64,000 nt of DNA from an uncultured Acidobacteriota bacterium (GTDB lineage Bacteria; Acidobacteriota; Vicinamibacteria; Vicinamibacterales; UBA2999): assembly GCA_963779175.1 (NCBI GenBank), contig CAVZXA010000003.1, positions 257,551 through 321,550 of the forward strand. The letters are read 5' to 3'. The number at the start of each line of letters is the position of its first letter. Positions within the stretch are counted from its first letter, which is position 1. Positions 1 to 64,000 of the stretch are shown piece after piece. The position numbers and the translations under genes were made by a program. A model generated the notes under the pieces. The model saw nothing but the letters and a program-made list of their open reading frames with translations, did no database searches and was not told the origin of the DNA.

Positions 1-1140
1 TACGACGGAGGCAGGCCATGGCGAAACGTAGCATGTTCGTGGGGATGGATGTCCACAAAGACTCGATCGACATCTCCCTGGCCGAAGACGGGCGAGAGGG
101 CGAGGTCCGCCACTACGGAGGCATTCCGGGCGATCTCGAAGCGCTGGCGAAAGTGCTGAAGGCCCTGCGGGCGCCGACGCGGCGCCTGCGCTTCGTGTAC
201 GAGGCGGGCCCGTGCGGCTTCGGCATCTATCGCTACCTGACGAGCCAGGGCGAGGAGTGCGTCGTCGTCAATCCATCGAGCATGCCGAAGCGCAGCGGCG
301 ACCGGATCAAGACGGACCGGCGCGACGGCGACGCCCTCGCACGGCTCCATCGCGCCGGCGAGCTCACGGCGATCTACATCCCGACCGACGCCGATGAAGC
401 GATGCGCGACCTGGTGCGCGCGCGGGAAGATGCGGTCGGCCTCAGCACGCAAGCCAAGCATCGGCTGAAGGCGTTCCTGCTCCGCCAGGGCCGGCGCTAT
501 CCGGGGCGGGCCGGGTGGACGCAACCGTATCGCCGGTGGCTGGCCGATCTCAGCTTCCCACTGGCACCCCAGCACATCGCGCTACAGGAGTATCGCGACA
601 CGATCGACGAGACCGAGCGGCGCGTCGAGCGCCTGACGGAGCAGCTGCGACAGCACACGCCCGCGTGGCGCTGGACCCCGGTGGTGGACGCCTTGCAGGC
701 CTTGCGTAGCGTCTCGTTCGTGACCGCCGTCGGTCTCGTCGCCGAAGTCGGCGACATCCGCCGCTTCGACCACCCGCGGCAGCTCATGGCGTTTCTCGGC
801 CTTGTGCCGTCGGAGTACTCGAGTGGACCGAGTGTCCGGCGCGGCGGGATCACCAAGGCCGGCAACCCGCATGCGCGGCGGCTGCTCGCCGAGGCCGCGT
901 GGGCGTATCAAGGCGTCCCGCGCATCGGCCGGCAGATGCTGTATCGCCAAGAAGCGCTCCCGAAGGCGGTCTGCGACATCGCGTGGAAGGCGCAACTGCG
1001 TCTGACGTCCCGTTTCCGCAAGCTCGTGGCCCGCGGCAAGGCGAAGCCGAAGGTCGCCACCGCCGTCGCCCGTGAACTCACCGGCTTCATCTGGGCGATC
1101 GCCCGGGAGGTGCGACCGCCGGCGGCGTAAGCCCGCGCGA
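1..1140 (+). mobile_element. IS110-family insertion sequence. The left end lies outside the window and the right boundary is unresolved, somewhere in 1131-1440
   Basis: It carries the intact IS110-type transposase ORF at 18-1130. Only 17 nt precede the start codon, so the 5' non-coding end is cut by the window edge. IS110 elements lack classical terminal inverted repeats, so the ends cannot be called by eye. Confidence 0.6.
18..1130 (+). CDS. IS110 family transposase (DEDD-type)
   Basis: This is an intact 370-aa ORF. The N-terminus MFVGMDVHKDSIDISL... is typical of the IS110 DEDD/RuvC-like domain. The C-terminal block ...GGITKAGNPHARRLLAEAAWA... is typical of the 'Transposase_20' domain. Confidence 0.92.
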   Translation: MAKRSMFVGMDVHKDSIDISLAEDGREGEVRHYGGIPGDLEALAKVLKALRAPTRRLRFVYEAGPCGFGIYRYLTSQGEECVVVNPSSMPKRSGDRIKTDRRDGDALARLHRAGELTAIYIPTDADEAMRDLVRAREDAVGLSTQAKHRLKAFLLRQGRRYPGRAGWTQPYRRWLADLSFPLAPQHIALQEYRDTIDETERRVERLTEQLRQHTPAWRWTPVVDALQALRSVSFVTAVGLVAEVGDIRRFDHPRQLMAFLGLVPSEYSSGPSVRRGGITKAGNPHARRLLAEAAWAYQGVPRIGRQMLYRQEALPKAVCDIAWKAQLRLTSRFRKLVARGKAKPKVATAVARELTGFIWAIAREVRPPAA

Positions 1141-1441
1141 TGATCAGGTCCGACTGGCCGGCGGCATCGCGGGCTTGGTGGAGAATCCTCGAGTCCGTTA
1201 AGGACAGCGGCCCGTGGTCGCTACGTCCGTGCCTAGGGCGAGGCAGCTCCGCGACGAACCACAGTCTGGGCGGTACCCAACCCGCGGATATCAGCAGCGT
1301 CAACCGTCGCTAGAACGCGGTGCCGCCGGCCAGATGGACCTGAAGCATGACGAGGCTCCAGAAAGAGCGGGCCAAGAACGGCACTCATGATGACGATGAG
1401 GCGGGACGCGTCTGCCCACTTGACAGAAGACAGCCATATCA

Positions 1442-1733
1442 ACGGACGGGGCCGCGCACCGGCCGGCCTCAGGCACGCCGCGCCGCGCCGGCGCGTCGCG
1501 AGCGGGCTCGGTCCAGCCGGGCCAGTCAGCTCTGACGAACGGGGCCGCGCACCGGCCGGCCTCAGGCACGCCGCGCCGCGCAGGCGCGTCGCGAGCGGGC
1601 TCGATCCAGCCGGGCCAGTCAGCTCTGACGGACGGGGCCGCGCACCGGCCGGCCTCAGGCACGCCGCGCCGCGCCGGCGCGTCGCGAGCGGGCTCGATCC
1701 AGCCGGGCCAGTCAGCTCTGCTCGACGGGGCCG
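1442..1733. repeat. 93-bp tandem repeat, three full units plus a roughly 10-nt start of a fourth
   Basis: The string ggggccgcgcaccggccggcctcaggcacgccgcgccgcg... recurs at 1448, 1541 and 1634, giving a 93-nt period. Units are near-identical, with differences such as ggtccagcc vs gatccagcc and ccggcgcg vs caggcgcg. Each unit contains the palindrome cgcgccggcgcg. There are no spacers, so this is not a CRISPR array. Confidence 0.9.
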
Positions 1734-1739
1734 ATGTCA

Positions 1740-4190
1740 TCACCCCTCGCGCAGCACTTCTGCCGGCGCGACCCGCATGGCGCGGCGCATCGGCACCCAT
1801 GTGGCCGCAGCGACGACCACGACAACTGAGGCCGCCACACCGGCATAGGTCGGGACGTCCAGACGGGGCACGCCGAACAGCAGGCCCTGCACCGCGGCAC
1901 TCGCGAGCGTCGCCGTGCCGAGCCCCAGCGCCAGACCGAGGGCGGCGAGGATCGCGGCCGAGACGGCTACCCCTCTGGCGACGAGTCCCGCGGTGGCCCC
2001 GACCGCCAGCCTCACCGCGAACTCCCGGCGCCGTTCGGCCACGTCGAGTGCGACCACGCTGAAGAGACCGATGGCCGTGAGCGCCGTCGCCACGGCCGCA
2101 AAGAGCGAGAACACCCACGCGCCGAAGCGCCACGGCGCCCAGGCGCGGCTCACCAGCGCCTCGAGCGTGGTGACGCCGTCCACGATCGCCGTCGGGGCCA
2201 CACGTCGCGCCTGTGCGCTCACGACGGACGCCACGGCCAGCGGATTCCCGGCCGTGCGGATGACCAGGTCGGTGGCCGGCTGCGTCGACTGCGTGTGCGG
2301 GTCGTAGAGGTCCAGAGACACCTCATCGAGCCCGCGGTAGTGCACGTCGGCCACGACGCCGACGACCCGCCGCCACGCCTTCTTCGGCGCGCCCTCGCGG
2401 CGATCGAACGACGCGGTGAGCAGCCGCTGGCCCACGGCGCTGCGACCGGGCCAGATGCGCGTTGCCGTCGAGGCGCCGACCACGGCCACACGTTCGGCGC
2501 CGTCGCGATCGCCGGCGGTGAAGTACCGTCCGGCCACCAGCGGAATGCGCATCACGTCGAAGTATCCCGGTGTCGCCACCTGGTAGTTCAGCAGCGGATT
2601 CGCCGCCGCCGACTCCGGCGTGTCGGGCTGCCCCTCGAGCACCACCGTCGTGCCCTGGCCGATCGGCCCGAGCCCGAGCGGACGCAGGGCCACCGCGCCG
2701 ACGGCCTCCACCGCCGGATGCGCCGCCAGCGTCTGAAGCAGCTCGTCGATCCATGGGTTCACCCGCGTCGCCGGCAGGCGCGGATCCACCTGCACCGACA
2801 GCACGTATCCCGGCTGGAAGCCGAGGTCGATGGCCTGCAGGGCCTGGAAGCTGCGCGTCACGAGGCCGGCGGTCACGAGCAGCACCACCGCCATCGCGAT
2901 CTGCGCCACCAGCAGCCCGGTGCGCCAGCGGCGCGGCCGCGCACCGGCGGTGTGGCGTCCGGCATCGGCCAGCGCGTCGGCCACGCTGGCGCCGCGCGCA
3001 AGACGCATCGGCGCAAGGCCGCAGGCGATCGCGCACAGCAGCGTGACGGCAGCAGGCCGCGGCGGCCACCGGCAGGTTCAGCCGCGCGCCGTCCAGACGC
3101 GGGATGCTCTCGGGTGCGAGGGCGAGCATCGTGGACGTGAGTCCCGACGCCAGCGCCAGCCCGGCGACGCCGCCAAGCAGCGCGACCACCGAGGCCTCGA
3201 CCAGCCACAGACGGGCCACGTCGGCCTCCGAGGCGCCGATGGCGAGGCGGATGGCGCGCTCGCGGCGGGCTCGGGCCGCGCGCGTCAGCATCAGGCCCGA
3301 CACGTTCACGCAGGCGATGACCAGCAGCACACCGACGGCGCCGAGCAGGGCCCACAGCGCGCGGCGCGCCGGACCGACGACGTGTTCCTCGAACGGCATC
3401 GCCATCACGCGGCTGCCCACCTGCGGACCCGGACGTCGCTCGTCGAGGCGTCGGCCGATGGCCGACAACTCATCTCCGGCAGTCACGGCGGTGACGCCGC
3501 CGTTGAGGCGCGCCACGTAGAACAGCACGCCCACGGTTGCCAGCACGTCGGTCTTCCACACGGCGTCGCCGGCCGAAAGGCCAGGCGCCAGCGGTGCCCA
3601 GAACTCGGCGCCGCGCGGATAGTCGAAGCCTTCCGGCATCACGCCGAGCACTGTTTGCGGCTCGCCGTCGAGGGTCAGCGTGCGGCCGACGATGGCGGGG
3701 TCGGCGCCGAAGCGATCGCGCCAGGTCACATGGCTCAGCACCAGCACGCTGGGGCCGCCGCGCACGTCGTCGGCCGGCTGGATTGCGCGGCCGAGCGCGG
3801 CCGGCACGCCGAGCGTCTCGAAGAACGTGCCCGAGACGCCGGCATACGCGAGCCGCGCCGGATCGCCGTGGCCTTCGAGCACGGCGCTCCAGGTGGTCGA
3901 GCCCACCGCCGCCATCGACTGCACGGAGCGGTTGTCGCGGCCCAGGGCCTCGATGTCGCGATAGGTGAGTTCGACAAGCCCGTGCGAGAGCTCCGGCGCC
4001 AGGCCCCAGCCGGCCACCAGACGCCGGGCTCCCTTATGGGTTGCGGTGCCAGCAGCACCGCGTAGACGGCGCTGAACATCGCCGTGGTGGCGCCGATGCC
4101 GAGGGCGAGCGTGCCCACCGCGGCCAGCGCGTAGCCGGCGTTGGTGCGCAGCGCGCGCAGGGTCAGACGCAGGTCGGTGCCCAGGGTCAC
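1740..4190 (-). pseudogene. ADOP-family (MacB/FtsX-like) duplicated ABC permease, reading frame broken twice as sequenced
   Basis: The N-terminus MTLGTDLRLTLRALRTNAGYALAAVGTLALGIGATTAMFSAVYAVLL lies in frame 3735-4190. The middle (...TYRDIEALGRDNRSVQSMAAVGSTTWSAVLEG...VIACVNVSGLMLTRAARARRERAIRLAIGAS...) lies in the frame of ORF 2323-4827. The C-terminal half (second FtsX domain, ...AVRLAVGATAGLV...PMRRAMRVAPAEVLREG) lies in ORF 1740-3008. Frame switches are near 4030 and 3055. Confidence 0.85.
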
Positions 4191-4298
4191 GGTGTCGCCT
4201 CGCCGTCAGCATACCCGTGCGAGCGTCGCCACCGACGAGGGCCGCCCACTGCTCCGGGACGAGTGGTGGTATCGCCGGGAGGGCGGGTCGATTGCGGC

Positions 4299-5717
4299 CT
4301 ACGGGCTGGCAGTCAGCGCCGCGATGACGTCGGCGGCAGAATACGCTGTGGCGCCGGGACGCAGGAACCGGCCCACGCCGGCGAGGTCGTCGCCCATGGT
4401 CACAATCGGCGGCTCTTCCAGCCGCCCGGCGCGTATCTGCGGCAGGCCCACGGTGGCGAGGAGCGCATTGCAGATACAGGCGCGGCCGACCGTATCGGCA
4501 CCGTCGCCACCCTTGGATATGTAGACGTTCACGGGCTCCGACGGACAACGGAATCGGATCGTGCCGTCGTCGTCCGTGTAGGCCTCGCGCAGATAGCCGA
4601 GATCGCAGATGCGGGGCCGGGCGGCCAGCACGCCGGCGTCCGAGAGCGTGCCAGGCAGGCTGGCGACCTTGAACGGAAATCCCGTGGGTGAAGCGACGGC
4701 GTTGGTCACCACGTCGGTCGTGGCCCTCCCGCACCTGTGTCGAGCAGCGCCTGCCGGATGTCATCGCGCAGGCCCGACTCCGCGCACATCGCAAACGCCG
4801 TGCCCACCTGCACGCCTTCGGCGCCAACCGCGAGCGCCTCGCGCACGCCGTTCGGGCGTGCCGGAGCCGCCGGCCAGCCAGAACGGCAGGCCGAGCGCCT
4901 TCAGCTTCTCGAGGTTCACGACATCACGTGGGCCGTAGACCGGCTCTCCGCGTTCGTTCAGCTGAAGGGCCCCGCGCGGCGGCGCGTTGTGGCCGCCGGC
5001 CGTCGGCGCCTTCGACGATGAAGCCGTCGACCGTGCCGTTGGCGCGCTTCGTGAGGCTCAGCGCCAGCACGTCCGAGGCGATGATGGCCAGGAACTTCGG
5101 CCGCGTCAGCGGCGGCAATGCCGAGCCGACGAACTCGCGCGGATCGAACGACAGCTGCACGGCATCGTCGGCGCTGGCGCCACTGACCGTCAACGGATAG
5201 GTGGCCGGCTCGTGGGTGACGAAGCGATCGAGCACGCCCGGAATCTTCATCGGGATGCCGGCGCCCATCAGCACGTAGTCGACGCCGGCCAGCATCGCGC
5301 CGTAGATCGACGGCAGGTGCGGCGTCTGGATCTTCTCGAGGTAGTTGATGCCGACGGGATTCGCCGTGGCCCTCGCGGGCCAGGAACACCTCGACGAAGT
5401 TCGCCACCATCACGAGCGCCTGCCACTCGGCCGATGGCGAGGCTGACGGCATCGGCACCGCCGCGAACGCGTCGCGGCGTGCCTTGCCGCCGGGGATGTA
5501 GTAGCGCGCCAGGATGGTGGCTGCCAGTTCCGGCACCGGGAACGCCGTCAGGGCTCGGCGCATGTGGCCCACCGGGATCGCCCGTCTGCAGGCGGCGCGC
5601 CAGCACCTGATCGAGCGCCGTGCCCTGACGACGCCGAGTTGTCCGAGGGCCGACACGCGTCTGCGCCAGGCGCCAGTGCGAGATGCCGACGCCCATGCCG
5701 CCCTGGATGATCACCAC
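4299..5717 (-). pseudogene. Nitronate monooxygenase / 2-nitropropane dioxygenase-like FMN oxidoreductase, multiple frame breaks
   Basis: The N-terminus MVIIQGGMGVGISHWRLAQ lies in ORF 5268-5717. The middle MLAGVDYVLMGAGIPMKIPGVLDRF...DGFIVEG lies in ORF 4924-5295. The C-terminus VTNAVASPTGFPFKV...ICNALLATVGLPQ lies in ORF 4299-4712. The pieces are collinear but in different frames. Confidence 0.8.
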
Positions 5718-6106
5718 TCCTGCATGCTACGAGTCGCGCGCGCCGGCGCGCGTACTCCTTTTGTAAGACTTGTCAGAGCAAGCCGTCGGCGATCGTCCGC
5801 GCCAGCCACGGGGCGACTGAATATTTGCCCGTGTCGACGGACACGTAGTTGCCGTGGCGCACGATGCCGATCCGGTCGCGCCGGTGCAACGTGGACGCTT
5901 CGGGGCCGTCTGGGCTGACGCGCTGCGCGCGCTGGCGTTCCGGCCCGTGGCCGCGGCGGCGATGGCGTGCGGCGTGCATCCGTATGCGCCGTTCTCGGCA
6001 TTGCGCTACGGCCGGCGTGGCAATCTCGTGAGCGCGATCCGGCGCAAGACCGGCCTGCCCGGCCTCGACCCGCGAGCGCCGCGCTGAACGCCAGGGGAAC
6101 GCGAGT

Positions 6107-7282
6107 CTAGGGCGACAGGCGTCCGTACTTCTTCAGCAGTGCCCGCAGCTGATCCACGGGCAGGGCGTGGGCGGTGTTGCCGTCGATGCCGGTCATCGTC
6201 TCGGCCGCCACCAGCGCATTGACGATGGCCTCTTCGGTGGCGTCCACGGTCGCTTCGAACAGCGGCGACAGGTCGCCGTTCGGGAGCCACGTGATGGCGC
6301 GTGGCGCCGCGTCTCGGCGGCGGCACCGGGGTTGGCAGTGGAAAACGCGATGAAGATGTCGCCGGAGCCGTTCGACGCCGTGCCGCCAAGGCGCGCGATG
6401 CCCATCGGCACGCGGCGCGCCACGCGTTCGAGCTGATGCGGCAGCAGCGGCGCGGTGGTGGCGACGACCACGATGATCGACCCATCGCGATCGGCTGGCG
6501 GCGCCGGTGCGCGACGACGTTCGGCGCCGGTGATCTCACGTCCGACGGGCACGCCCGCAATCGCCAGGCTCTCGCGCGTGCCGTAGTTGGCCTGCACGAG
6601 CACGCCCACGGTGTGCCCGGCAACGACCCGGCTCGAGGTGCCGATGCCGCCCTTGAAGCCGTGCGCCACCATGCCGGTGCCACCGCCTACGTTGCCCTCG
6701 GGCACGGCGCCGCCGCGCGGCCCTCGTCAGCGCTTCGAAGGCATGCGCCTTGGTGACGTGCTGGCCCTGGCCGTCGTTCAGGAACGCATCCGACGTCTCG
6801 CCCACCACCGGTTGGTGCCATGGGATGGGCGTCTTCAGCACCTCGTGGAAGTAGCTGTTCACGGCGTCGCGGACCACGCCGACCGAGTAGGTGCCGGTGA
6901 TCATCACCGGGCCGCCGAGCACGCCGCCTTCAACGACCCACGGCGCGCCGGTCATCTCGCCGAAGCCGTTGCCGGCAAACCAGCCGGCGAACACCGGCGC
7001 CCACTGTCTGCCACGCGGCCACACCGCCGTCACGCCCGTGCGCACGGGTCCCTGGCCCACCACGAGCGCGCCGTCACCGCGCACCACCGTCGCGTGACCC
7101 ACTTCCACGCCGGGCACGTCAGTGATTGCGTTCAACGGACCGGGCGTGCCGTGGAACGGCACGCCGAGCGCGCGGGCCCGCGGCTTGGATTGCGCACTCG
7201 GCGCAGATATCGCCAGCAGTACGCAGATCCCGACAAGGGCCCTGCCCCAGTTGGCACGAAATCGGCGCAGGAAACGTGCCAT
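6107..7282 (-). pseudogene. Peptidase family S58 (DmpA-type L-aminopeptidase/D-esterase), frame-disrupted
   Basis: The signal-bearing N-terminus MARFLRRFRANWGRALVGICVLLAISAPSAQS...GPLNAITDVPGVEVGHATV... lies in ORF 6536-7558. The core [22 protein letters not shown]...[22 protein letters not shown] lies in ORF 6193-6705. I read the C-terminus [37 protein letters not shown]...LRALLKKYGRLSP* myself on the minus strand at 6107-6300, in a third frame. Confidence 0.8.
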
Positions 7283-7296
7283 TCGGGGCAGGCCGA

Positions 7297-7935
7297 TTAT
7301 TCGCCGCCACCGACGAACTTGTCGGCGTCGTCGGCGAACAGCACGTTGAAGGTCGTGAGCGAGCCGTAGCAGCCGGTGATGTAACTCTGCACCTTCAGTT
7401 TCTGATCGTCGGGCAGGTCCGAGGCGTTCAGCTGCTGTTCGAGCGTTCGCAGGCGATTGCGGAGCATGACGATCTTGTGGAAGAAGGTCTCGATCGGCCA
7501 GCTCTTCTCCTGCACGCCGGGCTTGCCGGGCCGCAGCACCAGATCGCCGCCGCGCCATTTCTCGGCCGGCGCCGCCGGCGTCAGGCCCGTCTCTTCGCGG
7601 ATGATGCGGCGCAGCAGCGCTTCGAGGTTGACGCCGGACGGATCGCTCATGACGGGCTCCGAGATCTCGCGCTCGCCAACGAGCGGCAGGGCGGGGGAGG
7701 GGACAGCAGCGGACGCCGGTCGCGCGGGGCGGGTGGATGTCGGCGCCACCGGCGTGCCGGCAATGGCCATGCGCGCGCCGCCGCGGAAGTTGTGCTCGCT
7801 GCGGCAGAAGTCGCAGCTGACGCGCAGCGGCTGGCCGTCGCCGTCGACCACCACGACGGTGTGAATCCGATCCACGTGACAGGCGCGGCAGTAGTCTTCG
7901 ACGGTCTGTCCGGCGCGGTAGGCGCGTGTCGTCAT
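7297..7935 (-). CDS. Hypothetical protein with an N-terminal CxxC...CxxC zinc-ribbon-like motif
   Basis: The ORF is intact. The likely start is MTTRAYRAGQTVEDYCRACHVDRIHTVVVVDGDGQPLRVSCDFCRSEHNF. A Pro/Ala-rich linker and a conserved-looking C-terminal domain (WPIETFFHKIVMLRNRLRTLEQQL) follow. I recognise no family. Confidence 0.55.
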   Translation of the reverse strand: MTTRAYRAGQTVEDYCRACHVDRIHTVVVVDGDGQPLRVSCDFCRSEHNFRGGARMAIAGTPVAPTSTRPARPASAAVPSPALPLVGEREISEPVMSDPSGVNLEALLRRIIREETGLTPAAPAEKWRGGDLVLRPGKPGVQEKSWPIETFFHKIVMLRNRLRTLEQQLNASDLPDDQKLKVQSYITGCYGSLTTFNVLFADDADKFVGGGE

Positions 7936-8059
7936 CGCTGGCCGATCATGCCACGGCTGGGCGGCGGACGGGCGACGACACACGGGCGTGCCGCGGACGG
8001 AGTTGCACGGGCGGACGTTTTGCAGATCCGTACGCCGGGTGACGTTGGTCGTGTCTGGC

Positions 8060-9364
8060 TCAGCGACGCTGGAGGCGGCCCCGCGTGACGGGCCGGTTGC
8101 CGCGAACCGCGGCCGCAGGCGCCGCTGCCTTCAGTTCGTCGGCGCCGATGTCGGCGCGCCCGTCGGCTGGCCGGGCGTCGCCGTCCCAGTCTGCCGGCAC
8201 GTCCGGCAGGGCCGGCGCCGCATCGATGGCGAGGGTCGCTGCGGCCGTCAGGTGGAGATCGCCGGTGGCCACGCCCGAGAAGTACGCCGCCGTGGCGGTC
8301 GTGACGTTGCTGGTCAGCGTGGCGACGGCCTGGTCGCGGGCGAGGACGGCGCCGTCGGTCAGGTTGTGGGCGATGACGAGGCCGGTCGCATCGGGGAAGC
8401 GGTACTCGATGGCATTGGGATAGGCGCCGCCCATCCAGATCGTGTTGTGGAGCACCGAGGTGCCCGGCGAGTCGACGACCGCGATGCCGACATCGCCGGC
8501 GGCGCCTGGCGTGCGCACGATCATGTTGTTGCGCACGATGCCGCCGATGTGGTCGTTGATGCCACGCGCCACCAGGCCGAGGCTGATGTCGCGGTGGTTG
8601 TCGATGAAGGTATTGCCCTCGACCAGGGTGTGGCGCGAGTTGTTCCACATCAGCACCGCCGGGCCCGCAAGGCCGCTGTCGGAGCGGATGCGGCGGAACA
8701 GGTTGTGGCGGATGATCCAGTCGCGGCCGGTGTGCACGTCCACGCCGTTGGTGTAGTCGCTGCGGGCCACTGTCTCGTATTCCAGCACCGAATATTCGAC
8801 CACGCCGCCATCCACGCCGCCGCCGTTGCCGTCGGGGTTGGCCTTGATGAACTGCTCGCCGGCGTTTACGAGCCGCACGTTGTAGACGCGGGGCTGTGCG
8901 GTGCCGGGGTTGAAGATGATCGGGTGGAAGAAGAAGTCGCGCAGTGTCAGATTGGCGATGGTCAGCCGCGTCACGCCGTCGCCGGTCCAGATGCCGAAGG
9001 GCACCTCGCCGTAACGCGGGTTCGCCATCCCCGTGCCGACGATGACCACGTCGTGGCGGTTGTTGGTGGCGCCGCGGATGACGACGTCGCGCAGCTCCCG
9101 GCGGAAGGTGAGCGTCTGCGAGAGCGTGTAGGTGCCCGGGGCGATGAGAATGGTCGTGCCCGACCGGACGCCCCGCACGGCGTCCTGCAACTGGCGCTCG
9201 GTCTGCACCGTGACCACGGTGCCCGTTGGCGCCGGCAGCGGCGGCGCCGTATCGGGCGAGGCCGCGCGCGCCGGAGCGATGGCGAGCGCGGCAGCCACCG
9301 CCACGGCGAGCCCGGACAGCCGCGCGACCGCGCGCCGCCGTGCCGTCAGGTCTGGCGGCGCCAC
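8060..9364 (-). CDS. Secreted right-handed parallel beta-helix repeat protein (pectate-lyase-fold)
   Basis: This is an intact 434-aa ORF with the signal peptide ...LSGLAVAVAAALAIAPARAAS. Repeated beta-helix turns are visible (IRHNLF, VEGNTFIDN, VRNNMIV, VLHNTIW, VIAHNLT). Its start lies 1 nt from the stop of the upstream DPP3 gene. Confidence 0.8.
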   Translation of the reverse strand: MAPPDLTARRRAVARLSGLAVAVAAALAIAPARAASPDTAPPLPAPTGTVVTVQTERQLQDAVRGVRSGTTILIAPGTYTLSQTLTFRRELRDVVIRGATNNRHDVVIVGTGMANPRYGEVPFGIWTGDGVTRLTIANLTLRDFFFHPIIFNPGTAQPRVYNVRLVNAGEQFIKANPDGNGGGVDGGVVEYSVLEYETVARSDYTNGVDVHTGRDWIIRHNLFRRIRSDSGLAGPAVLMWNNSRHTLVEGNTFIDNHRDISLGLVARGINDHIGGIVRNNMIVRTPGAAGDVGIAVVDSPGTSVLHNTIWMGGAYPNAIEYRFPDATGLVIAHNLTDGAVLARDQAVATLTSNVTTATAAYFSGVATGDLHLTAAATLAIDAAPALPDVPADWDGDARPADGRADIGADELKAAAPAAAVRGNRPVTRGRLQRR

Positions 9365-9365
9365 G

Positions 9366-11406
9366 TTACTTCAGGCTCGCGCCCACCTTCGAGAACGCCA
9401 GCATCTGCGTCGTCAGGTCCATGGGATAACCGATCGTCACGTCGGTGATGGCGCCGCTGGCGTCGGTGACCGCAGTCAGTGCCGGCATCACGAAGCCGGA
9501 ATAGGACGGCAGTTTCAGGCGATCGACGCGGGCCACGACCTGGTCGCGCAGCGTCGGATCGAAGTGCACGCCGTGCGCTTCGAAGAGCGCCTTGGCGGCG
9601 CCGTAGTCACCCACCGACTTGATGCGCTGCACCTCGCCGAGCAGCCGGCCCACGCCCTCGCGAAACGCCCGCGCGTCGGTCATCACGTAGAAGGTCTTGC
9701 CGTCGCGCTGGCGCACCTCGATGGCCTTGGTGTTGGCCATCAGCCAGCGCACGATCATCTGGCGGTTGCGCATGTGGTCTTCTTCGATCTGCGTGCCCTG
9801 GCGGATGCGGCGCAGCTGCACCAGCGCGTTCTTGGTGTAGGCCTCGTATTCCGCCTGCACGATCTCGGCCTGGTCGGCGGCCTTCAGGATGCCGAGTTCG
9901 GCGAGCTTCGGATCGGCCAGGAAGTAGAGGCCGATGAGGTCGGCGCGGCCTTCTTCGAGCGCCGAGTACTGCTCCTTGAGCAGGGTCGCCGGATTACCGC
10001 CCACCTTGTCGGAGACCTTGCCGGAGGCGTGGCCGATGACCTCGTGCATGTTGGTGTGCAGCTCGCTGGCAAAGGCGCTCCATTTGTCGGCGCGCGCCAC
10101 TTCCTCCGGCGTCCACGCGAACTCGCGCCGGAACTCGGGCACCGTGGACTTGTCGTAGGCCTCGTTCACGTTCGACAGCGACACCGACTTGCTGCCGTGC
10201 TCCTCGCGCACCTTCTGGTCGTTCGGCAGGTTGATGCCCACGGGCGTGATCGGACCGGAGTCGCCGGTTTCGATGACCACATCGATGGCCGTCGCGGTGA
10301 TGCCCTTGACGCCGGCCTTGCGGAACTCGGGCGCCCACGGCATGCGGTCTTCGAACCACTGCGCGCTGGTGGCGAGCTTCTCGATGTCCACCGTCTTCTG
10401 GCGGTTCACGTAGTAGACGAGCGCTTCCCACGAGCCCTTGACGCCGCGGGCGTCGAGATAGACCTCGATGAAGCCGTTGATGGTGTCGACCGGCGAGGCC
10501 TTGTCGTTGACCCAGGCGATGTCGTAGGCCTTGCGGTCGGCGTCGTCGCCGGTGCGATACCACTGCACCAGCTTCGCGAGCGCCTCCTTCATCGTCGGCG
10601 TGGCAAACGCCTGCGCGGCTTCGAGATGGCCGACGACGGCGCGGATCTGAACGTCGTACTTGCCGCCCACCTTGTAGACCTCTTCGACCAGGCGGCCGTT
10701 CTGCTTCACGAGGCGCGAGTTCAGGCCGTGCTTCTCGGTGAAGCCCTTGAGGTCGGCGGTTGAGACGCCGCTGTAGAGGTTGTTCGAGCTGGCCTGCAGG
10801 ATGTCGCGGCCGCCCTCCGGCGTCTTCTGCGTGACCATCGGGTCGACCGTCAGGTCGAAGAAGTAGGGCCGCAACCGCGCCAGCAGGCCGTCGAGCGACT
10901 CGCCGGACGCGGTCGCGAACGTGGCGCCGTTCTTCACGCGCCTGCGCGGCGGCTGCCGCAAAGGCCTCGGGCGTGCACGTGAGCACGAACTTGCGGGCCG
11001 TGAGGTTGTTGTAAGGCCCCGAGTTCAGCCACAACAGCTTGGTGTAGCGGGTGACCTCGGCCAGCGTCGCCGGGTCGATGCCGGCGCTGTGGGTCAGGAT
11101 CTGTTCGACCACGCCGCGCATGGCGAGGCCGTGCGCGTAGCGCTGATCCCAGTAGATGTCGCGGCCGGCAATGGCCGCCTGGGTGAGGTGATAGACGAGG
11201 CGCTTCTCGTTGAGCGGCAGATCGCGAAAGCCGTCGGCGTAGAGCTGCACGACGGCGGCATCGTCGACGCGCTCGAGCAGGTACTTGCGCTCGGCCGGCG
11301 CCGCCGCCGCGGTGGCCGCGGGCGCCGGTGCGGGTGTGTCGGCGGGCGACGAACAGCCGGCAAGGGCAGTGGCAAGCGAGGCGGCGAGAGCGAGTCGGAT
11401 GCGCAT
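9366..11406 (-). pseudogene. Dipeptidyl-peptidase III-like metallopeptidase (M49 family) lipoprotein, one frame break near 10930
   Basis: The zinc motifs HEVIGH and EEGRADL lie in ORF 9366-10961. The N-terminal part, with the lipobox MRIRLALAASLATALAGCSS, lies in ORF 9994-11442 and joins collinearly (…TPEAFAAAAAQAR | NGATFATASGESLDGLLARLRPYFFD). Confidence 0.85.
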
Positions 11407-11473
11407 CCCGCGAGTGTAAACCACCACTCGCGGCGCGACCACGGCGACAAGGGCGCCGATACCGGGGGGCGGG

Positions 11474-12076
11474 TCAGCCGCGCGCGGCGAGCGGAGCAGC
11501 CGTGCGACCGGTCCAGCGCCCGGCTTCGTCGAGATGCAGGCCGAACTGGTCGAGCACGCGCATCACGGTATGGTCCACGATGTCGTCCACCGAGGTCGGG
11601 CGCTGGTAGAAGGCCGGCACCGGCGGGAACATCACGGCACCCATCCGCGACAGGCGCAGCATATGTTCGAGGTGGATGTCGCTGAGCGGCGCCTCGCGGG
11701 GCACCAGCACCAGCTTCCGGCGCTCCTTGAGCACGACATCGGCGGCCCGGTGCACGAGCGTGGTGCCGCTGCCGGTCGAGATCGCCGCCAGCGTCCGCAT
11801 GCTGCACGGCGCCACGACCATGCCGCGGGTGACGAACGAGCCGCTCGAGATGGCGGCGCCGAAATCGTCGGGGCTGTGGACCTCGGTGGCCAGACGTTTC
11901 ACGCCCTCAACGGTGTAGTCGGTTTCCTGCAGCATCGTCTGGATGGCCCACTTGCTCATGACCAGGTGCGAGCCGACGCCGGCCTCGCGCAGCCGCTCGA
12001 GCAGCCGGACGCCGTAGATGATGCCGGTCGCGCCGGTGAGGGCGACGACGAGTGGAGCCGAAGAAGCGGTGGACAT
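11474..12076 (-). CDS. ubiX: Flavin prenyltransferase UbiX
   Basis: This is a 200-aa product: MSTASSAPLVVALTGATGIIYGVRLLERL...MVVAPCSMRTLAAISTGSGTTLVHRAADVVLKERRKLVLVPREAPL. It is a typical UbiX/Pad1 flavoprotein. The ATG at 12076 was checked in the sequence. Confidence 0.9.
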   Translation of the reverse strand: MSTASSAPLVVALTGATGIIYGVRLLERLREAGVGSHLVMSKWAIQTMLQETDYTVEGVKRLATEVHSPDDFGAAISSGSFVTRGMVVAPCSMRTLAAISTGSGTTLVHRAADVVLKERRKLVLVPREAPLSDIHLEHMLRLSRMGAVMFPPVPAFYQRPTSVDDIVDHTVMRVLDQFGLHLDEAGRWTGRTAAPLAARG

Positions 12077-12102
12077 GCGGATACTGGCCCTCGGGCTGGC
12101 TG

Positions 12103-13623
12103 CTAGTGTAGCCCTCTCCCTTGGACGCCGGGTCCCGCCGCGGCGTCCCGGCGCCAGGCGCGCCAGAGCGGCGGCGCCGCCAGCAGGAGGGCACACACGG
12201 CCAGCAGCGCCCCGGCGATCGGGCGCGTGACGAGTGTGGCCCAGCCGCCGTCGCCCACCGCCAGCGCCCGCCGCAGATGCATGTCGGCCGCCGGTCCCAG
12301 CATGAAGCCGATCATCACCGGCGCCAGCGGACACGCGACCCGCCGCAGGCCGAGACCGACCAGGCCGATGACGACCAGCGCGAGGATGTCGCCCGAGGAA
12401 CGATGCACGCTCCACGCGCCAACCGTCGCCACGACGAGGATGCCGCCGTAGAGCCACGGCGCCGGGATGCGCAGCAGCAGCACCCACAGGCGCACGAGCG
12501 GCAGGTTGAGCACCAGCAGCAGGACATTGCCGATGTAGAGACTCGCCAGCAGCGTCCACACGAACTCGGGCTCGCGCTCGAAGAGCAGCGGTCCGGCCTG
12601 CAGGCCGAACTGCTGGAACGCGGCGAGCAGCACGGCGGCGGTCGCCGAGGCGGGCAGCCCCAGCGTCAGCAGCGGCACCAGCGTGCCGGCGGCCGAGGCG
12701 TTGTTGGCGGCCTCCGGGCCGGCGACGCCTTCAATCGCGCCGCTCCCGAATTCCTCCGGCCGGCGTGCGAGGCGTTTCTCGACGGCGTACGAAAGCAGCG
12801 TGGGCAGTTCTGCGCCACCGGCGGGCAAGGCGCCGAGCGGAAAGCCGATGACGGTGCCACGCAGCCACGGCTTCCACGACCGCGCCCAGTCGTCGCGCGT
12901 CATCCAGCGCGTGCGCTCGAGCGGCAGCACCGCGTGGCCGGCCGGTGGCCCGGCGGCGAGCGCCAGGGTCTCACCGACGGCGAACAGGCCGATGGCGACG
13001 ATCGTCGGGTCGAGTCCGTCGAGCAGGTACGGCACGCCGAAGGTCAGGCGTGCCTCACCGCTCAACCGATCGATGCCGGCCAGGCCCAGCAGCACGCCCA
13101 CGAAGAGGCTGAGCAGGCCAGCGGTGCGCGAGTCGCCGAGCAGCGTCGAGGTGGCGATGAACGCCAGCACGATGAGGGCGAAATACTCCGCCGGGCCGAA
13201 GGCGAGGGCGAGCCGCGCCATCGCCGGCGCACTCACCGTGAGCAGCAGCGTGCCGAGCGTGCCGGCAACGAAGCTGCCGATGGCGGCGGTGGCCAGGGCC
13301 GCGCCGGCGCGGCCGCGGCGCGCCATCTGATGACCCTCGAGCGCGGTCACGATCGTCGAGCTCTCGCCGGGCGTGTTCAGCAGGATCGACGTCGTCGAGC
13401 CGCCGTACATCCCGCCGTAGTAGATGCCCGCGAACATGATGAAGGCGCTCGTCGGGTCGAGGCCGTAGGTGGCCGGCAGCAGCAGCGCGACGGTGAGCGC
13501 AGGGCCGATGCCGGGCAGCACGCCGACGGCGGTGCCGAGAGTGACGCCGAGCGCGCCCCAGCCGAGATGCGCCGGCGTGAGCGCCTGCACGAAACCGTCT
13601 GAGAGCGCCGCGAAGGCGTTCAC
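12103..13623 (-). CDS. tctA: Tripartite tricarboxylate transporter, large permease TctA
   Basis: The product has a GTG start and is [50 protein letters not shown]...[22 protein letters not shown].... It is polytopic throughout. The GTG start overlaps the upstream stop codon as GTGA at 13620-13623. Confidence 0.9.
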
Positions 13624-14957
13624 CGCGGCCACCCCCCGAGCGGCAGCGGCACGCCGAGCCCGGCCGCGAACACGATCGCGATGACGACCGTCACGGCCAC
13701 CCCGACGCCGACGTTGCGCGCGTGACGGCGGCTGCCGAGCGCTGCGGCGCCGGCGGTGAAGACGAGGGTCGCGGTGATGACAAATCCCAGCAGCGGCTGG
13801 AGCACCGCCTGCAGCAGCAGGGCGCCGGCGATGAGCCCGACGCGGGCGTGTGCGCCGGGTGCGCCGGGCATCGCCGGAGCGCCTCGACGCTGCCACGCGA
13901 GGGCCAACATCAGCACCGCGGTGAAGGCCAGCGCGAGTGCCGGCGCGGTGGCGGAGGTCGGTGTCCACGAGGTCGCGGGCGTGGCCCGGCCCTGCGCGAG
14001 TCTCGCCAGCACCGCGTGGACACGTGCCTGTTCGGCCAGCAGGAACTGGCGGAACGCCGGTCCGTCGAGGTACTGGTCGGTCCAGCCCGTGCGGGCCAGC
14101 GTGTCGCGCCAGGCGGCGCTGTCGACCGCGACGCGGACCCGCGCGGCGAGCGCGGCAGCCTCGGCGTCGCTGACGCCGGGCGGCGCCACGACCGCCCGCC
14201 AGTTGGCGAGGTCGAGTGGCACGCCGGCCTCGCGCAGCGTCGGCGCGTCGAGTTCGGCCACGCGTGTGGGCGAAGAAATCGCCAGGGCGCGCAGTTGTCC
14301 GGCGCTGATGCTCTGCGCGAACTCGCCGAGGCCGCTCACGCCGGCCGTGACCTGCCCGCCGAGCAGCGCCGCCAGCGCTTCGCCGCCGCCCGAGAACGCC
14401 ACGTAGTTCACATCGGCGGGAGAGACGCCGATGGCCTCGGCCATCAGCCGCGCCAGCAGGTCGTCGGTGCCGCCGGCCGAGCCGCCGCCCCACGAGACGG
14501 CGCGCGGCGCGGCACGGAAGGCGGCGAGCAGGTCCTGCAGCGTGCGGTGCGGCGAGCCGGCCGGCACCACGATCACTTCGTGTTCGCCGGTCAGGCGCGC
14601 GATTGGCGTGACGTCGGCCAGCGAGACCACCGACTGCGTGGCGACGATGCCGCTCACCATCACGAGCCCGGTCACCAGCAGCGCGTCATCGCGGCCGCGA
14701 TCGGCGCTGGTGAAGCGCGCCAGGCCGATCGTGCCGGCCGCCCCCGGCACGTTCTCCACCTGCACGTTCACGGGCGGCGTGAGCGCGGCAAACGCGCGCT
14801 GCAGGGCCCGGGCGGTCTGGTCCCAGCCGCCGCCGGGCGCGGCCGGGGCCACGATCGTGATCGACTGCGCCGCGGCTGTCCTCGGGGTCGAGACGGTGGC
14901 CGCGACCAGCGTTGCCGCGAGCACCAGCACGCGGGCGACAGCGCGACGCTCGGGCAT
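13620..14957 (-). CDS. tctC: Tripartite tricarboxylate transporter substrate-binding protein TctC, continuous with a C-terminal TctB-like 4-TM segment
   Basis: A signal peptide plus the Bug/TctC-like body are present ([20 protein letters not shown]...[15 protein letters not shown]...[20 protein letters not shown]). The last roughly 120 aa are hydrophobic and resemble the small TctB subunit ([18 protein letters not shown]...[24 protein letters not shown]). The ATG at 14957 is preferred over the GTG at 14978. Confidence 0.8.
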
Positions 14958-14999
14958 CAGGGCGCGATTGTAGTGCACGGGCCTCGGCGGCCGGCGCTA

Positions 15000-15200
15000 G
15001 TGTCCCGGAGCCGATGTTCGCTGACATGCTCCGGGCGGGGCATCCCGCGTCCCACCCCACGACGCAGAGGACGCGTCGCGGGGGCCCCGGCTCGCGGCGT
15101 TGCTTCTCCCTCGAATATTCTCGATATTCTCGGTCGTCGCGCCTGGCGATCCGGGCGCCGCGCCCGGATCATTTGTCACCGAACTTCGGCTCCGGGACAC
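15000..15200. mobile_element. MITE-like non-autonomous element, copy 1 (201 bp)
   Basis: The terminal inverted repeats are gtgtcccggagccgatgttcgctgaca (15000-15026) and tgtcaccgaacttcggctccgggacac (15174-15200). The interior is near-identical to copy 2 at 24008-24166, apart from a 42-bp extra segment. There is no coding capacity. Confidence 0.8.
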
Positions 15201-15212
15201 TAGGATCGCCGG

Positions 15213-16127
15213 ATGCCGACCGCCCGCTATCTCCACTACGACGTCTTCACCTCGCGCCCGTTCGAGGGCAACCAGCTCGCCGTGTTCCTCGACGCGCGCG
15301 GCCTCGAGACGCGCGACATGCAGACGCTCACCACCGAGATGAACTTCGCCGAGAGCACCTTCGTGCTGCCGGCCGAGTCCGCCGACACCGACATCCGGAT
15401 GCGCATCTTCACGCCGGCGCGGGAGATGCCGATGGCGGGACATCCCACCATCGGCACCACCTTCGCGCTGGCCTCGCTCGGCGTCATTGCGCCGCCGCGC
15501 GCGCGCTGGATGTTCGGCCTGAACGTCGGGCCAACGCCGGTGGCGCTCGAGTGGGGCACGAACGGTCTTGCCGCGGCGTGGATGGATCAGGGGCGGCCCG
15601 AGTTCCGTGTGAGCGGCGGGCCCGGCGCCGAGGTGGTGGCGGCCATCAACGGCGATCTGGCGGCGTGGACGTCGACCGGGCTGCCCGTCGAGGAAGCGTC
15701 GTGCGGCGCGGCGTTCTTCTACGTGCCGCTGGCGACGCGGGCGGCCGTCGATGCGTGCGATCCGGACGGCGCGAAGATGCGGCGGCTGACGAGTGCGTTT
15801 GCCGGGGCCCACATCGGCGTGTTCGTGTTCTCGGCCGAACCGGGGCCCGACGGCGCTACGGTCTACAGCCGGATGTTCGCGCCGGAGGCCGGCGTGGTCG
15901 AAGACCCGGCGACCGGCGGGGCCAGCGGACCGCTCGGCGGGTATCTGGTGCGCCACGGCGTCGTGTCGCTGGCGGACGCCGGCACCATCGTGAGCGCGCA
16001 GGGCGTGAAGATGGGCCGCCCGAGCCGCGTGCACGTGCGCGTCGAGGCGACCTCACCCGCTGATATTCGCTGCGTCCACGTGGGTGGCACCGCCGTCCGC
16101 GTCGGTGAGGGCACGATCACCTGGTAG
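15213..16127 (+). CDS. PhzF-family (phenazine biosynthesis-like) isomerase
   Basis: This is an intact 304-aa ORF: MPTARYLHYDVFTSRPFEGNQLAVFLDARGL...MNFAESTFVLP...HPTIGT.... This is a typical PhzF/DAP-epimerase-fold signature. Confidence 0.88.
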   Translation: MPTARYLHYDVFTSRPFEGNQLAVFLDARGLETRDMQTLTTEMNFAESTFVLPAESADTDIRMRIFTPAREMPMAGHPTIGTTFALASLGVIAPPRARWMFGLNVGPTPVALEWGTNGLAAAWMDQGRPEFRVSGGPGAEVVAAINGDLAAWTSTGLPVEEASCGAAFFYVPLATRAAVDACDPDGAKMRRLTSAFAGAHIGVFVFSAEPGPDGATVYSRMFAPEAGVVEDPATGGASGPLGGYLVRHGVVSLADAGTIVSAQGVKMGRPSRVHVRVEATSPADIRCVHVGGTAVRVGEGTITW

Positions 16128-16151
16128 TTGTCACTCGACTTGTCGGTGGTC

Positions 16152-16226
16152 GGGTCAGACCCCATTCTTGACTGGGCCAGACTTCGCGGCGATTGGTCTG
16201 GTCCAGCCCAGAATGGGGTCTGACCC
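16152..16226. terminator. Long imperfect hairpin between convergent genes (candidate bidirectional terminator or REP-like element)
   Basis: The left arm gggtcagaccccattct... (16152-16182) pairs with the right arm ...agaatggggtctgaccc (16196-16226). The outer 17 bp are perfectly complementary. It lies between the phzF-like stop (16127) and the pdxH stop (16242). There is no clear U-tract. Confidence 0.45.
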
Positions 16227-16241
16227 CAGACCCCGTGACAG

Positions 16242-16880
16242 CTACGGTGCGAGGCGTTCGATGATCCAGGCCGCGCCGTCGCGACGGTAGCGCAGGCGGT
16301 CGTGCAGGCGGTTCGGGCGGCCCTGCCAGAACTCGATCCACGAGGGCGCGACCAGGTAGCCGCCCCAGTGCGGTGGACGGGTCATCGCCTGGCCCGCGAA
16401 CCGCGTGGACACCTCAGACATCCGCGTCTCGAGCGTCTCGCGATCCGGGATCACCGCACTCTGCGGCGACGCCCACGCGCCGGTACTGGCTCTCGAGCGG
16501 GCGCGACAGGAAATACGCGTCGCTGGCGGCCGCCATCCACGCGCGTGACCGTGCCGCTCACCCGCACCTGGCGTTCGAGATCGGCCCAGAAGAACACCAG
16601 CGTGGCGCGCGGATTCGCCGCCAGCTCGCGGCCCTTGGCGCTGTCGTAGTTCGTGAAGAAGGTGAAGCCGTCGGCGCCGACGTCCTTGAGCAGCACGATG
16701 CGCGCGTCCGGCGTGCCGTCGGCCGACGCGGTGGCCAGCGTCATCGCCGTTGGCATCGGCGAGCTCGGCGCGCACCGCCTCGTCGAGCCACTGACGGAAC
16801 AGCACGATGGGATCGGCGGCGGCGTCGGCCTCCGACAGCGCGCGCGCGCGATAGTCTCTGCGCAGGTCCGCAATCGACAT
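16242..16880 (-). pseudogene. pdxH: Pyridoxamine 5'-phosphate oxidase, two frame breaks
   Basis: The N-terminus [36 protein letters not shown] and the C-terminus ...[44 protein letters not shown] lie in ORF 16242-16919. The middle [64 protein letters not shown] lies in ORF 16451-16873. Confidence 0.85.
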
Positions 16881-19700
16881 CAGGGCGTCTCCTTCGGGGA
16901 CGGCACGGGCGCGACCCACACGCCGAGGTAGCGGCGATCCCGCACCGCGGGATCGACCTCCATCGGCACGAATCCGGTCGTCGTCGACGAGACTCGAGCA
17001 GGATCACGCTGCCCGTGGCCGGCGGCGGCACCTGCACGTCGACCGCGGTCTTCGCCCGAGCAGATCGATCTCCTGGCTCCAGCCGAGCGTGGCGAGCCGC
17101 AGGTGGTTCGGCCGCTTGCCGCTGTGCACGCGCAGCGTCACGCCGTCGGCGCAGCCGCCGGCGCACGCCAGGGTCACGCGCGCCGGCCGCTCGCCGGTCG
17201 TCCAGAAGCCGCCGGCTTCCGGATACATGGGCTCGTCGTGGAAGAACACCAGCGCTTCGCCGTAAGCGGCCGCGGCGAGCACCTGCGGCGTCGCGCGCGC
17301 GCACGCCCTGGTCTACGACGGCCACCGGCTTCGATGCGGAGCGACGGCGATCGAGCGCTCGACCTCCGGCGTGCCGCGCAGGCCGACGAAGCCGGCGTCG
17401 ACCGGCAGCCAGAACTCCTCGGCTCCAGCGCGCCGCCGGGCATCGGCGCCACCGTCCACGTCGTGAGCGGATGCGCCGATGCGTCCCACCTGCAGCGCCA
17501 CCGTGGCGCCGCGTGCGCGCCGGCAGCGGATTGCGCGACGGCCCACTGGATCACGAGCGCGGTAGCGGCCGGCCGGCAGCGAGAAGCGGCCGTTGTGCAG
17601 CACGCGCACCGGCTGCGGCTCGGTGCGCAGGCCAGGCGTCGACGCCGACCGCAGAGCATCGCTACGTCGTCGACGGCGCTCGACAGGTGGAGCGGCGCGT
17701 AGCGCAGCGATCCAGCGGCCGGCTCACGTGATCGAACGAGTCGAGCGCGGCAAGCCGCGGCCCGGCGCGCCAGGTCGATGCCCGGCAGCGGCGGCTGGGC
17801 CGGCGGCAGCAGCCGCATCGCCGTCGCGCCCGCCCACGAGCGCCAGGCCGCGCCCGCCGGGACGCCATCAGCGCCGCCGCGCCACGCGTGGCCGGCGCGC
17901 ACCCGGCCGAGCGCCCACGATCCCAGGGCCGACGACCGCCAGCCAGACGGCCACGTCGAGCGAGCGCGCGCGGCGCCTCGTGTGCGATGAAGGTCGGCGC
18001 CAGCAGTCCACAGCGGCCACCGCGGCGACAGCCACTCGAGCAGCGACGAGGTGCCGTCGCGGCCGTTGTTGACGAGGAAGCCGTCCTGCGCGGTCGAGCA
18101 GCACGACGGCCAGGCAGACGCCGGCCCAGATGAGCAGATGCTGCGCCGCCCGGCGCACCGAATCCGCGGCAGCGGTGCCGAGCTGCACGGTGATGGGCAG
18201 CATCAGGATCAGCAGACCAGAGGTGATCGGACGTCCGGGCGCGGCCGACCCGCCCCACCAGATCCTGAACGCCCCGACTGTGAAGAGGAGCGCGCCGAAG
18301 ACGAGGGCGACCTCGAGCCCCAGACGGCGCAGCGGCCCGGGCCGCCGCGTCATCGTCCACACGCCGAAGCCGGCAAGGACGTAGGCAGGCGCGTAGGCGA
18401 GCAGTCCGTACTCCTGATCGAAGAGCAGGCCCGGCACGCCGAACAGCGTGTTGTCGATCTCGGTCTGCGACATCGCGCCGTACGGCGCGCTGGGCCACGG
18501 CGTGCCCCAGTAGGCGTAGAAGAACGCGAACCACGCGAGCAGGCTGAGTCCGTACGGCACGGCGACCCGCACACCCGCGGCGATCTGCCAGCGCCGTTCA
18601 CCCGGATGCAGGGGCCAGGCGCGCCGCGCCAGGGCGACCGCGACGAGCGCCGCCGACATGGGCGCGTACTTGGTGCTGAGCCACGGCAGCGCGCCCGCGA
18701 GCAGCCCGATCGCGAGGTCGTGCCACGTCCGCCCGCCGGGTGTCGGGCGCAGCGTGAGCACCAGGGCCAGCGCCACCACAAGCGCCGCCGGAACCTCGGG
18801 GTAGATCGTGAAGGCGTTGATGAGAAACGGCGCCGAGAGCACGATCGCCGCCCAGGCCAGCGTCGGCGTGCCGAGGGCGCCGGTGAGCGCGACCACCCAC
18901 CGCCACACGACGGCCGCGGCGGTGGCCGCCATCGCCACGAAGAACGCGACCACCAGATCGTAGCCGCCGAGCGCGTAGACGGGCGTGATGAGCACCGGCA
19001 TGCCAATCGGGTGCACCGAGTAGATCTCGCGGTCGACGCCGCGCGTCAGGTAGTGCGGATCCAGATCGCGCCCGAAGTACTCGGCATAGTCCCGCCGCGT
19101 GTGGTTGTTCTCGATCAGCAGATCGCCGTCGCGCCACAGGCTCTGCGCGAGCACCAGGTAGTGCGGCTCGTCGCCTGAGGGGAAGAGCACCGTGTGCGTG
19201 AGCCGCTGGGCCCCGAGGCCGGCTGCCGCCGCCGTGACGATCCAGATGGCGGCCGTGTGCGTGCGAAGCGACCGCCGCGTGCACCACGCGGCCACACCCG
19301 GCAGGTGCGGCCACAACGTCCACAGGATCTGCGTGCCGACCAGCGCCCAGATCATCCAGAAGCCCGGTCCGGCGAGGGCCTGCAGGGCCGGCCACCAGTC
19401 GGGCACGACCGGCAGATACGGCACGATCAGCGCCGCCAGCGCCAAGGCCGGCAGCACCAGCGAGGCGAGCGCCGGTCGGCAGGCGGGACGCACGCGCGTG
19501 ACGAGCATGGCCAGGCCGCCGAGCACGACGACGCCAAAGGCGAGGAAGGCGACGAAGGGCTCCCACGACGGCACCAGCGCGATGCGCTGACGCACGCCGT
19601 CCACGACCACCTCATCGAGCTCGGCGCGTGAGGCCCAGCCGGCGGCGCCCACGACGAGGCAGGCGAGGCTTGGCAGGACGGCGGCGCGCGCGCGAGTCAC
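16880..19700 (-). pseudogene. Large GT-C-fold (ArnT/PMT-like) integral membrane protein. The N-terminal 610 aa are intact and the C-terminal third is frame-scrambled
   Basis: ORF 17868-19700 is polytopic and carries the periplasmic-loop motif FPSGDEPHYLVLAQSLWRDGDLLIENN. Coding signal continues on the minus strand in shifting frames through 16880-17900, for example VLHNGRFSLPAGRY, EEFWLPVDAGFVGLRGTPEVERS and YGEALVFFHDEPMYPEAGGFWTTGERPARVTLACAGGCADGVTLRVHSGKRPNHLRLATLGWSQEIDL. It ends ...[17 protein letters not shown]. Its TGA overlaps the pdxH ATG as TGATG. Confidence 0.65.
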
Positions 19701-19710
19701 AACGACGATC

Positions 19711-21528
19711 TTACTTCGATGGCGCGGAGGCCGGCCGCCGCGCCCACGGCCACGGGCCGCCGTGCACGACGCGAATCAGCGCCGGCGCGGTGGCGCGCGT
19801 CGGCGTCGTCAGGTCGAAGACGTGCACGCGCGCGGTGCCGACGCGGGCTTCGGCAAGCGGCGCCCAGTCGAGGCGTCCGCGCACCTGTCCGGCGAAGCGT
19901 CGGCGCCAGGCGGCCTCTTCCCAGTCGTCGAGCACGACCCAGGCGGTGCGCCCCTGTGCAGCCAGCGCGGCCACGCGCTGGTCGAGCCCGTCGGCCGCGA
20001 GGTAGTCCCAGCGCGCCACCGTCTGCACGCCGGCGGCGGCCAACCCGCCGCTGTGCTGCACGCTCCACACGACCGTGCCTGTCGGCGCCTGCGCGCGCAC
20101 CCAGTCGGCGACGGCTGGATAGCGCTGGGCCCCGCGCCAAAGGTCGAAGACGCCGAAGTCCGCGGCAGTTCGTGCGGCGAATCCGGCGATGGCCAGAGTC
20201 ATCATCAACACGACGATGGGCGCCGCGTCGGTCGACCAGCGGGCAAGTCCGCGCCAGGCGACGAGCGCCGTGGCGGCGGCAAGGACGGGCCACGCCGGCA
20301 GATAGAAGCGGAGATACCACCATTCCGCGAACACGGCGTACGGCAGATAGCTGGCGACGATGCCGGCAACCAGCGCCAGCGCCGGCCACGCCCGGACCCG
20401 CGGCGCGGTGGCGGCGACGACGGCCACGCCGGGCAGGGCGGCGACCATCCACCACGCGCGCGTCTCCGCCGTCCACCGCCACAGGCTGGCGACGTTGGGC
20501 CACACGTTGGCGGCGAGGAAGAGATCGTCGGTGGCGCCGTAGCCCGAGGCAAACGGCGAACCCCAGAGTCGCAGGTTGATCCACGCGACAGCGGCGGCCG
20601 CCGCTGCCAGGGGCACCGCGAGCACGACGCCGCGGCGCGCGCGTGCCAGCACCGGACCACGACCGCTGACACAGGCCGCCGCCCACACGAACCCCGCGAC
20701 CAGCACCAGATTCGGCCGCACGGCGAGCGCAAGCCCGGCGCAGACAGCGGCGAGGGCGGTCGAACGCGACGACGCGCGTCCGAGTGCGACGACGGCCCCG
20801 GTCCACAGCGCCGCACCGAGCAGGTCGCTCATCGTCTGCGTCGAGGCGAAGAGCAGCGGCGGACTCGACGCCACCAGAAGCGCGGCGGCGAGGCCCACCG
20901 CCGGCGGGCCTTCGCGTCGGGTGAAGACGAACGTCAGCCATGCGAGCAGGCCGACCGCAAGCGGCGTCCACACGAAACGCCCGGGATCGCCGGCGACGGC
21001 GCCGCCAACCGCCATCAGCCACGGCAGTCCCGGTGCGTAGGTCGGGCCAAGCACGCCGGGCGTGACCGTCGGCGCAAAGCCGAGCGGCGCCACCTCCCAG
21101 CCGGCCAGCGGCCACGGCGATTCGCTGATTACCGGCGCGTCGAGTGTGCTGCGCCCGTCGGCCCAGAGCTGCGCCTGATGCAGATAGCCGCTCGAATCCG
21201 CGCCGGCCGCGGCGTGCTCGCCGAAGATGGCGGAGGTCAGCGCCAGTGCGACGGCGACCAGGGCCGCGCCCCACGGCGCCGCGCGGTCGAGGGCGTGGCC
21301 GGCGCTGGCCAGTGCCGCCCGGCGCTCGTCGGCGGTCGTGCGCCAGAGCGCCAGCAGGGCCAGCACGAGGGCGAGCACTCCGGGGCGCAGGGCCGATCGC
21401 GACGAGATGCGGAGCGGCCCGACGAGCAGCACGCCGCCGCCCGTCATCCAGGTGACCAGCGCCCAGAAGGCGAGCGCCGCCGCCAGCACGGCGAACACGC
21501 GGCGGACACGAACGGGCAGGGGCGGCAC
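19711..21528 (-). CDS. GT-C-fold (ArnT/PMT-like) integral membrane protein, second paralogue-type gene
   Basis: This is an intact 605-aa polytopic ORF (…GADSSGYLHQAQLWADGRSTL...YAPGLPWLMAVGG...LLVASSPPLLFASTQTMSDLLGAALW...). A soluble C-terminal domain follows (…TVVWSVQHSGGLAAAG...AWVVLDDWEEAAWRRRFAG). It lies 10 nt upstream of the previous gene. Confidence 0.7.
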   Translation of the reverse strand: MPPLPVRVRRVFAVLAAALAFWALVTWMTGGGVLLVGPLRISSRSALRPGVLALVLALLALWRTTADERRAALASAGHALDRAAPWGAALVAVALALTSAIFGEHAAAGADSSGYLHQAQLWADGRSTLDAPVISESPWPLAGWEVAPLGFAPTVTPGVLGPTYAPGLPWLMAVGGAVAGDPGRFVWTPLAVGLLAWLTFVFTRREGPPAVGLAAALLVASSPPLLFASTQTMSDLLGAALWTGAVVALGRASSRSTALAAVCAGLALAVRPNLVLVAGFVWAAACVSGRGPVLARARRGVVLAVPLAAAAAAVAWINLRLWGSPFASGYGATDDLFLAANVWPNVASLWRWTAETRAWWMVAALPGVAVVAATAPRVRAWPALALVAGIVASYLPYAVFAEWWYLRFYLPAWPVLAAATALVAWRGLARWSTDAAPIVVLMMTLAIAGFAARTAADFGVFDLWRGAQRYPAVADWVRAQAPTGTVVWSVQHSGGLAAAGVQTVARWDYLAADGLDQRVAALAAQGRTAWVVLDDWEEAAWRRRFAGQVRGRLDWAPLAEARVGTARVHVFDLTTPTRATAPALIRVVHGGPWPWARRPASAPSK

Positions 21529-21617
21529 AGCGAGGGGGGCTTGGCGCGGTGTCGCGCGTGGTCCAGAATACCCGCGAATCGCCGCGCGCGCCGCCGCGGC
21601 CTCGAGGGACTGGAGCC

Positions 21618-23184
21618 ATGCGACTTGCGCTGGCCGCGCTCTGCGCGGTGCTTGCCGGCACGCTCACGCTGACCGCACAGTCGCCCGCGATCGACGCGGC
21701 GTGGCAGGCCTACTGGCGCGCCGACAGTCCGAAAACCGCGTCTGGCGCCGCCGCGACCCTCGTGAAGGCCGGTGTCAGCTTCGATGACGCCTGGTCGCGG
21801 CTGCGACGGGGGCGCACCTACGGCAAGGCGCAACCCGGAGAGCGCAGCCTGCGCGCCACCGCGCCGAGCGGCGCGGCCTACGACAACGTCGTCGACATCC
21901 CGGCCGAATACGACCCGGCGCGCGCCTGGCCGGTGCGCGTGCAGTTGCACGGCGGCATCATGCGGCAGAACCCGGAGGAGGGCCGGCGCCGGCGCGGCAA
22001 CCGCCTCCCGGGGGAACCGCAAATCGTCATCCAGCCGTTCGGCTGGAACGAGGCGGCGTGGTGGCATGCGCCGCAGGTCGAGAACATCCTGTCGCTGGTC
22101 GATCGCGTGAAGCGCCAGTACAACGTGGACGAGTCGCGCCTCTATCTGACGGGCACCTCCGATGGCGGCACCGGCACCTATTACCTGGCGATGCGCGAGC
22201 CGACGCCGTGGTCGTCATACCTGCCGCTCATCGGCCACCTTGGCGTGCTGTCGAATCCCTCCACCGGCGCCGACGGCGAGCTGTTCGTCTCGAATCTGGT
22301 GAACAAGCCGTTCTTCGTCGTGAACGGGATGAACGACCCGCTGTACCCCGCGGCCCGCGTCGCCCCGTACCTGGAGGCGTTGCAGACGGCCGGCGTGTCG
22401 CTGGTCTTCCGTCCGCAGGCTGAGCGGCGGCCACGACACCAGCTGGTGGGAGGCGGAGCGCGATCTCTACGAGCGGTTCGTGCACGACCATCCACGGGTG
22501 GCGCAGCCGGCGCTCCTGTCGTGGGAGAGCGAGCGCACCGACCGCTACAACCGCGTCCACTGGCTCGTCATCGACGCCCTCGGCGCGCGGCCGAGTGACG
22601 TGGCGCTGGCCGACACCAACACGGTGACCGAGCGTCGCGAGCCCGACTTCGGCGTGCGGGGTGATGCGAAGAAGGACAAGGGCACGCGGGTCGTCGAGGT
22701 CGTGGCCGGCACTGACGCGGCCACGATGGGCATCCGGCCCGGCGATCGGATCCTCGACATCGATGGACGACCGGTGGCCGACATGCAGGCCATCATGGCG
22801 GCGTTCGCGCAGAACACCGGCCCGCGCATCGCGTTGGTCGTCCAGCGCGGCAGCGAACGGCTATCGCTCAGCGGCCCGTTTCCGCCGTCGCCCGGCTCGG
22901 GCGCTGAACGCCGGATCTTTGCCCGCCGTCAGCCGTCGGGCCGCGTCGACGTGGTGCGCCGCGGCAACACCTTCGAGGCGCGCACGCGCGGGGTGACCGC
23001 GTTCACGCTGCTGCTCTCACCGGACGTGGTGGACTTCGCGCGGCCGGTGGTCGTGACGGTGAATGGCCGGCCCGTGCACGACGCCGTGGTACCGCGTGAC
23101 GTGGCCACTCTCATGACCTGGGCGGCGCGCGACAACGACCGGACGATGCTCTTCGGCGCGGCCCTGCCGGTGGTCGTGCCATGA
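21618..23184 (+). pseudogene. Secreted alpha/beta-hydrolase (esterase/depolymerase-like) with a C-terminal PDZ domain, one frame break near 22425
   Basis: It has the signal peptide MRLALAALCAVLAGTLTLTAQS and the nucleophile elbow LTGTSDGGTG (GxSxG). The downstream frame (ORF 22480-23184) continues with GGHDTSWWEAERDLYERFVHDHPRV and a PDZ-like block VVEVVAGTDAATMGIRPGDRILDIDGRPV. Confidence 0.75.
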
Positions 23185-23210
23185 TGTGCCGCCCCTCTCA
23201 AGGAGACCGT

Positions 23211-24008
23211 ATGCGCAGCGAACGCCGGTGGCAGTGGTGCACGCTCGGCTTGGTGGCGGCGGTGCTGGTAGTCGGGGCGGCGCAGGGTGGCGCGCAGACG
23301 GCGCTGCGGCTGCGCGGCCAGGCGCTGGCGGCGTCGGGCAGCGGCGTGCCGGCGTCGATTGAGCTCGAAGCCGTCTACGGCTTCCGTGGCCTCGATTTCG
23401 TCGGCCAGAAGACGTTTGCGACCCGATCGAACGACAAAGGGCAGTGGTCGGTGCTCGGTGTCACCTCCGGCGCCTGGGTATTTGCGGCGCACGCGCCAGC
23501 CTACCTGCCGCAGGTGGTGCTGCTGCCCGTGCAGTTCACGCAGAGGAACCCGGCCAGCGCCACCGGCGGACAGCTGCCGTGGGAAGTCGGCTTCGATCTG
23601 ACGTCGCGCGACGCCCATCCGGCGCTCAGCGCCGCGGCCGATGCCGCGCTGGCGGGCAGGCGCGGCGAGGTGGCCGCGCACCTGGCCGCGGTGTTCGAGA
23701 CCGGCGAGGCCGAGACGCTGGTCGCTGCCGGCGAGATCGCCCTGTATGCCCGCGACGCCGGCCTGGCGCGGGCGCTCTTCGACCGTGCGCTCGCCAAGGC
23801 GCCTACGAACGGTCGGGCGCGCCTGGGTCTGGCGTCGGCGGCGATGCTCCTGGGCGCGTGGGACCGGGCGTCGAAGGAGCTGTGGTCCGCCCGCGAGGCG
23901 GGCGTCTCGCCCAAGCTCTCTCGCGCCGTCGGCGCGGCGATCGCCGAACTGCAGCGGATCGCCGTGCCGCAGGACGGCAACTTCGCCTGTCCCGGCCCCG
24001 GCTGCTAG
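23211..24008 (+). CDS. Hypothetical secreted protein (carboxypeptidase-regulatory-like N-domain plus TPR-like helical C-domain)
   Basis: The likely start is MRSERRWQWCTLGLVAAVLVVGAAQGGAQ. It contains a beta-rich segment (KGQWSVLGVTSGAWVFAAHAPAYLPQVV) followed by a helical Ala-rich repeat region. The stop codon TAG at 24006-24008 sits exactly at the edge of MITE copy 2. Confidence 0.55.
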   Translation: MRSERRWQWCTLGLVAAVLVVGAAQGGAQTALRLRGQALAASGSGVPASIELEAVYGFRGLDFVGQKTFATRSNDKGQWSVLGVTSGAWVFAAHAPAYLPQVVLLPVQFTQRNPASATGGQLPWEVGFDLTSRDAHPALSAAADAALAGRRGEVAAHLAAVFETGEAETLVAAGEIALYARDAGLARALFDRALAKAPTNGRARLGLASAAMLLGAWDRASKELWSAREAGVSPKLSRAVGAAIAELQRIAVPQDGNFACPGPGC

Positions 24009-24166
24009 TGTCCCGGAGCCGAAGTTCGCTGACATGCTCCGGGCGGGGCATCCCGCCTCGCGGCGTTGCTCCTCCCTCGAATATTCTCGATATTCTCGGT
24101 CGTCGCGCCTGGCGATCCGGGCGCCGCGCCCGGATCATTTGTCACCGAACTTCGGCTCCGGGACAC
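24008..24166. mobile_element. MITE-like non-autonomous element, copy 2 (159 bp)
   Basis: The ends are gtgtcccggagccgaagttcgctgaca ... tgtcaccgaacttcggctccgggacac. The interior matches copy 1 (…catgctccgggcggggcatcccgc…ctcgaatattctcgatattctcggtcgtcgcgcctggcgatccgggcgccgcgcccggatcattt) but lacks the 42-bp segment. Confidence 0.8.
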
Positions 24167-24180
24167 CAACCGCGTACCGC

Positions 24181-24405
24181 CTACCGGCGGCGCAGCAGCA
24201 CCGCCGCCAGCGCCGCCAGGCCGCCGGCCAGCACCACGCCGCGCAGCACCCGGAAGAGGCTGAGCACCCAGGCGATTCCGAGACCGAGCGCCGGCCACTG
24301 CACCCACCAGTGGCCGGGTGAGGTCAGCAGGTTGATCACGAACAGGAACGCCAGGATGAGCGGCGCTTTCACGAGGAACTTCGCGGCCCGGAGCGTGTGC
24401 GTCAC
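24181..24405 (-). CDS. Small 2TM-domain membrane protein
   Basis: This is a 74-aa ORF with two hydrophobic helices: KAPLILAFLFVINLLTSPGHWWVQWPALGLGIAWVLSLF. Confidence 0.6.
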   Translation of the reverse strand: MTHTLRAAKFLVKAPLILAFLFVINLLTSPGHWWVQWPALGLGIAWVLSLFRVLRGVVLAGGLAALAAVLLRRR

Positions 24406-24537
24406 GGCTGGATTCTCCTACAGGAGATAACGCACGCCGCGGCCGGGGGTTCGCGCGCCCGGCGCCACCGGGGCTCCCGCCGATCCGACCGGCGCCTTTC
24501 CGGCGCCGAACGGATGGCAGAGACGACGTCCCGGGTG

Positions 24538-25162
24538 CTACCCCTTCAGCCGGTCGCCGAAGTACTTCTGCAGCTTGTCCACCTTGGGGGCGGCCACCGC
24601 CGCCACGTAGGGCTGGTGGGGGTTCCGCGCCGCGTAGTTCTGGTGGTAGGCCTCGGCAGGGTAGAAGGGCGCCGCCGGCTCGATGGTGGTGGCTATCGGC
24701 GCGGCGAACACCTTGGCGGCCGTCAGTTGCGCGACGTAGGCCTCGGCGACGGCGCGTTGCTCGGCGTCGACCGGGAAGATGGCCGAGCGGGTACTGGGTG
24801 CCGCGGTCGTTGCCCTGACGATTGAGCTGCGTCGGGTCGTGCGCGACGGCGAAGAACACTCGCAGCAACTGGCCGAACGAGATGACGTCGGGGGCGAAGG
24901 TGACGCGGATGGCTTCCGCATGGCCGGTCGTGCCCGAGCAGACCGCTTCGTAGTTGGCGGTCTCCGCGGCGCCGCCGATATAGCCGGAGACCACCGATGC
25001 CACCCCGTCGAGGGGCAGGATCACCGCTTCGGTGCACCAGAAGCAGCCGCCGGCCAGCACGGCCACCTGCGGCGCGGCCGACCCGGAGGCCACGTCGCGG
25101 TCGGGCGAGGGGAAGTTCGCGAGGTCTGCCACTCCGCCACCGAACAGGCTCGATATCTGCAT
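24538..25162 (-). pseudogene. msrA: Peptide-methionine (S)-S-oxide reductase MsrA, one frame break near 24790
   Basis: The N-terminal part MQISSLFGGG...AVLAGGCFWCTEAVILPLDGVASVVSGYIGG...GHAEAIRVTFAPDVISFGQLLRVFFAVAHDPTQLNRQGNDRGTQY lies in the frame of ORF 24005-25324. The C-terminal part ...RSAIFPVDAEQRAVAEAYV...PAEAYHQNYAARNPHQPY lies in ORF 24538-24921. Confidence 0.88.
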
Positions 25163-25351
25163 ACCAGTCACCACCCACAGGTTTGACGCCGGAGGCGTGC
25201 CGCGGTTCCCGAAACGACACATGACACTCGGAGACATCCCCAGACTACAAATGGCGTCCATCCGCCCGAGGGATTGCTGATTCGGCCGTATACTCAGCGT
25301 GTGTTGGTGTCTGGAATCAGACACTTAGCGCAGGTTGTGCCAGGTGCGCCC

Positions 25352-27843
25352 ATGAAACAGTTCGCGTTCGCCATCGCGATCACGTCCGTCGTCGGGGCCG
25401 GGCTCGCGGTCGCCGCCTTCGAGGGGCAGACGCCGCCGGCCTCGCCCACGCCGGCCGTCAGGTCCACGCCGCCGGCGCCCGCCGCCACGGCCCGTCGCTC
25501 CGCGCCGGTTGCCGCGCCGTCACATGCGTCCGGGCTGTCGGCCGTGTCGCAGACCGAACTCATCACGCAGTACTGCGGCACCTGCCACAGCGAACGCGGT
25601 AGGGCCGGCGGTCTGTCGCTTGCCAACTTCAACGCCATGAAGGCGCACGAGCAGCCCGAGACGGTCGAGAAGATGATCCGCAAGCTGCGCGCCGGCATGA
25701 TGCCGCCCGCCGGATCGAAGCGGCCGGATGCGGCCACCATCGAGGCCCTCACCCTGGCGCTCGAATCGCGGATGGACGAGGTGGCCGGGGTCAATCCGAA
25801 CCCGGGCTGGCGGCCGTTCCAGCGCCTGAATCGCGCCGAATACACCACGGCGGTGAAAGACCTGCTCGGCATCGACGTCGACGTCAGCGCGTTCCTGCCG
25901 GCCGACACCATCAGCGACGGCTTCGACAACGTGGCCGACGCCCAGGGCTTCTCGCCGACGCTGATGGAAGGCTATCTGCGCGCGGCCGGCCGCATCACCC
26001 AGCTGGCGCTCGGCGAGCCGACGGCGGCGCCGACCGAAGCCACCTACAAGGTGCCGCGCACGCAGTCGCAGATGGTGCACATCGAAGGCGCGCCGCTCGG
26101 CACCCGCGGCGGCGTCTCGCTGGTGCACGTGTTCCCGGCCGACGGCGACTACAGCTTCCGCGTGATGCTGCACTCGATTCCCACCGGCGAGCTCTACGGC
26201 AGCACCACCAAAGGCGAGCAGATCGAGATCTCGATCAACGGCGAGCGCGTGGCGGTGATGGACATCAACCCGCGATGAGCGAACGCGACCCCAACGGCAT
26301 GAACCTGGCGACGCCGCGGGTGCACGTCAAGGCCGGCCCGCAGCGCGTCTCGGCCGCGTTCCTGCGGCGCTTCGAGGCGCCGGTGGACGACCTGCTGGCG
26401 CCGCTCGATTACACGCTGGCCGACTCGCAGATCGGCAGCGGCTTCGGCGTCACCACCCTGCCGCACGTGCGCGACTTCAGCGTCAGCGGCCCGTTCGACG
26501 TCACCGGCGTTTCCGAGACCGTGAGCCGCAGGAAGGTCTTCACGTGCCGGCCGACCACGCTGGCCGAAGAAGTGCCGTGCGCGACCGAGATCCTGAAGCG
26601 GATGGCGTCGCAGGCGTACCGCGAGCCGGTCTCGACCGCCGATGTGCAGGGGCTGGTGGCGTTCTACGAGAAGGGCCGCAAGGGCGCGGACTTCGAGGCC
26701 GGCATCCAGATGGCGCTCAGGCCCTGCTGGCCAGCCCGCGCTTCCTGTTCCGTCTCGAGCAGCCGCCGGCGACCGCCCGGGTGGGGCAGACCTTCCAGGT
26801 CGCGGAACTCGATCTGGCGTCGCGCCTGTCGTTCTTCCTCTGGGGCACCGGGCCCGACGAGGAGCTCATCACGGCGGCGACCTCCGGCACCCTGCAAGAC
26901 CCCGGCCGGGATCGACAGGCAGGTGCGGCGGATGCTGGCCGACCCGCGCTCGGAGGCGCTGGCGACCCGCTTCGCTCGCAGTGGCTGCGCCTGCAGGACG
27001 TCGAGAAGATTCGCCCGGATGCGCTGCTCTATCCCAACTGGGACCACACGCTGGCCGAGACCCTCGTGCGCGAGACCGAGCTGTTCTTCGACAGCCTCGT
27101 CCGCGACGACCGCAGCATCCTCGACCTGCTGCGCGCCGACTACACCTTCGTGAACGAGCGCGTGGCGCGGCACTACGGCATCCCGAACGTGATGGGGGCC
27201 GAGTTCCGCCGCGTGCCGACGCCGGCGGGCCGCCGCGGCGTGCTCGGCCAGGGCAGCGTCCTGCTGCTGACCTCGGTGGCCGACCGCACCTCGCCGGTGC
27301 AGCGCGGCAAGTGGGTGATGGAAGTGCTGCTCGGCTCGCCGCCGCCGGCGCCGCCGCCCAACGTGCCGGCGCTCGAAGAGACCGGGGGCGCCAAGGGCGG
27401 CACGCCTGCTGTCGACGCGCGAGCGCATGGAACAGCACCGCGCGAACCCGGCATGCAAGTCGTGCCACAGGGTGATCGATCCGCTCGGCCTCGCGCTCGA
27501 GAACTTCGACGTCACCGGCGCCTGGCGCATCAAGGACAACGAAGTGCCGGTCGACGCGGTCGGCGACCTCTACGACGGCACGAAGATGAACGGCCCGATC
27601 GGGCTCGCGCGACGCGCTGCTGAAGCACAAGGACGTGTTCCTTCTGAGCTTCACCGAGAGCCTGATGACCTACGCGCCTCGGCCGCCGGATCGAGTCGTT
27701 CGACATGCCGGCGGTGCGCAAGATCATCCGCGACGCCGGCCGACAGGACACATCGCATCTCGGCGTTCGTGCTCGGCGTGGTGAACAGCCCGGCGTTCCG
27801 GATGAGCCGCGTCGAAGGCACGGACACGACAACGCGTCAGTAG
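25352..27843 (+). pseudogene. Module A: DUF1592/DUF1588/DUF1595 (PSD/PSCyt) family putative di-heme c-type protein, heavily frame-disrupted (>=8 breaks)
   Basis: It has the signal-like N-terminus MKQFAFAIAITSVVGAGLAVAAF and two CxxCH motifs: CGTCH at 25574-25588 and CKSCH at 27454-27468. It is collinear with intact copies C and D across ORFs 25274-26278, 26275-27153, 26544-27623 and 27427-27843. The first break is a missing g in ...aacccgcg|atgagc at about 26270, where copy D reads aacccgcggatggac. Confidence 0.8.
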
Positions 27844-27869
27844 GCGCAGTCAACGAAAGCCAGCATCTG

Positions 27870-29280
27870 ATGTTCATCACCCAGAAGCACCTCTCGCGCC
27901 GCACGGCTCTCAAGGGCCTCGGCGTCACCATGGCGCTGCCGCTCCTGGAGGCGATGGTGCCGGCGCGCACCGCGCTGGCGCAGACGGCTGCCGGCGGCAA
28001 GGTCCGCCTGGCCGCCATCGAGATGGTGCACGGCTCGGCCGGCGCCACCGTTCGGCCTGCAGAAGAACATGTGGTCGCCGGCGGCCGTCGGCACGCGACT
28101 TCGACCTGACGCCGACGCAGCCTGGCGCCGCTCGAGCCCTTCCGCGACGCCCTGACGATCGTCAGCAACACCGACGTCCGCAACGCCGAGGCGTTCGAGC
28201 TGCCGGAAATCGGCGGCGACCACTTCCGCTCGAGCGCGGTGTTCCTGACGCAGAGCGCATCCGAAGCAGACGCAGGGCTCGCGACGTGCTCGCCGGCACC
28301 TCGCTCGATCAGTTCTACGCGCAGAAGTTCGGCCAGGACACGCCGATTCCGTCGATGCAGCTGTGCATCGAGAACGTCGACCAGGCCGGCGGCTGCGCCT
28401 ACGGCTACTCCTGCGTCTACACCGACACGATCAGCTGGGCCTCGCCCAAAGAGCCGCTGCCGATGATTCGCGACCCGCGCGCCGCCTTCGATCAGCTGTT
28501 CGGCGTCGGCGCTACGCCGGCCGAGCGCGCCACCCGGCGCAGCGCGACAAGAGCATCCTCGACTTCATCACCGGCGAGGTCGCGCGGCTGCGCAAGGACC
28601 TCGGCCCGGCCGACCAGGCCCGCCTCGGCGAGTACCTCGACGACGTCCGCGAGATCGAGCGCCGCATCCAGAAGGTCGAAGCGTCGAACTCGAGCGGCGA
28701 GCCGCGCGAGCTGCCCGGCGCGCCGGTGGGCGTGCCCGACGCGTTCGACGAGCACGTCAAGCTGATGTTCGACCTGCAGGCGCTGGCGTTCGCCTCCGAC
28801 ATCACCCGCGTGTTCTCGTTCAAGATGGGCCGCGACGGCTCGAGCCGCGTCTATCCGGAAAGCGGCGTCAACGCCGGCTTCCACCCGGCGTCGCACCATC
28901 AGGACCGCGAAGAGCGCATCCGCGACTTCGCGAAGATCAACACGCTACCACGTCGCGCATGCTGCCGTACTTCCTCGACAAGCTGAAGAACACGCCCGAC
29001 GGCGAGCAGCACCCTGCTCGACAACACGCTGATCATCTACGGCTCGCCGATGGGCAACTCGAACGTGCACAACCACAAGCGCTGCCCGCTGTTCTTCGCC
29101 GGCCACGCCGGCGGCGCGCTGAAGGGCGGCCTGCACATCAAGGCCGCCGACGGCACGCCGATGGCGAACGCGATGCTCGGCGCCATGCACCTGCTCGGGC
29201 TGTCCGACGTGAAGACGTTCGGCGACAGCACGGGCGTGACGGATCTGAACGCGGCGCCCGAGGCGACCGCGGCCTTCTAG
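27870..29280 (+). pseudogene. Module A: Tat-signal DUF1552 (HxxSHH) family protein, frame-disrupted (>=6 breaks)
   Basis: The N-terminus is MFITQKHLSRRTALKGLGVTMALPLLEAMVP. Later pieces lie in ORFs 28286-28765, 28363-28986 (which contains FHPASHHQDRE) and 29050-29280 (MGNSNVHNHKRCPLFFAGHAGG). All are collinear with copy D. Confidence 0.8.
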
Positions 29281-29295
29281 CTCGGAGACACGGCG

Positions 29296-31064
29296 ATGCA
29301 GTTTCGACTGGAACAGTCCCTGATGCGTGGCGTCGCCCTGGTGGGTGCCGCCGTTCTGGTGCTTGCCGCGACGCTCGGCGCGCAGTCGGCGGCAGTCGCC
29401 GATGCGGCGATGGGCGGCGATCGCGCAGCGGTGAAGGCGCTGCTGAAGCAGGGCAGCGACGTCAACGCGGCCCAGGGCGACGGCATGACCGCGCTGCACT
29501 GGGCGGCGATGAACGGCGACGCCGAGCTGGCGCAGATGCTGGTCTTCGCCGGCGCCAACGTGAAGGCGACGACGCGGCTGGGCGGCTACACGCCGCTCAT
29601 CATCGCCGCCCGCAACGGCCACGCGCCGGTGGTGGAGGTGCTGCTCAAGGCCGGCGCCGACGCGAAGGCCGCCACCTCGACCGGCACCACGCCGCTGATG
29701 CTGGCCGCCGCCTCGGGCAGCGTCGAGGCCGTGAAGGCGCTGCTCGGCGGCGGCGCCGACGTCGAGGCGAAGGAACGTCGATGCAGCAGACGCCGCTGAT
29801 GTTCGCCGCGGCCAACAACCGCGTCGAGGTCATGAAGGCGCTGATCGCGGCCGGCGCCAACGTGAAGGCGACGTCGAAGGTCGTGAACATCTCGACGCTG
29901 ACCTCGCCGGAAGAGGAGTTCTTCGCGCAGCAGGCGGCCCAGCAGCGGCCCGCGGCCGCGCCCGGCACCGCGCCGGCACCCGGCGCCCCTGCCGCCGCGG
30001 CCGCGCCCGCCGGTGGCGGTGGCGGCCGGCGTGGTCCGCAGACCGGCAAGGCCGGCGTCGAACGCAACTACCGCTACAACGAGCTGGTCGGCTCGCAGGG
30101 CGGCATGACGCCGCTGCTCTTTGCCGTGCGCCAGGGCTCGATGGACGCCGTCAAGGCGCTGCTCGAGGCCGGCGCCGACGTCAACCAGGTGAGCGGCGGC
30201 GACAAGACCAGCCCGCTCGTGATCGCCATCGTCAACGGCCACTTCGATCTGGCGCTGCACCTGCTCGACAAGGGCGCCAACCCCAACACGGTCAGCGACA
30301 ACGGCGTGGCGCCGCTCTACGCCGTGCTGAACGTGCAGTGGGCGCCCAAGGCGCTCTATCCGCAGCCGCGGGCGTACCTGCAGCAGAAGACCACCTATCT
30401 CGACACGATGAAGGCGCTGCTCGACAAGGGCGCCGACCCGAACGCGCGCCTCAAGTGCAAGGTGTGGTACTCGGGCTACAACTTCGATCTGTCGGGCGTC
30501 GACGAGATCGGCGCCACGCGTTCTGGCGCGCCGCCTACGCCTGCGACGTCGAGGCGATGAAGATGCTGGTCGCGGCCGGCGCCGACCCCAACATCCCGAC
30601 CACCAAGCCGGCCGGGCGTCCGCGCGTCGGCGACGCCGGCGTCGCGTGAAGGCGGCGACACCTCCAATGCGCCGCCGCTGCCGGTGGGCGGCCCCGGCGT
30701 CACGCCGCTGCAGGCGGCGGCCGGCGTCGGCTACGGCGAGGGCTTCGCCGCCAACTCGCACCGCTATGCGCCGAGCGGCATGCTGGCCGCCGTGAAGTAC
30801 CTGGTCGAGGAGCTCGGCGCCGACGTCAACGCCGCCGACCACGAAGGCAACACCGCCCTGCACCAGGCGGCGGCGCGCGGCGACGTCGCGATGATCGTAT
30901 ACCTGGTGTCGAAGGGCGCCGATGTGACGCGCGTGAACCGCGAAGGGCAGACCACGGCCGACATGGCCAACGGCCCCGTGCAGCGCACGCAGCCGTATCC
31001 CGAGGCGCTCAAGCTGCTCGAGAAGCTCGGCTCGAAGAACAACCACAAGTGCGTGTCGTGCTAG
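29296..31064 (+). pseudogene. Module A: secreted ankyrin-repeat protein, three frame breaks (about 29775, 30517, 30640)
   Basis: The hydrophobic N-terminus is [25 protein letters not shown] repeats are visible (GDGMTALHWAAMNGDAELAQMLVFAGANV, GYTPLIIAARNGHAPVVEVLLKAGAD ...). The C-terminus is ...LLEKLGSKNNHKCVSC*. Confidence 0.8.
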
Positions 31065-31111
31065 ACGCCGCGGACGCGGCGGCACGACGGCGAAACGGCA
31101 GGCCACGAGTC

Positions 31112-33651
31112 ATGACGAGACGACGACTGACAGCAACAGCCGCCGGCGCCGCCGTGGCCCTGGCCCTGGGCCTCGCCGTGCGCGCCGAACAGGCGGCGAC
31201 GCCCACCGCGCCGGCCCCGGCCGAAGCCGCTGCCGCCCGGCCCGCTGTCAGCCGTCCGCGCCCGGCCGCCGCCCCGGCAGCGTCGCACACCCCTGGCGCC
31301 GTGCCGCTCACCGCGGCGGGGCAGACCGAGCTCGTGACGACGTATTGCGCTACCTGCCATAGCGAACGCGCCAAGGCCGGCGGGCTGTCGCTGGCCAACT
31401 TCACCGCCATGCGCGCCCAGGAACAGCCCGAGGTGGTCGAGAAGATCATCCGCAAGCTGCGCGCCGGCATGATGCCGCCGGCAGGCGCGAAGCGGCCCGA
31501 TGCCGCCACCATCGACGCGCTCACAGCGGCGCTCGAATCGCGCATGGACGAACACGCGGCGACCAATCCGAATCCCGGCTGGCGTCCGTTCCAGCGTCTG
31601 AACCGCGCCGAGTACACGCGCGCGGTCCGCGACCTGCTCGGCGATCGAGGTCGATGTCACCGCCTTCCTGCCGGCCGACACCATGAGCCACGGCTTCGAC
31701 AACGTCGCCGACGTGCAGGGCATGTCGCCGACGCTGATCGAAGGCTACATGCGCGCGGCCAGCCAGATCAGCCGGCTCGCCGTGGGCGACCGCGACGCCA
31801 CGCCGGCCGCCGCCACCTACAAGGTGCGGCCGCACGATGTCGCAGATGCGCCAGCTCGAAGGCGCGCCGATGGGCACCCGCGGCGGCATCGTCGTGACGC
31901 ACATCTTTCCGGCCGATGGCGACTACGTGATCGGCGTGAACCTGCACAACGAGCCGCTCGGCGGCCTCTACGGACGCTCGACGATGAGCGTCATGAGTCT
32001 CAAGGAAGAGATCGACGTGGCCATCGACGGCCAGCGCGTGGCGGTGATTGCGCTCAACGAGCGGATGAGCGAGTCGGACGCCGCCAACAGCCTCGATCCG
32101 AAGACCGCGCGCATCCACGTGACGGCCGGGCCGCACCGGGTGTCGGCGGCCTTCATCCAGCGCTTCGAAGCGCCGCTCGACGACCTGCTGGTGCCGACCG
32201 AGAACACGCTGGCCGATGTCAGCATGAGCTACGGCGTGACGCTGCTGCCGCACCTGCGCGACATGACGGTCAACGGGCCCTATGCGGTGACCGGCGTGTC
32301 GGATTCGGTGAGCCGCCGCCGCATCTTCACCTGCCGGCCGACCTCGGCGGCGGAAGAGCCGGGCTGCGCCGGCGAGATCATCGGGTCGATCGCCGGGCGG
32401 GCGTTTCGCGGCCCGGTACCGCAGGCCGACCTCGACACCCTGATGGGCTTCTACACCGACGGCCGGAAGAAGGGCGACTTCGAGCACGCCATCCGTTACA
32501 CGCTGCAGGCCATTCTCGCCAGCCCGCGCTTCGTGTTCCGGCTCGAGGAAGTGCCGACGACGATGCGCGCCGGCCAGCCATTCCGCCTGAACGATCAGGA
32601 TCTGGCCTCGCGGCTGTCGTTCTTCCTGTGGGGCACGGTGCCCGACGCCGACCTGCTCAAGGCCGCCGCCGCCGGTCATCTGCGCACGCCGGTGGCGCTG
32701 AAGAAGCAGGTCGAGCGGATGCTCGCCGACCCGCGCTCGGAATCGCTGGCGACGCGCTTTGCCGCGCAGTGGCTGCGCCTGCAGGACCTCGACAAGATCA
32801 TCCCCGACTACCTGCAGTATCCGCACTACGACGACACGCTGGCCCAGGGCCTGCGGCGCGAGACGGAACTGTTCGTCGACAGCCTGCTGCGCGACAACCG
32901 CAGCGTGCTCGACCTCATCGAGAGCGACTACACGTTCGTGAACGAGCGCGTGGCGATTCACTACGGCATCCCGAACGTGACGGGCAACGCCTTCCGCAAG
33001 GTCGCGGTGACCGACCCGAACCGGCGCGGCATCCTCGGCCACGGCAGCGTGCTGGCGCTCACCTCGATCGCCGACCGCACCTCGCCGGTGCTGCGCGGCA
33101 AGTGGATCATGGAAGTGCTGCTCGGTTCGCCGCCGCCGGCGCCGCCGCCGAACGTGCCGGCGCTCGACGACACCAAGGACACCAGGGGCGGCCGCACCCT
33201 GTCGGTGCGCGAGCGCATGGAACAGCACCGCGCCAACCCCTCCTGCATGTCGTGCCACAAGGTGATCGACCCGCTGGGCCTCGCGCTCGAGAACTTCGAC
33301 GTCACCGGCGCCTGGCGCATCAAGGACAACGAGGTCGGTGTCGACCCGGTGGGCGACCTCTACGACGGCACCCGGCTCGATGGACCGGCCGGCCTGCGGG
33401 CGGCGCTGCTGCGCCACAAGGACGCCGTGCTGCTGAGCTTCGCGGAGCACCTCATGACCTATGCGCTCGGACGCCGCGTCGAGCCCTACGACATGCCGGC
33501 CATCCGACAGATCATCCGCGAGGCGGCGGCCAACAACTACAAGGTGCAGACGTTCGTGCAGGGAATCGTGGCCAGCCAGGCCTTCAGAATGACCCGGATC
33601 GACGCGCCGGAGACCACAACGATGGCCCCGGCGGCCGTCGCGAGACACTGA
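31112..33651 (+). pseudogene. Module B: DUF1592/PSD-family putative di-heme protein, two frame breaks (about 31641, 31835)
   Basis: The N-terminus is MTRRRLTATAAGAAVALALGLAV. The two CxxCH motifs are YCATCHSERAKAGGLSLANF and NPSCMSCHKVIDPLGLALENFD. The pieces lie in ORFs 31049-31897, 31683-... and 31837-33651 and are collinear with copies C and D. Confidence 0.85.
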
Positions 33652-33728
33652 CGCAGGACCCGGTGGCCTTGGGGTCTGGCCCCAGAACGAATCGTCACGG
33701 GCCTGTCCCCGAGTTAGGATCTGACCAC

Positions 33729-35130
33729 ATGTTCATCACCCAGAAGCACTTGTCCCGGCGCGCGGCCCTGAAGGGTCTGGGCGTGACCGTGGCCCTGCCG
33801 TTCCTCGAGGCCATGGTGCCGGCGCGGACGGCGCTGGCGCAGACCGCCGCCGGCAAGGTGCGGCTGGCCTGCATCGAGATGGTGCACGGCTCGGCCGGCA
33901 GCACCGCCTTCGGGATCAAGCAGAACATGTGGGCGCCGGCGGCCGCCGGCAGGAGCTTCGACCTCACGCCGTCGGCCCTGCAGCCGCTCGAGCCGCTGCG
34001 CGACTACCTCACCATCATCAGCAACACCGACGTCAAGAACGCCGAGGCGTTCGAGCTGCCGGAAATCGGCGGCGATCACTTCCGCTCGAGCGCGGTGTTC
34101 CTGACCCAGCAGCACCCCAAGCAGACGCAGAGCTCCGACGTCCACGTCGGCACCTCGCTCGACCAGTACTACGCGCAGAAGTTCGGCCAGGACACGCCGA
34201 TCCCGTCGATGCAGTTCTGCATCGAAAACGTCGACGCGGCCGGCGGCTGCTCCTACGGCTACTCGTGCGTCTACACCGACACCATCAGCTGGTCGTCGCC
34301 GACCGACCCGATGCCGATGATTCGCGATCCGCGGGTGGCCTTCGACCAGCTCTTCGGCGTCGGCGCCACGCCGCGGGCGCGGGCCGAACGGCGCGCCGAA
34401 GACAAGAGCATCCTCGACTGGATCACGTCCGACGTCGCGCGACTGAAGAAGGACCTCGGCGCCGCCGACCAGGCGCGGCTGGGCGACTATCTCGACGACG
34501 TCCGCGAGATCGAGCGGCGCATCCAGAAGACCGAGTCGTTCAACAGCAGCGGCGAACAGCGCGAGCTGCCCGGCGCCCCGGTGGGCGTGCCCGACTCGTT
34601 CGAAGAGCACATCAAGCTGATGTTCGACCTGCAGGCGATCGCGTTTGCCAGCGACATCACCCGCGTCTTCTCGTTCAAGCTGGGCCGCGACGCCAGCAAC
34701 CGCGTCTTCGCCGACAGCGGCGTGAAGACCGGCGTTCCACTCGGCGTCACACCATCAGGACCGCGACGATCGGATCCGCGACTTCCAGAAAATCAACCAC
34801 TACCACATCGGGATGATTCCCTACTTCCTGAACAAGTTGAAGGCGACGCCCGACGGCGAACGCAACCTGCTCGACAACACACTGGTGCTCTACGGCTCGC
34901 CGATGGGCAACTCGAACGTCCACAACCACAAGCGCTGCCCGCTGTTCCTGGCCGGGCACGCCGGCGGGGCGCTGAAGGGCAACATGCACATCAAGGCGGC
35001 CGACGGCACGCCGATGGCCAACGCCATGCTGAGCGTGCTGCACACGCTCGGCCTGAACGACTTCACGTCGTTTGGCGACAGCACCGCTGCGATGGACCTG
35101 AACTCGGCGCCGGCGCCGACCGCTATTTAG
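33729..35130 (+). pseudogene. Module B: Tat-signal DUF1552 (HxxSHH) protein, one frame break near 34735
   Basis: MFITQKHLSRRAALKGLGVTVALPFLEAMVP... is read in the frame of ORF 31683-35270 up to ...ADSGVKTG. The gene then continues in the frame of ORF 34813-35130 (FHSASHHQDRDDRIRDFQKINHYHIGMIPYFLNKLK..., read by me from 34737 on). Confidence 0.85.
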
Positions 35131-35242
35131 GCGGGTCTCGGGTCCCGGGGCTCGGGATCGCCCTTCGCGACATTCGGCATCACCGGTGGCACTCGGGCCG
35201 CCGCGCACGACGGAACGACGAACGCGGACGGAGAGGACACGC

Positions 35243-37780
35243 ATGCAGCGGAGCGCGACAGCGGTCCTGACGGCCGCGACGATAGGGCTGACACTCGCAG
35301 GACTTGCTGCCGCAGGCGACCGCGCCCCGCAGGCGTCCACGGCTGCGCGGCCGGCCGCATCTGCTGCCCGCACGCCCACCGCGCCCGCCGCTCCGCGATC
35401 CACCGCACCCGCACGGCGCGCGGGGGTGCCGGCCAGACCCGCCACGCACGCGCTCAGCCCGGCCGCGCAGACGGAGCTGGTGGCCACCTACTGCGCTACC
35501 TGCCACAGCGAACGCGCGAAAGCGGGCGGGCTGTCGCTGGCGGGCTTCAACGCCATGCGGGCGCAGGAGCAGCCCGAGGTGACCGAGAAGATCGTGCGCA
35601 AGCTGCGCGCCGGCATGATGCCGCCGGCCGGGGCGAAGCGTCCGCCGGCCGGCGCCCTCGAGGATCTCACCGGCGCTCTCGAAGCGCGGATGGATGAACA
35701 CGCCGCCGCCAACCCCAATCCCGGCTGGCGTCCGTTCCAGCGTCTGAACCGGGCCGAATATGCGCGCGCGGTCAACGACCTGCTCGGCGTGACGCTGGAT
35801 GTGGCGCCGCTGCTGCCGCCCGACACCATCAGCCACGGCTTCGACAACGTGGCCGACGCCCAGGGCTTCTCACCGGCGCTGCTCGAAGGCTACCTGCGGG
35901 CGGCCAGCCGCGTGACGGCGCTGGCGGTCGGGGATCCCGATAGTGCGGCCGGCGAATCCACCTACTCGCTGCCCAAGACCGCCTCGCAGCTGTCGCGGGC
36001 CGAGGGCGCGCCGCTCGGCACTCGCGGCGGCGTCTCGGTGATGCACACCTTTCCGGCCGACGGCGACTACACCTTCCGCATGGATTTCTTCGCCGAGCCG
36101 CTCGGCATGCTGTTCGGCAACACCGCCACCGGCGAGCAGATCGAGGTCTCGATCAACGGCGAACGCGTCGCCATCTTCGACATCGATCCGCGGATGAACG
36201 AGACCACCTCGAGCCTGTCGCTCAAGACCGCGCCGGTGCACGTGCAGGCCGGCCCGCAGCGGGTGACGGCGGCCTTCCTGCAGCGCTTCGAAGGTCCGGT
36301 CAACGATCTGGTGGCGCCGATCGATCACACGATGGCCGACACCGAAATCGGCATCGCCGTCGGCATCACCACGCTGCCGCACCTGCGTAACCTCGCGGTG
36401 GTCGGGCCGCACGCGGTCACCGGCGTCTCCGACACGGCGAGCCGGCGGAAGATCTTCACCTGCCGGCCCACCAGCGGCGGCGACGAGGCGGCCTGCGCCG
36501 ATGCGATCATCCGCGGCCTGGCCACCCGGGCCTTTCGGCGGGCGCCGAGCGAGCGCGAATTCACGCGTCTGCTGCGCTTCTACGAGAGCGGTCGCCGCGG
36601 CGAATCGTTCGAGCGCGGCGTGACCAAGGCGGTCGAGGCCATTCTGGCCAGCCCGCAGTTCCTGTTCCGCCTCGAGGACACGCCGGCGACGGCCCGTCCC
36701 GGTCAACCGTATCGCCTGGCCGATGTCGAACTGGCGTCGCGTCTGTCGTACTTCGTGTGGGGCGCCGCTCCGGACGAGCCGCTGCAGCAGCTCGCCTCGC
36801 AGAATCGCCTCAGCGCCCCCGGCGCCATCGAGGCCCAGGTCACGCGCCTGCTGGCGGACCCGCGCGCCGACGCGCTCTCGACCCGCTTCGCCTCGCAGTG
36901 GCTGCGTCTCCAGGACCTCGACGACGTCTCGCCCGACCCGATTCTCTATCCCTACTACGACCGCACGCTGGCGCAGGCGCTGCAGACCGAGACCGAACTC
37001 TTCGTCGCCAGCCTGGTGCGCGAGAACCGCAGCGTGCTCGACCTGCTCACCGCCGACTACACCTTCGTGAACGAGCGGGTGGCGCGCCACTACGGCATCG
37101 GCGGCGTCACCGGCTCGCAGTTCCGGCGGGTGGCGCTGCCGGCCGAGCGCCGCGGCGTGCTCGGCCACGCCAGCGTGCTGACGCTCACCTCGATCGCCGA
37201 CCGCACCTCGCCGGTGCAGCGCGGCAAGTGGATCATGGAGGTGCTGCTCGGCTCGCCACCCCCGGCGCCGCCGCCCAACGTGCCCGCGCTCGAAGACACC
37301 AAGGGCACGAGCGACGGCAAGGTGCTGTCGGTGCGCGAGCGCATGGAGACGCACCGGAAGAACCCGGCGTGCATGTCGTGCCACAAGGTGATCGACCCGC
37401 TCGGCCTGGCGCTCGAGCACTTCGACGCCACCGGACGCTACCGCATCAAAGACGCCGGCGTGCCGGTGGATGCGGTCGGCGACCTCTACGACGGCACGAA
37501 GATGGCTGGCGCCGACGGGCTGCGCGGCGCCCTCATGAAGCACAAGGACGCGTTCCTGCTCAGCTTCACCGAGCACCTCATGACCTACGCGCTCGGGCGC
37601 CGCGTCGAGGCCTCGGACATGCCGGCCGTGCGAGCGGTGATCCGCGCCGCGTCGCGCCAGAACTACCGCATCTCGGCGTTCGTGCAGGGCGTGGTCGCAA
37701 GCGACCCGTTCCAGAAGAGCATCATTCGGACCGCCGCGCCGACAGATCACGGAAGAAGCGCGGCGAGACGTAGCGGCTAG
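35243..37780 (+). CDS. Module C: DUF1592/PSD-family putative di-heme c-type protein (intact)
   Basis: The ATG at 35243 is preceded by ggagagg. The product begins MQRSATAVLTAATIGLTLAGLAAAG. The two CxxCH motifs are YCATCHSERAKAGGLSLAGF and NPACMSCHKVIDPLGLALEHFD. The ORF is uninterrupted to 37780. Confidence 0.88.
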   Translation: MQRSATAVLTAATIGLTLAGLAAAGDRAPQASTAARPAASAARTPTAPAAPRSTAPARRAGVPARPATHALSPAAQTELVATYCATCHSERAKAGGLSLAGFNAMRAQEQPEVTEKIVRKLRAGMMPPAGAKRPPAGALEDLTGALEARMDEHAAANPNPGWRPFQRLNRAEYARAVNDLLGVTLDVAPLLPPDTISHGFDNVADAQGFSPALLEGYLRAASRVTALAVGDPDSAAGESTYSLPKTASQLSRAEGAPLGTRGGVSVMHTFPADGDYTFRMDFFAEPLGMLFGNTATGEQIEVSINGERVAIFDIDPRMNETTSSLSLKTAPVHVQAGPQRVTAAFLQRFEGPVNDLVAPIDHTMADTEIGIAVGITTLPHLRNLAVVGPHAVTGVSDTASRRKIFTCRPTSGGDEAACADAIIRGLATRAFRRAPSEREFTRLLRFYESGRRGESFERGVTKAVEAILASPQFLFRLEDTPATARPGQPYRLADVELASRLSYFVWGAAPDEPLQQLASQNRLSAPGAIEAQVTRLLADPRADALSTRFASQWLRLQDLDDVSPDPILYPYYDRTLAQALQTETELFVASLVRENRSVLDLLTADYTFVNERVARHYGIGGVTGSQFRRVALPAERRGVLGHASVLTLTSIADRTSPVQRGKWIMEVLLGSPPPAPPPNVPALEDTKGTSDGKVLSVRERMETHRKNPACMSCHKVIDPLGLALEHFDATGRYRIKDAGVPVDAVGDLYDGTKMAGADGLRGALMKHKDAFLLSFTEHLMTYALGRRVEASDMPAVRAVIRAASRQNYRISAFVQGVVASDPFQKSIIRTAAPTDHGRSAARRSG

Positions 37781-37800
37781 GGCCTAACGGCTGGCGGCTA
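37771..37800. repeat. Short GCGGCTAG-type intergenic repeat (single arm)
   Basis: The sequence tagcggctagggcctaacggctggcggcta lies across the module C DUF1592 stop codon (37778-37780) and the first 20 nt after it. It is related to the strings at 43483, 62942 and 63058. Confidence 0.5.
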
Positions 37801-37831
37801 AACGAGACCACGGTTCAGGGATATCGAGCTC

Positions 37832-39246
37832 ATGGCAACCTTCTCTCGACACAGAAGCATCTCTCGCGGCGCGCGGCCCTCAGGGGCATCGGGGCCACCG
37901 TGGCCCTGCCGTTCCTCGACGCGATGCTGCCGGCCTCCACCGCCTACGCGAAGGTGGCCGACCGCAAGGTGCGCCTCATCGCGCTCGAGATGGTGCATGG
38001 CGCGGCGGGCAGCACCACCTACGGCGCGAAGCTGAACCTGTGGGCGCCGGCGGCGACCGGCAGCGGCTTCGACCTCGCGCCCACGGCGATGGCGGCGCTC
38101 GAGCCCTACCGCGACTACCTGACGATTGTCAGCAACACCGACTGCCGCAATGCCGAGGCGTTCAGCGCGCCGGAAATCGGCGCCGACCACTTCCGCTCGG
38201 CGGCGGTGTTCCTCACGCAGGCCAAGCCGAAGCAGACGCAGGGCTCGGACGTCTTCGCCGGCACCTCGTTCGATCAGATCGTGGCCAGGCAACACGGGCA
38301 GGAGACGCCGATTCCGTCGATGCAGCTCTGCATCGAGAACGTCGACCAGGCGGGCGGCTGCTCCTACAACTACTCGTGCGTCTACACCGACACCATCAGC
38401 TGGGCCTCGCCCACCGAGCCGCTGCCGATGATCCGCGATCCGCGCTCGGTCTTCGATCAGCTGTTCGGCGTGGGCACCACGCCCGAGGCGCGGCGCTCGC
38501 GCCGCAAGGACGACCGCAGCATCCTCGACTTCGTCGCCGAGTCCGTCGGCGACCTGAAAGGACGGCTGGGCGCCGCCGATCGCGCCCGCCTCACCGAATA
38601 CCTCGACGACGTGCGCGAGATCGAGCGCCGCATCCAGAAGGTCGAGGGCCAGAACTCGAGCGGCGACGCCCGCGAACTGCCCGGCGCGCCGATCGGCGTG
38701 CCCGACTCGTGGGAAGAACACGTCAAGCTGATGTTCGACCTGCAGGTGGTGGCGTTTGCCAGCGACGTCACGCGCAACTTCGCCTTCAAGCTGAGTCGCG
38801 ACGTGAGCAACCGGGTGTTCGGGCCCACCAGTTCCCAGACGGCGTTCCATACCGCGTCGCACCACCAGGAACGCGAAGACCGCATCAAGGACTTCCAGAA
38901 AATCAACGTCTATCACGTGAGCCTCATCCCGTATCTGCTGGGCAAGCTCAAGGCGACCCCCGACGGCGACGGCAACCTGCTCGACAACAGCCTCGTCGTC
39001 TACGGCTCGGCGATGGGCAACTCGAACATGCACAACCACAAGCGCTGCCCGCTGTTCTTCGCCGGGCATGCTGGTGGACGCCTCAAGGGCAACCTGCACA
39101 TCAAGGCGGCCGACGGCACGCCGATGGCCAACGCGATGCTGCCGGCACTGCAGGCACTCGGCGTCGACCTGGCGAGCTTTGGCGACAGCACTGGTGCGCT
39201 CGATCTGAACCGCGCCGTCGACACGACGGCGGCGGTGGAGGCGTAG
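37832..39246 (+). pseudogene. Module C: Tat-signal DUF1552 (HxxSHH) protein. It is intact except for a probable 1-nt indel within the first roughly 15 nt
   Basis: The body is in-frame from 37846 (STQKHLSRRAALRGIGATVALPFLDAMLP...FHTASHHQERED...HNHKRCPLFFAGHAGG). The only ATG (37832) is in the +1 frame, and there is no in-frame start back to the TAG at 37771. Confidence 0.8.
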
Positions 39247-39250
39247 CGCG

Positions 39251-40978
39251 ATGCCACGACGCGTGCACGGGGGCGTTGCCCTCCTGGTGACGCTGGCGGC
39301 GTGCGGCGCCTGGCTGCAGGCGGCGGCGCCCGATCCCGGACGAAGCGCGGTGGCCGACGCGGCCATGCGCAAAGACGTCGAGGCGGTGCGCGCGCTGGTG
39401 CGGCAGGGTGGCGACGTCAACGCGGCGCAGGGCGACGGCATGACCGCGCTGCACTGGGCCGCGACCCATGGCGACGCGCCGCTGACCGAGATCCTGCTCT
39501 ATGCCGGCGCCAACGTGAAGGCGACCAGCCGTCTCGGACGCTACACGCCGCTCCACGTCGCCAGCCAGGGAGGCGCCGCGGCGGTGGTCACGGCGCTGCT
39601 GGCACGCGGCGCCGAGGCCGATGCGACCACCACCACCGGCGCGACGGCGCTGATGTTCGCGGCGCAGGCCGGCCACGTGCCGACCGTCACGGCGCTGCTC
39701 GATGCCAAAGCCGACGTGAACGCGACGGAGCAGGCGCACGGCCAGACCGCGCTCATGTTCGCGGCCACGGCCGATCGCGCCGACGTCGTCACGCTGCTGG
39801 TCAGCCGCGGCGCCAGAACGGACGTGACGTCGAAGGTCGTCGATCTCGCGGCGCTCACCCAGGGCGACGGCGAAGGGCGGCCACCCGAGCCGCAGACCGG
39901 CGGACAGGATCAGGCCCGCGGCGGCGGACCGGCAGCGGCGCCGGCCCGGCCCGGCGCCGCGTCCCACCGACGTGGCCGGCGCCACGCGGCCCTATCGCTA
40001 CAACGAGCTCATCGGCGCGCAGGGCGGGCTGTCGGCGCTGCACTTCGCCGCGCGTCAGGGCGCGTTCGCCGCCGCCCGCGCCGTCGTCGAGCGCGGTGGC
40101 AACGTCAACCTGAAGAGTCCCGGTGACGGCACGACGCCGCTGCTCATCGCGACGCTGAACGGCCACTTCGATCTGGCGCGGTATCTGGTCGAACACGGCG
40201 CCGATCCCAACCTCACGAGCCGCGCCGGCGCGGCGCCGCTGTATGCGGTGCTCAACGTGCAGTGGGCGCCCAAGGCCGCCTATCCGCAGCCGCGCGCCTA
40301 CCTGCAGCAGCGCACCGGCTACCTCGAGCTGATGACGCTGCTCCTCGACAAGGGCGCCGATCCGAACGCACGCCTGACGCGCAAGGTCTGGTACTCGGGC
40401 TACAACTTCGACCAGTCGGGCGTCGACGAGATCGGCGCCACGCCGTTCTGGCGCGCCGCCTACGCCAGCGACGTCACGGCGATGCGCCTGCTGGTGGCGC
40501 GCGGTGCCGACCCGCACATTCCGAGTGTGCGGCCGGCCGAGCGCACGCGCGGCCTCGATGGCGTCGGCGAGCTGCGCGACGTCTCGGCCCTGCCCGCCGT
40601 GCCGGTGGGCGGCCCCGGCATCCCGGTGCTGCACGCCGTGGCCGGCGTCGGCTACGGGAAGGGCTTCGCCGGCAACTCGCACGTGTTCGCGCCGACCGGC
40701 ATGATGGCCGCCGTGACCTACCTGGTCGAGGAACTGGGCGTGGACGTCAACGCCATCGACTACGAAGGCAACACGGTCGTGCACCATGCGGCCTCGCGCG
40801 GCGACACCGAGATGATCAAGTACCTGGTGGCGAAGGGGGCTGATGTCACCCGCGTGAACCGCGCCGGCCAGACCACCATCGACCTGGCGAATGGCCCGGT
40901 GCAGCGCGTGCAGCCGTTCCCCGAGACCATCGCCTACCTCGCGTCGCTCGGTGCGAAGAACAACCACAAGTGCGTCTC

Positions 40979-40985
<7 letters not shown>
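39251..40985 (+). pseudogene. Module C: secreted ankyrin-repeat protein, one frame break near 39965
   Basis: The N-terminus is MPRRVHGGVALLVTLAACGAW (signal/lipobox-like). ANK repeats lie in ORF 39251-40126. The gene continues in ORF 39972-40985 (...YRYNELIGAQGGLSALHFAARQGAF...). The C-terminus is ...LGAKNNHKCVSC*. Confidence 0.85.
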
Positions 40986-43482
<2,497 letters not shown>

Positions 43483-43483
<1 letters not shown>

Positions 43484-43515
43484 CGGCTAGCGGCTGGGGA
43501 CTAGCGGCTGAGATC
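43483..43515. repeat. Short GCGGCTAG-type intergenic repeat (three tandem half-units)
   Basis: The sequence tagcggctagcggctggggactagcggctgag lies immediately after the module D DUF1592 stop. Confidence 0.5.
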
Positions 43516-43536
43516 TCGCGACCGGAGCAGACAACG

Positions 43537-44940
43537 ATGTTCATCTCGCAGAAACACCTCTCTCGGCGCACCATGCTTCGCGGCGTCGGTGCCACCGTGG
43601 CTCTGCCGTTCCTCGAGGCGATGGTGCCGGCACGTACCGCCTACGCGAAGAGCGCGGCGGCCGGGAAGGTGCGCTTTGCCGCCATCGAGATGGTGCATGG
43701 CTCGGCCGGCGCCACCGTGGTCGGCACCGCGAAGCACATGTGGTCACCGGCCGCGACCGGGCGGGCGTTCGATCTCGGCCCCACCTCCATGCGCGCGCTC
43801 GAGCCCTTCCGCGACCACCTGACCATCATCAGCAACACCGACGTCCGTAATGCCGAGGCGTTCGAACTGCCAGAAATCGGCGGCGACCACTTCCGCTCGA
43901 GCGCGGTGTTCCTCACCCAGGCCCACCCCCGCCAGACGCAGGGCTCGGACGTGCGCGCCGGCACCTCGATCGATCAGCACTACGCGCAGAAGTACGGGCA
44001 GGAGACGCCGATTCCGTCGATGCAGCTGTGCATCGAGAACGTCGACCAGGCCGGCGGCTGCTCCTACGGCTACTCCTGCGTCTACACCGACACCATCAGC
44101 TGGGCCTCGGCCGAAGAGCCGCTGCCGATGATCCGCGACCCGCGCGTGGCCTTCGATCAGCTGTTCGGCGTCGGCGCCACGGCCGAAGAGCGGGCGGTGC
44201 GGCGCAAGGAAGACAAGAGCATCCTCGACTGGGTCACCACCGAGATCGCGCGGCTGCAGAAGACGCTGGGCCCGGTCGACCGCGCCCGGCTCACCGACTA
44301 CCTCGACGACATCCGCGAGATCGAGCGGCGCATCCGCAAGGTCGAGACCCTCAACAGCAGCGGCGAGCAGCGGGCGCTGCCGGGCGCGCCGATCGGCGTG
44401 CCGGACAGCTTCGGCGAACACGTGAAGCTGATGTTCGACCTCCAGGCGGTGGCGTTTGCGAGCGACCTCACGCGGGTGTTCTCGTTCAAGATGGGCCGCG
44501 ATGCCTCCGGCCGCGTCTATCCCGAGAGCGGCGTCACGACCGGCTTCCATCCGGCCTCGCACCACCAGGGCCGCGAAGACCGGGTGACGGAGTTTGCGAA
44601 GATCAACGCCTATCACGTCAGCCTGATTCCGTATTTCCTCGACAAGCTGAAGAACACGCCCGAAGGCGACGGCACGCTGCTCGACCAGACGCTCGTGATG
44701 TACGGCTCGCCGATGGGCGATTCGAACGTGCACAACCACAAGCGGTGCCCGCTCTTCCTCGCCGGACATGCCGGCGGGCAACTGCGGGGCCAGACGCACA
44801 TCAAGGCGGCCGATGGCACGCCGATGGCCAACGCGATGCTGTCGGTGGGACAGCTGCTCGGGCTGGATCTGCCGTCGTTCGGCGACAGCACCGCGGCCAT
44901 GGACCTGAACGCCGCGGTCGAGACCACGGCGGCGAAGTAG
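43537..44940 (+). CDS. Module D: Tat-signal DUF1552 (HxxSHH) family protein (intact)
   Basis: The ATG at 43537 is preceded by ggag at 43524-43527. The twin-arginine leader is MFISQKHLSRRTMLRGVGATVALPFLEAMVP. The HxxSHH motif HPASHH is at 44548-44565. HNHKRCPLFLAGHAGG lies near the C-terminus. Confidence 0.9.
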   Translation: MFISQKHLSRRTMLRGVGATVALPFLEAMVPARTAYAKSAAAGKVRFAAIEMVHGSAGATVVGTAKHMWSPAATGRAFDLGPTSMRALEPFRDHLTIISNTDVRNAEAFELPEIGGDHFRSSAVFLTQAHPRQTQGSDVRAGTSIDQHYAQKYGQETPIPSMQLCIENVDQAGGCSYGYSCVYTDTISWASAEEPLPMIRDPRVAFDQLFGVGATAEERAVRRKEDKSILDWVTTEIARLQKTLGPVDRARLTDYLDDIREIERRIRKVETLNSSGEQRALPGAPIGVPDSFGEHVKLMFDLQAVAFASDLTRVFSFKMGRDASGRVYPESGVTTGFHPASHHQGREDRVTEFAKINAYHVSLIPYFLDKLKNTPEGDGTLLDQTLVMYGSPMGDSNVHNHKRCPLFLAGHAGGQLRGQTHIKAADGTPMANAMLSVGQLLGLDLPSFGDSTAAMDLNAAVETTAAK

Positions 44941-44950
44941 GCGACCGATC

Positions 44951-46648
44951 ATGACGATGCGACGACTGGCTGGAACCTGGGTGACCGCGGGTCTCGTGGT
45001 CGGACTCGTGTCGATGACTGGGGCCGGCGTGGAGGGCCGCCGCCGCACGATCGCCGATGCCCCCGTGGCTGATGCCGTGATGCGCGGCGACACCGCCGGC
45101 GTGCGTGCGATGCTGCGCGCCGGTGCCGACGTGAACGCGGCGCAGGGCGACGGCATGACCCCGCTGCACTGGGCGGCGATGAAGGGTCAGGCCGAGATCG
45201 CCTCGATACTGCTCTATGCCGGTGGCAGCCACGCGGCCACCACCCGCCTCGGCGGCTACACGCCGCTCCACCTGGCCGCCCGGGCCGGCAGCGCGCCGAT
45301 CGTGGACGCGCTGGTCGCCGCCGGCGCCAACGTCAAGGCCACGACCTCGTCTGGTGCGACCGCGCTGATGCTGGCGGCCGAGTCGGGCACGCTCGCCGCG
45401 GTGCGCCGCCTCGTGTCTGCCGGCGCCGACGTCAACGCGGTGGAGCAGGCCAAAGGCCAGTCGGCGCTGATGTTCGCCGCCGCCTTCGACCGCGCGGATG
45501 TCGTGGCGTTCCTGCTGGCGCAGGGGGCCGACCACCGGCGCGCCACCACGGTCGTGGATCTGGCGACGCTCACCGCCTCCACCGAACCGGCGGCGCCGCG
45601 GCGGCCGGGCACGGCTGCGGCGAACGCGCCGCAGATTGCCGGCCTGACCCGCCAGTTCCGCTACAACGAGCTCATCGGCACGCAAGGCGGTCTCACAGCG
45701 CTGCTCTTTGCCACCCGCGAAGGCTACGCGGCGTCGGCGACGGCGCTGCTGGCCGGTGGCGCCGACGTCAATCAGGTGAACCCCGGCGATGGCACGAGCC
45801 CGCTGCTCATGGCGGTCATCAACGGCCACTTCGACCTCGCCATGCAGTACCTGGCCAAGGGAGCGGACGTGTCGCGCACCGCGGCCAACGGCGCGGCGCC
45901 GCTCTACGCCACGCTCAACCATCGCTGGGCGCCGAAGTCGCAGTATCCCAATCCGAAGGGCTATCAGCAGCAGACGACGTCGTACCTGCAGATGATGCAG
46001 GCGCTCCTCGACCAGGGCGCCGACCCCAATGCGCGCATCCGGAAGAAGGTCTGGTATCAGGCGTTCAACTCCGACTTCGCCGGGGTGGACGAGATCGGCG
46101 CCACGCCGTTCTGGCGCGCCGCCTACGCCAGCGATGTCGAGGCGATGCGGCTGCTCGTGAAATACGGCGCTGATCCCCACATTCCGACGGTGAAACCGGC
46201 CGGACGCCCCTTCACCGGCGACGGCATCCGCCAGACCACGGATGTCTCGAACATCCCGCCGGTGCCGGTGGGCGGGCCGGCCGTGCCGCCGCTGCTGGCG
46301 GCGTCCGGTGTGGGCTACGGCGAGGGCTTCGCCGCCAACTCGCATCGCTACGCCGAGACCGGCTTCCTGCCTGCCATCAAGTACCTGGTCGAAGAGGTCG
46401 GGGCGGACGTGAACGCGGTGGACCACGAAGGCAACACGGCCGTGCATCTGGCTGCCTCGCGCGGCGACAACGCCTCGATCGAATACCTGGTCTCGAAGGG
46501 CGCCGTCGTCACGACCGTGAACCGCGAGGGTCAGACCACCGCGGACATGGCCAACGGCCCGGTGCAGCGCACGCAGCCCTACCCGGCGACGATTGCGCTG
46601 CTCGAGAAGCTCGGCGCGACCAACAACCACAAGTGCGTGTCGTGCTGA
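44951..46648 (+). CDS. Module D: secreted ankyrin-repeat protein (intact, 565 aa)
   Basis: The hydrophobic N-terminus is LAGTWVTAGLVVGLVSMTGAG. There are several ANK repeats in the N-terminal third, a Pro/Ala linker, and more ANK-like repeats after it. The C-terminus is ...LLEKLGATNNHKCVSC*. Confidence 0.9.
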   Translation: MTMRRLAGTWVTAGLVVGLVSMTGAGVEGRRRTIADAPVADAVMRGDTAGVRAMLRAGADVNAAQGDGMTPLHWAAMKGQAEIASILLYAGGSHAATTRLGGYTPLHLAARAGSAPIVDALVAAGANVKATTSSGATALMLAAESGTLAAVRRLVSAGADVNAVEQAKGQSALMFAAAFDRADVVAFLLAQGADHRRATTVVDLATLTASTEPAAPRRPGTAAANAPQIAGLTRQFRYNELIGTQGGLTALLFATREGYAASATALLAGGADVNQVNPGDGTSPLLMAVINGHFDLAMQYLAKGADVSRTAANGAAPLYATLNHRWAPKSQYPNPKGYQQQTTSYLQMMQALLDQGADPNARIRKKVWYQAFNSDFAGVDEIGATPFWRAAYASDVEAMRLLVKYGADPHIPTVKPAGRPFTGDGIRQTTDVSNIPPVPVGGPAVPPLLAASGVGYGEGFAANSHRYAETGFLPAIKYLVEEVGADVNAVDHEGNTAVHLAASRGDNASIEYLVSKGAVVTTVNREGQTTADMANGPVQRTQPYPATIALLEKLGATNNHKCVSC

Positions 46649-46701
46649 CGGCCTGACACGGCGCGCGCGGCGCCGGTCGCCGATGTCTCGTGGAGGGCTC
46701 G

Positions 46702-49104
46702 ATGCAGACGACCTTGCAGGATCTGAAGTTCGCCGTCCGCTCGCTCCTGCGGGCGCCCGGTTTCGCCGCCGTCACCATCCTCACGCTCGCGCTCGGCATC
46801 GGCGCCAACACCGCCGTCTTCACGATCGTCAACGCCGTGGTCCTGCGGCCGCTCCCATACCCGGATGCCGACCGGCTCGTGATGCTGTGGCAGGACCTGC
46901 GGGCTGGCGGCGGCCCGCCCGATGAGTGGGCCTCGCCCGGCAACTTCGTCGACTGGGGGACCGCCCTGCCGGCTCTCGCCCGCGTGGCCGCCATCGGCGG
47001 GTGGCGGCCGACGCTGAGTGGCGAGGCGGAACCCGAAGCACTCACCGGCGAGCAGGTGTCGCACGAGTACCTGTCGGTGCTCGGTCGCGCGCCGGTCGTC
47101 GGTCGCGACTTCGCTCCGGGCGACGACGTGCCGAATGCGCCGCGGGTGGCGCTGGTGGGCGACGGCCTGTGGAAGCGGCGCTTCGGCGGCGATCCGTCAA
47201 TCGTCGGTCGCGTGGTCGTGCTGGCGGGCGAGCCGCACGAGATTATCGGCGTGTTGCCGGCGGGCTTCCGGCCCATCGTCGCCTCCGGCGCCGAGATCTG
47301 GCGGCCGCTGCGGCTGAACCGGGCCGCCCCGGCGCGCGGCGCTGTCGTGCTGCGCACCGTCGCGCGTCTGGCGCCGGCGACCTCCGTGGCCCAGGCGCAG
47401 GAGGCGGCCACCGCGCTGGCCCGGCGCCTCGAAACCGAATATCCCGACTACAACCAGCAGACCGGGTTTCTCGTGCAGCCCCTGCGTGAGCGCGTGACGG
47501 GACAGATCCGTCCAGCGCTCCTCGCCCTCACCGGGGCGGTGGCGTTCGTGCTGCTCATCGCCTGCGCCAACATCGCCAACCTCCTGCTGGCGCGATCAGC
47601 GGTTCGTCGGCGCGAGCTGGCGACCCGCGTGGCGCTCGGCGCCGGCCGCGGCCGGATGGTGCGCCAGCTCGTGACCGAGAGCCTGGTCGTGGCGGGCGCT
47701 GGAGGCGTCGCCGGTCTCGTCCTCGGCCTCTGGGGCGTGGATGCGCTGGTGGCGATGGCCCCGGCCGATGCGCCACGGCTCGACGAGGTGCGCATCGACA
47801 CGACGGTGCTGGCGATGACGGCGCTGCTGACCGCGGTGACGGGCCTGGTCGTCGGGCTGGCACCGGCGCTGCAGCAGTCGTTCACCGATGTCGCGTCGAC
47901 GCTCAAAGATGGCGGCCGCGGCACGGTCGGCAGCAGCCGGTCGCTGCGTGGGGCGCTCGTGACGGCGGAAGTGGCGCTGGCGCTGGTGCTGCTGACCGGC
48001 GGCGTGCTGCTCGTGCAGACGTTCACCCGCCTGCAGTCGGCCGACCTCGGCTTCACGACCGAGGGCGTGCTGGTGGGCGGGCTCTTCCCGCCACGGGCCG
48101 TGTACGACACGCCGGAGAAGACCATCGCTCTGTACGACCAGGTGCTTGAGCGAGCCGCAGCCATTCCCGGCGTGCGGCGCGCGGCCCTGGCCTCGGTGCT
48201 GCCGCTCGACGACGGCGACAGCGACATGTCGTTTGCGATCGAAGGACGTCCGCCGGTGGCCCGGGCGTCCGACGCGCCGGTCACGTGGTACCGGGTCGTA
48301 AGCGCCGGCTACTTCGACGCCATCGGCATGCGGGTCGTGCGCGGCCGCGGCTTCGCCGGGCGGGACGCGGCGCCGGTGGTGGTGGTCAACGAGACCTTCG
48401 TCCGCCGTCACTTTCCGGCCGAGGAACCACTCGGAAGGCAGGTCCGCTTTGGCGGACCCGAGCGGCCGGCCTTCGAAATCGTCGGCGTCGTCGCCGACGT
48501 GCGCGGCCGCGGCGCCCGCGAAGAGGCGCGGGTCGAGACGTTCATCCCGTACTGGCAGTTGCCGGAAGGCGGCATCAGCATCGTGCTGGCCGGTGCGACG
48601 CCGGGACGCTGGAGCGGGTCACTGCGACAGGCGGTCACCGGGGTCGATCCCGGTCTGCCGGTCGTCGGCATTCGCACGATGTCGGAGATGCTCGGCGCCT
48701 CCATCAGCCAGCCGCGTTTCCTGGCCACCCTGGCCGGCGGCTTCGCCGGCCTGGCGCTGTTGCTGGCGGCGCTCGGCATCTACGGCGTGATGGCGTACGC
48801 GGTGGCGCAGCGCACCACCGAGATCGGCGTGCGCATGGCGCTCGGCGCCAGCGCCACCGAGGTGTTCCGGTTGGTCATCGGCGATGGCGTCCGGCTGGCG
48901 GCGGCCGGCGTCGTGCTCGGCGTGACCGGCGCGGTGCTGGCCGCGCGCGCACTGGCCACACAGCTCTTTGCCGTCGAGCCCACCGACCCGGTGCGCCTGG
49001 GCGGCATGGCGGTGCTGATTCTGGCCGTGGTCGTCGTGGCGTGTCTGGTGCCGGCGTGGCGGGCGATGCGGGTCGATCCGGTGGAGGCGCTCAGGGCCGA
49101 CTAG
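46702..49104 (+). CDS. ADOP-family (MacB/FtsX-like) duplicated ABC permease, intact, with no adjacent ATPase
   Basis: The product begins MQTTLQDLKFAVRSLLRAPGFAAVTILTLALGIGANTAVFTIVNAVVLRPLPYPDADRLVMLW. Two FtsX-type 4-TM blocks are present (…IACANIANLLLARSAVRRRELATRVALGAG… and …RTTEIGVRMALGASATEVFRLVIG…). The ATG is preceded by ggaggg. Confidence 0.9.
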   Translation: MQTTLQDLKFAVRSLLRAPGFAAVTILTLALGIGANTAVFTIVNAVVLRPLPYPDADRLVMLWQDLRAGGGPPDEWASPGNFVDWGTALPALARVAAIGGWRPTLSGEAEPEALTGEQVSHEYLSVLGRAPVVGRDFAPGDDVPNAPRVALVGDGLWKRRFGGDPSIVGRVVVLAGEPHEIIGVLPAGFRPIVASGAEIWRPLRLNRAAPARGAVVLRTVARLAPATSVAQAQEAATALARRLETEYPDYNQQTGFLVQPLRERVTGQIRPALLALTGAVAFVLLIACANIANLLLARSAVRRRELATRVALGAGRGRMVRQLVTESLVVAGAGGVAGLVLGLWGVDALVAMAPADAPRLDEVRIDTTVLAMTALLTAVTGLVVGLAPALQQSFTDVASTLKDGGRGTVGSSRSLRGALVTAEVALALVLLTGGVLLVQTFTRLQSADLGFTTEGVLVGGLFPPRAVYDTPEKTIALYDQVLERAAAIPGVRRAALASVLPLDDGDSDMSFAIEGRPPVARASDAPVTWYRVVSAGYFDAIGMRVVRGRGFAGRDAAPVVVVNETFVRRHFPAEEPLGRQVRFGGPERPAFEIVGVVADVRGRGAREEARVETFIPYWQLPEGGISIVLAGATPGRWSGSLRQAVTGVDPGLPVVGIRTMSEMLGASISQPRFLATLAGGFAGLALLLAALGIYGVMAYAVAQRTTEIGVRMALGASATEVFRLVIGDGVRLAAAGVVLGVTGAVLAARALATQLFAVEPTDPVRLGGMAVLILAVVVVACLVPAWRAMRVDPVEALRAD

Positions 49105-49131
49105 GCGTGGTCCCTGACCGGCCGGCGCTCG

Positions 49132-50176
49132 TCAGGGCAGCGTGAGCGTCGCGCCGGCGATCCCCTGCTCGCCGCAGAACGCGTAGAAGAGGACGGAACG
49201 GCCGGCGTCCTCGAACACGAAGGGGTCGCGCAGTTGTCGCACCGGCACGTCGATGTCGCCGGGCGCCGAGGCGGTGTTCGGCAGGTGCGCGCATTCGCCG
49301 GCGGTCTCCGGCCGCAGCACTTCGACGGGTGACGTGGCCTGCCAGCGGCGCCAGTCGGGCGTCAGGTCTATGGTCGACATGAGCACCCGTTCGGGGGCGT
49401 CGCCGATGGCGGTAAAGAACACGTGCAGGCGCGATCCGCGCTGGACGAGCGCGAGATGCCGCACCCGGTTGGCGTAGGTCCCGCTGCTGAACGCCTGCAC
49501 GCCCGGCTCGAAGGCCGCCAGCGGGGTGGCCGCGCGCGAGACCTGGCCCAGCCGCGACAGCCCGTAGAAGGCGCCCTGATAGGAGAAGACCCGAAGGTAC
49601 GACGTCTTCGTGATCGCCGGCCGCGCCGTGAAATGAAGCCCGTCGCTCGACTCGGCCGCCTGCGTGAACTGGCCGTATCCCCGCTCGCGCGCCCAGGCGC
49701 GCGCCGCGACCGGGTCGGCCGGCCAGCGCTCGCCGTTGGTCCACCAGCCGTGGAACCACAGCACGATCCGTTTCGCCGCCGGGTCGAGCAGGATCTCAGG
49801 CGACGCGATGTGCGTGTAGAAGTCGGCGCGGGTCTCGGGCGGATCGGGCTGCGGGCGATGGAAGGCGGTGTTGCGCACGTGCAGCACGCCCGGCGCATAC
49901 ACCGTCCACGGGCCGGTCACGGCGTCGGCGTAGGCGAGGCGGATGAACTCGCCCATGTGGTTCGCGAAATACATGTAGTAGCGGCCGAGCGGCCGCTCCA
50001 CCCAGTCGGGCACCCGAATCACCGTCGGGCCGTTGACGTTGCCGCCGAGCGAAGGCGCGCTGTCCACCGTGATGAGCGGGTTCTGCGCGAAGCGCGCCGC
50101 GACCGGTGGCGGCGCGGGACTGGGCGGGGCCGCGCCCGGCAGCGCCAGGCAGCAGTGCGAGCGGCAGGCGCGTCAT
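49132..50176 (-). pseudogene. Secreted protein, possibly a five-bladed beta-propeller glycoside-hydrolase-like fold (function uncertain), one frame break near 50105
   Basis: The body lies in ORF 49132-50067 (…GGNVNGPTVIRVPDWVERPLGRYYMYFANHMGEFIRLAYADAVTGPWTVY…). The signal-like N-terminus MTRLPLALLPGAAG lies in ORF 49796-50242, with the ATG at 50176. The fold assignment is by resemblance only. Confidence 0.5.
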
Positions 50177-50234
50177 CGTGGCGGACGATACCGCAGGCGC
50201 ACGGGCTGCCCCGGGTGCGGCCGTGGAGCCGCCG

Positions 50235-52149
50235 TCACGCATGGTCGAACTCGGGATTGGCGGTGACGCGGATGCCGTGGTCGCGGAAGGCGGCCAGGTA
50301 GGCGGCGACGCGGCGGCCGCACTCGGCGCGGTCGGTGTTGTCGAGCGTCAGGTTGAGCACGTCGATGTACCACGGCGCCTTGACGTCGCTTTCGACCAGC
50401 GCGGCCACCAGATCGCGCGCGATCGGCAGGGTGGTCGCCTTCGAGTCGTCGTAGACGTCGCGATTGGCGGCCGCCAGCAGCTTCGCGTATTCCTCGTCGA
50501 TGAGTCGGGCGAAGAGGGCCGGCGTCAGCGTGTCGCCGGCCCGCACGCCGGTGGCAGCGTCATCTTCGCTGAAGGGCGCCTGCTTGTGCAGCCACTCCCA
50601 CAGGATGCTGACGCGGATCTCGCCGGTGGCCATGTCCTCCATCAGGTAGAGCACGTCCTCATGGCCGAAGAAGTCCGCCGGCTTGAGGGCGGCCGCCTGC
50701 ATGCCCTGGCCGAACGCGTTCCCGTACTGGATGGCGACGCTCAGCAGATCGCGGGCGCCGCGCACGGTGCGGGGCGCCGTCTCGAGCGCCCGCAGCGCCG
50801 CGGCATCGGCGGCCGTGTAGCCGAGCGGCGGGAAGGCGCGTCCGCGCTGGTTCACCTCGCCGACGGCTTCCCATACCGGCCGCACGATGTGCACCATCTT
50901 CCAGTGCGCCACCCACTTGCCGCTGGCGCCGGCGGCACGTTCGCGCTCGGCGCCCGCGAAGGCGCGGGCCATGCCGGCGGTGACCCCGGCCGCGCCCCCC
51001 ACCGGGATGTTCGGCTCCATCCCGCCCTGCCACAGGGCTGTGCGCCCGTCGTAGTCAGGGGTGTTCACGGCCCGCCGCACCCGGTCTTCGTAGGCGCGCA
51101 TGTAGGCGTAGGTCATCGTGATGGCGTCGATGTTCGGGTTCTGGAACGCCCCGTCCCACGCCACCGCGTCCGAGACGCTGTTGATGTAGTCCCAGCGGCC
51201 GGTGTTGAAGCCCACGAAGTGCGCGCCGAGCGCGGCGCGAATCTCCATCAGCTGGTAACAGGCTTCCAGCTGCTCGACCAGCACGTAGGCCTTGATGGCG
51301 CCGGCGGCGAGACCGAGGTGGGTTTCGAGCGCGCCGAGCAGGTCGTGCCACAGCGCCGCCTCTTCCGCGGTCTGGATCTTCGGGAGGTAGAGCACGACCG
51401 GCCGTCCGAGGGCGGCCAGCAGCTGGTGCACGTTCACCACGTAGAGCACCAGGTCGACGATCGAGGCGGAGAAGCCGGTGCCGTCGATCCCAGCGCACGT
51501 GGCGGTCGTCGAGGTGCAGGCCGCGGGCGCGGAAGATCGGCACCGTGAAGTCGAGCTGGGCGCGCCAGTCGCCGATGATCGGCCGCCGGAAGAAGCCCTG
51601 TGCCCATGCGTTCATCTCGCCCGCCACCTGTCGCGCGACGTCGAGGAACACGGTCTCGCGCGAGAAGGCGAGGCGGAGATTGCGCTGGTTGTCGAGCGCC
51701 ATGGTCGATCGCTGCCCGAGCGCGTCTTCGCCGTCGAACATCCAGCCGTCGGCGCCCGAGAGCAGGGCGTAGGCGACGTTGCGCAGGCTGGTCTCGAGCG
51801 CGGCCCCGGGCCGGGCAGCCGGGCCGGTGCCCTGAATCCACTGCCGATCGAGCGCGGCGGGGATGTCGCCACCGCGGAATCGACCGGCGCGCGCGTCGGC
51901 GACGCGGATGGAGGTGCGGCCGATGACCGCGTCGTCGGGGAGGAAGCCGACGTGTTCACGTGCCGCCGCCCGCGCTGCGCGCCGGTCCAGCCGCGAGGCC
52001 ATCAGCGCGCGCCGATCGCGATCGAGCGGCGCCAGCAGTTCGAGGGCCGCCAGCGCCGGCGGGGTGAAGACGTCGGCGTAGCGCGTGGCGAGGTCCCCGC
52101 GAATCTGCAGCGGACCTGCGGCCTGGTGAATGGGCGCACGAGATGGCAT
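50235..52149 (-). pseudogene. Malate synthase, one frame break near 51480
   Basis: The C-terminal part lies in ORF 50235-51449 and carries the catalytic block YLPKIQTAEEAALW...FVGFNTGRWDYINS. The N-terminal part lies in ORF 51055-52239 (MPSRAPIHQAAGPLQIRGD...WMFDGEDALGQ...) and joins it collinearly. Confidence 0.85.
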
Positions 52150-52242
52150 GGCGCCGGAGTGTACCGCAGTCCGTCGTCCGATGCGGTCCCGGCGGCACGC
52201 GTCCGTTGACGGCGCGGGCGTGGGGGTATACAAAGACACGGT

Positions 52243-52877
52243 ATGAATTCGAGACTGCTGGCCGCTGGCGCGGCCTTCGTCGTGTCCGTGGCCGGGGCGT
52301 CCGCGCAGACCCCGGCGCCGGCGCCTGCCGACGCGCAGATCAAAGGCCTGTCACCCGATCGCGGCCGTCCGACCAAACACGACGACGAGCAGCCGCTGCT
52401 CGACTTCGACGTCTACTTCCTGGGCGCGCCGTGGACCTTCGAGTGGGACGTGCCGGAAGGGCCGCTCGGCGCGGCCGGACGGATCACCGGCACCACGACC
52501 TACAAAGCGCTCGGCGGCCGCTTCTACGAGGCGCTCACCGCGGCCGAGGGCCCCGACGGGAAGTTCACGGTGCGCGAGACCATCGGTTACCACCGCGACT
52601 ACAAGGCCGTCTCCCGGCACGTCGTGGACAGCCGCGGCTTCACCTACGACCAGATCGCGCACGTCGGCGCCGATCTGGGCGGCTTCTACAACATCCTCTT
52701 CGAGAGCGCGCCGTTCACGGCCGGCGGGCAGTACGGTGCGCATCAAACACACGATGCGCCTCGGCGCGCCGCTGGCGTATCGCGTGGCGACCACCGTCGT
52801 CGGTCGATGACGGGCCGTTCGTGAACTTCGGCAATCCCTGGTTTCGCAAGCCGGTGCCCGGCGGCGGACCGCAGTAG
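52243..52877 (+). pseudogene. Hypothetical secreted protein, one frame break near 52735
   Basis: It has the signal peptide MNSRLLAAGAAFVVSVAGASAQ. The body lies in ORF 52243-52824. The C-terminus (...VSVDDGPFVNFGNPWFRKPVPGGGPQ*) lies in the frame of ORF 52143-52877. I recognise no family with confidence. Confidence 0.5.
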
Positions 52878-52916
52878 ACGCTCGTCACGACGAGCCACGC
52901 ACGAGGCAAAAAAGAC

Positions 52917-54000
52917 ATGATGCGACGAGTGATCGGCGGGGCAGTGGCCGCGCTGGCGGTGACGCTGGCGACGGCGTCGGGGGTGACGGCGCAGGGCGAG
53001 GCGCTACCGGCTGGTGCCCAACTGGCCCACGCTGCCGACCGACATGTGGTTCGGGTTGAAGGAGGCGCCGCCGCCGCCGGCCGAACGCGAGGCCCAGGCG
53101 GCCGCGCGCCGCGCCCGCGGCCAGACGGGTGGCGGCGGAGGGCTGCCCACCAACCAGCCCGGCATCTCGGGCCTGGCCATCGATCAGCAGGACCGCATCT
53201 ACGTCTTCAACCGCGGCCCCAAGCCGGTGATGATCTTCGACACCGCCGGCAAGCTCGTGCTCGCCGGCGGCGACCTCGAATACAACGGCAAGACCATCAA
53301 CAAAGACTGGGAGCACTCCGGCGCGGTCGACTGGGAGGGGAACGTCTACATCATCGAGCGCGATGCGCACCGCATCGTCAAGGTCACGCCGAAGATGGAC
53401 AAGTTCCTGATGCAGATCGGCACCACGATGGAGAAGGGCAACGACGCCACGCACCTCGACCTGCCGTCGGGCATCGCCGTGCTGAAGAACGGCAACATCG
53501 TCGTCACCGACGGCTACGGCAACAACCGCGTCATCCTCTACGACAAGAACGGCAAGTTCATCAAGCAGGTGGGCAAGGGCGCCGGCGGCCCGGCCGACAA
53601 GGGCACGGGCCCCGGCGAGTGGATCCTGCCGCACAAGCTGGCCGTCGATGCGCAGGAAGATCTCTACATCGTCGATCGCGAGAACAAGCGCATCCAGGTG
53701 TTCGACAAGAACCTGACCTACAAGCGCGAGATCAAGCACGAGTGGAACCCGTGGGACGTCCACATCTCGCGCAAGGGCACCGAGGGCGTCGGTTACGTGG
53801 CCGACCACTACCTCGAGCGCGTCCACAAGTTCTCGCTCGCCGACGGCAAGCTGCTGGCGACCTGGGGCTCGCAGGGGACCGGGCCGGGGCAGTTCGACTG
53901 GGTGCACGGCATCGTCGTCGACTCGAAGGGCGCCGTCTACGCGGCCGACACCTACGGCCAGCGCATCCAGAAGTTCGTGCCGGCCGGCAGTTCCTTCTAG
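52917..54000 (+). pseudogene. Secreted NHL-repeat six-bladed beta-propeller protein, one frame break near 53010
   Basis: The signal MMRRVIGGAVAALAVTLATASGVTAQ lies in ORF 52917-.... The body lies in ORF 53014-54000 and has NHL-type repeats (IYVFNRG, VYIIERDAHRIVKV, IVVTDGYGNNRVILYD, LYIVDRENKRIQVFD, VYAADTYGQRIQKF). Confidence 0.8.
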
Positions 54001-54005
54001 CCGGT

Positions 54006-54579
54006 GTGACGACGCCGTCGCGTTCGCGGCTCGGCGCCGTCGATCTCGTGCGGGGGGCGGCCATCGTGCTGATGGCCCTCGACCACACGCGCGACTACAC
54101 GACCGCGCTCAGGTTCCAGCCCGAGAACCTGGCGCTATGGCAACCCGGTGCCGTGGCGAGCGCAGGCAACGGCGGGCCTCACCGTTGCCTCGTTCCTCAA
54201 CCTGCTCACGTACCCGCCGTCACTGCAGTTTCTGCTGATGACGCTGGGTCCGGCGCTCATCGCGCTGGCCGGAGCGGAACAGGCGCGCGGGCCGATCGCC
54301 CGCCTGCTCGCCGTCTACGGCCGCGTGCCGCTGTTCTTCTACGTCGCGCACATCTTCGTCGTCCACGCGGTGGCGGTGCTGATTGCCTTCGCCCAGAGCG
54401 GCGAGTGGCGGCGGATCCAGGCGGTCACGCATCCGGACCAGATCCCGCCGTGGTTCGGCCTGTCGCTGCCGGGCGTCTACCTGGCGTGGCTGGTGGTCGT
54501 GGCGGTGCTCTACGTGCCGTGCCGCACGATGGACCGGTGGAAGGCGACCCGAACCGGGTGGTGGTGGCGCTACGTGTGA
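54006..54579 (+). pseudogene. DUF1624 / heparan-alpha-glucosaminide N-acetyltransferase-like membrane protein remnant. It has a frame break and appears to lack the central part
   Basis: The N-terminal signature RLGAVDLVRGAAIVLMALDHTRDY starts from the GTG at 54006. The C-terminal part lies in ORF 54148-54579 (TYPPSLQFLLMTLGPALIALAG...YGRVPLFFYVAHIFVVHAVAV). The total of about 190 aa is much shorter than I expect for this family. Confidence 0.55.
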
Positions 54580-54592
54580 GAGGCCGGGTGGC

Positions 54593-54994
54593 TCAGTTGC
54601 GCTGTCGGCCGTCGATCGGGCTGCCGAAACGCAAGGTGTTGCCGTCGGGATCGCGGACGTAGACTTCGCGCATGCCCCACGTCTGGTCAACCGGCCCGTC
54701 TTCGACCGGCGACGACGGGCGTCCCGGTGTCGTCAGGCCCTTCGTGATGAAGCCCTGGAACAACGCGTCGACGTCGTCCACGTAGAAGTAGGTCGAGGTG
54801 CCGGTCGGGCCGTCGCCACCGAAGGCCGACAGGTGAATCTGCTGGCCGTCGAGCGACACGCCGAAGTACACCGGGCCGTCCGGTCCAGCGGCGTAACGGA
54901 AGTCGATCACGAACCCGAGCCGGTCGCAGTAGAAACCGGTGGCCCGCTCGGCATTCGTGATCCTGAGGATCGGCACCGCACGCCGGACGGCCAC
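54593..54994 (-). CDS. VOC-family (glyoxalase/bleomycin-resistance-like) protein
   Basis: This is an intact 133-aa ORF. It reads PILRITNAERATGFYCDRLGFVIDF...GMREVYVRDPDGNTLRFG, a typical VOC fold. Confidence 0.8.
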   Translation of the reverse strand: MAVRRAVPILRITNAERATGFYCDRLGFVIDFRYAAGPDGPVYFGVSLDGQQIHLSAFGGDGPTGTSTYFYVDDVDALFQGFITKGLTTPGRPSSPVEDGPVDQTWGMREVYVRDPDGNTLRFGSPIDGRQRN

Positions 54995-54999
54995 CGCGG

Positions 55000-55497
55000 C
55001 TACTTCGGCCGGCTCACCGGCGGCACGATGCCGTTGACGCGGTAGGCGGTGACCAGCTTGCCGTAGTGTTCGCCCTGATGATCGAGCCAGCTGACCAGCC
55101 GCGGCGACGGGCTCTTCTCGACCAGCGGATACGACTCGGCAATCGCCGCTTCCATCTCGGACACGACCGAGGCGCGGGTCTGGGGTTTCGACGCGTCGGC
55201 TTTTTCCGCCGCGCCGAAGTCGAACTTCTCGCCGCGCGCCACGGCCGATGTCATCCGCAGGCCGATCGTCACGTGGCGCAGCTCGTCGAGCACGCTGCGC
55301 GAATCGGGATGCGGCTTCCAGCCCAGCTTCGCATCCGGGAACTGCGTATCTTTCGCCATCACGAGGATCTTGTCGTGCAGCGCCTTCCAGGTGCGCAGCA
55401 CCGCGGCCTCGTAGGTCGGGGGCGGCTGCGGCGCCTGGGCGGCGACCGAGGAGGCGGTGGCGACGACGAGCAGGGCAGACAGTGTCAGCAGCTTCAT
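55000..55497 (-). CDS. Secreted DinB-family-like four-helix-bundle protein
   Basis: This is the 165-aa terminal segment of track ORF 55000-59544, starting at the ATG at 55497. It has the signal MKLLTLSALLVVATASSVAAQA and a DinB-like end ...WLDHQGEHYGKLVTAYRVNG. Confidence 0.65.
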   Translation of the reverse strand: MKLLTLSALLVVATASSVAAQAPQPPPTYEAAVLRTWKALHDKILVMAKDTQFPDAKLGWKPHPDSRSVLDELRHVTIGLRMTSAVARGEKFDFGAAEKADASKPQTRASVVSEMEAAIAESYPLVEKSPSPRLVSWLDHQGEHYGKLVTAYRVNGIVPPVSRPK

Positions 55498-55595
55498 GGG
55501 TGACCTCCGGGGACGCTCGATTCTACGCGCCGCGGCGACGGCCGCCACGGGTTTGTGACCGGCGGCGGCCGGCAGGGACGAGGGCCGGTGTGCAG

Positions 55596-56818
55596 CTATT
55601 TCAGCCCCTCTGCCACCGTCAGGAAGCGGTCGATGTCGGCGTCGGTGTTGAAGAGCGCCGGGGACACCCGGATCTGCGTGCCGTTCTCGCGCACGCTCAC
55701 CGACGTCTTCGTGTCGGCCAGGTGCTTCGCGATGGCGTCGGCGGCTTTCGTCACCTTGAAGGCGACGATCGACGAGCGGTTGCCGTCGGGTGTCAACACG
55801 GCGAACCCCAGCGTGCGCAAGCCCTTCTGGAGACGATGCGCGAGGGCCACCGAGTGGGTCTCGATACGGTCGACGCCCACGGTCGTGATGTAGTCGAGCC
55901 CGGCGCCGAGCTGGTAGATGGGCCCGAAGGCCGGCGTGGCGTAGTCGAACTTCTTCGCGGTCTCGTAGATCTTGAAGTCGGTCGGGCCGAGCGTCTTCTC
56001 GACGTGCCGCCAGCCGTAGCGGTCGACCGTCACCCGCGGCAGCACCTCGCGGCGCACGTAGAACGGCGCCACGCCGTAGCTGCCGAGCACCCACTTGTAG
56101 GTGCCGATGCACATCGCATCGACGCCGGCCGCCTGCACGTCGACCGGGAACATGCCCACGGCCTGGATGCCGTCGGTGTAGCAGAAGGCGCCGTGCGCGT
56201 GGGCGAGGTCCGCGATGGCGCGCATGTCGTGGCGGAAGCCGTTCTGATGCGACACCCACGCCACCGAGACCAGCTTCGTGCGCCGGTTCACCAGCGGTTC
56301 GAGCTCCTTCACCGTGACCGCGCCGCCGACCGCCTTCGCGATCCGGAGTTCGACCCCGGTGGACTTCGCCAGCTCGGAATAGAGCACGAACTCGCTCTCG
56401 TAGTGCAGCTCGTCGATGACCACGTTGTCGCCACGCGTGAGACCGAGCGACCGCGCGATGACGTTCTCGCCTTCGCTCGTCGCCGACGAGGAACGCGACC
56501 TCGTCCGGGCTGGCGTTGATGAGGCGCGCGTACTGCGCGCGCACGTCCTCGGTCTTGCGCAGCATGTCGCCGAGCACAATCGGCGCGTGGGTCTTGGCGT
56601 CGGCGAAGGCGCGACCAACCGCTGCCACCTGCAGCGGCGACGGCGTGATGTAGGCGGCGTTCAGCGACAGCACGGAGTCGGCGACGGGGAAGTCCTTGCG
56701 CACGCCCAGGGGATCGCCCGCCGGCCTGCGCGACCGCGTCGAGAGGCAGCGCCGGCAGCGACGACAGCCCGGCCATGGCCGGCAGTGCCGTGAGCAAGGT
56801 GCGACGGGAGACAGCCAT
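55596..56818 (-). pseudogene. Class-V aminotransferase-fold PLP enzyme (cysteine desulfurase / isopenicillin-N-epimerase-like) with a Tat-type signal, two frame breaks
   Basis: The N-terminus MAVSRRTLLTALPAMAGLSSLPALPLDAVA lies in ORF 56309-56818. The next segment RKDFPVADSVLSLNAAYITPSPLQVAAVGRAFADAK... lies in the frame of ORF 55000-59544. The body lies in ORF 55596-56618 (…VSVAWVSHQNGFRHDMRAIADLAHAHGAFCYTDGIQAVG…IGTYKWVLGSYGVAPFYV…). Confidence 0.8.
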
Positions 56819-57707
56819 GGCGGACCTCGTCGCCTAGCGGGCGCTCGACGCGGGTGCCGAGCAGCTGGCGGATCTGCTTCACGGCGTAGTCGCTCTTCAT
56901 CTCGAAGAGCTTCTTCCCCAGTTCCGCCGACGACCGGCGGCCATCGCCGGTGATGCCGTTGTTGACCCGCGGCTTCGAGCGGTCGGGCTTCTCGCCGGGC
57001 GCCGGCAGCGGATCGCCGAGCGCGTCTTTCACGAGTTCCTTCCGCACCCAGCCCTTGTCGCCGCCCAGGTACAGCATCTCGGACGTATCGGGGATGCCGG
57101 CATGCGCGCTGCCCGGATAGCCCTGCGTCTTCAGCCATGCATCGAAGTCGCCGTTGGCCTTGCCGTAGACCTCGTCGCAGAAGACCACGCGGATGCCCTG
57201 GCCGGCGTACTTGGCATCGAGCTTCGCCGCCACTGACTTCAGCTGCGCCTGGCCGCCGCCGTGATCGCCCATCAGCACGACGCTCTTGAAGCCGGTCTTG
57301 ATCAGCTCTTCGGCAATCTGCTCGTTGATGGCCTCGAAGATCTCGTTGGTCAGCCCGATCGTGCCCGGCAGATCCGCGCTGGCGCGGTTGGGCGAGAAGG
57401 GCAGCACCGGCGCCGCGAGGGCGTTGCCGAGCTTCAGCGCGATATCGCGGACCTGCTCGCGGCCGAGCAGCGTGTGGCCGCCGTTGACGTTCTGGGGGCC
57501 GCGCTGTTCGGTGCCGCCGTTGTAGACCAGCGCCGTGGTCTTGCCGGCGGCCAGCGCCTGCTTCACCTCGGGCCACGTCATCATCTCGAACTCGACGTTC
57601 GGCGTGCGCGTCGTGGCGGCCCCCGGGGCAATGCCCTGGGCCTCCGCCCGTCCCGCCATTGCCAGTACCGCCACCACCATCAACCCGCCCCACGTGCCGT
57701 ATCGCAT
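56661..57707 (-). CDS. Secreted creatininase-family (creatinine amidohydrolase-like) protein. The 3' end is uncertain
   Basis: It has the signal MRYGTWGGLMVVAVLAMAGRAEA. Family-like blocks are present (TTALVYNGGTEQRGPQNVNGGHTL, FKSVVLMGDHGGGQ, HAGIPDTSEML). Similarity appears to end near aa 290 (about 56837). The ORF then runs a further roughly 58 codons into the aminotransferase start region, which may reflect an indel near the true stop. Confidence 0.7.
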   Translation of the reverse strand: MRYGTWGGLMVVAVLAMAGRAEAQGIAPGAATTRTPNVEFEMMTWPEVKQALAAGKTTALVYNGGTEQRGPQNVNGGHTLLGREQVRDIALKLGNALAAPVLPFSPNRASADLPGTIGLTNEIFEAINEQIAEELIKTGFKSVVLMGDHGGGQAQLKSVAAKLDAKYAGQGIRVVFCDEVYGKANGDFDAWLKTQGYPGSAHAGIPDTSEMLYLGGDKGWVRKELVKDALGDPLPAPGEKPDRSKPRVNNGITGDGRRSSAELGKKLFEMKSDYAVKQIRQLLGTRVERPLGDEVRHGCLPSHLAHGTAGHGRAVVAAGAASRRGRAGRRAIPWACARTSPSPTPCCR

Positions 57708-57813
57708 GATGTCTGCCTTCCGTGGCCGGCAGCCACGCCTCTTGCAGGCGGGTGCCGGTCAAACGCGCCCCAAGAATAGCCGACGCCAGCGGGGCCCGGG
57801 CGATAATGGCGCC

Positions 57814-59691
57814 GTGCGTGCCGTCGCCGCTGGAGTGGTGTGGGGGCTGCTGGCGCTGGTGTCCGGCGGATGCGGCGGCGGGGCCGGCACGCCCGGCGGC
57901 CCGACGCCCGCGGTCACGCCGGCTGCGCCGCGTCACGTGCTGCTCGTCACCATCGACACCCTGCGCGCCGATCGCGTCGGCGCCTATGGCGCCGCGACCG
58001 CGCGGACGCCCCATCTCGACGCCCTGGCGGCCGCCGGGATGCGCGCCACTCACGCCTACGCCACGGCGCCGGTGACGCTGCCCTCGCACGCGTCGATCCT
58101 GACCGGGCGCTATCCGCCCGCGCATGGCGCCCGCCACAACGGCGTGGCGTTGCCCGACGGCGCCGTCACCCTCGCGACGGTGTTCAAAGCGGCCGGATTC
58201 GCCACCGGCGCCTTCGTCAGTGCGTTTCCGCTGGATCGACGCTTCGGCCTCGCCGCCGGCTTCGACGTCTACGGCGACCGCTGGGCCCGCGCGCCCGATG
58301 GGCGGCCCACCGACGAACGCGCCGGGCAGCTCACGGTGGACGAGGCGTTGGCGTGGCGCCGCTCCACCGGCGATGCCCGCACGTTTCTGTGGGTGCATCT
58401 GTTCGAGCCACACGCGCCGTATGGCGACGCGCGCAGCGGTCGCGCCGTGAGCGATCGCTACGACGACGAGATCGCGGAGGCCGATCGGCAGGTCGGCCGG
58501 CTGCTCGACGGGCTCGGCCCGGCGCGGGCCGAGACGCTCGTGGTCGTCACCGCCGATCACGGCGAGGCGTTCGGCGAACACGGAGAGATCGGCCACAGCG
58601 TGTTCGTCTACGACACGACGCTGCAGGTGCCGCTGATCCTCGCGGGACCGGGCGCGGCCCGCGGTCTGCTGCCTGATCCCGTGTCGCTGGTTGACATAGC
58701 ACCGACGGTGCTGGCGGCGACCGGGGTGCCGGCACCAGCGCCGCTCGATGGCGAGGCACTGCGGCAGGACCGCGGACTTCGACCGCGCGACGAGCCGCCG
58801 CGACAGCTCTACGCCGAGACGATGGCGCCGTTCGAAGACTTCGGCTGGAGTCCGCTGCGCTCGGTGCGCGCGGGCGTCACGAAGTACATCCTCGCGCCGA
58901 CGCCCGAACTCTATGACACGGCGGCCGATCCGGTGGAGGCGACCAACCTGATCACAAGCCACCAGGCGGAGGCGGCGCGCCTCAAGGCCGCGGTCGCGAC
59001 GTTCGCCCGGTCGCCCACGCCCGCCGCCGCGAGTGCCCTCACGCCCGACGCTCGCCGCCGCCTGCAGTCTCTCGGCTACCTCGGGGGCAGCGGCCCTCGA
59101 GCGGGGGAGCCGCTCGCCGATCCGAAAGACCGCCGCGAGCTGGCGGCGCGGCTCGCCGAGGTGACGTCCGGCGAGCTGAGTGGCCCGGCACTCGAAACGG
59201 CGCTGACGCGCATCCTCGCCGACGACCCGCGCAATCCGCAGGCGGCGCTGCGGCTTGGCTACGCGCGTGTCGCCCGTGGCGACTGCCCGGGCGCGGTGCC
59301 GCAGTTCCGGACCGCCATCGCCGCCGGGATGCCCACCGCCGACGCCCACCTCGGTCTCGCCGGCTGCCTTGCGGGCCTGCAGCGACTGGCCGAGGCCACG
59401 CGCGTGCTCGAGGACGCGGCTGCGGTCGAACCTGGCAACCCGGTCGTCATGGCCAACCAGGGCCTGATTCGCTCGGATGGCGGGCGACCGGCCGAGGCCG
59501 TGCCGTTCTTCCGCCGAGCGCTCGCTCTCGACCCGGAGCTGCACCAGGCGCGCTTCGGCCTGGCCATCGCCCTGGCGCGTGCGGGTGACCGCGAAGGCGC
59601 CTCGCGCGAAGCGTCAGAACTGCTGAGTCGCCTTCCCGCCATCGCCCCGCAGCGCGCCGAAGTGGCGCGTCTGCTCGCCGCGCTCCGCTGA
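57814..59691 (+). CDS. Sulfatase / alkaline-phosphatase-superfamily lipoprotein fused to C-terminal TPR repeats
   Basis: The start is a GTG at 57814 (VRAVAAGVVWGLLALVSGGCGG, lipobox-like). The sulfatase-fold blocks are VLLVTIDTLRADRVGAYG, PSHASILTGRYP and VVVTADHGEAFGEHGEIGHSVFVYD. The linker ...RRRLQSLGYLGG is followed by TPR-like helices to the stop at 59691. Confidence 0.75.
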   Translation: MRAVAAGVVWGLLALVSGGCGGGAGTPGGPTPAVTPAAPRHVLLVTIDTLRADRVGAYGAATARTPHLDALAAAGMRATHAYATAPVTLPSHASILTGRYPPAHGARHNGVALPDGAVTLATVFKAAGFATGAFVSAFPLDRRFGLAAGFDVYGDRWARAPDGRPTDERAGQLTVDEALAWRRSTGDARTFLWVHLFEPHAPYGDARSGRAVSDRYDDEIAEADRQVGRLLDGLGPARAETLVVVTADHGEAFGEHGEIGHSVFVYDTTLQVPLILAGPGAARGLLPDPVSLVDIAPTVLAATGVPAPAPLDGEALRQDRGLRPRDEPPRQLYAETMAPFEDFGWSPLRSVRAGVTKYILAPTPELYDTAADPVEATNLITSHQAEAARLKAAVATFARSPTPAAASALTPDARRRLQSLGYLGGSGPRAGEPLADPKDRRELAARLAEVTSGELSGPALETALTRILADDPRNPQAALRLGYARVARGDCPGAVPQFRTAIAAGMPTADAHLGLAGCLAGLQRLAEATRVLEDAAAVEPGNPVVMANQGLIRSDGGRPAEAVPFFRRALALDPELHQARFGLAIALARAGDREGASREASELLSRLPAIAPQRAEVARLLAALR

Positions 59692-59963
59692 ACGCCGGTC
59701 CCACGCCGATCCAATCCAGCACGAATATTTCGCCGTCCAGCCCAATTTTCCGGTGAGTTGTCCCTGATTGTCGCCGGATAATTGGATATGTCTCCGTCAC
59801 AGGTGCAGGGCCGTGTGGCGGTATCGGGCCGAATCCTGCGATCTCTCTGGCGGCGCGCCCCCTGGGACGAACTCCCCGTGGTTGGACCGGGCCTTGCTGT
59901 AGAACGTCCGTTACGGAAATTCAACGCATTTGACTCTGTACGACCAATCAGGGAGACCCATTT

Positions 59964-62904
59964 ATGAAAAAGCTCATTCTGGCGCTGTTTGCCAGCGTGG
60001 CGTTGTGCGCGGCGGAAGCCGGCGCGCAGCAGACGACCGGATCCATCATCGGCCGCGTGCTCGACGACCAGGGCGCGTCCATCCCGGGCGCGACCGTCAT
60101 CGGTCGCCAGCCCGCAGCACCGGCTTCACCCGCACCGACGTCAGCGACGCTGAAGGCGTCTATCGCCTGCGCGGCGCTGCCCGTGGGCACCGTTCGACCT
60201 CACGGTCGAGCTGTCCGGCTTCGCGTCCCTCGACAGCGCAAGGGCGTCGTCGTCAACGTCGGCCAGACCATCACCATCGACTTCACGCTCAAGGTCGCGG
60301 CCCTGGCCGAGACCGTCATCGTGACCGGCCAGACGCCCGCTCATCGAGGCGACGGTGTCGTCGGTGGGCGGCGTCGTCGACATCGGCCGCATCGAGAGCA
60401 TTCCGCTCAACGGCCGCCAGTTCGCCAACCTCGCCGCGACGCTGCCGGGCGTCGGCCTCGGCAACCACTCCGACCCGACCAAGAGCACGCAGTACTCGCC
60501 GCAGATCAACGGCGGCAACGGCCGCAACGTCAACTACCAGATCGACGGCGGCGACAACAACGACGACACCGTCGGCGGCCTGCTGCAGCTGTTCCCGCTC
60601 GAGGCGATCCAGGAGTTCAACTTCGTGACCTCGCGCGCCAAGGCCGAGAACGGCCGCAGCAACGGCGGCGTGATGAACATCGTGACCAAGAGCGGCACCA
60701 ACAGCTACCGCGGCAGCTTCTTCGAGCTGTTCCGCGACAAGTCGATGAACGTCGATCACCGACCACCGAGAAGAACGGCGGCGCCGACAAGCAGGACTAC
60801 CGCCGTAACCAGTTCGGCGGCAGCTTCGGCGGCCCGATCCTGAAGGACAAGGTGCACTACTTCGCCGCCGCCGAGCGCACGCAGCAGGACACCAAACAGG
60901 TGGTCAACACCCGCGGGCCTGTTCCCGAGCCTCGACGGCACCTTCGACACGCCCTACCGCGAGACGCTCGCTGAACGTGAAGGTGACGGCCAACGTCACG
61001 CGCCAACCAGTACCTGTCGGTGCGCTACGGCCGCAACCAGAACTCGCAGCCCTACGGCGCCACCTCGCTCAACGCCGGTCAGACGGCTGGGGCGACAGCA
61101 CGAACAAGTTCAACTCGATCAACGCCAACCACAACTGGGTGCGTCGGCGGCAGCATGCTGAACGAGTTCATCTTCCAGTACGCCGACTTCGCGAACAACA
61201 TCTCGGCCAACAGCCAGGATCCGTACGAGAGCTTCCCGAACGGCGTCGCCATCGGCCAGAGCCCGAACACGCCGCAGACCACCGAGCAGAAGAAGTGGCA
61301 GTTCCGCGACGACTTCTCGTGGCACGTCACCGGCATGGGCGGCATCGGCCACGACTTCAAGGCCGGCGTCAACTTCATCAACGAGCCGCGCCTGTTCATC
61401 ACCTTCAACTCGGGCAAGGGCGTCGTCCAGCACACGCACCTCACCGACGATCGTCAGCGGCCCGATCTCGGTCATCACGCTCAACGACGGCGACGCCTCG
61501 GCCAACATCCCGCTGAAGCAGTACGCCGGCTACGTGCAGGACGACTGGGCGGTGACCGACAACCTGACGCTCAACATCGGCCTGCGCTACGACCTCATCA
61601 CGGGCTACCAGTTCGACCAGTCGAAGAACCCCAACTTCGTGATCATGCAGAACGCCGGCAAGGCGGGACTGCTGGCCGGCATCAAGGGCCTCGAGAACTT
61701 CGGCAAGGATCCGAAGAACGACACCAACAACTGGCAGCCGCGCCTCGGCTTCGCCTACACGCTGCGCGGACGGCAAGGACGTGCTGCGCGGCGGCTGGGG
61801 CATCTACATGGACATGGCCTACACGAACTCGAACGCGCTGTTCGCGGCCAGTGACTCCACCGGCAAGGGCTTCGGCGCCGTCGTCTCGATCGACAACCAG
61901 TCGGGCATCCGCAACCCCGACGGCTCGTTCTTCCGCGTCGGCCAGCCGCTGGCCAACATCCTGAGCCAGAACCAGTCGACGCCCGGCGCGGTGCCGGTCT
62001 TCGGCCAGTTCACCGACCCGCGTCTGCAGATGCCGTACACGCGGCAGACCTCGCTCGGCTACTCGTTCCAGCTGACCGAGTCGATGGTCATCACGGTCGA
62101 CGGCGTGCGCGCCGACGGCCGCAACCTCAACTCGCGCCCGCGCATCAACGTCGGCACGGTCGGCGGCGGGCAACGGCGGCGCGCGGCAGCTCGCGTTCCT
62201 CAACGTGACGCCGGCGGCCATGGGCACGCGCCCGGCGATCAGCGAAGCGGAGAGCGACTACACGGCGCTCATCACCGGCTTCAAGCGCCGCATGACCAAC
62301 AACCTCGACCTGACGGCCACCTACACGCTGGCCAAGGCCAACAGCCAGATCGGCTCGGCGGCCGACGAACTGAACGCCAACAACCTGCAGGACGCGCGCG
62401 CTGCTCTACGACGACGACCGCGTCAACGGCCCGACGTCGCGCACCGACGCGCGTCACCAGGGTTCGCTCGCGGCGGTGTATCTCTTCAAGGGCTTCACCG
62501 TGGCGCCGACGTTCTTCTACCGCTCGCGCCTGCCGCTGGCGACCATCACGGGTGTCGACACCAACCTGAACCGCGAGAACAACGACCTGACGGCTCGCGC
62601 GTACCAGTACACGGGTGTCGGCAAGGCGCCGAAGGAAATCGGCGAGTGCAAGACCTACAACTGCAGCCGCGGCGCGTGGCGCACGCAGGCCAACCTGCGC
62701 CTGTCCTACGACATCAAGATCAAGGGCAGCGCGCGCGTCACGGCCATTGCCGAGGCGTTCAACCTGTTCAACGCCGAGAACCCGGGCTTCGCGCTGGTGC
62801 AGAACCAGACGAGCACGTCGTTCATGCAGCCGAACGCGTTCGCTGGTGACTTCCAGCAGAGCGAACAGCGTCTGGCTCAGGTCGGGTTCCGGTTCTCGTT
62901 CTAA
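59964..62904 (+). pseudogene. TonB-dependent receptor with an N-terminal carboxypeptidase-regulatory-like domain, many frame breaks
   Basis: It has the signal MKKLILALFASVALCAAEAGAQ and a CarboxypepD_reg-like start TTGSIIGRVLDDQGASIPGATV. The plug block IESIPLNGRQFANLAATLPGV...INGGNGRNVNYQIDGGDNND lies in ORF 60355-60843. Barrel pieces lie in ORFs 61020-61964, 61534-61854, 61781-62569 and 62476-62904. The terminus ...LAQVGFRFSF* has the typical aromatic end. Confidence 0.8.
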
Positions 62905-62941
62905 CGCGGCCTGCGGCCGCGTCAGAACGACGGGGCTGGGG

Positions 62942-63076
62942 GCTAGCGGCTGGCGGCTAGTCTTCACGCAGTCACGCTGCGGGGCGGCTTCCTTTCGGGG
63001 GCCGCCCCGTTTCTTTTCTCCGTCGCGACGGGCGGCGGATGCCGGGCTGCCGTGTGTCTAGCCGCCAGCCGCTAGC
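62942..63076. repeat. 135-bp element bounded by a perfect 19-bp inverted repeat of the GCGGCTAG-type motif
   Basis: The arm gctagcggctggcggctag (62942-62960) is the exact reverse complement of ctagccgccagccgctagc (63058-63076). The intrinsic terminator lies inside the loop. A further cgccagccgctgg copy follows at 63077-63089. Confidence 0.7.
62980..63019 (+). terminator. Rho-independent terminator downstream of the TonB-dependent receptor
   Basis: The 13-bp GC-rich stem cggggcggcttcc / ggggGccgccccg (62980-62992 pairs with 62997-63009, two G-U pairs) has the tetraloop tttc. The T-rich tract tttcttttct follows at 63010-63019. Confidence 0.85.
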
Positions 63077-63102
63077 CGCCAGCCGCTGGCCTGAAGCTGC
63101 GC

Positions 63103-64000
63103 TCAGCGAAGCCCGCGCAGCAGCTCGGTCGCCGCCTGGCGTTCGCGCGTGGCGCTTCGCGGGGCGCGGCGCAGGACCTCGCGATAGGTCGCGGCGGCGT
63201 CTCCGGGGCGGCCGGACTGCTGGTAGGCGATGCCGAGGTTCAGCCGCGCTTCGTGGAAGTCCGGCTGCGTAGCGAGGACGCGCGTGAAGACGTCCACCGC
63301 CTCTCCCGCGCGGCCGCTCTGCACCAGCATCACCCCGCGGCCGTTGGCGGCGTCCGCGTGCAGCGGATCGAGGGCGAGGGCGCGGTCGAAGGCCTCGGCA
63401 GCCCCGGCCGCGTCGTCGATCGCCCGTCGCGCGTTGCCGAGGTTGGCCCAGTAGGTGGCGTTCGAGGCATCGATCTCGACTGCCCGCGTGAAGGCCGCAG
63501 CTGCGGCAGCGGCCTCACCCGCATCGGCGTGCAACAGGCCGCGGCCGCTGTGGGCGGCGGCGCTGCCGCTGTCGAGGGCCAGCGCGGCGTCTTCCGCGCG
63601 CACGGCTTCGGCGGAATCGCCGGCGGCGCGCGCCGCCACGGCGAGGTCGTGGAAGAGTGCGGCCTCGGTGGGGAAGCGGGTCACGGCGTCAGCCAGCACG
63701 CGCATCGCCTGGCGCGGCTGGCCGCGTTCCGAGAGGGCGCGCGCATACGAGGTCGCGAAGACGTAGCCGCCGGGATGCGCGGCGGCGAGTGCCGCCAGCG
63801 TCGCCAGTTCGGTCGCCGGGTCGGCCGCGGCCCGCTCGAATCGTGTCCAGTCGTCCGTCGTGGTGGCCGGGTTCGCCGCGCTGGCCGTCGGCGCCGCCGC
63901 CGACGGGCCCGAGGCGTAGCCGAGCGCCCGCAGCTTCGCCAGCGCGTCGGCGGATGGCGCCGCCGCCTGGCGCGTGGCCGTCATGAGTGGCGTCAGGCGG
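63103..64000 (-). CDS. TPR-repeat protein, 5'-partial (it continues beyond the window). It is probably the C-terminal half of a second sulfatase-TPR fusion
   Basis: ORF 63103-63984 has TPR-like helices (…ATYWANLGNARRAIDDAAGAAEAFDRALALDPLHADAANGRGVMLVQSGRAGEAVDVFTRVLATQPDFHEARLNLGIAYQQSGR…). Its N-terminal visible part LAKLRALGYASG resembles the linker RRRLQSLGYLGG of the sulfatase-TPR protein at 57814-59691. The frame stays open to the window end. Confidence 0.7.
   Translation of the reverse strand, partial: RLTPLMTATRQAAAPSADALAKLRALGYASGPSAAAPTASAANPATTTDDWTRFERAAADPATELATLAALAAAHPGGYVFATSYARALSERGQPRQAMRVLADAVTRFPTEAALFHDLAVAARAAGDSAEAVRAEDAALALDSGSAAAHSGRGLLHADAGEAAAAAAAFTRAVEIDASNATYWANLGNARRAIDDAAGAAEAFDRALALDPLHADAANGRGVMLVQSGRAGEAVDVFTRVLATQPDFHEARLNLGIAYQQSGRPGDAAATYREVLRRAPRSATRERQAATELLRGLR

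Follow-up and report, generated by a model that had tools for sequence, protein, structure and literature searches.

Correia (NEMIS) elements of Neisseria are repeats of about 100–155 bp with 26-bp terminal inverted repeats (TIRs), which duplicate a TA on insertion and whose length variants differ by an internal segment. They are present in hundreds of copies per genome and lie beside genes, the transcription of which they can alter, and they form long hairpins in mRNA. In REP sequences a hallmark is a conserved tetranucleotide at the foot of a hairpin. More than half of prokaryotic genomes contain MITEs, about 90% of which are intergenic (PMC11602168). Among the insertion sequences, the IS630 family duplicates a TA target (PMC2170065), and a preference of IS630 for TA within CTAG is given in the title of Tenzen and Ohtsubo 1991, which is cited in PMC2170065.

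The repeat described here was found in a 64-kb window, that is, the whole stretch of DNA that was analysed. The host is a bacterium of the Vicinamibacterales (Acidobacteriota), and those PhzF homologues of the window's gene that bear taxonomic names are labelled as Vicinamibacterales or Acidobacteria MAGs. The Vicinamibacterales are abundant, little-cultured soil Acidobacteriota, and no description of their mobile elements was found in the literature. The repeat is a genuine, recently mobile MITE from a poorly studied phylum, ordinary in type and belonging to an undescribed family; string searches of the literature with its end motifs returned primers only, and searches for MITE literature on Vicinamibacter or Bradyrhizobium gave nothing relevant.

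Organization of the Repeat

The sequence-only reading had described two MITE-like repeats about 9 kb apart, with a 42-bp segment in the first copy only, and alignment of the two copies agrees with both their positions and the segment. The parts of the element are as follows:

15000..15200, plus strand: MITE copy 1, 201 bp, between the divergent tctC(B) and phzF genes
24008..24166, plus strand: MITE copy 2, 159 bp, between the convergent genes for the TPR-repeat protein and the 74-aa two-TM protein
15000..15026, plus strand: left TIR of copy 1, GTGTCCCGGAGCCGATGTTCGCTGACA
15174..15200, minus strand: right TIR of copy 1, the inverted terminal repeat
15049..15090, plus strand: 42-bp segment of copy 1 only, which has its own hairpin in the predicted fold
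15111..15133, plus strand: low-GC core of copy 1, 39% GC, a tandem ATATTCTCG (two units) containing the palindrome GAATATTC
24077..24099: the same low-GC core in copy 2
15148..15170, plus strand: internal hairpin of copy 1, a perfect 11-bp stem GATCCGGGCGC-C-GCGCCCGGATC
24114..24136: the same internal hairpin in copy 2

Apart from the 42-bp segment, the two copies are identical except for two substitutions, T/A at position 16 of the TIR and T/C in TTGCTYCTCC. A 21-nt terminal motif, GTGTCCCGGAGCCGAWGTTCG, stands in inverted orientation exactly at both ends of each copy; these four occurrences are the only ones in the window, against an expectation of 0.00 in dinucleotide-preserving shuffles. 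The 27-nt TIRs match at 25 of 27 positions in copy 1 and at 26 of 27 in copy 2, and their similarity extends to about 40–47 nt at 86–89% identity with a 2-nt indel. Each end of the element reads (T)GTGTCCCGG and is made up of a conserved terminal GTGTC[C/G]C block and a subterminal CGAAGTTCG block. The end sequence of the element can also be rendered as a GTGTCCCGGAGCCGAAGTTCG-like TIR.

Copy 2 agrees with its own reverse complement at 73% over 167 nt, that is to say, the whole element is an imperfect palindrome. The predicted RNA folds of the two copies have energies of −106 and −130 kcal/mol, with z of about −10 relative to shuffled sequence, and the hairpin potential of the element at the site of copy 2 is about 80 base pairs (about −106 kcal/mol). 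In addition, each arm of the window's element can form an 8-bp stem, CCCGGAGC/GCTCCGGG, as read directly from the letters. The AT-rich core noticed in the sequence-only reading is indeed low in GC (39% for TCGAATATTCTCGATATTCTCGG against 71% for the window); it extends over 15111–15133, one base longer than had been proposed, and is better described as a tandem 9-mer with an 8-bp palindrome.

With lengths of 159 and 201 bp, both copies are too small to encode a transposase. Two copies are documented in the 64 kb, and a sensitive self-search of the window returned no further copies or fragments. A candidate for a third, degraded copy at 12103–12165 (CTAGTGTAGCCC), at the boundary between the tctA stop and a flavoprotein gene, was rejected as a chance similarity.

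Genes Beside the Two Copies

Each copy is flanked by two genes:

13620..14957, minus strand: tctC-tctB fusion gene, flank of copy 1
15213..16127, plus strand: PhzF-family gene, flank of copy 1
23181..24008, plus strand: gene for a TPR-repeat protein, with the target of copy 2 in its TAG stop
24181..24405, minus strand: gene for a 74-aa two-TM protein, convergent with the TPR gene

The gap between tctC and phzF is 255 nt long. The first base of copy 2 is also the G of the TAG with which the TPR gene ends, and the far end of this copy is 14 nt from the stop of the convergent membrane-protein gene. These coordinates agree with the divergent 255-nt gap and the copy abutting a TAG stop that had been reported from the sequence alone.

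Orthologous Sites without the Element

Orthologous loci were fetched by exact-protein look-ups of PhzF homologues. The closest relative recovered (L013, NCBI GCA_031404695.1) has about 94.6% DNA identity to the window, and a second one, L009, has 88–92%. At the position of copy 1 (site 1), L013 reads ...GGCCGGCA-CTAG-GATCGCCGGATG... (GGCA-CTAG-GATCG; GGCACTAGGATCGCCGGATG) with no element, while the window reads ...GGCCGGCG-CTA[201 bp]TAG-GATCGCCGGATG... (GGCG-CTA[element]TAG-GATCG). The difference between the filled and the empty site is exactly the element plus the duplicated TA/CTAG, with flanks that can be aligned without a gap. Site 1 lacks the element in every relative recovered, namely L009–L014, L041–L047 (wastewater lineage) and L048. 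In BLAST comparisons of L009–L013 with the window, the alignment is interrupted at 14999/15200 or a few bases away, and its two parts overlap there because TAG is duplicated.

The position of copy 2 (site 2) is covered by L009 as the sole relative, and it is also without the element. The L009 alignment breaks here too, at 24019/24177; the spacing between the two stop codons is 21 nt in L009 and 172 nt in the window, and the left junction ...GGCTGCTAG is common to both. It was also observed that site 2 of L009 might be read as an excision footprint (CTAGTCGGCCCGGGGCAC against the collapsed GTGTCCCGGGACAC), with 11 of 15 matches; this is suggestive, and chance similarity between GC-rich sequences is equally possible.

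Since the element is absent at the orthologous positions and the junctions are precise, both copies are insertions made after the split from relatives with 88–95% DNA identity, so that the mobile MITE-like element proposed from the sequence alone is borne out. Between the two copies there are 2 substitutions over 159 nt, as compared with the 5–12% by which the host DNA differs from the element-less relatives, and so small a difference between the copies indicates that the insertions are recent. Furthermore, the empty sites rule out a duplicated regulatory region that is conserved in position.

Insertion at CTAG and Its Duplication

The bases next to the element that bear on the target duplication are listed below, without strand:

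14998..14999: left TA of the duplication of copy 1, which together with C14997 and the element's G15000 reads CTAG
15201..15202: right TA of the duplication of copy 1, which also forms the first two bases of TAGGAT (15201–15206)
24006..24007: left TA of copy 2, which is part of the stop codon (TAG) of the TPR gene; L009 has an identical stop
24167..24169: CAA in place of TAG on the right of copy 2, next to a spacer unlike that of L009

Copy 1 is bordered by CTA...TAG and copy 2 by CTA...CAA, in keeping with what had been noted. When they were checked for a target-site duplication, copy 1 was found to have the form C-TA-[element]-TA-G, where L013 has CTAG once; that is, the element at site 1 was inserted precisely into a pre-existing 5′-CTAG-3′, and this motif now stands on both sides of it. 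The left junction of copy 2 also lies inside a pre-existing CTAG. Here the duplication is intact on the left and reads CAA on the right, and since the spacer next to this CAA is unlike that of L009, the right-hand duplication has been mutated or lost.

The CTAG specificity of the insertion is real. The window contains 19 CTAG against 61–170 expected, an under-representation of 3- to 9-fold in DNA of 71% GC, among a total of 621 TA dinucleotides, and both insertions are at CTAG; all the intact flanks of the related elements described below are CTAG as well. The remaining CTAGs may to a large extent lie at stop codons and gene boundaries, which would steer insertions to such places. With G as its first base and C as its last, the element restores CTAG on either side when it goes into C-TA-G, and in this way the TAG stop of the TPR gene at site 2 and, at site 1, the TAGGAT box are preserved.

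The change from one CTAG in the empty site to CTAG...CTAG in the filled site fits three readings alike at site 1: (a) a 2-bp duplication of TA by an element with the ends G...C; (b) a 4-bp duplication of CTAG by an element with the ends TG...CA; and (c) a duplication-free insertion 3′ of CTAG by an element that brings its own 3′ CTAG. These are equivalent at this site because CTAG is a palindrome. The degraded right flanks of four related or own copies (TCG, GAG, CAA and TGG) are informative in this respect: the preceding C is kept in all of them, while the T, A or G varies. This small sample mildly favours a TA duplication, in which the retained C would belong to the element.

A Wider Family with the Same Ends

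Exact-match scans with the end motif were carried out on 185,579 GTDB representative genomes and on the JGI metagenomes, and a degenerate scan on IMG/VR. Among the 185,579 representative genomes there was one match only (L001), a contig of a Myxococcales MAG that bears a solo end with CTAG before it; the ORF beside this end encodes a PLP enzyme and no transposase by Pfam. The JGI metagenomes gave one convincing match (L004), which consists of two tandem hairpins of 76–77 bp, each bounded by CTAG, the first end being that of the window over CTAG + 21 nt. The named homologues of the TolC gene of this contig are from Xanthobacteraceae. CTAG and the 21-nt end are shared by the Myxococcales MAG contig and this soil contig, which is Xanthobacteraceae-like. 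The other metagenome matches (L002, L003 and L005–L008) have neither a preceding CTAG nor an inverted partner and were set aside as chance or coding matches; that of L007 lies within a long ORF with a YVDD motif.

The IMG/VR pattern was TAGTGTCSC-N4-12-GAAGTTCG, in which no inverted partner was demanded, and it returned 26 loci. Most of these were likewise dismissed as chance or coding matches. On the high-GC contigs, however, all the matches preceded by C have an inverted partner end, and complete CTAG-bounded hairpins of 50–125 bp were recognised at L022, L026, L030/L033, L035, L038 and L040. Since the partner is present though the pattern did not demand it, the family of CTAG-bounded hairpins is real. 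Its general form is C|TA|GTGTC[C/G]C, a variable stem with CGAAGTTCG, a loop, the inverse arm and G[G/C]GACAC|TA|G.

The related elements are alike in their ends and different in their interiors, and, by analogy, this is as expected for MITE families that use one transposase. Every short member inspected has a T-rich bulge of 2–4 nt in one arm only. The short members stand in arrays with a semi-conserved spacer of 12–14 nt, and at L035 a single CTAG is common to two adjacent members. The element of the window is a long member with an interior of 105–147 nt and is without such a bulge. The smallest member, L038, is about 50 bp long; members of this size look short for a double-strand synaptic complex and resemble a REP-type hairpin.

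Proposed Mechanism and Its Rivals

Taken together, both repeats are probably non-autonomous MITE copies that were moved in the style of IS630/Tc1 into the TA of CTAG. The enzyme would have been a transposase from another part of the genome, which bound the conserved terminal and subterminal blocks of the ends, and such a two-block end would suit a bipartite DNA-binding domain. A DDE cut-and-paste reaction would then have carried the element to the TA of CTAG, with duplication of these two bases, as in IS630 and Tc1-mariner, and each insertion would have rebuilt CTAG, sparing the TAGGAT box at site 1 and the TAG stop at site 2. Copy 1 has taken the place of the native DNA before the −10-like box of phzF, and copy 2 puts a very stable hairpin between two convergent genes. 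The published IS630 TIR has no sequence similarity to the ends of the element, which is not unexpected in so diverse a family, yet this gives no positive support.

The search for the transposase covered selected window ORFs, the fetched loci, three sequence collections and plasmids. Among the window ORFs selected for Pfam, the only transposase gene is of the IS110 family (3–1130), in line with the earlier remark that none of the window's transposases carries such ends. An autonomous partner was found neither in about 0.5 Mb of fetched loci, which were scanned for TAGTG...CACTA pairs 40–4000 bp apart, nor in the exact-match scans of GTDB representatives, JGI metagenomes and IMG/VR for an element with these ends. 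Plasmid searches with copy 2 and a short family member returned nothing meaningful, and the YSPxLNPxE motif of IS630 is absent from the fetched DNA. Being local or limited to exact matches, these searches are no strong argument that a partner is lacking. Crude motif scans of the fetched DNA also gave no RAYT and, as a weak negative, no Y1-like ORF or HUH motif.

The three readings of the junction correspond to different enzymes. It is unlikely that the MITE owes its movement to a DDE transposase with a 4-bp duplication, that of CTAG in full, be it of the IS5 style or of another TG...CA family. The element proper would then be TGTCCC...GGGACA (14999..., with a shift of one base at each end); site 1 equally fits CTAG[TGTC...GACA]CTAG, and 5′-TG...CA-3′ termini are common among DDE elements. 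An IS5-family element with CTAG on both sides is in fact present in the Vicinamibacterales relative L041 (1101–2060), and the IS5-derived MITEPsy1 duplicates CTAG or YTAA (PMC3189936). However, the ends here are without the IS5-typical GG/GA(AGG), with which both MITEPsy1 (GGAAGGTC) and the L041 IS (GGAAGCTCTGCACAG) start. In addition, the C before the flank is always kept in the four degraded right flanks, a small sample, and the right flank CCAA of copy 2 needs two changes under a 4-bp duplication, but a single one if TA was duplicated in a CTAA target. It is highly unlikely, on the other hand, that the element is a REP/REPIN-like hairpin which an HUH enzyme (Y1, RAYT or IS200/IS605-type) inserted in single-stranded form 3′ of CTAG, with its own 3′ CTAG and no true duplication. 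The long hairpins formed by the whole element and by all its relatives speak for such a route, as do the 8-bp stems to which the two arms can fold and the smallest member of only about 50 bp, and the one-arm bulge, the arrays and the shared CTAGs of the short relatives recall BIME/REP arrays. The arms, however, are inverted repeats of 27–47 nt that are best conserved at their termini like the TIRs of DDE elements, and CTAG stands on both sides, unlike the 5′ GTAG of the described REPs; the element measures 159–201 bp with a complex interior, and the known REP doublets are smaller than this. The lack of a Y1-like ORF in the crude motif search of the fetched sequences also weighs, if weakly, against an HUH enzyme.

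The evidence from the short relatives can be carried further. Members of the family are seen in the Acidobacteriota window, on the Myxococcales MAG contig and on Xanthobacteraceae-like contigs, and it is conceivable, though quite unlikely, that the element of the window is the long form of an undescribed cross-phylum, REP-like superfamily of CTAG-bounded hairpins that are moved as single strands by a CTAG-specific enzyme. Such a superfamily would be defined by the CTAG-TGTC[C/G]C...CGAAGTTCG ends, the one-arm bulge and the BIME-like arrays. The bulge in one arm, the arrays and the 50-bp units are indeed hard to square with classical double-strand transposition of TIR elements. An immobile regulatory or structural region that was copied once, such as a regulator-binding palindrome, an sRNA gene or a terminator, is barely credible. 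There are only two copies, both at gene boundaries, and the interior has a weak TTGCTY-N17-GATATT followed by a GC hairpin and ATTTGT, together with a sub-threshold Rfam match to SorX, all of which speak for such a region. Against it stand the orthologous positions that are empty in every relative recovered, with flanks aligned base for base, the precise CTAG/TA duplication at the junction, and the same ends with different interiors on unrelated contigs assigned to other phyla; nor do consensus scans give a promoter or terminator, or Rfam a family at threshold. It is the empty sites that largely refute this explanation. Movement in the IS630/Tc1 style with a TA duplication is the preferred reading.

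Consequences for the Neighbouring Genes

Two short boxes beside the insertion at site 1 are of interest for the transcription of tctC and phzF, the first of which is:

14967..14972, minus strand: −10-like TACAAT of tctC, a putative promoter box 9 nt upstream of the tctC ATG

This box is within a 25-nt block beside the tctC start, which is outside the element and invariant in all relatives. The −10-like TAGGAT of phzF (15201–15206) also lies outside the element, 6 nt upstream of the ATG, and relatives have TAGGAT or TACGAT at the same distance. Neither tctC nor phzF has a Shine-Dalgarno-like sequence, and this fact, together with the conserved boxes, suggests back-to-back putative promoters that would give near-leaderless mRNAs. 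It had been supposed that both promoters must lie in the element or read through it; the position of the two conserved boxes weakens this supposition. After the insertion, tctC retains 42 nt of its native upstream DNA, and phzF retains its −10-like box alone, rebuilt by the TA duplication, with the right TIR now upstream of it.

Neither copy contains a sigma-70-type promoter or an intrinsic terminator by consensus scans, and the proposal that the AT-rich core supplies −10 sequences is not upheld, as no consensus promoter was found there and the best candidate, the hand-found TTGCTY-N17-GATATT, matches at 7 of 12 positions only and was rejected. TTGTCA in the right TIR was considered as a partner of TAGGAT and discarded at a distance of 22 nt, which is too far. 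Rfam gave zero matches at the gathering threshold in the whole window, the best one below it being SorX with 16 bits against 46.6 (E = 0.19). By analogy with the Correia elements, an effect on termination or mRNA stability at site 2 is possible. Most likely, the element is a selfish passenger, and any effects on neighbouring genes are side effects.

Significance

The current picture of MITE biology is unchanged by this element. Its value lies in the empty sites, which prove cleanly that a MITE with strict CTAG targeting was active not long ago in a genome where CTAG is strongly avoided, and such targeting suggests a way in which insertions may be confined to stop codons and promoter edges. The target-rebuilding ends also show how an insertion can spare a stop codon and a −10 box. 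In practice, the 21-nt end motif is a handle for transposase hunting and for strain typing in metagenomes, and the pair of filled and empty strains is a natural test of the effect of insertion on the expression of tctC and phzF.

Relation to Described Elements

REP, REPIN and BIME sequences are like the present element in being extragenic hairpins with a tetranucleotide at the foot, and its short relatives share with them an asymmetric bulge and arrays with linkers. They differ in that their 5′ tetranucleotide is GTAG, while the element described here has CTAG on both sides, long TIR-like arms and an apparent duplication at its filled sites. MITEPsy1 of Pseudomonas syringae is similar in its size of about 100 bp, its TIRs and the CTAG (or YTAA) on both sides (PMC3189936); its ends are of the GGAAGG type of IS5 and its partner is ISPsy2, whereas the element here starts with (T)GTGTCCC and no partner was found for it.

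The MITEs derived from IS630/Tc1-mariner, for example Stowaway of plants, are alike in being small, non-coding and bounded by TIRs, with duplication of a TA target, and the TA-in-CTAG preference of IS630 is the junction seen at site 1. The difference is that the TIR is unrelated and that no partner with the TIRs of the element was found; 2-bp and 4-bp duplications are also indistinguishable here. From the Correia elements the present one is separated by phylum and by the absence of any sequence similarity; no IHF site or outward promoter was detected here, and two copies are documented. Nevertheless, they offer the best functional analogy for both insertions, that of copy 1 into a promoter region and that of copy 2 into a convergent 3′ region.

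Other inverted repeats and gene repeats in the window

Besides the MITE, the window holds a second inverted-repeat structure that is bounded by TA/CTAG; its arms (GCTAGCGGCTGGCGGCTAG), built from GCGGCTR heptamers, stand on either side of a terminator-like hairpin that lies between convergent genes. The heptamer motif has 7 matches against 0.1 expected, and further sites follow two other genes; these structures may be another small repeat family, mobile or structural. Downstream of phzF, a palindrome of about 80 bp (beginning GGGGTCTGACCCC) lies between the stops of phzF and the convergent PNPOx gene. Different TA-flanked palindromes take the same position in three relatives, that is, at L013 10044-10093, L014 10926-11059 (where they stand in tandem) and L048 3185-3262. 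This intergenic position looks like a hairpin-element hot spot or, alternatively, a bidirectional terminator that evolves fast.

Inverted repeats and the IS110-family gene in the window
3-1130: IS110-family transposase gene (DEDD_Tnp_IS110 + Transposase_20), at the window edge
1479-1520 / 1645-1686: 42-nt inverted repeat
16149-16227: palindrome between phzF and the PNPOx gene
37783-37801 and 43479-43504: further heptamer sites
62942-63090: heptamer inverted repeat

In the roughly 610 nt after the IS110-family gene (1131-1739), no gene is obvious. This region includes the 42-nt inverted repeat and two CTAG sites, and the non-coding end of the IS110-family element could lie within it.

At about 25300-47000, four paralogous gene units, each about 4.1-5.8 kb long, stand in tandem, with 61-91% DNA identity among them. 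By comparison with the relatives' loci L014 and L041, their predicted products are a PSD/PSCyt (planctomycete-type cytochrome domain) protein, an HXXSHH protein and an ankyrin-repeat protein; within the stretches fetched, each of these two loci has one unit.

CTAG sites and CTAG-bounded elements

CTAG is strongly avoided in the whole window, with 19 sites against 61-72 expected under Markov models and 170 expected from base composition. In the relative GCA_018000455.1 (L041), an IS5-family element with the TIRs GGAAGCTCTGCACAG has CTAG on either side; therefore, transposons from another family that target CTAG are also present in this order. The L041 lineage appears to have a degraded tct operon, since its TctC/TctB gene is shortened to 203 aa and it lacks a called TctA gene.

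CTAG-bounded elements in other sequences
L041 1040-2200: IS5-family element (DUF772 + DDE_Tnp_1, 319 aa)
L035 3850-4171, minus strand: hairpin array, IMG/VR contig
L038 around 4760-4911: hairpin array, IMG/VR contig
L004 114-279: hairpin array, JGI metagenome contig that looks Xanthobacteraceae-like

Each array consists of two to four different CTAG-bounded hairpins, whose orientation is given by a T-rich bulge on one arm, and neighbouring hairpins are either separated by a semi-conserved spacer of 12-14 nt (roughly CAACNCATNTGATT) or have one CTAG in common. This organisation is similar to that of BIME arrays.

Follow-up and report, generated by a model that had tools for sequence, protein, structure and literature searches.

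Frame breaks in a tandem PSD-cytochrome/DUF1552 array of an Acidobacteriota bacterium very probably reflect patchy consensus error over intact genes

Introduction

Genes for PSCyt3/PSD-type cytochrome proteins paired with DUF1552 genes occur in Planctomycetes and Verrucomicrobia. PSCyt3 genes usually adjoin a family of unknown genes, and the function of them is unknown (PMC5615132). The locus characterized here, located in a 64-kb window (the whole stretch of DNA that was analysed), carries the same Pfam set (PSD2-5, PSCyt3 and cytochrome c), likewise with a DUF1552/HXXSHH gene directly downstream. It differs from the described pairs in belonging to an Acidobacteriota (Vicinamibacterales-like) genome, in forming a conserved tandem array of three to four modules and in the addition of a secreted ankyrin-repeat gene to most modules.

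Many reading frames of the array are broken, and the breaks resemble two known phenomena. In paralogue decay, as here, some copies of a tandem family are multiply frameshifted while another is intact. However, the present locus shows no relaxed-selection signal, nonsense mutation or larger deletion, its lesions also lie outside the redundant genes, and the copies are intact in related species. Residual errors in Nanopore assemblies are commonly described as homopolymer-length errors. Indel errors of long reads (Nanopore or PacBio) are like those seen here in being single-base, ORF-splitting events in otherwise normal coding sequence whose density tracks local support, but the events at this locus are insertion-rich and lie outside homopolymers. 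Gene-fragmenting indel errors in long-read assemblies and MAGs are described in one report (PMC12007338).

Results and discussion

Using tblastn on the 64-kb window, four modules were found where the original prediction had drawn them. All genes are on the forward strand. Pfam analysis identified the first gene (P) as DUF1592/PSD plus cytochrome c, with PSD3, PSD5, PSD4, PSCyt3, PSD2 and a cytochrome-c motif all scoring above the gathering threshold, the second (T) as DUF1552/HXXSHH (PF07586, E = 5.6e-85) and the third (A) as ankyrin. In each of the four modules, and likewise in relatives, the DUF1552 gene lies immediately 3' of P on the same strand. Module A comprises P (25352-27840), T (27870-29280, with a twin-arginine signal) and ankyrin (29296-31064) genes. 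Module B has only P (31100-33651) and T (33729-35130) and, as originally noted, lacks an ankyrin gene, with a spacer of 112 nt between T_B and P_C. Module C (P, 35243-37780; T, 37832-39246; ankyrin, 39251-40985) and module D (40970-46648; P, 40970-43483; T, 43537-44940; ankyrin, 44951-46648) again have all three genes. The ankyrin proteins, third in most modules, are of the secreted type and end in NNHKCVSC. The heme and catalytic motifs (CxxCH, HxxSHH) are retained in the frame-corrected proteins. The predicted products of a module are periplasmic: P supplies the PSD/cytochrome-c protein, T a DUF1552 protein exported by the Tat route, and most modules add a secreted ankyrin protein. PDB sequence searches with P_D and T_D returned no match, leaving both without solved-structure relatives by sequence, and an AlphaFold2 model of T_D, for which the input alignment was shallow, had low confidence (pLDDT 50).

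Frameshifts were mapped by frameshift-aware protein-to-DNA alignment, with the intact module D proteins and then the orthologues of a related MAG as references. Module A contains 20 (8 in P, 9 in T, 3 in ankyrin), B 3, C 2 and D none, in line with the predicted at least 15, 3, 2 and 0 and, within A, with the predicted at least 8, at least 6 and 3. The eight single-base events in P_A, three deletions and five insertions, are at 26267, 26719, 26895, 26977, 27402 (an extra A), 27610, 27677 and 27750. Those in T_A, of which eight persist at a higher penalty, are at 28050, 28087, 28118, 28257, 28282, 28538, 28945, 28958 and 29010, and those in the ankyrin gene, at 29776, 30519 and 30644, are clean 1-nt differences to a 93%-identical relative, with a missing base at 30517. 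P_B carries two single-base insertions (31643 G and 31827 C) and T_B one (G, ca. 34731). P_C has an open, unbroken ORF with zero net events and only an ambiguous compensated pair in its low-complexity N-terminus. Two extra bases in T_C at 37843-37847 fall within the first five codons, between the ATG and the gene body, and the ankyrin gene of module C has one +1 event (ca. 39948) in an Ala/Pro/Gly-rich linker. All three genes of module D are intact. The module A counts hold at frameshift penalties from 18 to 30, and the same frame switches are visible in an independent, reference-free GC3 frame plot. Indels were judged against the closest references, which have 87-93% DNA identity and are not of the same strain. 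Look-ups of the exact A_D and T_D proteins in the collections searched returned no record, and an exact 70-mer of the window had no match among the GTDB representative genomes. A plain nucleotide alignment with lax gap costs over-called compensating +1/-1 pairs; codon-aware alignment, together with a stricter alignment to the 93%-identical relative, took its place.

All lesions are 1-2 nt in size, mostly +1, with otherwise conserved flanks. Frame-aware alignment found no in-frame stop codon in the modules, P_A and T_A included. By calculation, this absence is informative only where substitutions are at least 5-10 times as frequent as indels and is otherwise weak evidence. The check for homopolymers suggested by the original prediction was run, and none were found at the indel sites; the window holds just a handful of runs of at least 5. 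The g thought to be missing near 26270 is not a lost second G, as the orthologue has a T there. Heterogeneity between the modules, the core of the predicted gradient, is strong (chi-square, p = 5e-8), but its stepwise form did not hold up: event density is a peak at ca. 26.9-29 kb with tails. The initial 915 nt of P_A are free of events, and module D sits inside an event-free stretch of ca. 11 kb (40-51.4 kb).

Outside the array, but within the window, 1-2 nt lesions of the same kind interrupt eight or more unrelated genes, and further hot patches lie at 16.4-18.1 kb and 60.2-62.9 kb. The first of these affects two single-copy genes on the reverse strand (16245-19700), a PNPOx-like gene with three insertions and a gene for a 929-aa hypothetical protein with 6-19 insertions, a count that depends on the penalty (19, 11 and 6 as it rises) while tblastn shows at least five frame changes. 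All insertions in the 929-aa gene are in 16992-18095 and none in 18096-19700, so that the edge of the patch is intragenic: 1.1 kb of the gene is densely hit, and 1.6 kb is free of events. The event-free start of P_A marks another intragenic edge. The other patch covers a TonB-dependent-type outer-membrane barrel gene (60234-62901, forward strand) with at least six splits; an OMP_b-brl_4 match (profile 265-828) crosses four of its junctions and the N-terminal part another. On the reverse strand, MsrA (24544-25261) has one +1 insertion at 24790, a MacB/FtsX-type permease (1846-4197) runs through three frames with junctions at ca. 3049 and ca. 4020 that are crossed by MacB_PCD and FtsX matches, and a peptidase S58 gene (6124-7297) also occupies three frames, a single Pfam match (profile 1-306/307) crossing both junctions (ca. 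6344 and ca. 6707). Also on the reverse strand, a malate-synthase-like gene (50242-52111) is split at ca. 51488 and a class-V aminotransferase gene (55597-56758) at ca. 56476, with a TIM-barrel and a Pfam match, respectively, crossing the junction. Frame-breaking indels thus amount to ca. 1 per kb across the window, probably across the whole assembly, and are patchy at the kilobase scale. The original argument that sequencing error could not yield a gradient over adjacent paralogues is undone by this patchiness.

Orthologous loci, whose comparison the original prediction had proposed, occur in 15 or more related MAGs of Acidobacteriota. They keep the order A (P-T-Ank), B (P-T), C (P-T-Ank), followed in some loci by D (P-T-Ank). 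Five related arrays lack D. Module B has no ankyrin gene in any of the related arrays, an absence that is ancestral and not a result of decay. P_A has intact orthologues at 88-89% identity and T_A one at 93%. When the same aligner was applied to relatives, four short-read MAGs (L012, L017, L026 and L029) showed no frameshift in any of the eight genes, while five Nanopore-only MFD MAGs showed 7 (L010), 5 (L013), 20 (L015), 1 (L018) and 0 (L028). These were mostly +1, without stops in well-covered genes, and affected different modules. In the long-read MAG L001 the ankyrin gene of module A is one base short compared with a 99%-identical Illumina contig that carries the whole gene. Against this pattern, an ankyrin gene is also split in the short-read MAG L016. 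The MFD MAGs were assembled with Flye and one round of Medaka without short-read polishing, and their authors note Nanopore-associated errors at low coverage (PMC12313526).

Taken together, the frame breaks are very probably a patchy consensus-error artefact over an intact, conserved array. The indels are small and come with no signs of function loss (zero in-frame stops, motifs kept), they strike independently of gene identity, and among the relatives put through the aligner frameshifts track the sequencing method. The source would be an error-prone assembly, most likely an inadequately polished long-read MAG, a platform we infer. Its errors would be single-base insertions and, less often, deletions, densest in kilobase patches of poor consensus support that low depth or strain heterogeneity may have caused. 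One such patch would peak at ca. 27-29 kb and tail off toward 40 kb, and the apparent A-to-D gradient would arise because this tail runs over four adjoining homologous modules. The tandem array itself is old and conserved, and all four of its modules are probably intact.

A real, progressive pseudogenisation, in which redundant A and then B and C decay neutrally and D remains the working copy, is very unlikely. In its favour, the lesions disable the genes, their density is strongly unequal between modules, and substitution data add some weight. Frame-corrected A genes have dN/dS values of 0.16-0.21 (0.14-0.21 at sites more than 30 nt from frameshifts), ca. twofold those of the other modules, with T_A at 0.14-0.17 compared with ca. 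0.06 for T_B, T_C and T_D. Window-branch substitutions in A are moreover enriched at codon positions 1+2 (109/256 vs 59/260, p = 1.5e-6), an excess that co-localises with the indel peak and fits substitution-type or paired-indel errors as well as some relaxation of constraint. In the proposed comparison of selection in A and D, these ratios place the A genes, once frame-corrected, under purifying selection, with T_A above T_D. Tajima's relative-rate test detected no acceleration in A (chi-square < 1.2), and private residues are near normal in number (7 in T_A vs 3-15 in 12 comparable orthologues; 19 in P_A vs about 10). Window-specific substitutions in A have a transition to transversion ratio of 21:53 compared with 63:45 in B/C (p = 8e-5), and only 24% are GC-to-AT changes compared with 56% (p = 2e-5), which is the opposite of the neutral-decay input expected in a 70% GC genome.

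Other evidence against decay comes from the lesions themselves and from where they lie. The indels of bacterial pseudogenes are biased towards deletion and vary widely in size, whereas the events here are insertion-biased, 1-2 nt only and unaccompanied by nonsense codons, and they cluster inside genes instead of spreading over dead ones. Damage extends beyond dispensable copies to single-copy genes across the window, so that roughly a quarter of the window's genes would have to be decaying. Module D is not the sole functional copy: the aligner showed modules A-C unbroken in each short-read relative to which it was applied, their dN/dS values are 0.06-0.2, and D is the very module that five related arrays lack. 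The proposed decay with D as functional copy is thus not supported, in view of intact orthologues, of selection on A without rate acceleration and of the lesions in unrelated genes. Also very unlikely is that the indels are real in another way, a recent, indel-dominated and insertion-biased inactivation acting in kilobase patches that dismantles A and spares D in this Vicinamibacterales-like lineage; if true, it would represent an unusual local mutational process and not ordinary pseudogene decay.

The original prediction had alternatively proposed a consensus or polishing failure caused by cross-mapping of reads among near-identical paralogous tracts. An artefact is very probably the answer, but the cause put forward is at odds with the data, and mis-polishing specifically through cross-mapping is highly improbable. 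Repeats are known to induce mis-polishing, and the densest stretch recognized at the outset sits in a four-fold repeated gene set. The paralogous modules, however, are not near-identical. They share 72-79% DNA identity with a longest common exact word of 57 nt, too divergent for the cross-mapping of short reads or of long reads that are at least 90% accurate. Cross-mapping should leave paralogue-like substitutions, whereas isolated 1-nt insertions are seen, and the erroneous bases do not match paralogous sequence in site alignments. Equally dense patches also occur in non-paralogous sequence, namely the single-copy genes and the barrel gene described above, and module D is equally paralogous yet clean. 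Finally, programmed ribosomal frameshifting or phase variation deserves next to no credence, having nothing in its favour beyond the presence of frameshifts, given that no slippery heptamers, repeats or homopolymers were found at the sites, that a gene would need up to nine sites at non-conserved positions and that the orthologues are single-frame.

Read literally, the gradient would pass for a textbook case of paralogue decay and would mark D out as the functional copy; both conclusions would be wrong under the consensus-error explanation. Gene calls, pseudogene counts and selection analyses on this window need frame-aware correction or re-polishing. The biological interest of the gradient itself is low. 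The biologically real part is of modest interest: a conserved tandem array in Acidobacteriota that comprises three to four PSD-cytochrome/DUF1552 modules and in which a secreted ankyrin protein belongs to three modules.

One point against the consensus-error explanation is that the insertion-rich, non-homopolymer error spectrum is unlike that of textbook Nanopore data, yet it is shared by the sister Nanopore MAGs.

Frame breaks in the array and elsewhere in the window

The window (G+C ~70%) carries four tandem modules, A to D, at 25.35-46.65 kb on the + strand. Each encodes P, a protein of 820-850 aa with the domains PSD3, PSD5, PSD4, PSCyt3 and PSD2 plus a cytochrome-c motif, and T, a DUF1552/HXXSHH family protein of ~467 aa with a twin-arginine leader (MFI[ST]QKHLSRR...), followed in all modules except B by a secreted ankyrin-repeat protein of 555-590 aa (A). 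The modules are members of the PSCyt3/PSD plus DUF1552 gene-pair class, which was first noted in Planctomycetes and Verrucomicrobia and whose function is not known (PMC5615132). Compared with these pairs, the array described here differs in being conserved, multi-modular and equipped with a secreted ankyrin partner. PDB sequence searches found no solved structures related by sequence to P_D or T_D, and the AlphaFold model of T_D was of poor quality. All ankyrin paralogues have a signal-like segment at the N-terminus and share the C-terminal motif ...NNHKCVSC (31040-31064, 40961-40985 and 46624-46648), a possible site of metal or cofactor binding or of processing.

Frame breaks were counted with a protein-to-DNA dynamic-programming aligner written for this analysis, in which frameshifts of ±1 and ±2 nt are permitted. 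Against the intact proteins of module D (40970-46648, 0 frameshifts), we found 8 frameshifts in P_A (25352-27840), 9 in T_A (27870-29280), 3 in A_A (29296-31064), 2 in P_B, 1 in T_B and one net event in A_C. The ORF of P_C is open, and two extra bases inside the first five codons of T_C place its ATG out of frame with the gene body. The alignments of modules A-D to the D proteins contained no in-frame stops. Counts were stable across frameshift penalties of 18-30, orthologues from a related MAG used as reference gave identical frameshift sites, and the frame switches were reproduced without any reference by Viterbi segmentation on third-position G+C (GC3). As these approaches agree, the per-module counts of the original prediction (many in A, 3 in B, 2 in C, 0 in D) are correct, and the frame breaks are confirmed as a real property of the sequence. 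Heterogeneity between modules was significant (p = 5e-8). The density does not fall stepwise from module to module as proposed, forming instead a peak at ~26.9-29 kb with tails, and the sites are not in homopolymers, a placement that had also been raised.

Lesions in single-copy genes were sought by aligning to the window the proteins of MAG GCA_963851895.1, which supplied an intact orthologue of frame-corrected T_A (93% identity) and shares with the window, on the contig concerned, both the four modules and the upstream genes. Insertions were detected in a PNPOx-like gene (3), MsrA (1) and a 929-aa gene (6-19, all within 16992-18095 and none in its other 1.6 kb); PhzF, a 595-aa gene and a 2TM gene showed no frameshifts in these alignments. 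For other genes, reading frames were joined as the GC3 plot indicated and scanned with Pfam. Single domain matches cross frame junctions in five genes: two junctions each in a MacB/FtsX permease and a peptidase S58, one each in a malate-synthase-like gene and a class-V aminotransferase, and 6 or more in a TonB-type outer-membrane barrel. With lesions in both the modules and unrelated genes, the total for the window therefore comes to roughly 50-60 frame breaks. Hot patches lie at 16.4-18.1, 26.2-30.7 and 60.2-62.9 kb, and the stretch from 40 to 51.4 kb, within which module D happens to fall, is without frame breaks. G+C drops to 0.66 at 60000-62000, over the TonB-type barrel gene that also forms the third hot patch.

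Conservation and selection

Scanning GTDB representative genomes with T_B yielded 77 loci. At least 15 Acidobacteriota/Vicinamibacterales MAGs (array loci L001, L003, L007-L018, L026, L028 and L029) retain the order A (P-T-Ank), B (P-T), C (P-T-Ank), with D (P-T-Ank) coming next where the locus reaches that far and D exists. The missing ankyrin gene of module B, pointed out in the original prediction, is a shared trait, since none of these at least 15 MAGs has one. D itself is missing at its position in five arrays (L012, L013, L015, L017 and L028). This is at odds with D being the functional and A-C the redundant copies; modules A-C are not dispensable. Orthologues (77-98% identity) are more alike than paralogues within one genome (55-79%), and the duplications are therefore old. 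The best matches in protein collections, none from the same species, reached 93% for T_A, 89% for P_A and 98% for T_B. In one ENA protein of 747 aa (P0056), a single chain combines PSD2, HXXSHH and ankyrin domains, probably because neighbouring genes were fused by a frameshift in another assembly; if so, such artefacts are already inside protein databases.

Frame-corrected dN/dS against the relative was 0.205 for P_A, 0.170 for T_A and 0.160 for A_A, compared with 0.056-0.144 in modules B-D, and 0.14-0.21 for the A genes at sites >30 nt from any frameshift, which does not support decay of A. Using short-read MAGs as outgroup, Tajima's relative-rate test counted as many substitutions specific to the window as to the relative in each module, A included. 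Compared with 74 orthologues, T_A carries 7 private residues (3-15 in comparable orthologues), of which 3 fall at columns conserved to at least 95%, and P_A has 19 vs ~10 in comparable sequences (38 orthologues).

The total substitution rate in A (26000-31000) is not raised. Its window-branch substitutions favour codon positions 1 and 2 (109/256 vs 59/260, p = 1.5e-6), an excess that coincides with the indel peak, whereas substitutions at these positions are symmetric between branches in B-D. Among window-specific changes, transitions:transversions were 21:53 in A vs 63:45 in B/C (p = 8e-5) and the GC-to-AT share was 24% vs 56% (p = 2e-5), with G↔C and A↔T changes over-represented in A. Under neutral decay in a GC-rich genome, GC-to-AT transitions are expected to rise owing to bacterial mutational bias. 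The spectrum of A is unlike natural mutation in the lineage. The G↔C mismatch excess would fit consensus errors of the substitution or paired-indel type, as seen in a gapless codon alignment, and such errors are probably the source of A's codon position 1 and 2 substitutions; recombination or slight relaxation of constraint is a possible alternative.

Origin of the frame breaks

As positive control, the same aligner was applied to orthologous arrays. Eight genes each in the short-read MAGs L012, L017, L026 and L029 had 0 frameshifts, while the Nanopore-only MFD MAGs L010, L013, L015, L018 and L028 had 7, 5, 20, 1 and 0, mostly +1 and spread over differing modules, with no stops in well-covered genes. 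For the MFD MAGs, assembled with Flye and polished in one Medaka round, the authors describe Nanopore-associated errors where MAG coverage was lower (PMC12313526). In the long-read MAG locus L001, the A-module ankyrin gene is one base short compared with a 99%-identical Illumina contig, where it is whole. Long-read assemblies are known to suffer from gene-fragmenting indels (PMC12007338). In a short-read MEGAHIT locus (L016, positions 3-1021) the reading frame of the A-module ankyrin gene is split once, so not every split in relatives is attributable to long reads.

The best explanation of the frame breaks, and a very probable one, is patchy consensus error. The A-to-D gradient is the right-hand tail of one hot patch. 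Real progressive decay of module copies is highly improbable, since it would need an insertion-biased, stop-free process limited to 1-2 nt and clustered within genes, which would also have to strike many unrelated conserved genes. Cross-mapping of reads among paralogues, proposed as a cause of polishing failure, is less credible still, as the modules are not near-identical (72-79% DNA identity, longest shared exact word 57 nt) and hot patches occur outside the array.

Minor elements of the window

Relative to the syntenic L001, the window has a ~2.6 kb insertion at 21585-24184. Its three ORFs, all on the + strand, are S9-peptidase-like, PDZ-domain and TPR-repeat. Two intergenic spacers contain, between them, three copies of the palindrome GGGGTCWGRCCCC (16151-16163, 16215-16227 and 33671-33683; 0.58 expected by chance), a possible small element of the REP/MITE type. 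Both spacers exceed their L001 counterparts by 70-130 nt, and at the P_B/T_B spacer a related additional piece is present in another locus, L006.

Follow-up and report, generated by a model that had tools for sequence, protein, structure and literature searches.

A conserved C-terminal cysteine pair on predicted exported ankyrin proteins encoded beside a dihaem cytochrome and a DUF1552 protein

The window, meaning the whole 64,000-nucleotide stretch of an uncultured Acidobacteriota genome that was analysed, carries modules in which a gene for a dihaem c-type cytochrome (P) is followed by a DUF1552 gene (T) and, in modules A, C and D, by an ankyrin-repeat gene (Table 1). Module B has no ankyrin gene after P_B-T_B. 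Three ankyrin genes had been proposed from the sequence, of which D is intact; A and C are not continuous frames, and their spans (1769 and 1735 nt, respectively) are not multiples of three. In copy A the frame shifts first near 29775-29787, then two more times at about 30510-30600. The breaks in P_A and T_A were read from tblastn high-scoring segments in alternating frames. Indel damage is found throughout the window and was probably caused by assembly error. The start of P_D overlaps the last codons and the stop of ankyrin C.

Table 1 Features of the ankyrin locus, in positions of the window.
Feature	Position (nt)	Strand	Evidence	Remarks
Module A, P_A and T_A	25373..29274 (P_A 25373-27831, T_A 27861-29274)	+		Several frame changes in both
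Ankyrin copy A	29296..31064	+		At least 3 frame breaks
Copy A end, NNHKCVSC and stop	31038-31064	+	Six-frame search	
Module B, P_B and T_B	31289..35124 (P_B 31289-33651, T_B 33729-35124)	+		Both frameshifted
Module C, P_C and T_C	35186..39246 (P_C 35186/35243-37780, T_C ~37837-39246)	+	Pfam, motifs	
Ankyrin copy C	39251..40985	+		One frame change, in a Gly/Pro/Ala-rich linker (39898-39969)
Copy C end, NNHKCVSC and stop	40959-40985	+	Six-frame search	
P_D, dihaem c-type cytochrome	40970..43483	+	Pfam	Start GTG 40970 or ATG 40979
Non-haem Cys pair of P_D, motif FTCRPx10CA	42191..42226	+	Alignment	Cys408 and Cys419, PSD5 domain
T_D, DUF1552 (HXXSHH) protein	43537..44940	+	Pfam	
Ankyrin copy D, 565 aa	44951..46648	+		Sole uninterrupted ankyrin ORF of the three
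Signal-peptide-like N-terminus, copy D (MTMRRLAGTWVTAGLVVGLVSMTGAG...)	44951..45040	+	Sequence	3' boundary approximate
C-terminal motif NNHKCVSC and TGA stop, copy D	46622..46648	+		Cys562 and Cys565, sole Cys of the protein

A six-frame search of the window for HKCxxC returned exactly three matches, each with a stop codon directly after it (ending at 31064, 40985 and 46648). In the translated window the tails read ...LLEKLGSKNNHKCVSC in copy A, ...YLASLGAKNNHKCVSC in copy C and ...LLEKLGATNNHKCVSC in copy D, each followed by the stop, which bears out the original prediction that all three copies end in NNHKCVSC. The pattern proposed for the preceding residues, L[LA][ES][KS]LG, is not followed by copy C (YLASLG). 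Nucleotide comparison likewise agreed with the reported identity of the final 24 nt, AACAACCACAAGTGCGTGTCGTGC, in copies A and D, against a background of 81% identity across their last 300 nt; copy C differs from this sequence at two sites, both synonymous. The terminal pair provides the only two cysteines of the mature D protein (about 535 residues).

P_D contains PSCyt1/cbb3-like, PSD3, PSD5, PSD4, PSCyt3 and PSD2 domains in Pfam, with the CXXCH motifs YCANCH (aa 84-88) and ACQSCH (aa 709-713). T_D has the twin-arginine signal SRRTMLRG (nt 43561-43584) and the motif FHPASHHQ. All Pfam domains of P and T in modules C and D scored well above the gathering thresholds, and by these domains P and T are members of the PSCyt3/PSD and DUF1552 two-gene families. 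NCBIfam holds no model for P or T, and a PDB sequence search with both gave no matches. The AlphaFold2 (AF2) model of T_D is of moderate quality (pLDDT 67.6). Foldseek against the PDB returned five matches at E <= 1e-3, all to the sulfatase/alkaline-phosphatase superfamily, as were essentially all weaker ones among the matches listed; the scores are weak throughout (E 5e-4 to 1e-2, TM 0.3-0.4). An alkaline-phosphatase/sulfatase-like fold is tentatively predicted for T_D from this model. T also has invariant His clusters (HxxSHH, HNHK), and the likeness between the tail sequence NHKC and the invariant HNHKRCP of T was judged to be a four-residue coincidence.

The same organisation was found beyond this genome. 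The P-T order (a PSD3-PSD5-PSD4-PSCyt3-PSD2 gene, then DUF1552) was present in about 160 fetched loci, and an ankyrin gene completed the P-T-ankyrin order in essentially every locus with enough flank. The genes are tightly packed or overlapping, and the module is often tandemly repeated. P-T pairs without any ankyrin were found in Planctomycetota and Bacteroidota, the pairs of Planctomyces and Chondrinema among them; because such pairs occur in Planctomycetota and Bacteroidota, the ankyrin appears to be an accessory. When T proteins that precede an ankyrin gene were compared with those that do not, no alignment column and no cysteine separated the two groups.

Only ankyrin families (Ank, Ank_2, Ank_4) matched protein D in Pfam, Ank with 186.7 bits against a cut-off of 21.1, and NCBIfam gave generic matches only, all sub-threshold. 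AF2 models D (pLDDT 79.8, pTM 0.80) as a single extended solenoid in which about 12 ankyrin repeats are interspersed with conserved loop insertions. Invariant loops lie at residues 326-340, 366-381, 415-447 and 453-468. The structures closest to the model in fold are ankyrin solenoids of 12 repeats, with a target-normalised TM-score of up to 0.8. The pLDDT is about 90 at residues 551-560 and below 50 at residues 563-565; the model shows the cysteine pair on an exposed tail of 3-5 residues right behind the last capping helix. A terminal four-residue loop would hardly be able to staple distant parts of the fold together, and the pair is presumably not fold-stabilising.

Conservation outside this locus had been set beforehand as one of two tests that could refute a functional reading, the other being the nature of the N-terminus; both came out in favour of that reading. 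The motif is kept in 120/120 close homologues, and the CxxC is present in all 187 homologous genes from the fetched loci (species-representative genomes and metagenomes), where it forms the exact C-terminus in 176 and is followed by a short extension in 11. Both C562 and C565 are invariant in the homologue alignment (A1), and 99 of the 120 close homologues have only two cysteines in the mature protein. Most representatives of 50% identity clusters also have the motif, down to about 41-45% identity; among the homologues examined, the pair is missing only from a small Cys-less clade and from a few isolated representatives of 50% clusters. With this recurrence and just two cysteines in mature D, chance is not a concern. 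Invariance had also been claimed for the preceding H-K, and here only the CxxC part stands: Lys is found in 61%, and the position two before the first Cys is H in 78%, N in 18% and D in 4% of the genes. The conserved core is thus N-N-x-x-C-x-[ST]-C, within a longer consensus LG[AS]xNN[HND]xCx[ST]C. Codon usage in the tail is varied, with Cys encoded by TGC or TGT, Val by four codons and Ser by TCN and AGC, and with all three stops in use. Since synonymous and stop codons vary freely, selection acts at the level of the protein, and the alignments show that it constrains the tail residues strongly in both Acidobacteriota and Gemmatimonadota. The hosts are soil and marine members of these groups (at least two phyla by MAG record titles), and the source organisms are environmental MAGs only, from soil, freshwater, groundwater and marine samples. 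On this comparative evidence, conservation of the terminal CxxC is not a by-product of recent duplication, and the two-Cys tail marks a putative, previously undescribed functional site in a three-protein system.

The N-terminus of copy D resembles a cleavable Sec signal, in which a basic n-region precedes a hydrophobic core of 12 residues and the c-region contains small residues, with the first repeat about 25-35 aa further on; residues 1-33 have a pLDDT below 50 in the model. An n/h/c signal heuristic was passed by 218 of 238 full-length homologues, in line with the earlier proposal of an export signal rather than an anchor. The ankyrin protein is therefore predicted to be exported via a Sec-type signal peptide, a localisation called from sequence heuristics and operon context. 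Its partners have signals of their own that place them in the periplasm, P a signal peptide together with its c-type haem motifs and T the twin-arginine signal. The preference for a periplasmic functional CxxC over a CaaX box gains support from homologue conservation, the Sec-like signal and these partner signals. A lipobox-like LAAC string that had been noticed in copy C is indeed there (LVTLAAC, in the signal peptide), and such a string occurs in only 1 of 120 close homologues.

Every P protein adjoining a CxxC-ankyrin (100/100), and every one from an ankyrin-less pair (9/9), has the non-haem cysteine pair, and both of its cysteines are replaced in 2/2 P proteins adjoining Cys-less ankyrins. 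In the Cys-less clade both ankyrin cysteines are replaced together (NNH[KR]AVS[KR]) with the remaining motif intact, and these ankyrins still lie within P-T-ankyrin modules. The haem cysteines are kept in both P proteins of the Cys-less loci and the three conserved T cysteines in 3/3 loci, a more variable fourth (Cys165) being replaced in one. All four cysteines, those of the ankyrin and those of the P pair, are kept in the nearest CxxC-bearing relative. The Cys-less loci were reached by exact-sequence look-up, and co-loss was scored in two related loci, equivalent to a single lineage, as the contigs of the other Cys-less representatives, P0150 and P0192, are too short to reach the cytochrome genes; it probably represents one evolutionary event. 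When metagenomes were scanned with the Cys-less variant P0153 as seed, only CxxC-bearing relatives came back. This co-loss hints at a coupled thiol pair or a metal site. The P pair is also present where a CxxC-ankyrin is absent, as in a P-T-cytochrome c/b cluster of Sphingobium and in a Novosphingobium P-T pair that is followed by an unrelated ankyrin without CxxC, and is therefore independent of the ankyrin.

The reading that we tentatively place first, possible if not quite probable, is that the ankyrin tail is a working thiol pair on a P/T-binding solenoid, in reversible dithiol/disulfide exchange with the Cx10C of P. From the conserved features above we infer both the binding and the role of the tail as a thiol pair. 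The solenoid, with its invariant loop insertions, would bind P and/or T in the periplasm and present the terminal Cx2C as a working pair rather than as a bridge that stabilises the fold. The reversible dithiol/disulfide of the tail would exchange with, or sit against, the Cx10C in the PSD5 domain of P, and such an exchange could couple two-electron chemistry at the thiols with the one-electron haems, or else act as a gate on the enzyme. Against this, the CxxC lies outside a thioredoxin fold and away from a helix N-terminus, the usual setting of a redox-active CxxC; the P pair occurs without a CxxC-ankyrin as well, and the co-loss comes from two related loci. The co-loss could instead mean that one lineage gave up Dsb-dependent disulfides in its two Sec-exported proteins; T, being Tat-exported, would be exempt.

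The nearest alternative to dithiol exchange is a four-cysteine metal site shared by the ankyrin and P. The terminal (H/N/D)-x-C-x-x-C would then bind Zn, Cu or Fe, either in an inter-protein 'clasp' with the Cx10C of P or as a metallochaperone tail that supplies metal to the His-rich site of T. We consider a metal site unlikely, although several observations are consistent with it: the two invariant thiols stand beside a position restricted to H/N/D, the terminal tail is flexible in the D model, as are the tails of many metallochaperones, all four cysteines of ankyrin and P are lost together, and T combines its His clusters with a predicted fold from a metalloenzyme superfamily. Inter-chain cysteine zinc sites are known from the Rad50 zinc hook and the CD4-Lck zinc clasp, and the ZAS anti-sigma factors have the motif HxxxCxxC; all of these are cytoplasmic. 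By analogy with the hook and clasp, the exposed ankyrin CxxC could complete a four-ligand site with the Cx10C of P, with which the co-loss is compatible, whereas the spacing of the ZAS motif differs from the HxCxxC of the ankyrin. However, Asn, a poor ligand, replaces His in 18% of the genes, Tat substrates usually acquire their cofactors before export, the P pair lacks a CxxC partner in other lineages, and no known fold or domain for metal binding came up in Pfam or NCBIfam.

A passive terminal disulfide is also doubtful. Here DsbA would oxidise the pair into a small C-terminal loop that takes no part in redox or metal chemistry and serves as a rigid recognition knob for a partner or shields the C-terminus from periplasmic tail-specific proteases. 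The oxidising periplasmic setting indicated by the signal heuristics and the partners, the loss of the cysteines as a pair and the tolerance of an extension after the motif in 11/187 genes would all suit such a loop. So would the co-loss of a probable disulfide in Sec-exported P while Tat-exported T keeps its cysteines, which would fit a lineage that had abandoned Dsb-dependent disulfides. Conservation in 187/187 genes and at least two phyla (by MAG titles), with constraint on the neighbouring N-N and S/T, nevertheless seems to go beyond what a protective cap should need, and a loop of this kind could hardly stabilise a solenoid.

SoxY, the partner of SoxZ, holds its single swinging-arm cysteine in a Gly-rich GGCGG motif. 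A cysteine of the ankyrin tail might similarly act as a substrate-carrier arm, holding a covalent intermediate (e.g. S-sulfonate or persulfide) that the cytochrome would make and the sulfatase-like protein would hydrolyse; we regard this as quite improbable. In the Sox system the cytochrome enzyme SoxAX (c-type) and the metallohydrolase SoxB work with a carrier whose cysteine is on a swinging arm (PMC5336275), and the dihaem cytochrome, predicted sulfatase-like fold and terminal Cys tail form a three-part parallel to it. SoxY and the ankyrin tail both place cysteine on a short arm of a periplasmic protein alongside a c-type cytochrome and a (predicted) hydrolase. This is an analogy only: the fold is different, Pfam and NCBIfam show no homology to Sox proteins, one cysteine suffices for SoxY whereas the ankyrin has two invariant ones in a Cx2C, and P-T pairs do without the ankyrin in adjacent modules as well as in other phyla.

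A bolder reading, which we see as a long shot drawn from the same analogy, would make the ankyrin a protein-borne thiol cofactor of a new periplasmic enzyme system, cycling with P and T. The dihaem cytochrome would oxidise or load the Cx2C and the sulfatase-fold DUF1552 protein would unload it; in one conceivable cycle the disulfide reacts with sulfite to an S-sulfonate, which is hydrolysed to sulfate, and the dithiol is re-oxidised via the haems. If true, SoxYZ-like carrier logic would have been reinvented on an ankyrin scaffold, and the very large, uncharacterised PSCyt/PSD-DUF1552 families would have gained a first functional handle.

Legionella AnkB is delivered through the type IV Dot/Icm system and is not known to carry a Sec signal. 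It bears a C-terminal CaaX motif and acts in the host cytosol (PMC2916131, PMC5506055), and like ankyrin D it is an ankyrin-repeat protein ending in C-x-x-C/X. Farnesylation of C-V-S-C by a eukaryotic host, already called speculation in the original prediction, draws on this formal fit of the final four residues and on the frequency of ankyrin repeats in effectors, and is effectively excluded. Whereas Legionella AnkB is an injected effector, the D family is predicted to be Sec-exported, shares its operon with periplasmic haem and Tat proteins, and has both cysteines invariant. The a2 position is mostly not aliphatic (S in 156, T in 14, G in 4 and I in 2 of 176 genes), the final residue is invariably Cys, and 11/187 genes continue beyond the motif. 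The environmental origin of the hosts, all of them MAGs from soil and water samples, and the NCBIfam models of Legionella Ank effectors, which scored far under their cut-offs (e.g. 94.9 vs 600 bits), argue in the same direction. There is next to no chance that the tail has no function and owes its identity to recent duplication or gene conversion, or to DNA-level constraint from an overlapping start or a terminator: A and D do share their last 24 nt, and copy C runs at its 3' end into the start codon of the cytochrome gene that follows, but the motif has survived in two phyla in proteins with 40-60% overall identity, synonymous sites and stops vary, and no downstream gene overlaps A or D.

Several known motif classes were considered for the tail and rejected. 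A thioredoxin-fold CxxC oxidoreductase (Dsb, TlpA, ResA) has no match in Pfam or NCBIfam, and the motif lies in a terminal coil after the capping helix. There is no HMA match for a heavy-metal-associated domain (MerP/CopZ), and the chain ends in NNHKCVSC, unlike the GMxCxxC of such domains. A c-type haem site (CXXCH) does not fit, as the chain stops at the second Cys and the sole nearby His precedes the first. Membership of the SoxY-type carriers was dismissed on the ankyrin fold and the lack of a Sox match in Pfam and NCBIfam. Decarboxylation of a RiPP-like C-terminal Cys is formally compatible with V-S-C, but the protein has 565 aa, carries an export signal and has no flavoprotein neighbour, and a C-terminal sorting signal would have a hydrophobic segment, of which there is none after the motif.

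That PSCyt3 genes pair up with an uncharacterised gene family had been pointed out earlier, with the function described as unknown (PMC5615132). Among the searchable descriptions, those under the DUF and PSCyt names contained no functional work and no third ankyrin gene or motif. Few protein families have expanded as much in Planctomycetota, Verrucomicrobiota, Acidobacteriota and Gemmatimonadota as the PSCyt/PSD cytochromes and their DUF1552/DUF1501 partners, and the ankyrin variant adds a third subunit whose sharply defined, mutable two-Cys site offers an experimental entry point. AnkB of Pseudomonas aeruginosa, likened here by description only, is presumably much shorter than D and without a terminal CxxC. 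According to Howell et al. 2000, as cited in PMC12754779, it is a periplasmic ankyrin-like protein required for full activity of the catalase KatB. AnkB (from katB-ankB) and ankyrin D would thus both be periplasmic ankyrin-repeat proteins, by prediction in the case of D, that are accessory to a co-transcribed haem protein, although the partner of AnkB is a catalase and those of D are a PSCyt/PSD cytochrome and a DUF1552 protein. Judging from its genes, the D family is a well-supported candidate for an exported bacterial ankyrin that would serve housekeeping periplasmic chemistry rather than host manipulation.

A six-frame search of the window (G+C 70.9%) returned three HKCxxC matches, all with a stop codon directly after, and confirmed that the three window ankyrins (ANK_A, ANK_C and ANK_D, named after modules A, C and D) end in the motif, with tails LLEKLGSKNNHKCVSC, YLASLGAKNNHKCVSC and LLEKLGATNNHKCVSC. 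The last 24 nt of copies A and D are identical, as the original prediction had it, and copy C carries two synonymous differences. The three genes themselves fared unevenly: ANK_D is an intact ORF, the sole uninterrupted one among the copies, but copies A and C change frame, the latter within a low-complexity linker. Frame damage also reaches beyond the ankyrin genes, with about 11 frame changes in the 10 kb of modules A and B and partial Pfam profile matches for malate synthase and methionine sulfoxide reductase (PMSR). No in-frame nonsense decay was evident in the damaged window genes. Outside the window, 161 of 167 complete homologous genes are intact, and 4 of 6 short homologous genes come from long-read style 'contig_' assemblies. 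Because the damage is window-wide and homologues elsewhere are intact at this rate, the frameshifts are probably assembly indels of the long-read type, a reading we favour over pseudogenes.

The motif is kept far beyond this locus. The best 120 database homologues of ANK_D (64-98% identity) all end in LGAxN[NH][HR]xC[VI][ST]C, two of them with one extra residue. When 50%-identity cluster representatives were searched with the C-terminal half of ANK_D, genuine family members had the CxxC, with few exceptions, to as low as about 41-45% identity. A scan of one genome per species confirmed more than 445 loci; the 80 retained are labelled almost entirely as Acidobacteriota (Vicinamibacterales/Vicinamibacteria) and Gemmatimonadota (Longimicrobiales, Gemmatimonadales), and a metagenome scan added 80 further, more distant loci. 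All 187 ankyrin genes readable to the stop codon in the fetched loci carry the CxxC, as the exact end (176) or followed by 1-14 residues (11). Aligned from the stop, the 176 have both Cys without exception, preceded by N (172), N (167), H (138; N 31, D 7) and K (108; R 41, N 25), and separated by V (138; K 16, I 11, L 8) and S (156; T 14, G 4). The proposed invariance of H-K-C-x-x-C therefore holds for both Cys, but H-K is less fixed than in the local copies. Motif codons vary at all positions, Ser being encoded by TCN and AGC, and all three stop codons are used, which argues that the constraint acts on the peptide and not on the DNA. Recent duplication or a DNA-level constraint as the origin of the motif is refuted by these varied codons and by the 187 of 187 genes at other loci, and retains practically no credibility. 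In one subgroup the motif is followed by a conserved extension rich in Lys and Ala, …CVSCD[KNT]AVAKA[TA]G[AD]RK, which suggests that the free carboxylate of the final Cys is not essential.

Pfam assigned the window genes to a repeated module of P, then T, then the ankyrin protein; of the four modules (A-D), module B lacks the ankyrin. P has a signal peptide, two CXXCH haem-attachment motifs (YCANCH and ACQSCH) and a non-haem Cys pair, FTCRPx10CA. T begins with a twin-arginine motif (SRRTMLRG) and contains invariant IEMVHG, SNTD, FHPASHHQ and HNHKRCP motifs plus a Cys cluster, Cx9Cx5C. PDB sequence searches with P and T gave no matches. The AlphaFold model of T is of moderate quality (pLDDT 67.6, pTM 0.79) and its PDB structure matches, namely sulfatases, phosphonate monoester hydrolases, LtaS-type enzymes and one alkaline phosphatase, have weak scores (E 5e-4 to 1e-2, TM 0.3-0.4); being restricted to one superfamily, they suggest that T is probably a distant alkaline-phosphatase-superfamily protein. 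T_C has no in-frame ATG, GTG or TTG 5' of its Tat motif (…GNLLSTQKHLSRRAALRG) and has Leu at the Met position of T_D; either the sequence is wrong here or T_C starts at a non-canonical codon. Module genes are tightly packed, with 10 nt between T_D and ANK_D, and because the P_D start overlaps the end of ANK_C, consecutive modules probably form one long operon with translational coupling. Ankyrin-less P-T modules often occur among P-T-ankyrin modules in tandem arrays (in the window and at loci L012, L014, L017, L020 and others), and a single ankyrin may serve several P-T pairs or be dispensable for some. A MacB/FtsX-type permease gene lies 3' of module D, likewise in the two closest relatives (L001, L164); other genomes lack it at this position, so it probably does not belong to the module.

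Coordinates of features in the window and in homologous loci (L-numbers)
Feature	Sequence	Position	Description
HKCxxC ends	window, + strand	31064, 40985, 46648	last nucleotide, stop codon included
ANK_D	window	44951-46648	565 aa
ANK_A frame changes	window	near 29775-29787; around 30510-30600	two in the second region
ANK_C frame change	window	between 39898 and 39969	
ANK_C signal peptide	window	39251-39340	LVTLAAC
P			~840 aa; cytochrome c domain then PSD3, PSD5, PSD4, PSCyt3, PSD2 (Pfam)
T			~467 aa; DUF1552 (HXXSHH) (Pfam)
P_D start	window	GTG 40970 or ATG 40979	overlaps Cys-Val-Ser-Cys-stop codons of ANK_C (40970-40985)
P_D Cys408/Cys419	window	42191-42226	non-haem Cys pair in PSD5 domain
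T_C	window	37837-39246	DUF1552, twin-arginine signal
T_C start region	window	37774-37900	
T_D	window	43537-44940	DUF1552, twin-arginine signal
Ankyrin-less P-T module	window	31289-35124	
Permease	window	46690-49104	MacB/FtsX-type
Frame damage	window	24005-25324; 25373-35124; 50238-51960	
PMSR	window	24005-25324	
Malate synthase	window	50238-51611	
P without non-haem pair	L165	4554-6965	
P without non-haem pair	L166	6122-8539	
P0412	L166	10001-12799	Cys-less ankyrin, 932 aa
P-T pair and ankyrin	L168, NZ_CP117882.1	4990-10047	ankyrin 8713-10047, 444 aa
P-T pair and cytochrome genes	L171, pMSHV	5734-9880	
Extension subgroup	L032, L033, L035, L036, L103, L117; P0441, P0482, P0484, P0494, P0498, P0500		P0-numbers are homologous ankyrins

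The N-termini of the ankyrin homologues begin with a basic n-region and a hydrophobic core, then small residues ahead of the first conserved repeat motif (PVADAAM). In a simple test, 218 of 238 full-length homologues fitted this n/h/c scheme, and in most of the others the start seems to be mis-called. By the positive-inside rule, the positive charges at the N-terminal tip would leave the protein body outside the cytoplasm even if the segment were not cleaved. Since P depends on the haem-attachment machinery of the periplasm and T is a Tat substrate, all of the module appears to be periplasmic. The n/h/c features and these partners point to export rather than a cytoplasmic anchor and, with the family-wide CxxC, support the earlier preference for a periplasmic CxxC; prenylation of the C-terminus as a CaaX box, which the tail formally fits, is scarcely conceivable, given the export signal, the S or T in place of an aliphatic a2 residue, the two invariant Cys and the 11 genes that continue past the second Cys. 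The lipobox-like LAAC string described in copy C is present and formally fits a lipobox, and similar strings are rare (1 of 120 close homologues).

AlphaFold predicted ANK_D as a single long solenoid (pLDDT 79.8, pTM 0.80), with 12-repeat fragments of eukaryotic ankyrins as best structure matches. Loop insertions at residues 328-334, 373-375, 419-443 and 456-469 are invariant in sequence yet modelled with low confidence, as would be typical of surfaces that order upon partner binding. The final helix ends at residue 553. Mean pLDDT is still about 90 over residues 551-560 but drops below 50 in the three terminal residues, so that the Cys pair would lie on a very short tail, exposed at the C-terminal cap. 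In 99 of the 120 close homologues these are the only Cys of the mature protein.

A small clade (P0153, P0391, P0399, P0412) ends in NNH[KR]AVS[KR], with both Cys replaced and the remaining motif kept, which indicates that the two stand or fall together. These ankyrin genes still lie 3' of P and T (three loci). In the two loci with a complete P (L165, L166), P keeps both CXXCH motifs and has lost both non-haem Cys (C408 to R/A, C419 to I/V); T of all three keeps three conserved Cys, the more variable Cys165 being Ser in one. The non-haem pair is kept in 100 of 100 P proteins beside CxxC-ankyrins, in all in 109 P proteins other than these two, and the nearest CxxC-bearing relative (ankyrin 60%, P 62% identical) keeps all four Cys. 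This sequence pattern suggests that the Cx2C of the ankyrin and the Cx10C of the cytochrome may be functionally linked. The co-loss is probably one event, since the two loci are related, and the same pattern would arise in a lineage that had lost Dsb-dependent disulfides: export through Sec would make P and the ankyrin reliant on disulfide formation in the periplasm, and T is exported through Tat. The P pair also occurs without a CxxC partner, in nine ankyrin-less P-T pairs, a Sphingobium cluster and a Novosphingobium pair; Planctomyces and Chondrinema P-T pairs have neither ankyrin nor P Cys pair.

Gene order and targeting signals show a predicted exported ankyrin subunit whose operon partners, a dihaem cytochrome and a sulfatase-like Tat protein, are constant; its exposed terminal Cx2C is under strong peptide-level selection and behaves as a pair. 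The solenoid would dock on P and/or T and present the thiol pair to them, and a reversible dithiol/disulfide of the tail would work with the Cys pair of P. We tentatively favour this class of explanation, because a loop of four residues at the end of the chain could not stabilise the fold and P is the partner implicated by the co-loss. That the tail forms a metal site, whether as a four-Cys clasp between proteins or as a metallochaperone serving T, seems unlikely, and it is likewise doubtful that a passive terminal disulfide acts as a knob for recognition or a shield against proteases. A covalent carrier arm resembling that of SoxY, which would liken the module to SoxAX, SoxB and SoxYZ by analogy alone (PMC5336275), is very improbable.

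P and T belong to the PSCyt3/PSD and DUF1552 families, a pairing noted previously with its function termed unknown (PMC5615132). Searchable literature yielded no mention of the ankyrin partner or its motif, and NCBIfam holds no models for P, T or the ankyrin family. The motif is genuine and widely conserved and would be a functional site of a previously undescribed third subunit in an uncharacterised periplasmic system, and the family one of periplasmic ankyrin accessory proteins with an added terminal thiol site. The finding is unsurprising in kind; the terminal Cys pair gives experiments a well-defined way into a very large family of uncharacterised proteins.

Several loci depart from the usual arrangement. 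A plasmid of the cultured alphaproteobacterium Novosphingobium sp. KACC 22771 (L168) has, in a stretch left unannotated in the record, a P-T pair followed by a signal-peptide ankyrin with only distant similarity to the window family, which ends ...QAGQASPAT and has no Cys pair. On pMSHV of Sphingobium herbicidovorans (L171), small cytochrome c and cytochrome b genes replace the ankyrin after the P-T pair, which supports a putative electron-transfer role for the pair. The Cys-less P0412 has TPR repeats between its ankyrin blocks.
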